NCBI RefSeq assembly: GCF_000012805.1
Contig: NC_007484.1
Coordinates: 120,001-152,000 of the forward strand
Origin: Nitrosococcus oceani ATCC 19707
GTDB taxonomy: Bacteria > Pseudomonadota > Gammaproteobacteria > Nitrosococcales > Nitrosococcaceae
DNA: 32,000 bases
Reading direction: 5' to 3'
The notes below the pieces were generated by a model that searched no databases, was not told the origin of the DNA, and was given only the letters and a program-made list of their open reading frames with translations. Positions 1 through 32,000 of the stretch are shown piece by piece; positions within the stretch are counted from its first letter, which is position 1, and each line of letters opens with the position of its first letter. Both the position numbers and the translations under genes were made by a program.

Positions 1-861
1 CAGGTAGCGATCAAAAGGGCTATGATCCGCTCGCCATGCCGCTGCCTCAAAAGCCGCAATAGCGTTGGCGGCATGAGCATAGGTAATTTGCTCAGGGGTC
101 AGGGCAAAAGCTTGGTTAAACAGTTGAGCATACTCTTCGTTAGCTTTTAACCGATTCGCGAGCTGTTCCCAAACACCCCCGGGTCCTGCTAAATTGCCAG
201 CTTCTGCCGCATCGGCAATAGGATTTTCCCCTGGTTGCCCTGCCATTTCTGAATTGGAAGTGACTGGAAACATAGCTTGAGCAGCCAACACATTTTCTAG
301 AACTCCAATAGGTAACTCATCCCCTGCCGGGGTATTGAACCCGCTGGGTGCTAAGGAATCTACTTCTGCCCGGCCATCGTAAAACATCACGGTCATGTGT
401 TTGGCGCCTACATTAAAAAGCGGAGGTGCATTCCGGGGAACGCGCTCGTAAATAGCCTCATTCCCGAAACCCGTATTTCGGGTAATTCCTAGTCCTCGTC
501 CCCCTTCCCCCACGGACAAGGAAAGACCATCGCCGGTAGCAGCCAAGGGGTGATGGCAGGTGGCGCAGGAGATATTTTGATTGCCGCTTAAGATCTTGTC
601 GAAAAAAAGGAATTTACCTAACTGGAACTTCGCAGGATCAGGCCTACCATGATCGTAAAAATCAGAGTCAGTCGCAGGGAGAGGCAAACGATAATTAGCA
701 CCAGAGTAGGCTAGGTTATTTGCTGACAAATATGAAAATAAGGTTAAATGGCCGTGAGAATTGGGGCCGTTTGTAGGGATAGATGGCTCCTGATTGGCCA
801 CTGCATAGAGGGGTATACCTGCTAATAATAAGCAGAAAGGCAAGATAGTTTTCTTTCGCAT
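1..861 (-). CDS. di-haem cytochrome c peroxidase (CCP/MauG) family protein, N-terminal part; the 3' end runs off the window
   Basis: My own minus-strand translation from the ATG at 861..859 gives MRKKTILPFCLLLLAGIPLYAVANQ..., a signal peptide. It continues ...LGKFLFFDKILSGNQNISCATCHHPLAATGDG..., which is the first CxxCH haem-c motif in the usual CCP-family context. The frame stays open to base 1. It is absent from the ORF track because it is truncated. Confidence 0.8.
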   Translation of the reverse strand, partial: MRKKTILPFCLLLAGIPLYAVANQEPSIPTNGPNSHGHLTLFSYLSANNLAYSGANYRLPLPATDSDFYDHGRPDPAKFQLGKFLFFDKILSGNQNISCATCHHPLAATGDGLSLSVGEGGRGLGITRNTGFGNEAIYERVPRNAPPLFNVGAKHMTVMFYDGRAEVDSLAPSGFNTPAGDELPIGVLENVLAAQAMFPVTSNSEMAGQPGENPIADAAEAGNLAGPGGVWEQLANRLKANEEYAQLFNQAFALTPEQITYAHAANAIAAFEAAAWRADHSPFDRYL

Positions 862-1066
862 GGTATTTCTTCCGTAGCTAAATTCTTTCTCTAGAAAATA
901 ACTTCTTAGACGGTCACTTCTAGGATAAGGATAGGATAGAGCAAAAGAAAAAAGTAGGATTTACCGCACAAATCAACAGATAAGAGAGATTATAGGGATA
1001 TTAATATTTAAAGGCGGACTGAAATAATCGAGTGGGCTCTCCTGTTTGCCAGATGTAAAAAATGCT

Positions 1067-2944
1067 TCATCCCAGCAGCGTATCTTCGGCTTTAGCTAAG
1101 CCGGTTTGTACACGCCACTGGGCAGCATAGCGGCCATTAGCTTCAAGCAGCTCAGCATGGGTACCATGTTCGATGACCCGACCTTGATGAATCACTACGA
1201 TCCGGTCGGCGTATACGATGGTTGATAGTCGGTGGGCGATCATAATCACCGTTCGGTCATGGCCAATACGCTGAAGTGAACGCTGGATAGCTGCCTCGGT
1301 TTCATTATCGACGGCGCTGGTAGCCTCATCCAGCACCAGGATGGGCGGATTTTTAATTAAAGCCCGGGCCAAGGACAAGCGCTGGCGCTGACCGCCAGAG
1401 AGGCGCACGCCGCGCTCACCCACCGGGGTATCTAGCCCCTGCGGCAGCGCATGGATGAAGTTCCAAGCTTCGGCAGTGATAGCAGCCTTGATGATCGACT
1501 CCTCGTCGGCATCGGGACGTCCGTAGGCGATATTGTTGCGGATACTGCCTTCAAACAGATAAACCTCTTGGCTAACTAGGCCGATGGCTTGGCGCAGAGA
1601 GTATAAACTGATCTCCCTAACCGGCTGGCCATCAATGCATACTTGTCCCTCATGGGGATCATAGAAACGCAGTAGTAGCTTGATCAGGGTCGATTTGCCT
1701 GATCCCGTTGCCCCCACTAGGGCCAAGGTACTGCCCCCTGGCACAGATAGATTGATGTTCTCCACGCCGGCACCGCTGCTCGCGTAACGAAAGCTAACGC
1801 CCTGGAAGTGGACTTCCCCGCGAACTGGGGTCGCAAGAGAGCGATTGCTGACATCCTGCACTTCTACTGTTACTTCCAGTAGATCGAGAATGCGCCGTGT
1901 GCTGGCCATGGCCCGCTCGAAAAGATCAATAACCTCGGCCAAGCCGGTTAGCGGCCACAGCAGACGTTGCGTTAGAAACACTAGGACGCCATAGGCACCT
2001 ACATTAAGACTGCCCTGCAACGCCATCATACCGCCGATAGTGAAGGTGGCCAGAAAGCCAACCAGAATAGCCATGCGAATTACCGGGATAAATGCTGAAC
2101 TCACCCGAATCGCCCTGCGATTGGCTTCTACATAGGTTTCACTGACTGCTTTCAGGCGCTCGGCCTCACGTGCCTCGGCGGTAAAACTCTTGATAGTGGC
2201 AATGCCACTCAAATTGTTGCCCAGGCGGCTTGCTAAGTCGCCAACCTTCTCGCGCACATCATTGTAGAGGGGACCGGCCTTGCGCTGAAAGAAGAAAGCG
2301 CCCCAAATAATCAGCGGAACCGGGGTGAAAGCGAGCAGTGCGATCAGCGGTGATAAGATGAAGAACACTGCACCTACCGCTATCACTGCTACCCCTACCT
2401 GGATTAGGGCATTAGCGCCTCCATCCAGAAAGCGCTCAAGCTGGTTGACGTCATCGTTCATGATTGCCACCAGGTGGCCGGAACTCTTCGACTCGAAAAA
2501 ACTCATATCCAGCTGTTGGACATGTTCATAAGTGTCCTGGCGCAGATCCGCCTGCAACCGCTGAGCTAGGTTGCGCCACAGAATCTTGTAGAGGTATTCA
2601 AACAGCGACTCTCCTACCCAAATAAAAAAGGTGAGTATTGCCAATACTAGAATTTGTTCTTCAGGCGTAGTGAAGTTCAACCGAGCGACAAAACTGTCTT
2701 CTTTATTGACGACTACATCGATAGCCACCCCAATCAATATTTCCGGGGCGATATCGAATAGCTTGTTAATGATTGAGCAGGCAGTAGCCGCCAGAATTCG
2801 CCGACGATAACCTTTAGCATAACGCAGCAAACGCGCCAATGCTTGAACACTGTGGGTGGTCGAAGTTAGCAAGATATATCTGTCCGAATAGGCCACAAAG
2901 TCTTGAAGTCGAAGATAAGGGCCGTGAAAATTGCCACTAGACAT
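1067..2944 (-). CDS. ABC transporter, fused permease/ATP-binding protein (MsbA/multidrug-exporter type)
   Basis: 625-aa ORF. The N-terminal half has six hydrophobic segments. The C-terminal half carries Walker A GATGSGKST, the ABC signature LSGGQRQR, Walker B ILVLDEATSAVD and the H-loop IAHRLST. Confidence 0.9.
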   Translation of the reverse strand: MSSGNFHGPYLRLQDFVAYSDRYILLTSTTHSVQALARLLRYAKGYRRRILAATACSIINKLFDIAPEILIGVAIDVVVNKEDSFVARLNFTTPEEQILVLAILTFFIWVGESLFEYLYKILWRNLAQRLQADLRQDTYEHVQQLDMSFFESKSSGHLVAIMNDDVNQLERFLDGGANALIQVGVAVIAVGAVFFILSPLIALLAFTPVPLIIWGAFFFQRKAGPLYNDVREKVGDLASRLGNNLSGIATIKSFTAEAREAERLKAVSETYVEANRRAIRVSSAFIPVIRMAILVGFLATFTIGGMMALQGSLNVGAYGVLVFLTQRLLWPLTGLAEVIDLFERAMASTRRILDLLEVTVEVQDVSNRSLATPVRGEVHFQGVSFRYASSGAGVENINLSVPGGSTLALVGATGSGKSTLIKLLLRFYDPHEGQVCIDGQPVREISLYSLRQAIGLVSQEVYLFEGSIRNNIAYGRPDADEESIIKAAITAEAWNFIHALPQGLDTPVGERGVRLSGGQRQRLSLARALIKNPPILVLDEATSAVDNETEAAIQRSLQRIGHDRTVIMIAHRLSTIVYADRIVVIHQGRVIEHGTHAELLEANGRYAAQWRVQTGLAKAEDTLLG

Positions 2945-3017
2945 TATTTTATCCCATGGCCTTCTAGGGCAGCCCCGTATTATGGATGAATCGCCGTAGG
3001 TATTACAGAGGTAGGGA

Positions 3018-3347
3018 TCAGGGAGCGCGTTTGGGATTACCTTCGTCCAGGGCTTGCGAGTACGGTGGGATTCGGAAATTCTCCTCTCAAACCTGCTGAG
3101 GCAAGACGCACAATGCGTGGCGTCTTGCCTCCTGCCGGTAAACGCTCTGGATCAGCCTTCGAGCCTTGTATTCATAGAAGGTGGAGGGAGCCATCGGCAA
3201 CTGACGATAGATCAGCTCGATCTCGTAGTTAGCCTAGTGATCGTCAATAAACGACACCCTCAGTCGGTGCTCGAACGCCGTCTAGGTAAAATACCCGGGA
3301 AGCCTTTTGTGCAAGATCTCGTTAGCCTGCTTCAGCTGACGATTCTC
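3018..3347 (-). mobile_element. degenerate IS3-family transposase fragment (pseudogene, OrfA end / OrfB start region)
   Basis: One minus-strand frame reads ENRQLKQANEILHKRLPGYFT*TAFEHRLRVSFIDDH*ANYEIELIYRQLPMAPSTFYEYKARR...QQV*EENFRIPPY... This matches the IS3 OrfAB pattern (..EN..L..ENEILKKA..YF.. / ..FI..H...YGI..IC..L.IAPSTYY.. / ..EENF.VYG). It has three in-frame stops and is truncated at both ends. I saw no inverted repeats. Confidence 0.6.
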
Positions 3348-3424
3348 CCTTTTATTCTACGATAAAGACTTAGGGCATTATGCACGATTATATGCTTGGA
3401 AAACCGTGTGTAGCCACAACAAAA

Positions 3425-3559
3425 CTATAATCTTCCCGTAAGAAGCAAGATTAATAAAACTAAGAGTAATATGCCACCCACGCTCCCCACAGCAACATTT
3501 TGTATTAAGGCCGCGACAATAAGCACAATAAGAATTAAACCAAGTAGGCCGTACGTCAT
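3425..3559 (-). CDS. small hydrophobic membrane peptide (44 aa, DUF3309-like)
   Basis: The ATG at 3559 is preceded by GAGGAG about 8 nt upstream. The product is MTYGLLGLILIVLIVAALIQNVAVGSVGGILLLVLLILLLTGRL, two hydrophobic stretches and a basic C-terminus. It is below the size cut-off of the ORF track. Confidence 0.5.
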   Translation of the reverse strand: MTYGLLGLILIVLIVAALIQNVAVGSVGGILLLVLLILLLTGRL

Positions 3560-3577
3560 TGCTCGTTCTCCTCTATA

Positions 3578-4543
3578 TTATACAGACGGATGGCGGCGAT
3601 AGGAGGAGCTTATTCTGCGCACAGTCGAGGCTCCGATTAATCCTCCGAAAATCGCCGCGGTCAGCGCGAGTGCGGCGCTTACGAAGGTGACCCATAATAC
3701 CGCTTGCGTGTAATCTGATACCGTTTCCGCACGTTGTTTGAGTTCAGCCTGGATTTCGTTAATTTGGGCCTCAATTTCTTGAGACACACCATCAATAATG
3801 GCGTTTATCTCTCGCTCGGATAGATTGGTATTAGCAACCAGTACGTTCTTAGCACGTTGTTCATTTCCGAATATGAGTTCCTGAGCTACTGATTTAAGCG
3901 TATCTTCATCAAGTTCCCGCAGAGCTTGGCGTGCCTCATCCGGGGATATTTGCTCTCCACCCGTATTTGCAATTACTTTTGCGGCGCGACGTTTTATCTG
4001 CGCTTGAATAGCGTTCATGACGGAAGATGGGAGGAGATCTTTCCCCTCAGAGCCTACTTCACTCGCGCCTTTGAACCCGGCGGAACCCACCTCCGCGGTT
4101 GCAGCCACTGTTCCTTTAACAAGTGATTGGCCCGCATTAATGATTCCGCTAACCCCCCACGCACCAAGTACTAGCATCAAAGCGGTGCCCGCACTCCATA
4201 CCGTTATGCCATGCAATATGCCGATGGTATTGTCTGGTTTACCAGCTAAACGAGCAGCGAGTAGCGCGCCTAAAAAAAATACCACGATCATACTCACTAC
4301 TGTCCAAATGGTTACGCCAATGCCTAATCCTTCGCCTATAGCGTCTAGATCCGTTGCATCAGCGATACCCACGCCAATAGCTGAGCCTAGTAAAAATAAC
4401 AACCATCCTGTAGAAATTACAAAAAATAAACCCGCGAATATGGCGCCCCAGCTAATAAGAGGTTCCCATTTCCTTTCTACGATTGCCGCTTGTTCTGCCG
4501 CTTTCCTTTCTATGATTGCCGCTTGTTCTGCCGGTGTACTCAT
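3578..4543 (-). CDS. hypothetical membrane protein (Gly-rich TM bundle, coiled-coil region, C-terminal TM anchor)
   Basis: 321-aa ORF. The N-terminus has a duplicated 11-aa unit, AEQAAI(I/V)ERKA. Three to four glycine-rich TM helices follow (GLFFVISTGWLLFLLGSAIGVGIA..., GIGVTIWTVVSMIVVFFLGALLAA..., AGTALMLVLGAWGV...). Then comes a charged helical segment and a last TM helix. I recognise no family. Confidence 0.7.
   Translation of the reverse strand: MSTPAEQAAIIERKAAEQAAIVERKWEPLISWGAIFAGLFFVISTGWLLFLLGSAIGVGIADATDLDAIGEGLGIGVTIWTVVSMIVVFFLGALLAARLAGKPDNTIGILHGITVWSAGTALMLVLGAWGVSGIINAGQSLVKGTVAATAEVGSAGFKGASEVGSEGKDLLPSSVMNAIQAQIKRRAAKVIANTGGEQISPDEARQALRELDEDTLKSVAQELIFGNEQRAKNVLVANTNLSEREINAIIDGVSQEIEAQINEIQAELKQRAETVSDYTQAVLWVTFVSAALALTAAIFGGLIGASTVRRISSSYRRHPSV
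4469..4533. repeat. 33-bp tandem direct repeat (2 copies, 1 mismatch) inside the 5' end of the 3578..4543 CDS
   Basis: tttcctttcta[c/t]gattgccgcttgttctgccg occurs at 4469-4500 and 4502-4533. The repeat is in frame and encodes the duplicated ERKAAEQAAI(I/V) unit. Confidence 0.85.
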
Positions 4544-4787
4544 AAGATTCTCCTAAAATGTTTTTTAACTCGAGAGGCTTGTACACACCACCTTAAATCG
4601 AGTTGAAGCTATTAGAATTATATAATTAGGCAATTAACATACCATTAGCCTTAAACATAGAAGAGCGGAGTCCTGCTTACAAATATTAAATTGAACTACC
4701 GGGAACTAGAGGAGGGGGCCGACAAGCGGGTGTAGAAGTTGACTATTCGATTCCCCATTGCTGAGTTTATTAGGATTCGTTGTAAGT

Positions 4788-6110
4788 CTACTTTTCATCG
4801 TTCTCTTTCTCTCTATCAGGGTGTAGGGTTAATACGCACCATTTGATTCCGCGGCCTTCCAGGGCAGTCACCGTGATGCGGATGCCCTGGAAGGTGAGGG
4901 TATCGCCTACGGCGGGCTCGCGGCCGAGTAGATGAAGCACCAGGCCACCTAGGGTATCTACTTCCTTATGGCAGAAATTAATACCCAATTGTTTACCCAC
5001 TTCATCGAGGCGCCAGAGGCCAGGTACATGCACGCCGCCTTGAGTATCCACAAAGGCGGTTGGCGAAGTGCCGGGCTCCTCTTCGATTTCGCCCACCACT
5101 TCCTCGCAGAGATCTTCAATAGAAACAATACCTGATGTTCCCCCATACTCGTCAATGACAACCACCATGTGGGTATGAGCCCGGCGCATTGCGGTTAGTA
5201 CCGTATCTACGGAGGCCGTTTCGGGGACGAAGGAAAGAGTTTGGAGATTTTTCTGGCGCAGGGAATGATTGGCAACGAGCAGGCGCAGTATCTCTTTGAT
5301 ATGGATGAGACCGACAATCTGATCCAGAGTACCTTCGAACACGGGATAACGGGTGTGGTGGGTACTGCGGATAATAGTGATTAATTCATCAGGAGAAGCC
5401 CCCAGGGGGATGCCGGTAATATGGACTCGCGGCACCATCACCTCCTCGGCCGTTTGCTCTCGAAATTCTAGTAATTCACGTAGCATCTGCCCTGCTTCAG
5501 GATTAAGCGCGCCGCCTTCCTCGCTTTCCTCTACAATAAGCTGCAATTCTTCGGCTGTGTGGTAGTGATTGCTGGTGAAGCTGCGCTTAATGCCCATAAT
5601 CCGCAAAATGGCGGTGCCCAAGCCGTTCAGGGTGGCGACCAAAGGATAAGTAGCAAACTGAATCCAGCGCATGGGGCGGGCCATCCAAAGGGTGGTGCCT
5701 TCGGCATATATGAGTGCAAGGGATTTAGGCACCATTTCACCCAGGACAATATGGAAGTAGGTCAGGATGGTAATAGCCAATACGCTGGCCAGGGTATGAA
5801 CGGCAATCCAGGAAGAGGCATTTAGCTCCTCTAGCCATCCGGCAAACCATTGAGCAAGAACATGTTCGCCGTACATGCCTAACCCTAAACTAGCCAGGGT
5901 AATGCCAAGCTGCGCGGTGGCAATGTAGCGGTCTTGTTGTATTGGGTCCCGGAGGATGGTTTGTACTCGGACTGCACTAGCCTCTCCGGTAATTGCACGG
6001 AGTTCGATGGTAGTCCGCGGCACCCCAATAATAGCAAACTCCGCCGCCACGAAAAGACCATTCAGAAGAATCAACAAAACAATGATGATAACCGGTATCC
6101 ATCCTTCCAT
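4788..6110 (-). CDS. CNNM / HlyC-CorC family transporter (DUF21 - CBS pair - CorC_HlyC)
   Basis: 440 aa. The N-terminal DUF21-type TM domain reads [14 protein letters not shown]...[14 protein letters not shown]-pair region follows ([11 protein letters not shown]...; [18 protein letters not shown]), then a C-terminal CorC/TlyC-type domain. Confidence 0.9.
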
Positions 6111-6113
6111 GGG

Positions 6114-7442
6114 TTAGTCTCCAACTTTTGGGATGGAGGCTTCTGGCGACGGGCTGGTTTGCACCAGAACGGACCGGATAGCGGAGCCATCTAGTTCTTC
6201 GATTTCTACCTCTAGGCCGTCGATAATAACCCGCTCGCCAGGTTCAGGAATCCGCTCCAGCACAGAAGTAATATGATCCGTTACCGTATTGGCCTGGCTA
6301 TGCCATGGTAAGCCCGTCCAGAGAACGGTTTCCTCCACGCGGAGTAAGCCAGGTAGGCGAACTCGCCCATCGGGAAGGTATTCTGGTTGAAGAGCTGGTT
6401 CTTTGGAGCCCTTCGCTACTCCTCTAGTAAGCGCGATGAGCATGTCATCTAGGGTAACTAACCCCTGGGCAGCGCCATGTTTATCGACAACGATGAGTTT
6501 ACGAGAACGGCGTTGTCGCATGATGGCAAGCAGGCGGTCACCTGTTACTTTGTCGAGCACGCGGATGGTAGATCGCATTGCTTCGGCCACGGTGGGTAGT
6601 GTTTTATATTCGGCAAAATAGGCGGTGATATCCTTGGTGTGAATCATACCTGTGATATTCTCTAAGGAGTTCTGGTAAACGGGTAAGCTGGAGAAGGGAG
6701 ACTCAACCACGATCTGGAATAGTTGCCGAGGTGGCGTTTCTATATCCACGGCAGCGACGAATTGGCGGGGGACCATGAGTTGCTGGGCGGTGTGCCGACT
6801 CAGGTATAGCGCCTGATGCAAACGCTGTTGCTCGTATAGTTTAAGTAGTCCCCCTTCCCGACTCTCAGCGATGAGCATATCGATCTCCTCTGGAGAGTGA
6901 ACATGGCGATGCCGGGAATGCCGAATTCCTATTATTTTCAGCAAGATCATACCGCTGCCATTGAGGAAGGCGATAAAGCTGCTGTAGAATTTCAGCGACC
7001 AGTGCATAGGTAAATAGGTGTAGAGAGCAAGGTGTACGGGGTATTGCAGTGCCAGTGCTTTGGGGACGAGTTCACCAAGTACGACTTGCAAACTGGTGAG
7101 TAGTACTAATACGACTACTGCTGCGGTTGATTGGGCAGCGAGCGCTTTCATATCCCCGAACTGCTCGAGCAGAAGGGCTAGATCTTGACCAAGGGTTGCC
7201 TGTCCATAGGCACCTAGAATTAAGCTTGATAGGGTGATTCCTATCTGGCTGGCAGCGATATAATGATCAAGACGGGTGGTGTCCTCAATATTGGGCAATA
7301 GCCCCTTTGCCAACCAGTGGCCGTTTTCCGCGAGCTTTTTAATCTGGCTACGGCGTACCCCTACAGCAGCGAATTCCGCAGCAACGTAGAGGGCGTTGGC
7401 TGTGATAAGGAATAAGAGCACGATGAAAACGGTTCCATTCAT
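6114..7442 (-). CDS. CNNM / HlyC-CorC family transporter, tandem paralogue
   Basis: 442 aa with the same architecture (ANALYVAAEFAAVG...LGELVPKALALQYP; LMVPRQFVAAV; IVVDKHGAAQGLVTLDD). It ends 3 nt before the start of the 4788..6110 gene. Confidence 0.9.
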   Translation of the reverse strand: MNGTVFIVLLFLITANALYVAAEFAAVGVRRSQIKKLAENGHWLAKGLLPNIEDTTRLDHYIAASQIGITLSSLILGAYGQATLGQDLALLLEQFGDMKALAAQSTAAVVVLVLLTSLQVVLGELVPKALALQYPVHLALYTYLPMHWSLKFYSSFIAFLNGSGMILLKIIGIRHSRHRHVHSPEEIDMLIAESREGGLLKLYEQQRLHQALYLSRHTAQQLMVPRQFVAAVDIETPPRQLFQIVVESPFSSLPVYQNSLENITGMIHTKDITAYFAEYKTLPTVAEAMRSTIRVLDKVTGDRLLAIMRQRRSRKLIVVDKHGAAQGLVTLDDMLIALTRGVAKGSKEPALQPEYLPDGRVRLPGLLRVEETVLWTGLPWHSQANTVTDHITSVLERIPEPGERVIIDGLEVEIEELDGSAIRSVLVQTSPSPEASIPKVGD

Positions 7443-7636
7443 TTTAATAGTCTATGGTTAATTAAATAGGGAGGGTGCTGATTATTTCTATGGGTTTGAC
7501 CCATAAACCTATTATGGTTGACACTTAATTTTAGATAATTCTTTATGGCATGTACTTTGAGCTAAATAACAGAGATGCACAAGCTTCCTGAGCCATAAGC
7601 TCTAATAGTTGTTTTTTTATAAAAGGTTTAAAAACT

Positions 7637-8251
7637 ATGGATATTGCTAAGAAATTCTTACCTTTGCCTTGGCGGGCACAATTTCTCGCCTTTGCTGCGT
7701 TGACGGTTTTTGCATTACCGCTTCATGCTGAATCGGGAGAAGCCCCCTCCCTGACGCCCGCTCAGATGCAGGAGTTTCACAAGCTGCAGCAAAAGATGCG
7801 CACCGTTGGGCAACAATTGGATGAAATTCGGCAAGAAACTCTGAAGACGACACCCAAACTTCAGGAGCAGCAGGAGGAATATCAATCATTATTATTCAAG
7901 ACAATGAAAGAGCAAGGGAGCGATCCAGATCCGGCACTAGCACGCATGCGCGAGATCGAAGGACAGGTCCAAAACGAGGATTTGCCCGAAGACGAGCGCA
8001 AGCAGTTCATTATGGAATACCAGCAAAAAGATGCGCAACTCCAGCAAGCAAGCCGTGATGCGATGCAGGATGAAAAAGTTCGTAAGATGGCTGAATCTCT
8101 ATCCCAGGACACCGTTGCCGCAATGCGTGAGCAGGATCCTAAGACGGAAGAATTATTGCGGGAGATGGAGCAACTTCGCGAAGAAATGCAGGGGATCGTA
8201 GCCAAAATTAAGCCTAAGCCTCAGGCGGGATCCGGTTCCAGCAGCGAATGA
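7637..8251 (+). CDS. secreted/periplasmic coiled-coil protein with one LTxxQ motif (possibly Spy/CpxP-like), function unknown
   Basis: 204 aa. The signal peptide ...FAALTVFALPLHA/ES is followed by a Q/E/K-rich helical sequence that includes SLTPAQMQEF, and the protein ends in a Ser/Gly tail. Confidence 0.65.
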   Translation: MDIAKKFLPLPWRAQFLAFAALTVFALPLHAESGEAPSLTPAQMQEFHKLQQKMRTVGQQLDEIRQETLKTTPKLQEQQEEYQSLLFKTMKEQGSDPDPALARMREIEGQVQNEDLPEDERKQFIMEYQQKDAQLQQASRDAMQDEKVRKMAESLSQDTVAAMREQDPKTEELLREMEQLREEMQGIVAKIKPKPQAGSGSSSE

Positions 8252-8292
8252 TAAGTTGTGGTTGAATTTTAGCATTCAGCGAGAAGGAATCG

Positions 8293-8326
8293 AGCCAGGT
8301 AGCGTCCTTTGCAGCGTTACCTGGCT
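8293..8326 (+). terminator. possible stem-loop terminator downstream of the 7637..8251 gene
   Basis: agccaggta(gcg)tcctttgca(gcgt)tacctggct forms a 9-bp perfect stem plus extra pairs. There is no clear U-tract, so it is only a candidate. Confidence 0.35.
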
Positions 8327-8392
8327 AGCTTGAGTTATTTCAAACCCTATCTTGGTAAACCAACAAGGTCTTGGTTTTAGGGGATAGATGCC

Positions 8393-8830
8393 ATGAGCGT
8401 TTCAGTAACATCAATGGCCTTTTTTCTGTGTTTTTTGATAATAATTCTAGCAGTGGCGGGTTGCTCCGGGCCACGGCCTATTTTGTATCCTAATAACCAT
8501 TTTAAGGAGGTCGGTCAAGAAGTTGCCGAGCAGGATATTGCCAAGTGCCGCGCTATGGCTGAGGCTGCTGGAGCCACGCCTGGAAAGGGAAAGGCTGCGG
8601 GTGCGGCGAAAAGCTCGGCGGTGGGGGCAGGAGTGGGCGCAGCCTCCGGTGCCGTTGGTGGTGCGGTGATAGGCGCTCCGGGTAGCGGTGCGGCAATTGG
8701 GGCGGCTAGTGGCGCCGCGACCGGACTATTACGCAGACTATTCAGCCCTTCGCCGCCTAGTCAAGCCTATATTGCGTTCGTTAATCAATGCTTAAAAGAG
8801 CGCGGATATACACCAATGGGTTGGGAGTAG
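8393..8830 (+). CDS. glycine-zipper lipoprotein
   Basis: 145 aa. It has a lipobox, LAVAG/CSG. A long Gly/Ala zipper follows (GAGVGAASGAVGGAVIGAPGSGAAIGAASGAATG). The C-terminal motif ..AYIAFVNQCLKERGYTPMGW is common in small Gly-zipper lipoproteins. Confidence 0.75.
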   Translation: MSVSVTSMAFFLCFLIIILAVAGCSGPRPILYPNNHFKEVGQEVAEQDIAKCRAMAEAAGATPGKGKAAGAAKSSAVGAGVGAASGAVGGAVIGAPGSGAAIGAASGAATGLLRRLFSPSPPSQAYIAFVNQCLKERGYTPMGWE

Positions 8831-9006
8831 TAGGCCAGTCCTGAAAATTATTCCCGCCCTCATAAGAGGAATATCCACGTTTTTCATCAAGGGAGAAGAA
8901 AATCTTTCCGGGCTGGCTTATCGATATTATTACGATTTTAGGTTTTGCTCATTTTCTCCACAAGGAGAATGAGGATCTAATCAGCCCCGTAGATTTCTTA
9001 TTTGTT

Positions 9007-9249
9007 CTATCCTAATTTGCTAATTTGCACCTGCCATATCTCTGGTCCTTCTTCTAGGTATTGCCAGTTAAAATTTTCGCCCTGTTCCTGCTGGAACTGA
9101 TAGTAGAGGGGTTTTGGGTCATGATCGTTGGTAAGGAGTAAGGCTTCTCCTGGTTCGAGTTCATAAAAGGTGCGGAAAATCAGGGGATGGCGTTCCTGGG
9201 GTCGGATACTGCGTACGTCAATATTCGCTCTGAAGGTCTGCTGATTCAT
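9007..9249 (-). CDS. DUF2249-like small protein
   Basis: MNQQTFRANIDVRSIRPQERHPLIFRTFYELEPGEALLLTNDHDPKPLYYQF... carries the 'L..NDHDPKPLYYQ' signature I associate with DUF2249. I chose the start at the ATG at 9249, which has GGAG 8-9 nt upstream, rather than the track start at 9297. Confidence 0.7.
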   Translation of the reverse strand: MNQQTFRANIDVRSIRPQERHPLIFRTFYELEPGEALLLTNDHDPKPLYYQFQQEQGENFNWQYLEEGPEIWQVQISKLG

Positions 9250-9463
9250 GATTTTTCTCCAATGAAAAATACGTATTTCAATATGAATTTGTAGCATAAC
9301 TTACGATTATAATCAATATATAAAATACACCTTTTTATTACGTAAATAGCATTTGTCACGGAGTGGAGGTGCCAAGGCTCTTTATGTTATTCCACTGCCT
9401 GTTTCCCTCTTTGCTCGGTAAGCTGTTAGAATTTTTTGCTGAAGAACGAGAAAATAGAGATAA

Positions 9464-10822
9464 ATGAACGCTATGAATAATCAACAATGGATTGAGCGGG
9501 ATCTAGGAGTGCTCTGGCATCCTTGTACTCAAATGAAAGATCATGAGCAGTTACCTCTTATTCCCATTCGTCGGGGAGAGGGCGTGTGGCTGGAAGATTT
9601 TGATGGACGACGTTATTTGGATGCTATTAGCTCTTGGTGGGTGAACTTGTTCGGCCATACTAATCCACGAATAAATGCAGCGATAGCGCAGCAGCTAGAC
9701 AAGTTGGAGCATGTTTTATTGGCTGGCTTTTCCCATGAGGCGGTTGTTCGTCTCTCCGAACGGTTGGTGGATATTACCCCGGCGGGATTGAGCCGTTGTT
9801 TTTATGCCGATAACGGCTCCTCGGCGATAGAGGTGGCGCTAAAGATGAGCTACCAATATTGGCGCAACGTGGGTAAATCCCGTAAAACCCGCTTTATTTC
9901 CCTTACTAATGGCTACCATGGCGAAACTCTGGGCGCATTGTCGGTAGGGGATGTGGCTTTGTACAAGGAGACTTACCAGCCCCTTTTGATGGATGTGATT
10001 ACGGTTCCCTCCCCGGATTGTTTTTTCCGGGAGGAGGGCGAGTGCGAAGCTGCCTATTGCCAGCGCCAGTTTGTTCATATGGAAAGAGCCCTAGAAGACT
10101 ATGGGGAGGAGACTTGCGCCGTTATTGTAGAGCCGTTGGTCCAGTGTGCCGGCAATATGCGGATGTATGATCCGGTTTATTTGTCTTTATTGAGGGAAGC
10201 CTGTGATCGGTATGGCGTTCATTTGATCGCCGATGAGATCGCGGTGGGCTTTGGCCGCACCGGAACCATGTTCGCCTGTGAACAAGCGGATATCACACCG
10301 GATTTTCTTTGTCTGTCCAAAGGGCTGACGGGGGGCTATCTTCCCTTGTCGGCAGTGTTGACTACCGAGACAGTATATCAGGCCTTTTACGACGACTATT
10401 CCACCTTGCGTGCTTTTCTCCATTCCCATAGTTTTACTGGCAATGCCCTTGGTTGCAGCGCTGCCTTAGCGATCCTCGATATCTTTAAGGAGAACTCGGT
10501 GCTTGAGAATAACCGGTTATTGGCGCAAACGATGCGGGAGAGCACTGAGCATTTTGCTGACCATCCCCATGTGGCGGAAGTGCGCCAGCATGGCATGATT
10601 CTGGCTATCGAAATGGTTAAAAATAAGGCCTCCCGCGAACCCTATCCTTGGCAAGAGCGGCGCGGACTGCAAGTCTATCAACATGGCTTGCAAAAAGAAA
10701 TGCTGCTCCGGCCATTAGGTAATGTGGTCTACTTTATGCCGCCTTATGTGGTTACCCCTGAGCAAATTACTGATTTAGCCCAGGTCGCATGGGAAGGCAT
10801 TAATCTTGCCACGCAAGATTAA
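9464..10822 (+). CDS. bioA: adenosylmethionine-8-amino-7-oxononanoate aminotransferase
   Basis: 452-aa class-III PLP aminotransferase with BioA-type motifs (LWHPCTQM, SSWWVNLFGH, YHGETLGALSVG, LIADEIAVGFGRTG, LCLSKGLTGGYLPL). Confidence 0.9.
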   Translation: MNAMNNQQWIERDLGVLWHPCTQMKDHEQLPLIPIRRGEGVWLEDFDGRRYLDAISSWWVNLFGHTNPRINAAIAQQLDKLEHVLLAGFSHEAVVRLSERLVDITPAGLSRCFYADNGSSAIEVALKMSYQYWRNVGKSRKTRFISLTNGYHGETLGALSVGDVALYKETYQPLLMDVITVPSPDCFFREEGECEAAYCQRQFVHMERALEDYGEETCAVIVEPLVQCAGNMRMYDPVYLSLLREACDRYGVHLIADEIAVGFGRTGTMFACEQADITPDFLCLSKGLTGGYLPLSAVLTTETVYQAFYDDYSTLRAFLHSHSFTGNALGCSAALAILDIFKENSVLENNRLLAQTMRESTEHFADHPHVAEVRQHGMILAIEMVKNKASREPYPWQERRGLQVYQHGLQKEMLLRPLGNVVYFMPPYVVTPEQITDLAQVAWEGINLATQD

Positions 10823-10895
10823 ACAAATAGGCGATCCATCTCTATAAGCTCTGGCGCTCGAGATAGTTAATATATTTTAATTTCAATTGCTTGCG

Positions 10896-11627
10896 ATGCG
10901 TGTTCCCCGTGTCTATTTTCCCTTGTCCTTATCGATAGGCTCTAGCGTATCCCTAGATGAGCGGGCTTTGCAGTATGTAATCCGAGTGCTGCGCCTTAGG
11001 CTCGGCGCCCAATTGCGGTTATTTGATGGCCGAGGTGCCGAGTATCAGGCGGTGCTGGAGACAATAGAGAAGCGGGCGGTTAAAGTACGGATTTTAGAAC
11101 GTATCGAGCATCATGTTGAATCGCCTTTGCATATTATTTTAGGGCAGGGGATCTCTCGGGGTGAGCGCATGGATTATGCGCTGCAAAAGGCCGTGGAACT
11201 AGGGGTCAGTCGTATCATCCCATTGCTTACTGAGCGTAGTGCTGTCAATTTATCTGCAGAGCGTGCCGAGAAACGGCTACGCCATTGGCAGGGGGTTATT
11301 ATCAGTGCTTGTGAGCAATGTGGCCGCAATTATATCCCTCCGGTGGATACACCTCGGCCGCTAGCGGATTTTCTTAGGGACGACCATAGGGGGCTGGCTG
11401 TGTTATTGGATCCCCGGAGCAGGCGGCCATTGAAGGCGTTACCTTTGCCTTTGGATAACCGGCTAATAGTGTTGATTGGTCCGGAAGGGGGATTGAATAA
11501 GGGAGAGGCTAAGCAGGCACAACAGGCTGATTTTATTGGTGTCTGTCTTGGACCTCGTATTTTACGGACCGAGACGGCTACAGTAGCGGCGCTGACGGCG
11601 CTGCAGCTACTCTGGGGAGACTTATAA
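10896..11627 (+). CDS. rsmE: 16S rRNA (uracil1498-N3)-methyltransferase
   Basis: MRVPRVYFP... is the RsmE-type N-terminus. The C-terminus carries the SPOUT knot motifs (LIGPEGGL...E, LGPRILRTETA). I preferred the ATG at 10896 over the TTG at 10887. Confidence 0.9.
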   Translation: MRVPRVYFPLSLSIGSSVSLDERALQYVIRVLRLRLGAQLRLFDGRGAEYQAVLETIEKRAVKVRILERIEHHVESPLHIILGQGISRGERMDYALQKAVELGVSRIIPLLTERSAVNLSAERAEKRLRHWQGVIISACEQCGRNYIPPVDTPRPLADFLRDDHRGLAVLLDPRSRRPLKALPLPLDNRLIVLIGPEGGLNKGEAKQAQQADFIGVCLGPRILRTETATVAALTALQLLWGDL

Positions 11628-11647
11628 CTAGATATATTTTCTTGTAG

Positions 11648-12205
11648 TTATCCTGTAAGGCACCTTTGGAGCGTTTTCTCCAGGTACTCGAGATTGGGAA
11701 TCAATACTGGAATCTGGTTAATTTCTGCGTAACAGTATAGCAAGGGACTGTTGGGAGCCTTGGGGGAAGCTGAGAGGTTATTGGTATGGGCCAGAATCAG
11801 CTGGGGAATGTTTTGAATAATAAGAGCATAAAATTTCCGATTGGAATCCTTTCTTACAGTATTGAGTATGACGATGTGGGCATGGTTTGAAAGTGCTGGA
11901 ACAGGTTTTTTTTGAAGCGCTTCAAAACTTACCAGCAGGAGGAGCTGCTCCCGCCAGCGTACTGTACCGCATAGCCAGCGAGGGGCATTCGGCAGGGATT
12001 TAGGCTTGAGATAAGGGATAATTTCGGCAATTGCGGTTCTGGGTAAAAGTAAGACTTGCTCCTGCAAAGGTATCAGAATGCTGGGTACTTGGTTGCTGGA
12101 TTGTGCATGGCTACCGGCTTTATCATCATCGTCATGGGGATGTGTCTCTGCCCTGATATTTGAAATAGATAGCTGGTTTGTAGTCATTTCTAATGGAAAA
12201 GTCAT
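11648..12205 (-). CDS. chpC: CheW-like coupling protein (ChpC-like), last gene of the Pil-Chp operon
   Basis: 185 aa with a CheW-fold pattern (LLPRTAIAEI...PNAPRWLCGTVRWREQLLLLVSFE...HIVILN...YALIIQNIPQL). It has a short His/Asp-rich N-terminal extension (HPHDDDDK). Its position after chpB matches the P. aeruginosa order. Confidence 0.75.
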   Translation of the reverse strand: MTFPLEMTTNQLSISNIRAETHPHDDDDKAGSHAQSSNQVPSILIPLQEQVLLLPRTAIAEIIPYLKPKSLPNAPRWLCGTVRWREQLLLLVSFEALQKKPVPALSNHAHIVILNTVRKDSNRKFYALIIQNIPQLILAHTNNLSASPKAPNSPLLYCYAEINQIPVLIPNLEYLEKTLQRCLTG

Positions 12206-12214
12206 AAATTAAAT

Positions 12215-13222
12215 TTAGCTTATTGCTTCCTTACGGCTTATGCGGTTCTTGACATGGGTATTTTCGAGTAGATTAACAAGGCTTCTGGCGAGTTCCTCGG
12301 GAGGAGCGCTGAAACTGACGGCCCCGGTGGCGCGAGCATAATCAGGCATGCTACTAATCTCACAACTAGCGGTATCTTGAGCCCAGACCGTACCCCCATT
12401 GGTGAGAAAATGATGGCAGCCTTGGGCGCCATCCTCGCCCATGCCGCTAAAGATAATAGCGCCAGCCATGGCACCAAAATGTTTCGATACAGCGTGCATG
12501 ATCGAATCAATAGATGGATTATAGCGATAATTATGAATAGCGGGGAGCAGAGTCAAGCAGCAGTTATCATCAAAGCTGAGATCATATTTTTCTGGTGTGA
12601 TTAAAACTTGCTGATTTTGAAGTTGGTGCCCCGGTTTCGGTATTTCTACGGAAAAGCAAGTATATTGAGCTAGTTGTTTAGTAAATAGCCCTAGAAAGTT
12701 GGCGCCAATATGCTGCGCTACAATGAATGTGATGGGTAAAGTTTCCGGAATGGCGCTTAGAAAGCTTTGTAGCGCTTGGGGTCCACCCGTGGATGCGCCT
12801 AATACCCAAACTCGTTGTTCAGTTTTCCTCTCCGCTGAAAAACCGTGTGGGTTAAGGCATCTTGGTGTTTTTCCTTCTCGTATCCTTGCGGCGGGAGCAG
12901 AGTTTGCAAGCTTAGCCAGTTTTTCGCTTGCCCGTTGTCCCCATTGAGCATGAGATATATTTTCATTAAACAACATAGGAAGCGAAGTTTGCTCTAAAAA
13001 TTTCTCGAATGCTTGGGCTTGTTTTTCATAAGCTTTGTTTAATCCTATAAAAAGCACATTAGCATGACGGCTTTCAGCTATGGTCAAAAGTTGCATATCG
13101 GGGGGACCATCGGCGACTACGGAAAGGCCGTGCTGCTCTAAAATATGGCGGATCTGGAGTCGCGTATCTTCACAGTTACAGGCGATAGCAACCCGGGCGA
13201 GCCTTGGTTTAGAGGGTAACAT
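12215..13222 (-). CDS. chpB: chemotaxis protein-glutamate methylesterase (CheB/ChpB-type) with a degenerate receiver domain
   Basis: The C-terminal catalytic domain has all three CheB triad contexts (LGASTGGPQAL, VAQHIGANF, SGMGEDGAQG). The N-terminal roughly 110 aa are receiver-like but lack the acidic residues (see findings). The ATG overlaps the chpA stop by 14 nt. Confidence 0.85.
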   Translation of the reverse strand: MLPSKPRLARVAIACNCEDTRLQIRHILEQHGLSVVADGPPDMQLLTIAESRHANVLFIGLNKAYEKQAQAFEKFLEQTSLPMLFNENISHAQWGQRASEKLAKLANSAPAARIREGKTPRCLNPHGFSAERKTEQRVWVLGASTGGPQALQSFLSAIPETLPITFIVAQHIGANFLGLFTKQLAQYTCFSVEIPKPGHQLQNQQVLITPEKYDLSFDDNCCLTLLPAIHNYRYNPSIDSIMHAVSKHFGAMAGAIIFSGMGEDGAQGCHHFLTNGGTVWAQDTASCEISSMPDYARATGAVSFSAPPEELARSLVNLLENTHVKNRISRKEAIS

Positions 13223-16200
13223 TGGCCTCAGTCGCGTTTAAAAAAAGTTGAATATGTTGTAATAATTCGTCCTCTTGATAGGGTTTAATTAAATAGGCGT
13301 TAATGCCTATTTGGTCAGCTTTATCCCGGTGTTTTTTCCCGCTCCGGGAGGTAATCATGATGATTGGAATACCCCGCAATCGTTTATCTTTTCGTATAAA
13401 AGCAGCGAGCTCAAAGCCATCCATCCGCGGCATTTCAATATCTAGCAGGAAAATATCGGGGGTGTATTCCTGAAGCAGTTCTACTGCATTTACCCCATCC
13501 CGGGCTGTCAGTACTTCCATTCCATGGCGTTCCAGAATTTTCTCGGTAGTTTTGCGAATAGTAATAGAATCATCGATGACCATGACCGCTGGTTTTTGCG
13601 CTATCTTGGTATTTGCCTGCCGCTTTATCGCTATAGAGGTTTCTGTTTTTTGTGTGGCCTTACGGATCAGTGCTGGCAGATCCAGGATAAGCACTACTCT
13701 GCCATCCCCTAGAATAGTTGCGCCGGCTATCTCTTTGATAGCGCCGAGCTGGGGTCCCACTGATTTAATGACGATTTCACGGCTGCCTATTAAAGCATCT
13801 ACTAGTATGGCGGCCTGAAATTCGCCCGAACGCACTAATAATACAGGGTAATGGGTGTTAGAGGTGGATGTTTCTGGGTAATCTTGTCCCAAGGCGGCGC
13901 CAAGATCAATAAAGCGATAATTAACGTTTTCATGACAAAATAGGCATTGTTCGCTAGCAAGGAGGGAATCAACGGTTTCCTTATCAAGACGGATTACACT
14001 TTGTACGCTAATGATAGGCAAAGCGAAAAGTTCATTCTTCGTTTCGACTAACAGGGCCTGGACAATAGTAAAAGTCAGTGGAAGGCGGATGGTAAAGGTT
14101 GTTCCCTTACCTTTTTGAGAGGCGATAGCTAAGGTTCCGTTGAGGGCTTGTATTTCGCTATTGACAACATCCATACCTATCCCACGCCCCGCAACTTGGG
14201 AAACGTTATTAGCAGTACTGAAACCCGATTCCAGGATGAGCTGGATTAGATCAGCGTCGGGCGGCATCGCCTCTTTCTGCACCAATCCTCGAGTAAGTGC
14301 TTTAGCGCGTATTTTCTCCAAATCAATGCCTTGTCCGTCATCGCTTACGTGGATGACAATCTCCGAGCCTTCACGGGTTAGTGAGAGGGAAATACTACCC
14401 ATTTCTTTCTTGCCAGCTGCAATACGGAGAGGGGCTTTTTCAATACCATGAGCGATACTATTTCGTAACATATGCTCAAGGGGAGCCATAATACGATTTA
14501 ATACTGTACGGTCTAATTCATGACCGCTATCCGTTATTTTTATCTGGACTTTTTTATCGAGTTCCTGGGCTGTTTGGCGAACGATTCTATGAAGGCGCGG
14601 TGTTACTCCCGTAAACGGTAGCATCCGTGTATTCATTAAGCCCTGTTGCAGGTCAGCCCCAGTACGTGATTGCTGGAGTAAGAGGATATCCGCTTCCCGT
14701 GCTGTCCCATCTAGCGTTTCTTTAATATTAGTGAGATCGCTGATACTTTCCACGAGTCCCCGTGACAATTGGTGTAATTGAGAGTAGCGATCCATTTCCA
14801 AGGGATCAAAGCCTTCCAGATGTTGGTTATTTGCTTCTTCATGGCGATAAATGATTTGGGTCTCTGTCTCGATCTCTAACCTGCGAATTTGACTCCGCAG
14901 GCGGGCAACAGTTCGTTCCATTTCGCCAAGGTTTAAACGTATTGTCCCAATCTGTTGTTCGAGGCGAGTGCTAAAGATATTAACTTCAGCAGCATTGTTC
15001 ACTAGATGATCCAGCAAATCGGCCCGTACCCGTATTTGTTCTACTGGAGGGGTTCCGGTTTCTGCAAGAGGGCGCGCGGTTTTATGCAGCTTCTGTTCGG
15101 GGGGAAGAGCTAGTGTTGCTGCTGGCAGTTCTTGATCGTGAATTAACCGCGCTTGTTCCGATTTCTGAGAGGATGGTAGATCCTCAGAATTGTAACGACT
15201 TATTTCAATCAATAAATCTGATATGGAAGGGAGTGGGACAGCGTTTTGAGCAAACTCGCATAATGTACATAATCTATCAAGACAATGCTGCAAAAGCCCA
15301 AATAGCCCTGATTCCGTATTTTGTTTTCCCTCTATTATCGTGCTTGCTATTGTTTCCATATGATGGGCTAGGTCAGCCAACAGGGTAATCCCTGCTAGCC
15401 GCGCGCCACCTTTTAAGGTATGCAGATGCCGTTGAAATTCCTCAGCCGGAGCTTGTTCTGAGGAGAAGTTTTTCTGCCAGGCTGAAAGGCTTATCTGGCT
15501 AGCCTGCAGCAGCTCATCGGCTTCCTCTAGGAAAGCAGCAACCAGTTCGTTATTGGGATCGATGGAGGGAGCCTTTGAAACAGGATCAGGGGTATCATCC
15601 TGAGAGAGCTCATCTGGCATCGGCAGCATTTTTTCCGTATATGGTAAAGATTCAGCCATTCCATGAATACGGGAGGATAAATCATTAGCAGCGAGTAAAG
15701 CAGCTCCATGGCGAAGGGAGTCGCACATTTCTGCAAGTCGATCATGTCCTTCTTGTAAGAGATTGAGGAATTCACTGTTATCTGTAAAGCCCTTATCAAT
15801 AGCAGTGATAATAAGAGATTCCAGATCATGGCTAAGATCGCCCAGAGCGGTAAGGTTAGCCAGGCGTGCGCCCCCTTTTAGGGTATGAAGCTCTCGTTGT
15901 AGTTGTTGTACCGGTGTGCTTTCTTGAGGAGATGCGCGTAGGTCGGTTAGCGTAGTCTCTATAGCTTGCAGGACGTCATCCGCTTCATCGAGGAAAACGG
16001 CTAGTAATTCTGGATCCGAAAGATGTCCAGAAACAGAAGTATGCTGGCCTGAAATGAATTTTCCTTGTTCTGCTAGCTGTGCTTCCTGGGTAAGTTCTGG
16101 ATCATGCTTAGAATTTTTCTCCCCGGTGGAGGACTCGCTGTTTTTAGCAGGGGGGGAGTAGGAATCCTCTACTTCAACAGCCTGGAGGGTGGAGTCAACC

Positions 16201-18485
16201 TCACTGGAAGCAAGATTGGGCGTATTGTCAGCTACGGCCTGCGCCCTTTGTAATAATGCCAAAATACTCTCGGCTGGTCTCCCTCCCCCCTGCGTGAACA
16301 AGGTAAGAAGCTGTGGTAATGCTTGCTGTGCTCCTTCAATTATTTCAAATACCGCAGGCTTGATTTCAATTGTTCCCTCCATAATACGGTTAAGCATATT
16401 TTCAATAGCCCAGGCTAGCTCGCCGATATCGATTGCACCGACGAGGCGCCCACTGCCTTTGAGGGTATGAAAGGAGCGGCGTATCGTTTTAAGCGCTTCC
16501 TGTTGGCTGCTATCCTGCCGCCATTGAGAAAAATGCTTAGCGATGGAAAGCATCTCTTCTTGGGCTTCTTCAATAAAATAGGTGGCAATTTCTGGGTCGA
16601 CATCTTTTGGATAAACTGGTGCGCCAGGAATTTCCCAAGTGGTTCTAGAGAATGGAATTAGGTCGCTTTTTACTTCTGAGACAGAGTTTTCTTCAGTAAC
16701 TCCTAAAGATAATTCTTCGGGGGCAGATTCAGCACCCATAGATTCGACATTAGCTTGGTAATTATTAATCGCATTATCTAAAGGTGTTGGAACACGGGTC
16801 AGGCATTCCGCTGCAGTGTCTAAAAGTGAGCTGCTCGCTAACGCGCCTTCCGCTAGCATCTCTAGATAGAGTTCTATAGCGCAAATGGCTTCTGCTAGTT
16901 CCTCCAGGCCGGCGGGGTAGGACTTATATATTTTTCCGATAAGAGCTTTATTAATGAAAATATTACACTCTGCGATTAAATCGGCAATACGGGTTAATTC
17001 CAGCACCGACAAAATCTCTGAGATTTGTCGTAATTTATTCGGAACAGAATTCAGTGCGTTTGAGTCGTTTAGATTCAGACTATAGCTAGTTAGTGCCTCA
17101 CTTACAGTCATAAGTTCAGCGAGGCATTCTTTTGCTGCCGTATGCAGCGCCGCTTTGACATTATCATCAGAAGTAGGAGCTGAAGATGTCGTTTGGCGAA
17201 TATCGGAATGGCTACCAGTGGCAGGAGATGATTTTTTTGGGTTTTTTGATAACGCTATTTCTTTTTTAAGTGATGCCTCAATTTGGAGCAGATTATCAGC
17301 CAAATCTAGCTGTTGATTGCTGTCAGATCCAGTTTCTTTTTGACTAATAGCATGTAGCTTCCTGATTGCTTCATGCAGAATGAAAATAGAGGTATCAAAG
17401 CCAAGTACTTCTAAGGTATCAGCCATCTTGTGAAACAGGCGATCTAGATTTTCAATTCCTTCCTTTGATATTCCATTAGCGCGTTCAGAAATCTCTAGGA
17501 GATCTTTAGCCTGAGTAAGATCTTCTTGAAGAGCATCAAATACCGTATCAACGACTTCGGCTCCTAGATTGCTTAATAAGGACTGGTCTGAAGAAGAAAA
17601 ATAATTTTCTAATTGATAAGTTTCTTTTATGGCAGAAACATAGCTTCCAGAAGAGGTAGCATTAGCAACTTGGAATAATAGTGATTTAAGCAGGCTGTCA
17701 GTTATATCGTCTACTAATGCGGACTCGCCTGATTGAATCAATATTTTAACTTTCTTATTCAATCCTCCTAATAAAAGTTTTATTTCTTGGGTTGATTGAA
17801 TTCCATCTTCTTGCAGCGCTTCAATAACTCCTTGAGATAACCACCATAGGCGAATAGCAGCAATATCACGGCAGCTTTGCCGTAATTCAGACATGACCTT
17901 AGCTAGGTGTAAAAGACTATCACTGGATGAATTTCGGAACCAATTGAGGAGAGCCGACTCGTATTGAAGACGTAATTTGGAAGAAAATAAGGGAGAAACG
18001 TTACTATCCATCTCTAAGGGAGATGCCAAGGTGTTTGGGAGCGGAGTGTTTAATTCCGGCTCAAAGAAATCTATTTTTTTTAGTGGGCACTTGTTATAGG
18101 TTTGACGTATCTCATTTACCATAGGCAAGACACTAACAGGATGATCCTTCTTTCCTGAATGTAGGCGATTTAGATAATCCTGAAGAGAAAGCGTACCTTG
18201 CATTAATATTTCTAGAGCTTGAGAATTAGATTCTATTTCTTTCTCAAGAATACCAAGAGCTAGCGCTTTGGTCTCAGACGCAAGCAGATTTGCCCCTGAT
18301 AATTCCACCATTTCAAGAACTCCTTCTACCTGATGTAAATGGTTTAGGTAGAAGCGTAATTGGGTGATATCATCTGTGTTTTCGGCAAAGGCTTCTAAAG
18401 CTAGACTTGCCTCACGCAATGATTCTTCAAGCTCATTCTTAACCCAGCTGAGCGCGTTTTCACTGAACTCATAATTTGTGCTCAT
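13209..18485 (-). CDS. chpA: ChpA/PilL-type hybrid histidine kinase (multi-Hpt - dimerisation - HATPase - CheW - receiver)
   Basis: 1758 aa.
- Canonical Hpt motifs: FHTLKGSGRL (His673, nt 16467-16469), LHTLKGGARL (His867, nt 15885-15887) and LHTLKGGARL (His1022, nt 15420-15422).
- Degenerate Hpt-like helices lie near aa 45-60, 345-365 and 484-500.
- The CheA dimerisation region spans about aa 1150-1290.
- HATPase boxes are LEHMLRNSIAHG, DDGQGID and GRGIGMD.
- The CheW-like domain spans about aa 1475-1607.
- The C-terminal receiver reads VMVIDDS...FLLDIEMPRMDG (Asp1682, nt 13440-13442) ...YLIKP. Confidence 0.95.
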   Translation of the reverse strand: MSTNYEFSENALSWVKNELEESLREASLALEAFAENTDDITQLRFYLNHLHQVEGVLEMVELSGANLLASETKALALGILEKEIESNSQALEILMQGTLSLQDYLNRLHSGKKDHPVSVLPMVNEIRQTYNKCPLKKIDFFEPELNTPLPNTLASPLEMDSNVSPLFSSKLRLQYESALLNWFRNSSSDSLLHLAKVMSELRQSCRDIAAIRLWWLSQGVIEALQEDGIQSTQEIKLLLGGLNKKVKILIQSGESALVDDITDSLLKSLLFQVANATSSGSYVSAIKETYQLENYFSSSDQSLLSNLGAEVVDTVFDALQEDLTQAKDLLEISERANGISKEGIENLDRLFHKMADTLEVLGFDTSIFILHEAIRKLHAISQKETGSDSNQQLDLADNLLQIEASLKKEIALSKNPKKSSPATGSHSDIRQTTSSAPTSDDNVKAALHTAAKECLAELMTVSEALTSYSLNLNDSNALNSVPNKLRQISEILSVLELTRIADLIAECNIFINKALIGKIYKSYPAGLEELAEAICAIELYLEMLAEGALASSSLLDTAAECLTRVPTPLDNAINNYQANVESMGAESAPEELSLGVTEENSVSEVKSDLIPFSRTTWEIPGAPVYPKDVDPEIATYFIEEAQEEMLSIAKHFSQWRQDSSQQEALKTIRRSFHTLKGSGRLVGAIDIGELAWAIENMLNRIMEGTIEIKPAVFEIIEGAQQALPQLLTLFTQGGGRPAESILALLQRAQAVADNTPNLASSEVDSTLQAVEVEDSYSPPAKNSESSTGEKNSKHDPELTQEAQLAEQGKFISGQHTSVSGHLSDPELLAVFLDEADDVLQAIETTLTDLRASPQESTPVQQLQRELHTLKGGARLANLTALGDLSHDLESLIITAIDKGFTDNSEFLNLLQEGHDRLAEMCDSLRHGAALLAANDLSSRIHGMAESLPYTEKMLPMPDELSQDDTPDPVSKAPSIDPNNELVAAFLEEADELLQASQISLSAWQKNFSSEQAPAEEFQRHLHTLKGGARLAGITLLADLAHHMETIASTIIEGKQNTESGLFGLLQHCLDRLCTLCEFAQNAVPLPSISDLLIEISRYNSEDLPSSQKSEQARLIHDQELPAATLALPPEQKLHKTARPLAETGTPPVEQIRVRADLLDHLVNNAAEVNIFSTRLEQQIGTIRLNLGEMERTVARLRSQIRRLEIETETQIIYRHEEANNQHLEGFDPLEMDRYSQLHQLSRGLVESISDLTNIKETLDGTAREADILLLQQSRTGADLQQGLMNTRMLPFTGVTPRLHRIVRQTAQELDKKVQIKITDSGHELDRTVLNRIMAPLEHMLRNSIAHGIEKAPLRIAAGKKEMGSISLSLTREGSEIVIHVSDDGQGIDLEKIRAKALTRGLVQKEAMPPDADLIQLILESGFSTANNVSQVAGRGIGMDVVNSEIQALNGTLAIASQKGKGTTFTIRLPLTFTIVQALLVETKNELFALPIISVQSVIRLDKETVDSLLASEQCLFCHENVNYRFIDLGAALGQDYPETSTSNTHYPVLLVRSGEFQAAILVDALIGSREIVIKSVGPQLGAIKEIAGATILGDGRVVLILDLPALIRKATQKTETSIAIKRQANTKIAQKPAVMVIDDSITIRKTTEKILERHGMEVLTARDGVNAVELLQEYTPDIFLLDIEMPRMDGFELAAFIRKDKRLRGIPIIMITSRSGKKHRDKADQIGINAYLIKPYQEDELLQHIQLFLNATEANVTL

Positions 18486-18502
18486 CAGCTGTGCTCCTGA
18501 TA

Positions 18503-19360
18503 CTATGAATCGGCTTTACGCCGATAGGCAAGCGTATTTTCATAATTTATCTTTTCTAACGCTGGATGCGACCAATTAAACACATCGCTAATACTTAAAA
18601 TTAATAAACCGCCAGGTGCTAGGTGAGTAACCAAGGCATCTAGAATTAAAGAATGTTTATCTAAACTAAAGTATATAAGGAAATTTTGGCATACAATAAT
18701 ATTCATTTTTCCTAAAGGAGCATTTTTTGCTTGTAGCACATTTAGCCTAGAGAAACATACTCGATTGCGCATCATTAGCTTGACTTGATAAAAATTATCA
18801 TCTAGCGGGATAAAATACTTAGTACGTAAATAGGGGGGGATATTGGCCAGCCTACTTTCATGATATATACCTTGCTTTCCCGTAGTGAGCGCAGAGTGAC
18901 TAATATCTGTAGCTGTGACTCCAAAAAATATATCTTTAGTTGCTCGGGTATTTTTATCTATGATTATGGCGAGGGAATAGGCTTCTTCTCCAGTAGCGCA
19001 GGCCACGCTCCAAGCATGAATGCTGCCTTGTGCTTTGCCGGGCAGATATTGATTGGATAACAAAAATTTTTCAATAAGAAATAAAGAATCAGGATCTCGG
19101 AAGAAGCGAGTTTCTTTGACGGTTAGACTGTCAATGAGCACCCTCCATTCCATGTTATTTCTATTTAGGGATTTTAAGTAATTATAGTAGCGATGAAAAT
19201 TATTGAAGCCATGGACACTCATCCGCATACGAAGGCGGGTTTCCAGAAAAGAGTTTGGAATTGTATCCGTGCAGACACCCGATTCCTCTAAAATTTCTGC
19301 CCATTTTGGATAATTCTCAATATTAAGACTTGGCTTCGGATTAAGCTTCATTGTTATCAA
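18503..19360 (-). CDS. pilK: CheR-type chemotaxis protein methyltransferase (PilK)
   Basis: 285 aa with CheR motifs (ETRFFRD, IHAWSVACATGEEAYSLAI, IVCQNFLIYF). The track start is a TTG at 19360, and an ATG at 19351 (MKLNPK...) is an equally plausible start. Confidence 0.85.
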   Translation of the reverse strand: MITMKLNPKPSLNIENYPKWAEILEESGVCTDTIPNSFLETRLRMRMSVHGFNNFHRYYNYLKSLNRNNMEWRVLIDSLTVKETRFFRDPDSLFLIEKFLLSNQYLPGKAQGSIHAWSVACATGEEAYSLAIIIDKNTRATKDIFFGVTATDISHSALTTGKQGIYHESRLANIPPYLRTKYFIPLDDNFYQVKLMMRNRVCFSRLNVLQAKNAPLGKMNIIVCQNFLIYFSLDKHSLILDALVTHLAPGGLLILSISDVFNWSHPALEKINYENTLAYRRKADS

Positions 19361-19363
19361 TGA

Positions 19364-20977
19364 TTATTGTGGAAGTTTAAATCCGGCTACTGATTCGCGC
19401 ATTTCATTTGCGTATTCAGAGAGGCGGCCTATGGATGAAGCGGTCTCATTAGTGCCTTTGGAGGTTTGATCGGTAATTTCTTGTATAACATTCATGGTAT
19501 CGGAGATTCCTGCCGCCGCCGCCGCCTGTTGTTTCGCCGCACCGGAGATGTTTTGAATGAGTTCTGCCAGATGGTGGGATACGCTTTCAATCTGGCCAAG
19601 GGCTCCTCCCGCATCTTGGGATAGTTTAGCGCCGGAAACCACTCCAGAAGTACTTTCTTCCATTGAGATAATAGCCTCATGAGTGTCGCTTTGAATGGTT
19701 TTTACGAGGGCATCAATTTGTTTAGTAGCGCTACTAGAACGCTCTGCTAAGCGCTGAACTTCATCGGCTACCACAGCAAAACCCCGTCCAGCTTCTCCAG
19801 CCATTGCCGCTTGAATAGCCGCGTTTAGAGACAAAATATTGGTCTGCTCAGCAATATCGTTGATGAGCTCCACAATTTCGCCAATTTGCTGAGAGCTTTC
19901 TCCTAGTCTTTTAATTCTTTTAGATGTTTCTTGAATCTGTTCACGGATATTGTCCATTCCTTCAATGGCGTTTTTCACCGTTTCAGTGCCCTTGCTTGCG
20001 ATTTCTACTGATTGCTTAGCCACCTCCGCTGACTTGGTTGCATTGTCTGAAACCTGTTCAATGGAAACCGCCATTTCATTAATGGCCGCACCTACTGTTG
20101 TGATTTGCTGAGCCTGATGCTCGCTTGCATCAGCTAAGTGCATAACCGTGGCTTGTGTTTCCTGAGCTGAACTAGACACTTTGATGGCGGTATCGTTGAT
20201 ATCTTGTACTAGGGTACGTAAGGCATCAATAGTATAGTTGATGGAATCTGCAATGGCCCCCGTAATGTCCTCAGTTACAGTTGCACTAACAGTAAGATCG
20301 CCATCAGCTAAATCGCCCATTTCGTCTAATAATTTTAAAATTGCATCTTGGTTATGAGAATTTTTTATTTCTAGCCCATTAAATTTTTGGCGTAATGTTT
20401 TTACAGGACGAGTAAATAATATTAATAACAGGATAAGAGCGCCTATTCCGGTAACGTAGCTGGCAACTAAGATAATTTGCAGCTGGTTTCGTGTGTTTTG
20501 ATAGGATTCTAGTAAACCGGTGATTATATGGAAAAGATCATCACTATGTTCAAATAAATTAGATATATTACTTTTTTGGGGAGTATTCAAAGTGTCTATA
20601 AGATCCTTTTTTAATTGGGACCAGATAGACTGTATTTTTTGCCGCGATTCTTCTATGGTGGCAGCTGTGGAAGGTGTATGTAGTTTATTATTATAGAGTT
20701 CTTCTAGCTTTTTATCAAAAGCAGAAATACCTTCATTTATCTTTTCTTTCTTGGTTTTATTGTTTGAGATCATAGAGAGAATAAAGATAGGAAATCGCTG
20801 CGTTAAGACTCGCAGATCTGATCCTAGCTTTATATCAGCATTAAGCTTATTTATTTGCCATGTAGCGTAGCTGATACCAGCAGTTGTGGTAAAGACTAGT
20901 AGTACTGTAATTACCGTCAGAAGCAAATGCTTTTTTACGGTTAATATAGAGAGGTAAATATGATTTTGGATATTCAT
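19364..20977 (-). CDS. pilJ: methyl-accepting chemotaxis protein PilJ
   Basis: The N-terminal TM helix is followed by a periplasmic helical region, a second TM helix and an HAMP domain. The highly conserved MCP signalling domain then follows (...[40 protein letters not shown]...). I chose the start at the ATG at 20977 (MNIQNH..., GGAG 8-9 nt upstream). The track ORF extends to 21037. Confidence 0.9.
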
Positions 20978-21068
20978 TTGATTTTCTCCAGAACGGCGAT
21001 CTAGTTTAATTTTGCTATAATTAGAATTTATTTCCATTGCTTTAATTAAGCTCTCTGGGTCTCTTAAT

Positions 21069-21605
21069 CTAGGTGGTTGCTAGGAAAAAACTCTCTTGTT
21101 CCATAAGCAGATGAAAATCAAATTCCAGCCATATTTCTCTGTTCTGAGCAAATCCTCTTTGAATATAGCGAGTAAGAGGATCATGCGATGGAAGATTCTG
21201 CCCAGTCCATTCTTCGTCTAAAAAATGCTTGAGTCCGAAAACTTCTTCTACCAACAAACCTATAAGAAATTTTTCCTTGGTGACAACTAAAACTTTGCTT
21301 CTATGAGTCCGCTGTGATGGAGCACCATAGATATAGGCATGCAGATCTATAAGGGGCAATATATAGCCGCGGATATTTGCTACTCCCACTACCCAAGGCT
21401 TAGCGCCAGGAACTCTGGTTATCGCAGGACAAGGAAAAACCTCATATACTTGAGTAAGTAGAGCAGCTAGCTTTTGGTTACCAAGAAGAAAACCAAGATT
21501 CGTCCATACCTGACGGATAGCGGTTTGCTGTGGTAAAGCAGCCCCATGCTGACGGTTTTGAGCTTCGATATTGCGAAGTATGGAAAAAGGGTTGTTCTTG
21601 TCCAT
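21069..21605 (-). CDS. pilI: CheW-like coupling protein PilI
   Basis: 178 aa with a CheW-fold pattern ([27 protein letters not shown]...VLVV...[14 protein letters not shown]). It sits between pilH and pilJ. Confidence 0.85.
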
Positions 21606-21616
21606 GCTATGGTTAC

Positions 21617-21982
21617 TTAGGGGTTTATTAGCATATTAATTTTATTAAATAGTTCTTCCTTGCTGACTGGTTTAGATAAATAACCCTTAGCCCCTTGGCG
21701 TAGACCCCAAACTCGATCCGTTTCCTGATTTTTTGCTGATATAATTATTACGGGTATTCCAGCAGTTTCTGGATCACGCTTTAGCTTCCTTGTAGCTTGG
21801 AAACCGTTAACCTGTGGCATTACAACATCCATTAATATCAAATCAGGCTTTAAGGCTTTGGCTTTGGTCAGGCCTTCTAAGCCATTATTAGCAAAGGAAA
21901 CGGTAAACCCTTTTTTTTCTAGCATTATCCTAAATGCATGGCTTTCTGTTGAGGAATCATCAACTACTAAGATATGTGTCAT
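21617..21982 (-). CDS. pilH: single-domain response regulator PilH
   Basis: MTHILVVDDSSTE...PDLILMDVVMPQVNGFQATRKLK...IPVIIISAKNQETDRVWGLRQGAKGYLSKP closely resembles P. aeruginosa PilH. I chose the start at the ATG at 21982 (AGGAG 6 nt upstream). The longer track ORF, to 22093, would overlap pilG. Confidence 0.9.
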   Translation of the reverse strand: MTHILVVDDSSTESHAFRIMLEKKGFTVSFANNGLEGLTKAKALKPDLILMDVVMPQVNGFQATRKLKRDPETAGIPVIIISAKNQETDRVWGLRQGAKGYLSKPVSKEELFNKINMLINP

Positions 21983-22061
21983 GGGGTGCTCCTGCATTTG
22001 GAAGGTTTTGGTTAATGCTAATTCTATTTTTAGCCAGATATTAGTAGCTAATGTAAAAAAA

Positions 22062-22460
22062 TCATGAGTGATTGCAGTGGTTTGAAATAGCACCTAAGAG
22101 TTCTTCACGAGTAAAAGGCTTTGTTAGATATTGGTCGCAACCGGCGATGCGGCCACGTGCCCGGTCAAATAAACCATCCTTGCTAGAGAGCATAATAATT
22201 GGAGTTTTTTTTAATGCGGTGTTGTTCTTTATCAAGGCACAGGTTTGATACCCATCTAGCCTTGGCATCATAATATCTATAAATATGATGTCTGGATGAT
22301 GCTGGTTTATTTTGGGAAGAGCCTCGAATCCATCTTCTGCTGTTACTACTTTACAGCCAGATTTTTTAAGTAAAGTTTCTGCCGTTCTTCGAATAGTCTT
22401 ACTATCGTCAATGACCATAACTTTAAGACCATTGAATTCGAGATTTCCCGCATTACTCAC
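22062..22460 (-). CDS. pilG: single-domain response regulator PilG
   Basis: ...GLKVMVIDDSKTIRRTAETLLKK.GC.V.TA.DGF.AL.KI....P.IIF.DIMMPRLDGYQTCALIKNN...K.TP.IMLSSKDGLFD.A.GRI.G.DQYLTKPF..EELLGAI is near-identical in pattern to Pseudomonas PilG. The start is a GTG at 22460, with GGGAGA upstream. Confidence 0.95.
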   Translation of the reverse strand: MSNAGNLEFNGLKVMVIDDSKTIRRTAETLLKKSGCKVVTAEDGFEALPKINQHHPDIIFIDIMMPRLDGYQTCALIKNNTALKKTPIIMLSSKDGLFDRARGRIAGCDQYLTKPFTREELLGAISNHCNHS

Positions 22461-22905
22461 AGCAGATATCTCCCATCTTTAATCATGTTCCATTTAAACA
22501 ATAAACTACTTGTTGAAAAACAATCACTTATTAAAACCATAAAACTGCTTGTTCTGTGAGGGATAATGCTAGACGTATTGCTTGGTCTTTGTGCCTATGT
22601 AACCCTTATCCTTGTACAAAAATTGCTAGAACATTAATCGACAGTTAGCCCTTATCCTTTAATGTTGAGTCCCGATGATCATGAATAATTTGGGTAAGGG
22701 CATGTGACCAGGTTCGGCCTTGAAAATTAAGATTTATAATTTCTTTCCGCTATTTAGATCAGAGGCATATTTGTCTTTAAGTAAGATCCGCATGATGATA
22801 AGTATAAGTAGGAGTATGATTATTAAAGATAAAAAAATTGCTAGAATTTTTATCTAGCAGATAGCATGGCAACCTCAAGGCTTACAAGCGCATGTACAGC
22901 AAATA

Positions 22906-22920
22906 TTGTTGAATTTGTTG
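22906..22920. promoter_or_regulatory. imperfect palindrome CAGCAA-ATA-TTGTTG (copy 1 of the GCAAATATTG motif)
   Basis: It shares the 10-mer GCAAATATTG with the perfect palindrome at 23222-23236. Both lie in the pilG / 23391-gene divergent spacer. Confidence 0.2.
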
Positions 22921-23131
22921 TATAGAGAAGAATCCCATTGCTATGGATCCCTGCTGGATTTCTTTATTGCCTTGGATAAGAAGGATCACCCATTACGGCA
23001 ACGTATGCTGCTCCCGGCATAGCTTATATGCTTACCACGGAACCAAGGAAAGCGTTATGGGAAAAACTAGGTCGAGAGATGAGGGGGGTCAGTATTATAC
23101 CGAGGGCGTCTGAAGCAGTATTGAGCGAAGC

Positions 23132-23147
23132 TGTGACAGGGAGCACA
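23132..23147. promoter_or_regulatory. CRP/Vfr-like site TGTGA-N6-GCACA
   Basis: TGTGACAGGGAGCACA has one mismatch to the TGTGA-N6-TCACA half-site arrangement. It lies 244 nt upstream of the ATG at 23391. Confidence 0.2.
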
Positions 23148-23221
23148 GATTTAGTATGCCGAAAAAGTATTCTCAGTGTAACAATTAGCTAAGTTTATTG
23201 GAACAGTTATGTCTATGGGAT

Positions 23222-23236
23222 CCTGCAAATATTGCA
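23222..23236. promoter_or_regulatory. perfect palindrome CTGCAA-ATA-TTGCAG, a candidate operator
   Basis: A 6-bp inverted repeat with a 3-nt spacer, about 155 nt upstream of the ATG at 23391. It immediately follows a CTATGGGATCC motif that also occurs, as CTATGGATCC, at 22941. Confidence 0.25.
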
Positions 23237-23390
23237 GTGGCAGAAGTATATTAAAAACGTAGCTGCGATCAGTGGGCATTGAGGAAAATAGGTCAGTGTC
23301 TTGGAAAGCAAGGATTGATACTACTATCACCGTGGAAAATATTAATAGAACAGTTAGAACGAGGTATTTAGAAAAGATTTTGGTATACCT

Positions 23391-24590
23391 ATGGTAAATT
23401 CAAACTTGGTTCCCTTACGTGTAGCTACTTTTGGTGTAGGTCAACATGTAAGAAAGCTATTAGAGATGGCGTTTTCGGGGCCTGGCAAGGGAAACTATCT
23501 TTTAGTAGAGGAAACCTCTGCTGAAGCAGGTATTCTTGATTTGGACGGCCCTAGCTGGAAGATGGTATGGAATGATTATAGATCTCGTTTCCCTAAACGC
23601 CCAGCCCTTATCATGTCCATGCGCCCCGCTGTTTTTCAGGACTCTTTGGTTATCCCCAAGCCAGTGAGGTTAGAGACTTTATTAGCGGCTTTGGAAAAAC
23701 TTAGAGCAAATTGTAGATGCGGAGGGAAAGCGCCGAGGTCATCTCCGCAGCAACCGTTAAAATCGCGCCATGGGGCTGGAGCATCCAAGTCTTTTCAGAT
23801 TCCTTCCTCTTCTATAAAAGCTGCTAACAGCACAGCGTATCAACCTTTTATTTTTGGCGCCGCAGAAGCGATGGAGAGAGGGACGATTCAGGAATACTGC
23901 GGTAATGCGCCTGATCGCGATGTTACCGATCCTATTCAATTGGAAAAAATTTATTATGATCCTCACCGTTATTTTCAAGGCTATCTCCATAATGCGCTTA
24001 TCAAAGCCCAAGCTATAGGCGGCGCTCGCATTACCAGTGGTTGGGGTGAAGTCATTGTTTTATCTGAAGTCAACCAGGCCATGCTTAGACTGAGTGATAG
24101 ACAGCTCCGGCCGCTATGTGTGATGCCATTGGCTAAAGCGAATGTTGATATCAGCGCGCTTGCTCCACAAGAGGTGGAGGCATTGTACTCCCAGGTTGTT
24201 TATTCAGACTCATGGCAGTCTCTGCATCCCTTGCTATGGAAAGTCGCTTTGTGGACTTCGCGGGGGCGGATTCCCTTGGGTGTGCCTCTTGATCGCCCCG
24301 TATGCCTCAAACACTGGCCTAACCTTACCCGGTTATTGCTCACACCCCACGCGATGCGTATTGCTGCTCTCTGGGCGGTGCAGCCTTGCTCTTTAATGGG
24401 AACCGTCGCTACCTTGCAGATACCCCAACGTTATGTTTTTGCTTTCTTTAGCGCCCTCCATAGCGTGGGGTTGGTAGAACTAGAGCAGATTACAGTAAAG
24501 AAAGTGCCTTCATCAATCCCAGCCTCTCACCATCAAGGTATCCTGGGCAGAGTTTTGAATCGATTACGTAAGGCTAGCCCTCCTCTATGA
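23391..24590 (+). CDS. receiver-like (pseudo-REC) domain protein with a Ser/Pro-rich linker and a large C-terminal domain ending in a DUF742/wHTH-like segment
   Basis: 399 aa, and 23391 is the only possible start because an in-frame TAG lies at 23355-23357. Residues 8-105 follow the beta-alpha pattern of a receiver (LRVATFGVG / GILDLDG / ALIMSM / VIPKPVRLETLLAALEKL). The linker is CGGKAPRSSPQQPLKSRHGAGASKSFQIPSSS. The C-terminal ...LTPHAMRIAALWAVQPCSLMGTVATLQIPQRYVFAFFSALHSVGLVELE resembles the HTH of CvnC/DUF742 proteins. The codon usage and GC content are host-like. Confidence 0.7.
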   Translation: MVNSNLVPLRVATFGVGQHVRKLLEMAFSGPGKGNYLLVEETSAEAGILDLDGPSWKMVWNDYRSRFPKRPALIMSMRPAVFQDSLVIPKPVRLETLLAALEKLRANCRCGGKAPRSSPQQPLKSRHGAGASKSFQIPSSSIKAANSTAYQPFIFGAAEAMERGTIQEYCGNAPDRDVTDPIQLEKIYYDPHRYFQGYLHNALIKAQAIGGARITSGWGEVIVLSEVNQAMLRLSDRQLRPLCVMPLAKANVDISALAPQEVEALYSQVVYSDSWQSLHPLLWKVALWTSRGRIPLGVPLDRPVCLKHWPNLTRLLLTPHAMRIAALWAVQPCSLMGTVATLQIPQRYVFAFFSALHSVGLVELEQITVKKVPSSIPASHHQGILGRVLNRLRKASPPL

Positions 24591-24629
24591 TAGTTTCAGG
24601 ATTGAAATCTATAAATTTCATGAAGTTTA

Positions 24630-25175
24630 ATGGCAAATCATAAGCTTATATTTACTGGTCCCGTAGGGGTTGGTAAAACAACAGCTATTAGCATGCTTAG
24701 CGATATTCCCACCGTCAGCACAGACGAGACGGCTAGCGATATGACACGGCGAAAAAAGCCTCGGACTACTGTAGCCATGGACTACGGGCTGATGAATGTG
24801 TCGGAAACGGAACGGGTTCATCTCTATGGTACACCTGGCCAAGAGCGATTTGACTTTATGTGGGATATTTTGACTGAAGGGGGAATTGGGTTGGTCTTGC
24901 TGTTAGATAATAGCCGTACTAATCCTCTTCAGGATATGCATTTTTTTCTTGGCGCTTTTCGAGGATTCATTAATCGTACGGGTGTGGCAATCGGAGTATC
25001 GCGAATGGATTTGCACTCCCAGCCAAAAATCAGTGATTATTATCAACAGCTGCAAGGGTTTGCTAAGAAACCGCCTATCCTTGAAGTAGATGCTCGTAAC
25101 CGCAGGGATGTTTCCTTGTTAATACAGACATTGCTTTATTCCTTAGATCCAGGATTGGCCAATTCAGATGGGTAG
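24630..25175 (+). CDS. small Ras-like GTPase of the MglA / CvnD ('ATP/GTP-binding protein') type
   Basis: 181 aa. It has the P-loop GPVGVGKTT (nt 24657-24683), a switch-I Thr in PRTTVAMDYG, and switch II LYGTPGQERFDFMWDIL. The G4-like motif is GVSRMD and the G5-like motif is EVDARN. Confidence 0.85.
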   Translation: MANHKLIFTGPVGVGKTTAISMLSDIPTVSTDETASDMTRRKKPRTTVAMDYGLMNVSETERVHLYGTPGQERFDFMWDILTEGGIGLVLLLDNSRTNPLQDMHFFLGAFRGFINRTGVAIGVSRMDLHSQPKISDYYQQLQGFAKKPPILEVDARNRRDVSLLIQTLLYSLDPGLANSDG

Positions 25176-25797
25176 TTACCAAATTATTCCCAATCAATAT
25201 GTACTACCAACGCCAGGGGGTGCCTATTACGCTATTTCGAGCCCCGTGGTGGAGCCTGCCCGGGAGCTATTGTTTCGAGTGTTTCAAGAAAGCAATACGC
25301 CTCCGCTAACCGCCGAGAAAGTGCAAGCCTGGGGAGAAGATGGAGCCGTGACTTTAGAGTTGATTTTTCGGATGCAATCCTTGGCCTGGTTGCAAGGTAT
25401 ACCGCTTTCCCGTGAAGCTCCGGCGGGGTCGTTAGAAGGTGTCTTGCCGAATTTACTGGCTAAATTGTCTGGCAGTGGGAAGGCGCTGCTTTCCGATGAT
25501 CAGGGATTTTATCTTGCGACTCATGGTTATGGGCACGAGACTGCTGAAGAATTATCAGCCTTGAGTGCTGATCTAAGTGCTTTGCATGAGCGGCACAAGG
25601 GCTTATTACAAGAGCATTTAAAGCTACGCTCAAGGGGTTGGGGGTTGGTGGGCGCTGCCGGGACTAGTCAGGTAGGATTTTGGCCCCTTTATATGGGAAA
25701 GCAGCACTTTATGTTAGTTATTGGGGATTGCCCCCGTTTTAATCAACCGGCATTTACTGAGCTTATTTGGCTATTAGCGCGGCGTTATTCTCACTAA
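25168..25797 (+). CDS. Roadblock/LC7-like (MglB/CvnB-like) protein with an about 90-aa N-terminal extension
   Basis: 209 aa, and its start overlaps the GTPase stop by 8 nt (ATGGGTAG). Residues ~95-205 (LPNLLAKLSGSGKALLSDDQGFYLATHGYGHETAEELSALSADLSAL...GWGLVGAAGTSQVGFWPLYMGKQHFMLVIGD...) fit the Roadblock alpha-beta-alpha pattern. This assignment rests on pattern recognition only. Confidence 0.65.
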   Translation: MGSYQIIPNQYVLPTPGGAYYAISSPVVEPARELLFRVFQESNTPPLTAEKVQAWGEDGAVTLELIFRMQSLAWLQGIPLSREAPAGSLEGVLPNLLAKLSGSGKALLSDDQGFYLATHGYGHETAEELSALSADLSALHERHKGLLQEHLKLRSRGWGLVGAAGTSQVGFWPLYMGKQHFMLVIGDCPRFNQPAFTELIWLLARRYSH

Positions 25798-26173
25798 CGT
25801 GGATAATATTATTGAGGAAGTTATAATCCGTAGTGCGTTGGCCTAGAGCATTAGGGTATCGAGGTTTGTTTATACCATTATCCTAGAAGAAAGCGTGTCG
25901 CCGTATCCACCGCAATTTCACTATTTTTATTTTCTCCCGCCTCTTCACTCTCAATTTGTTGCACCATAACATCAATGCCTGCTACAGCCTTGACAGGTTA
26001 TTGCTGTATAACGGAGTCTGTGGACATTGAATAGCCCTCTTTCTGAAGGAAGGCCAATGGTTATGTTATTAAACTCACCCGCGCTAAACAGAAAGCGCCG
26101 GAAGGGATAGTCATGCTGCACAACTCCCTATCTTTTCCGGCAGGTAATTACTGGGATTTTCCGCGAACCGCCG

Positions 26174-29083
26174 ATGAACTGGCAAGCCAACATTCATAAG
26201 CTACCGGCCCTTCTCCAGGGGCGGCTTAAAAATGATTTGGCTCGTTTTCAGGAAGCGTTAGAGCAGAAAAATCTGGATACGGTATTCAAAGCAAAAACAC
26301 TTAAAACGCTTTGTCTCGTCTGGGGGGCGAGTGAGTTTGTGGCAACCAATTGTATTCGTTGGCCTTCTTTGTTGTTGGATTTGCAAGGAAGCGGTAATCT
26401 CTTCCGTGCTTATGAGCCAAACCATTATGTCAAAAGCCTAGCTCAACAGCTTACTAATATTTCTACTGAAACGGAGCTGATGGTTGTCTTACGGCGTTTT
26501 CGCCAGCGGGAGATGGTGCGCATTGTTTGGCGTGATTTGGCCGGTTGGGCCAGCCTTGATGAGGTTTTTAGGGAACTCTCCCAACTGGCAGAGGCGTGTC
26601 TTAACAGCGCCTTGGCTTGTTTACACTATTGGCAAAGCCAGGCGTTAGGCACTCCTTATGGATCTATCTCTGGTAAACCTCAGTCCATGGTAGTGTTGGG
26701 TATGGGTAAATTGGGGGCGCGGGAACTTAATCTTTCTTCGGATATCGACCTTATTTTTGCCTATCCTGAGTCGGGGGAAACTCGCGGCGCGCAGCGGACC
26801 TTGAACAATGAGGAATATTTCATTCGTTTAGCTCGGCGCTTAATCCGAGTCCTTGATGAGCGCACGGAAGAGGGATTTGTGTTTCGGGTTGACATGCGTT
26901 TGCGCCCTGATGGGGACTCTGGTCCCCTGGTGGCAAGTTTCAATGCCATGGAGAATTATTATCAGAATCAAGGCCGTGACTGGGAGCGGTATGCCATGAT
27001 CAAGGCTCGGGTGGTTGCCGGTGACTGTCAGGCTGGAACGCGTTTAATGGCGATGCTACGGCCTTTTTCTTATCGTCGTTATCTAGATTTTGGCGCCATT
27101 GAGTCTTTACGTAGCATGAAGGCGATGATTGCCCAAGAACTGCGGCGGCAGGGAATCAAAGCTAATATAAAACTAGGTCCTGGAGGGATTCGCGAGGTTG
27201 AATTTATTGGCCAATCTTTTCAGTTGATCCGTGGGGGACGTGAATCGGCTCTTCAGGAGCGAGGGATCCTGCGGGTGCTGACGCTGTTAGCGGAGAGAGA
27301 CCACCTGCCCTATTATGCTAAAGAAGAACTATGCGCAGCCTATGTGTTTTTGCGCCGGGTTGAGCATCGCCTCCAAGCTTACCGGGATGAGCAAACCCAC
27401 GATTTGCCAACTTCAACCGAGGGACGTGTTCGTTTGGCCTTTGCTATGGGTTACAGGGATTGGGAGGCGTTTGCTAGCGCGCTCGAAGAGCATCGGCGCC
27501 GGGTTCAAGAGCATTTTGAGCAGTTATTTGCTGCGCCTCATATGGATATCACTGATCAGATGGCCCAGGAGAAGAGACTTGCCGAAGTTTGGTTAGGAGG
27601 GGAGTTACGGGAGGCGAGTCTAGCGGTTTTAAGTGCGGCTGGATATCGTGCCCCAGAAGAGGCGGTGCAGACGCTGATGTATCTACGCCAGTCTTACACG
27701 GTGCGCGCCCTTAGCGCTCAGGCCCGAATTCGCCTGGATCGGTTGATGCCCCTGTTGCTAGGGGCAGTTGGCCGCACCGAGTATCCAGAGCAGTGTCTGC
27801 AGCGGGTAATAATTTTGCTGGAAACCGTGGCTCAGCGTACCGCTTATTTAGCTCTATTGGCAGAATATCCTATGGCTTTATCCCAGCTCGTGAAGCTATG
27901 TGCGGCCAGCCCCCTGATTGCCCGCCAGTTGACCCGCTACCCTTTGCTATTGGATGAACTGCTGGATCCCCGTTCTCTGTACCAGGTATTGGGCTATGAT
28001 TCCTTGGCCGAAGATCTGAAGTGGTCGCTAGAATCTATCCCAGGGGATGATTTGGAGCAACAAATGGAATTGCTGCGCCACTTTTGCCAGCGCCAGACAT
28101 TGCGCGTTGCGGCGGCTGATGTGACGGGGGTGCTGCCCCTGATGAAAGTAGGTGATCACTTAACTTATTTGGCGGAGGTAATTCTAAAAAAGGCCCTGGA
28201 GCTTAGTTGGCGGCACCTGGTTCACCGCCATGGCCGACTTCAAAGCAGCACCGGAGAGCAGCCGGAAGAGTCCGGTTTTGCCGTCATTGGCTATGGAAAA
28301 TTGGGGGGGTATGAGCTGGGCTATGGTTCCGATCTGGACCTGGTTTTCCTTCATAACGCTAAACCGGGCGATCCTCCCAGCGAGGGGAAAAAACCCCTCG
28401 ACCCTGTGGTATTTTATAGTCGTTTGGGACAGCGTCTTATCCATATCCTACAGACTTCGACTCCTTCTGGAAAACTGTATGAAGTTGATACTCGCCTGCG
28501 TCCAAGCGGCGTTTCCGGACTATTGGTCAGCGGCCTGGATGCCTATCGAGGTTATCAGTGCATGCAAGCTTGGACTTGGGAGCATCAAGCCCTGGTTCGG
28601 GCCCGCTTCGTGGCGGGCGACGCAAGGCTCGGCGCCGCCTTTACCGCTATGCGGCAGGAGATTCTGGGGCGGCAACGAGATCCAATAAAGTTGCGGGATG
28701 AGGTCCGTCATATGAGGGCTAAGATGCGGAACCAATTGGATCGCAGCCAGGGGGGCTGGTTCGATCTTAAGCAGGGCAGGGGTGGTATTGCTGATATAGA
28801 ATTTATAGTTCAATATGGGGTACTTGCCTGGGCCCATGCTCATCCTCAATTGCTAGAGTACCCGGACAATATTCGGATTCTGGAAGGTTTTGCCCAGGCG
28901 GGGCTGTTGGCATCAGAAGAAAGTCAGCTACTGGCGGATGCCTATCGGGCCTATCGGGCAGCAGCCAATCGGCTCAATTTACAGACCCACGAGGCTCGGG
29001 TAGAAGAGGGGCAGTTTCGCCAGGAGCGCATTGCTGTCCAGCAGCTGTGGTCTGCTTTACTAGAAGATGAATCCGCCAAATAA
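26174..29083 (+). CDS. glnE: bifunctional glutamine synthetase adenylyltransferase / adenylyl-removing enzyme
   Basis: 969 aa with two nucleotidyltransferase domains (GMGKLGARELNLSSDIDLIF...FRVDMRLRPDG and GYGKLGGYELGYGSDLDLVFL...YEVDTRLRPSG), each followed by a GlnE-C helical domain. Confidence 0.95.
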   Translation: MNWQANIHKLPALLQGRLKNDLARFQEALEQKNLDTVFKAKTLKTLCLVWGASEFVATNCIRWPSLLLDLQGSGNLFRAYEPNHYVKSLAQQLTNISTETELMVVLRRFRQREMVRIVWRDLAGWASLDEVFRELSQLAEACLNSALACLHYWQSQALGTPYGSISGKPQSMVVLGMGKLGARELNLSSDIDLIFAYPESGETRGAQRTLNNEEYFIRLARRLIRVLDERTEEGFVFRVDMRLRPDGDSGPLVASFNAMENYYQNQGRDWERYAMIKARVVAGDCQAGTRLMAMLRPFSYRRYLDFGAIESLRSMKAMIAQELRRQGIKANIKLGPGGIREVEFIGQSFQLIRGGRESALQERGILRVLTLLAERDHLPYYAKEELCAAYVFLRRVEHRLQAYRDEQTHDLPTSTEGRVRLAFAMGYRDWEAFASALEEHRRRVQEHFEQLFAAPHMDITDQMAQEKRLAEVWLGGELREASLAVLSAAGYRAPEEAVQTLMYLRQSYTVRALSAQARIRLDRLMPLLLGAVGRTEYPEQCLQRVIILLETVAQRTAYLALLAEYPMALSQLVKLCAASPLIARQLTRYPLLLDELLDPRSLYQVLGYDSLAEDLKWSLESIPGDDLEQQMELLRHFCQRQTLRVAAADVTGVLPLMKVGDHLTYLAEVILKKALELSWRHLVHRHGRLQSSTGEQPEESGFAVIGYGKLGGYELGYGSDLDLVFLHNAKPGDPPSEGKKPLDPVVFYSRLGQRLIHILQTSTPSGKLYEVDTRLRPSGVSGLLVSGLDAYRGYQCMQAWTWEHQALVRARFVAGDARLGAAFTAMRQEILGRQRDPIKLRDEVRHMRAKMRNQLDRSQGGWFDLKQGRGGIADIEFIVQYGVLAWAHAHPQLLEYPDNIRILEGFAQAGLLASEESQLLADAYRAYRAAANRLNLQTHEARVEEGQFRQERIAVQQLWSALLEDESAK

Positions 29084-29125
29084 CCCCTCAGTGAACAATC
29101 AGGTAAGTAAGGGAGATGAGATGAA

Positions 29126-30055
29126 ATGAGCACGATGGATGACCGCGACGGCATCATCTGGTTAGACGGCGAACTGGTGCCTTGGCGCGAGGCCCGAGTC
29201 CATGTATTAACCCATACCTTACATTATGGGATGGGAGTTTTCGAGGGGGTACGCGCTTACAAAACTCCCCGGGGTACAGCCATTTTCCGGCTGCAGGAAC
29301 ATACCGAGCGTTTGTTCCGTTCCGCCCATATTCTCAATATGACTATCCCCTATGATAAAGAGACCTTGAATCAGGTTCAGCGCCTGGTAGTGCGGGAAAA
29401 TGGTTTGGAGACGGCTTATATTCGTCCCATGTGTTTTTATGGTTCCGAAGGTATGGGTTTGCGGGCTGATAACCTGCAGGTTCATGTGATGCTTGCAGCT
29501 TGGTCCTGGGGAACTTATCTAGGCGCTGAGAACATTGAAAGAGGAATCCGGGTGAAGACATCTTCCTATACCCGGCACCACGTGAATATTACCATGTGCA
29601 AGGCCAAGGCCAACGGCAATTACCTAAACTCCATGCTGGCGCTGCAAGAAGCCTTAGCCAGCGGTTGTGACGAAGCCTTGTTATTGGACACGGAAGGGTA
29701 CGTGACTGAAGGCAGTGGGGAAAATATCTTTATTATTCGCAATGGCGTGATTTACACGCCTGATCTCACCTCAGCCTTGGAAGGAATCACTCGGGATACT
29801 ATTTTTCAGTTGGCCCAGGAGATCGGCGTGCCTTTGCGGGAGAAGCGGATCACCCGGGATGAGGTCTATGTAGCGGACGAAGCTTTCTTTACTGGGACGG
29901 CAGCGGAAGTTACTCCTATCCGAGAGTTGGATGGCCGAAGGATTGGTGATGGTGTCCGTGGACCTATTACGGAACGCCTCCAGAGCCTCTATTTTGATCA
30001 GGTGCATGGCCGCCGGGAGGCTTACCCAGAGTGGCTGACTCTGGTATCGGATTGA
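29126..30055 (+). CDS. ilvE: branched-chain amino acid aminotransferase
   Basis: 309-aa fold-type IV PLP enzyme. It reads IWLDGELVPWREARVHVLTHTLHYGMGVFEGVRAY and continues ...KAKANGNYLNSMLA...EGSGENIFII...GITRDT, which is IlvE-like. Confidence 0.95.
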   Translation: MSTMDDRDGIIWLDGELVPWREARVHVLTHTLHYGMGVFEGVRAYKTPRGTAIFRLQEHTERLFRSAHILNMTIPYDKETLNQVQRLVVRENGLETAYIRPMCFYGSEGMGLRADNLQVHVMLAAWSWGTYLGAENIERGIRVKTSSYTRHHVNITMCKAKANGNYLNSMLALQEALASGCDEALLLDTEGYVTEGSGENIFIIRNGVIYTPDLTSALEGITRDTIFQLAQEIGVPLREKRITRDEVYVADEAFFTGTAAEVTPIRELDGRRIGDGVRGPITERLQSLYFDQVHGRREAYPEWLTLVSD

Positions 30056-30091
30056 GATTGAAGTGCTGGTTGATTAAGCGAAAGGAGAACT

Positions 30092-30838
30092 ATGGCGGGA
30101 CATAGTAAATGGGCCAATATTCAATATCGTAAGGGCGCCCAGGATGCCAAGCGGGGTAAGCTTTTTACCCGGCTTATTCGCGAGATTACGGTGGCGGCTC
30201 GCCTTGAGGGCGGCGATCCCGCAACAAGTCCAAGGCTGCGCACCGCTATTGACAAGGCTTTCGCTGCTAATATGCCGAAAGATAACATTGAGCGGGCTAT
30301 CAAACGAGGCACCGGCGATCTGGAAGGAGTGGCCTACGAGGAGGTCCGCTATGAAGGATACGGACCCTATGGCGTAGCCGTGATGGTGGACTGTATGACC
30401 GATAATCGTAACCGCACCGTGGCTGAAATCCGCCACGTTTTTAGTAAATGGGGCGGAAATCTGGGCACGGATGGATCGGTTGCCTATTTATTCAGCAAAA
30501 AAGGAATTATCAGCTATTCTAAGGAAAGCAACGAAGATGCCATCATGGAAGTAGCCATTGAAGGGGGCGCTGAGGATGTGGTGACTAACGAGGATAGCTC
30601 AATAGATGTGTTCACTGAACCGGAGGAGTTTTCGACGGTAAAGAAGGCTCTGGATGAGGCGGGTTTGAAAGCCGAGCAGGCAGAAATTACGCAGCATGCG
30701 TCGACCAGCGTCTCATTGGCGCTGGAGGAAGCACGGAAAATGCTGGATTTTCTGGATGCTCTGGAGGAGCTGGATGACGTTCAGCAGGTCTATAGCAATG
30801 CTGATTTCTCCGAGGAAATTCTAGCGCAATTAGGATAG
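30092..30838 (+). CDS. yebC: YebC/PmpR family DNA-binding transcriptional regulator
   Basis: [51 protein letters not shown] is the hallmark N-terminus. 248 aa, upstream of ruvC as in many bacteria. Confidence 0.95.
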
Positions 30839-30941
30839 TTTCGGTTTCGGCCATTATTGAAAATGGCGCGATTAGCCGGAGAAAATAGGTGCCGATTCTT
30901 AGGTAAAGCTCTTCTTTTGGTAGATAATTTCCCAATTTTTT

Positions 30942-31466
30942 ATGGCGCGAATCCTCGGTATTGATCCTGGGTCCCGGATTACGGGCTACGGCTTGATTGA
31001 AACTAATAACAAAAAAACCGTCTATATCGCTGCCGGTTGCATCCGAGCGGGAGAGGGAGGATTAGCGGAACGATTGGGACAAATCTTCCAGGGAATTACC
31101 GGAATTATCCAAGCTTACCATCCTGATGAAGTAGCGGTGGAGCAAGTTTTTATGCACCAAAATCCTGGCTCTGCTCTGAAGTTGGGACAGGCCCGCGGGG
31201 CGGCGATCTGTGCCGCAGTCAATGCGGTGCTCCCTATTTTTGAATATACCCCATCCCAGGTTAAACAAGCTGTGGTGGGACGTGGCGATGCGGCTAAATC
31301 ACAAGTTCAATACATGATACGCTTATTGCTTAAACTTCCTGCCGAGCCGGCAACAGATGCTGCTGATGCCTTGGCCTGCGCCCTCTGCCATGAGCATGCA
31401 GGTCCGCTTCTGGCTGGTTTGGCTGGACAGGTAAGGGGTCGGCGGCGAGGGCGCTATTATCGATGA
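30942..31466 (+). CDS. ruvC: crossover junction endodeoxyribonuclease RuvC
   Basis: [20 protein letters not shown]...[21 protein letters not shown]...KQAVVG.G.A.K.QVQ.M......P...DAADALA.ALCH are RuvC catalytic motifs. Confidence 0.95.
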
Positions 31467-32000
31467 TTGGTCGTCTGCGGGGTATTTTATTGGAAAAACG
31501 GGCTCCCTTTTTACTATTAGATGTACAAGGTGTAGGTTATGAGCTGGAAGCTCCTTTGTCTACGTTCTATGTCCTTCCCGCTATGGGCGCTGAGGTGATC
31601 CTATACACTCATCTGGTGGTGCGAGACGATGCCCACCTGCTGTATGCTTTCGCCAGTGAAAAGGAGCGCGGGCTGTTCCGGAGTCTTATTCGGGTTAATG
31701 GTGTGGGCGCTAAATTGGGATTGGGAATTCTTTCTGGAATAGAGGCCGAATCCTTTACCCGCTGTGTCCAGGAAGGAGATACGGTGAGTCTGACCCGGTT
31801 GCCTGGCGTAGGTAAAAAAACGGCGGAACGCCTCATTGTGGAGATGCGGGATCGGCTGCTCGATATGCCGGAGAGTGGAGTGGCAGGGATGCGCCCCGAT
31901 AGGGTTGATGGTTCCGCCCCGGGGACAGTGGCGGAAGCGGTCAGCGCCCTGGTGGCGCTAGGTTATAAACCTAATGAAGCTAGCCGGGCGGTGCGCCGCC
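31463..32000 (+). CDS. ruvA: Holliday junction branch migration complex subunit RuvA (3' end outside the window)
   Basis: My own translation from the ATG at 31463, which overlaps the ruvC stop as ATGA, gives [36 protein letters not shown].... It continues ...[18 protein letters not shown]...[21 protein letters not shown]...[16 protein letters not shown]. The frame is still open at base 32000. Confidence 0.95.

What the first reader, a model, noticed from the sequence alone, without database searches (positions are those of the whole stretch)
23391..25797. Kinase-less, conservon-like / MglAB-RomR-like small-GTPase module encoded divergently from the Pil-Chp operon
Three co-directional, tightly packed genes (39-nt gap, then an 8-nt overlap) sit across a 930-nt spacer from pilG.
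- Gene 2 is a P-loop small GTPase. In its switch II (LYGTPGQERFDFMWDIL) the DxxG Asp is replaced, as in the MglA / actinobacterial CvnD branch.
- Gene 3 ends in a Roadblock/LC7-like domain, the fold of the MglB GAP and of CvnB.
- Gene 1 combines a receiver-like domain, a Ser/Pro-rich linker and a C-terminal region whose end resembles the DUF742/CvnC wHTH.

This is the parts list of a Streptomyces conservon (CvnB/C/D) or of the Myxococcus MglA-MglB-RomR polarity switch. It differs in four ways: the gene order is different, there is no CvnA-type sensor kinase, it is in a gammaproteobacterial context, and it lies next to the type IV pilus chemosensory system.

The multi-Hpt kinase ChpA could plausibly provide the missing phosphoryl input. 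As far as I know (no search was possible), no G-protein module has been characterised as a partner of Pil-Chp. A GTPase polarity or output switch for twitching motility would be new biology.
Basis: partly seen in the sequence, partly recalled or inferred. Interest (0 to 1): 0.8.

Follow-up and report, generated by a model that had tools for sequence, protein, structure and literature searches.

The report
Known small-GTPase module beside pilus genes
The three genes are a real small-GTPase signalling module, but it is an already catalogued type (an "MglA Group 3" system of Nitrosococcus oceani) that has lost parts here, and its position next to the pilus chemosensory genes is found only in this genus.

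Summary
Three tightly packed plus-strand genes lie 930 nt from pilG: a receiver-like/wHTH protein (g1), a Ras-superfamily GTPase with a GTPGQ switch II (g2), and an N-terminally extended Roadblock/LC7 protein (g3).

It is not new. The window is Nitrosococcus oceani ATCC 19707. This locus is listed as "DUF>MglA>MglB" among the MglA Group 3 systems of beta/gamma-proteobacteria in Wuichet & Sogaard-Andersen 2014. That paper already predicted a receiver-like N-terminus and a wHTH-like C-terminus for the DUF.

The proposed Pil-Chp partnership is not supported:
- None of 80 related loci from other genera has pilG/pilJ/chpA nearby. The adjacency occurs only in the Nitrosococcus clade.
- The g1 receiver lacks the acidic metal-binding pair, so phosphotransfer from ChpA is doubtful.
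- DUF742/CvnC homology could not be shown.

New details:
- The usual operon is larger: TPR-like gene, g1, g2, g3, a second Roadblock, often a stand-alone Aer-type PAS, protoglobin or CZB sensor, and a cytoplasmic PhnD-like protein.
- In N. oceani the TPR-like gene survives only as a pseudogene filling the "spacer", and the downstream genes are absent.
- The trio is nevertheless under purifying selection (dN/dS 0.08-0.31).

Function has not been tested experimentally.

The parts
22825..23362 (+). Pseudogene of the operon's usual first gene ('c3', a ~250-aa protein with a TPR-like C-terminus). It fills most of the pilG-g1 'spacer'.
   Evidence: - Residues 44-243 of the intact N. halophilus orthologue (L082:7466-8203) align here in three different frames, with in-frame stops (tblastn, summed E = 1e-30).
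- c3 proteins from 40 other loci also hit 22744-23064.
- The region is also dead in N. watsonii, with 8 stops.
- The oceani/watsonii spacer alignment shows indels whose lengths are not multiples of 3.
23391..24590 (+). g1 (Noc_0132), the 'DUF' of MglA Group 3 systems. It has three regions:
- Atypical receiver-like domain: aa 8-110 = 23412-23720.
- Disordered Ser/Pro-rich linker: aa 115-148 = 23733-23834.
- Conserved C-terminal region: aa 167-399 = 23889-24587, ending in a wHTH-like motif (aa ~319-365 = 24345-24485).
   Evidence: - 100% identical to N. oceani Noc_0132; 312 homologues, all annotated 'hypothetical'.
- AF2 model pLDDT 86.6.
- Foldseek matches to REC domains.
- hhalign against REC: E = 8e-7.
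- Pfam Response_reg is hit by 10 of 76 members and HTH families by a few.
- Weak wHTH match in the PDB.
24630..25175 (+). g2, an MglA-family Group 3 small GTPase. Its motifs are:
- G1: GPVGVGKT.
- G2: TT, with no arginine finger.
- G3: GTPGQ.
- G4: SRMD.
- G5: DAR.
   Evidence: - Pfam ATP_bind_1 2.8e-12 and Ras 1.2e-4.
- Full-length alignment to KRas, and E = 1.7e-3 to MglA 3t12.
- Motif conservation across 61 orthologues.
- 33% identity to Streptomyces conservon GTPases and 55% to the Neisseria gonorrhoeae orthologue.
25168..25797 (+). g3, a long MglB-type protein: an ~80-aa N-terminal helical domain plus a C-terminal Roadblock/LC7 domain (aa ~85-209 = 25420-25794). It overlaps g2 by 8 nt.
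   Evidence: - AF2 model pLDDT 90.
- Top Foldseek PDB hits are MglB (6hjm, 6izw, 1j3w, 3t12), Roadblock 3kye and Ragulator.
- dN/dS = 0.10 against N. halophilus.

Best explanation
**What it is.** The locus is the Nitrosococcus oceani copy of an MglA Group 3 system, a cytoplasmic, kinase-less small-GTPase signalling module of beta/gamma-proteobacteria. Here it is in a reduced state.

**What is shown.**
- g2 is a Ras-superfamily GTPase with the GTPGQ / TT / DAR signature of MglA Groups 2-5.
- g3 has an MglB-type Roadblock/LC7 fold.
- g1 has an atypical receiver fold, a disordered linker and a conserved C-terminal region ending in a wHTH-like motif.
- g1 and g2 are adjacent in 75 of 78 related loci with enough flank, and g3 follows in 61 of 78.
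- The trio is under purifying selection in Nitrosococcus.

**What is inferred.**
- g2 is the GTP/GDP switch.
- g3 acts on it as an MglB-like GAP or platform, probably paired with a second short Roadblock protein. That protein is encoded in the operon elsewhere; here it is probably the orphan Noc_1488.
- g1 is the switch's partner. Either it is the output, with its wHTH binding DNA (as Wuichet & Sogaard-Andersen proposed), or it is a CvnC-like exchange factor whose activity is set by its receiver-like domain.
- In most genomes the input probably comes from co-encoded stand-alone redox/oxygen sensor proteins (Aer-type FAD-PAS, protoglobin, CZB) and a cytoplasmic PhnD-like binding protein. N. oceani has none of these at the locus, and its TPR-like first gene is a pseudogene.

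**Position next to pilG.** This is synteny inherited within the Nitrosococcus clade, not evidence of a functional partnership with Pil-Chp.
For: **Identity**
- g1 is 100% identical to Noc_0132.
- Table S2 of PMC4316618 lists 'Nitrosococcus oceani ATCC 19707 Noc_0132 DUF>MglA>MglB> 181' under MglA Group 3.
- The paper's description of Group 3 matches: DUF with a receiver-like N-terminus, variable linker and wHTH-like C-terminus; deviant G4; DAR G5; GTPGQ G3; Thr instead of Arg in G2.
- I reproduced each feature independently.

**Module conservation**
- g2 follows g1 in 75/78 loci and g3 in 61/78.
- c3 lies upstream in 61/76.
- A short Roadblock (c4; Pfam 1.3e-16) is present in 59/76.
- A stand-alone sensor is present in 49/73.
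- The PhnD-like protein is present in 27/66.
- The same c3-g1-g2-g3-c4 order is found in Neisseria gonorrhoeae.

**Sensor identities**
- Aer PAS: 8dik, E = 8e-39.
- Protoglobin 7e-26, CZB 2e-13, Phosphonate-bd 4.6e-40.

**Erosion in the clade**
- c3 is a pseudogene here.
- g3 is a pseudogene in N. watsonii.
- Both c3 and g3 are absent in L090.

**Selection**
- dN/dS is 0.22-0.31 for g1, 0.08-0.14 for g2 and 0.10 for g3.
- The neighbouring pil genes give 0.05-0.17.

**Orphan MglB.** Noc_1488 is listed in Table S2.

**No Pil-Chp linkage.** 0 of 80 loci outside the clade show it.
Against: - No Group 3 system has been characterised biochemically. GAP, GEF and DNA-binding roles are all inferred from fold and from analogy with MglA/MglB and the actinobacterial conservon.
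- The fold of g1 residues 150-320 was not assigned. The full-length Foldseek search was dominated by the receiver domain, and no further structure jobs were available.
- N. oceani lacks the sensors, the second Roadblock and the TPR-like gene at this locus, so the local input and output may differ from the canonical system.
- The pilG adjacency is retained in all 4 Nitrosococcus-clade genomes where the upstream flank is visible, although the downstream flank varies. This leaves some room for local co-regulation.
- A Snodgrassella study loosely connects a Group 3 locus with pilus-dependent behaviour.
Confidence: 0.72

Rival explanations
1. **Pil-Chp partner.** In Nitrosococcus the module works with the type IV pilus chemosensory system. 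ChpA, or PilG/PilH cross-talk, controls g1, and the GTPase sets pilus polarity or output, as MglA does downstream of Frz in Myxococcus.
For: - The module is arranged divergently from pilG and shares an intergenic region with it. This is conserved in N. oceani, N. watsonii, N. halophilus and a more distant relative (L090), although dS exceeds 1 and the downstream flank differs.
- g1 keeps the receiver Asp (D50/D52), S76 and K90-P91.
- In Myxococcus, MglA-GTP acts on pili through the TPR protein SgmX (abstract of PMC7519303).
- In Snodgrassella, a mutation in an orphan MglB of a Group 3 system changed colony-edge flares. The authors interpreted this as a change in pilus-dependent motility.
Against: - 0 of 80 related loci in other genera have pilG, pilJ or chpA orthologues within 10 kb. 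The only hits are generic receiver or MCP domains at 24-35% identity.
- Recurrent flanking genes elsewhere are unrelated: an oligopeptide ABC transporter, an OmpR-type regulator and DabA/B.
- The g1 receiver lacks the acidic Mg-binding pair, and in N. oceani even the single remaining acidic position is Gly.
- The TPR-like gene, the best analogue of a pilus effector, is a pseudogene here.
- The Snodgrassella link to pili is inferred from Myxococcus, not demonstrated.
Confidence: 0.1
2. **Decaying relic.** The locus is a remnant of a larger operon on its way to loss, and no longer has a function in N. oceani.
For: - c3 is a pseudogene.
- The short Roadblock, sensor and PhnD-like genes are absent at the locus.
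- g3 is frameshifted and truncated in the sister species N. watsonii.
- g3 and c3 are both missing in L090.
Against: - g1, g2 and g3 are intact in N. oceani and N. halophilus. Their dN/dS values (0.08-0.31) are comparable to the neighbouring pil genes.
- g1 and g2 are intact in all five clade genomes examined.
- The c3 pseudogene is shared by oceani and watsonii, so g1 and g2 have stayed under constraint since that loss.
Confidence: 0.1
3. **Conservon relative with a fused GEF.** The g1 C-terminal region is a true homologue of CvnC/MfpC (DUF742), i.e. a guanine-nucleotide exchange factor fused to a receiver-like domain. The module would then be a proteobacterial conservon in which the receiver replaces the CvnA kinase. 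This is compatible with the best explanation as one version of g1's role.
For: - g2 is 33% identical to GTPases of Streptomyces conservons, which have the order kinase, Roadblock, DUF742, GTPase.
- g1's C-terminus and DUF742 share the same order of elements: a T/S-x-GR motif, an HTH 'P-x-S-[LV]-x-E/T-[IT]-A-x-x-L-x-[IL]-P', and a terminal amphipathic helix 'LL/LF-x-x-[IV]-L-x-x-L'.
- The best local hhalign P value is 0.036 over 57 columns.
- MfpC is reported to be a GEF (abstract of PMC11343762).
Against: - None of 76 g1-family members hits Pfam DUF742 at E <= 1.
- hhalign probability is only 1.4%.
- The resemblance over an HTH is the kind seen between unrelated HTH proteins. A PDB profile search finds only a generic small wHTH at E = 0.44.
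- The test lacked power: the same method did not detect g3 against the short Roadblock.
Confidence: 0.25

Closest known systems
MglA Group 3 systems of beta/gamma-proteobacteria (Wuichet & Sogaard-Andersen 2014, Genome Biol Evol, PMC4316618)
   Same: Everything that defines the group matches:
- Gene order DUF>MglA>MglB.
- GTPGQ G3, Thr-Thr G2, a G4 lacking Lys, and a DAR G5.
- A DUF with a receiver-like N-terminus, variable linker and wHTH-like C-terminus.
- The taxonomic range.

This locus is itself an entry in their Table S2.
   Different: **This copy is reduced.** It has one coupled Roadblock instead of two, with an orphan (Noc_1488) elsewhere.

**Features the main-text passages I read do not mention** (the supplementary table was only searched for Nitrosococcus entries):
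- A conserved TPR-like first gene, which is a pseudogene here.
- Frequent stand-alone Aer-PAS, protoglobin or CZB sensors.
- A cytoplasmic PhnD-like protein.
Actinobacterial conservon / actinobacterial G protein system (CvnA-D; Mfp of mycobacteria)
   Same: - A GTPase of the same broad branch: Pfam ATP_bind_1, GTPGQ, DAR, 33% identity.
- A co-encoded Roadblock/LC7 protein.
- A third protein carrying an HTH-like element.
   Different: - No CvnA-type sensor kinase, either here or in any of the 80 related loci.
- No demonstrable DUF742.
- Different gene order.
- Proteobacterial, not actinobacterial.
- An extra receiver-like domain, with stand-alone sensor proteins in place of a membrane kinase.
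MglA-MglB-RomR/RomX polarity module of Myxococcus xanthus (MglA Group 1)
   Same: - A Ras-like GTPase with the DxxG Asp replaced.
- A Roadblock-fold partner whose best structural matches are MglB itself.
- A partner protein with a receiver domain followed by a Pro-rich linker.
   Different: - g2 has GTPGQ, not TVPGQ, and Thr instead of the intrinsic arginine finger.
- g2's sequence similarity to MglA is marginal (E = 1.7e-3).
- g1's C-terminal 235 residues are a conserved folded region with a wHTH, not RomR's short acidic tail (the RomR feature is from my own knowledge).
- Here the genes are co-operonic, whereas romR is unlinked to mglBA.
HGbRL of Methylacidiphilum infernorum (globin fused to a Roadblock/LC7 domain; PMC4476040)
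   Same: It is a precedent for coupling an oxygen or ligand sensor (a globin) to a Roadblock/LC7 domain in a genome that also encodes an MglA-like GTPase. Related loci of the present family place a protoglobin gene next to the Roadblock genes.
   Different: In HGbRL the domains are fused, whereas in this family they are separate proteins. The N. oceani locus has no globin at all.

Membership tests
MglA Group 3 system (Wuichet & Sogaard-Andersen 2014) | GTPase with a GTPGQ G3 motif, and Thr (not the Group 1 arginine finger) next to the G2 Thr | tested here: met
   g2 has YGTPGQERF and PRTTVAMD. YGTPGQERF occurs in 50 of 61 orthologues and TTV is nearly universal.
MglA Group 3 system (Wuichet & Sogaard-Andersen 2014) | G4 deviates from [NT]KxD (no Lys), and G5 is DAR | tested here: met
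   g2 has G4 = SRMD and G5 = VDAR. VDAR occurs in 52 of 61 orthologues.
MglA Group 3 system (Wuichet & Sogaard-Andersen 2014) | An adjacent conserved protein of unknown function with a receiver-like N-terminus, a variable linker and a wHTH-like C-terminus | tested here: met
   - Receiver fold: Foldseek probability 1.0; hhalign E = 8e-7.
- Disordered linker at residues 115-148; its length varies between homologues.
- C-terminal helix-helix-helix-strand motif, with weak HTH matches.
MglA Group 3 system (Wuichet & Sogaard-Andersen 2014) | One or two coupled MglB (Roadblock/LC7) genes | tested here: met
   g3's model matches MglB structures. One is coupled here; a second, short Roadblock is present in 59 of 76 related loci. 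The orphan Noc_1488 is listed in Table S2.
MglA Group 3 system (Wuichet & Sogaard-Andersen 2014) | Beta/gamma-proteobacterial host; the locus is listed by the authors | tested here: met
   The window is N. oceani. Relatives are in Chromatiales, Methylococcales, Rhodocyclales and Neisseria.
Actinobacterial conservon (CvnA-B-C-D) | CvnA-type sensor histidine kinase in the operon | tested here: not met
   There is no kinase gene between pilG and glnE. No kinase family is among the conserved neighbours in the 80 loci.
Actinobacterial conservon (CvnA-B-C-D) | CvnC = DUF742 (PF05331) protein | tested here: inconclusive
   None of 76 g1 homologues hits PF05331 at E <= 1. hhalign against 122 DUF742 sequences gives P = 0.036 at 1.4% probability. 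The method's power was poor, since the control comparison of g3 with the short Roadblock was missed.
Actinobacterial conservon (CvnA-B-C-D) | CvnD-type GTPase (Pfam ATP_bind_1) plus a CvnB Roadblock protein | tested here: met
   ATP_bind_1 at 2.8e-12. 33% identity to GTPases inside annotated Streptomyces and Kitasatospora conservons. Roadblock fold of g3.
MglA-MglB-RomR polarity module (MglA Group 1) | MglA with TVPGQ and an intrinsic arginine finger in G2 | tested here: not met
   g2 has GTPGQ, with Thr at the finger position.
MglA-MglB-RomR polarity module (MglA Group 1) | Polar localisation, and GAP and effector activities controlling motility machines | not testable with these tools
   This needs microscopy and biochemistry.
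Phosphorylatable response-regulator receiver domain | Phospho-acceptor Asp at the end of beta3, a conserved Ser/Thr, and Lys-Pro | tested here: met
   Counts are out of 76 homologues: D50 (60 Asp, 13 Asn), D52 (76), S76 (65), K90 (75), P91 (76).
Phosphorylatable response-regulator receiver domain | Acidic pair after beta1 that binds Mg2+ | tested here: not met
   The aligned positions are G15-V16-G17 in N. oceani. The family consensus is G-M-D, with Asp at position 17 in 45 of 76. There is also a 5-residue deletion after beta3 relative to PilG.
Accessory module of the Pil-Chp system | Conserved genomic linkage with pilG...chpA across taxa | tested here: not met
   0 of 80 loci outside the clade show it. 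It is present only in N. oceani, N. watsonii, N. halophilus and L090.

The most novel reading that the evidence does not exclude
In the Nitrosococcus clade, the Group 3 G-protein module has been stripped to its g1-g2(-g3) core. It has been kept next to pilG while its accessory genes and its downstream flank were lost or rearranged. It may therefore have been rewired as a GTPase switch acting with the Pil-Chp / type IV pilus system. That would be the first such link in a gammaproteobacterium.
Probability: 0.08. Interest if true: 0.75.

Novelty: already known. Interest (0 to 1): 0.3.

Why it matters
Small Ras-like GTPases with Roadblock partners are well understood in bacteria only for Myxococcus MglA/MglB and, in part, for actinobacterial conservons. 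The beta/gamma-proteobacterial Group 3 systems occur in Neisseria, Xanthomonas, Stenotrophomonas, methanotrophs, sulfur oxidisers and nitrifiers, yet remain uncharacterised.

This window adds no new kind of system. The comparative work around it gives three usable leads:
- The core module has five genes, not three.
- It is very often accompanied by single-domain redox/oxygen sensors of the types normally fused to chemoreceptors (Aer PAS, globin, CZB).
- The Nitrosococcus clade offers natural 'deletion mutants' (loss of the TPR-like gene, loss of g3) that define g1-g2 as the minimal retained unit.

For pilus biology, the evidence does not support the idea of a G-protein partner of Pil-Chp.

Tried and rejected
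- **The search for related loci with the 25-sequence alignment.** It failed because no stretch was conserved enough. A 10-sequence alignment worked.
- **Rfam on the whole window.** Nothing found.
- **Promoter and terminator scan of 22300-26300.** Counts were no higher than in shuffled sequence, so no use was made of it.
- **Literature search by locus tags.** No papers.
- **N. wardiae context look-up.** The protein was not on record.
- **Longer g1 homologues (506-572 aa).** Checked for extra domains as a clue to input. There are no Pfam domains, and P0092 simply has a longer linker.
- **Local hhalign of g1's middle and C-terminal regions.** Compared against the Roadblock, c3 and g3 N-terminal alignments; all non-significant. 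The method also missed the genuine Roadblock relation between g3 and c4, so these negatives carry no weight.
- **HMM of the g1 C-terminal region against all PDB sequences.** Only a 66-aa wHTH at E = 0.44.
- **Anti-phage defence reading.** Rejected: no PADLOC hit for g1, g2 or g3.
- **Conserved theme in genes flanking the operon elsewhere.** Rejected: the flanks hold ABC transporters, an OmpR regulator and Dab carbon transporters, which differ between lineages.
- **Structure-prediction and homology-search caps.** N. oceani Noc_1488 could not be fetched for comparison with c4.

Full report
**1. What is in the sequence**

The window is from Nitrosococcus oceani ATCC 19707. The first gene of the trio is 100% identical to Noc_0132.

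- g1: 23391-24590, 399 aa.
- g2: 24630-25175, 181 aa.
- g3: 25168-25797, 209 aa.
- A 39-nt gap separates g1 from g2, and g2 and g3 overlap by 8 nt.

Upstream, on the other strand, lies a complete Pil-Chp cluster:
- pilG: 22062-22460.
- pilH, pilI, pilJ.
- A CheR-type pilK.
- A 1758-aa chpA.
- A CheB-type and a CheW-type gene.

Downstream are glnE, ilvE, yebC and ruvC.

**2. The three proteins**

g2 is a Ras-superfamily GTPase.
- Pfam ATP_bind_1 scores 2.8e-12 and Ras 1.2e-4.
- It aligns over its full length with KRas, with GTPGQE in place of DTAGQE.
- Across 61 orthologues the motifs are GPVGxGK[TS], TTV, YGTPGQERF, [VI][TS]R[MT]D and VDAR.

g3 barely registers as Roadblock by sequence (E = 0.043). 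Its AlphaFold2 model (pLDDT 90.1) has MglB of Myxococcus and Thermus, a Streptomyces Roadblock/LC7 protein and Ragulator subunits as best PDB matches, all at probability 1.00. The match covers the C-terminal ~120 residues. The first ~80 residues form an extra helical domain.

g1 was modelled at pLDDT 86.6.
- Its N-terminal receiver fold matches REC domains at Foldseek probability 1.00 and by hhalign at E = 8e-7.
- Residues 115-148 are disordered.
- A conserved C-terminal region of 235 residues has no solved relative. It ends in a helix-helix-helix-strand motif that weakly matches HTH families.
- The receiver keeps D50/D52, S76 and K90-P91.
- It has G15-V16-G17 where receivers carry the acidic Mg-binding pair, and a 5-residue deletion after beta3. 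It is therefore an atypical, possibly non-phosphorylatable, receiver.

**3. It is already catalogued**

Wuichet & Sogaard-Andersen 2014 (PMC4316618) divided prokaryotic MglA-family GTPases into five groups.
- Group 3 is almost exclusive to beta/gamma-proteobacteria.
- It has GTPGQ, lacks the Group 1 arginine finger, has a deviant G4 and a DAR G5.
- Phyre2 predicted that the unknown protein has a receiver-like N-terminus, a variable linker and a wHTH-like C-terminus. From this the authors suggested a role in transcription control.

Their Table S2 contains these entries:
- 'Nitrosococcus oceani ATCC 19707 | Noc_0132 | DUF>MglA>MglB> | 181'.
- N. watsonii as 'DUF>MglA>'.
- N. halophilus as '<MglB<MglA<DUF'.
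- An orphan MglB in each genome: Noc_1488, Nwat_1624 and Nhal_2891.

I found no biochemical study of a Group 3 system. The nearest is a Snodgrassella evolution experiment:
- A point mutation in an orphan MglB improved gut colonisation.
- The same mutation changed colony-edge flares.
- The authors attribute this to pilus-dependent motility, by analogy with Myxococcus.

**4. The Pil-Chp link**

I fetched 80 loci encoding g1 relatives from one-genome-per-species contigs, with 10 kb on each side. They cover Chromatiaceae, Thiodiazotropha, Sedimenticolaceae, Competibacteraceae, Methylococcales, Ectothiorhodospira, Halothiobacillus, Rhodocyclaceae, Dechloromonas and others.
- None has a pilG, pilJ or chpA orthologue nearby. 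The only hits are generic receiver or MCP-signalling domains at 24-35% identity.
- Recurrent genes outside the operon differ between lineages and are unrelated to pili.

The adjacency is present in N. watsonii, N. halophilus and a more distant Nitrosococcus-like metagenomic contig, L090. It is thus a clade-level synteny. The downstream flank differs between these genomes:
- glnE in N. oceani and N. watsonii.
- IS1 followed by polysaccharide-export genes in N. halophilus.
- Polysaccharide-export genes in L090.
- gatB in L091.

This is mildly suggestive, but it falls far short of conserved linkage.

**5. The real operon is larger, and this copy is eroded**

Clustering all ORFs of the 80 loci, followed by tblastn, shows a conserved order:

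c3 - g1 - g2 - g3 - [protoglobin] - c4 - [Aer-type PAS or CZB] - c5

| Element | Description | Frequency / evidence |
|---|---|---|
| c3 | ~250-aa protein with a TPR-like C-terminus | 61/76 loci |
| c4 | 120-aa canonical Roadblock/LC7 | Pfam 1.3e-16; 59/76 |
| Stand-alone sensor | Aer-type FAD-PAS (E = 8e-39 to PDB 8dik), protoglobin (7e-26) or CZB (2e-13) | 49/73 |
| c5 | Signal-peptide-less PhnD/PtxB-like binding protein | 4.6e-40; 27/66 |

Neisseria gonorrhoeae has c3-g1-g2-g3-c4.

In N. oceani, c4, c5 and the sensors are absent from the locus. The 930-nt 'spacer' is a c3 pseudogene:
- Residues 44-243 of the intact N. halophilus c3 align to 22825-23362 in three reading frames, with in-frame stops.
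- The pseudogene is shared with N. watsonii, where it has 8 stops.
- The spacer alignment has indels whose lengths are not multiples of three.

In N. watsonii, g3 is also frameshifted and truncated. In L090, both c3 and g3 are gone.

The remaining genes are nonetheless constrained. dN/dS is 0.22-0.31 for g1, 0.08-0.14 for g2 and 0.10 for g3, against 0.05-0.17 for pilG, pilI and pilJ. g1 and g2 are the invariant core in the clade.

**6. Mechanism**

Shown:
- The fold and motif assignments.
- The conserved co-operonic arrangement.
- Purifying selection.

Inferred:
- g2 is the nucleotide switch.
- g3, probably as a dimer with a short Roadblock (here the orphan Noc_1488), acts as an MglB-like GAP or platform.
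- g1 is either the DNA-binding output or a CvnC-like exchange factor regulated through its receiver-like domain.
- Elsewhere, redox/oxygen sensor proteins feed the system, taking the place of the conservon's CvnA kinase.

A precedent for coupling a sensor to a Roadblock domain is the globin-Roadblock fusion HGbRL.

**7. The DUF742 question**

I collected DUF742 proteins from annotated Streptomyces and Kitasatospora conservons and 120 homologues.
- The best local profile-profile alignment with the g1 C-terminus covers the HTH and the terminal helix (57 columns, P = 0.036, probability 1.4%).
- No g1 relative hits PF05331.
- The same method failed to connect g3 with c4, two proteins that share the Roadblock fold.

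The result is therefore inconclusive rather than negative.

**8. Verdict**

- Novelty: already known as a catalogued, functionally untested system.
- Interest is modest. It rests on the extended operon with chemoreceptor-type sensor domains and on the natural gene-loss series in Nitrosococcus.

Noticed in passing
L055:9253-14409 (Methylotuvimicrobium buryatense 5G) and most of L001-L079: The g1-g2-g3 trio is usually embedded in a 6-8-gene operon:
- A TPR-like protein upstream.
- A second, short Roadblock/LC7 gene downstream.
- One or more single-domain sensor proteins: Aer-type FAD-PAS, protoglobin or CZB.
- A cytoplasmic PhnD/PtxB-like binding protein.

The sensor types are those normally fused to chemoreceptors. 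The 2014 passages I read on Group 3 do not mention them.
   Followed up: partly
L081:11779-12416 (N. watsonii) and L090:11705-13254: g3 is a pseudogene in N. watsonii, with two frameshifts and a premature stop. It is absent from a more distant Nitrosococcus-like contig (L090). g1 and g2 stay intact in both. This is a natural gene-loss series within one clade.
   Followed up: yes
window 22612-22643: A 32-nt block (CTTGTACAAAAATTGCTAGAACATTAATCGAC) in the pilG upstream region is identical in N. watsonii, and a 63-nt stretch around it (22615-22676) is 84% identical in N. halophilus. The surrounding spacer is far less conserved. It may be a promoter or operator for pilG or for the former c3 operon.
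   Followed up: no
window 23300-23390: The last ~90 nt before the g1 start are almost identical between N. oceani and N. watsonii, unlike the rest of the decayed c3 region. This would fit a promoter or leader for g1 that arose in, or was retained within, the pseudogene.
   Followed up: no
L023, L026, L031, L036, L044, L077 (tubeworm symbionts / Sedimenticolaceae), about 10000-18400: A variant locus has only g1-g2, with no g3, c3 or c4. It is directly followed by DabA/DabB-type inorganic-carbon transporter genes (DabA 1.5e-234). The arrangement recurs in six genomes.
   Followed up: partly
window 21617-22093 (minus strand): The mechanical ORF for pilH (158 aa, GTG start) runs into pilG. The N. 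watsonii and N. halophilus annotations give 121 aa, so the true pilH is probably about 21617-21982.
   Followed up: partly
L084:8001-8527 (Neisseria gonorrhoeae record NZ_CP119140.1): The gonococcal g2 orthologue (55% identity) matches in two pieces, so the GTPase gene may be frameshifted in this strain. The 2.17-Mb record is filed as a plasmid but is evidently the chromosome.
   Followed up: no
window 25168-25419 (g3 N-terminal domain) versus c3 C-terminal region of related loci: Profile-profile comparison of the g3 N-terminal ~80 residues with the C-terminal part of the c3 family gave the best score of all internal comparisons (47 columns, P = 0.0026, probability 11.6%). This is unexplained and may be chance.
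   Followed up: no
window 4788-7442 (minus strand): Two tandem paralogous CNNM/CBS/CorC-type transporter genes (440 and 442 aa) lie here. They are unrelated to the finding.
   Followed up: no
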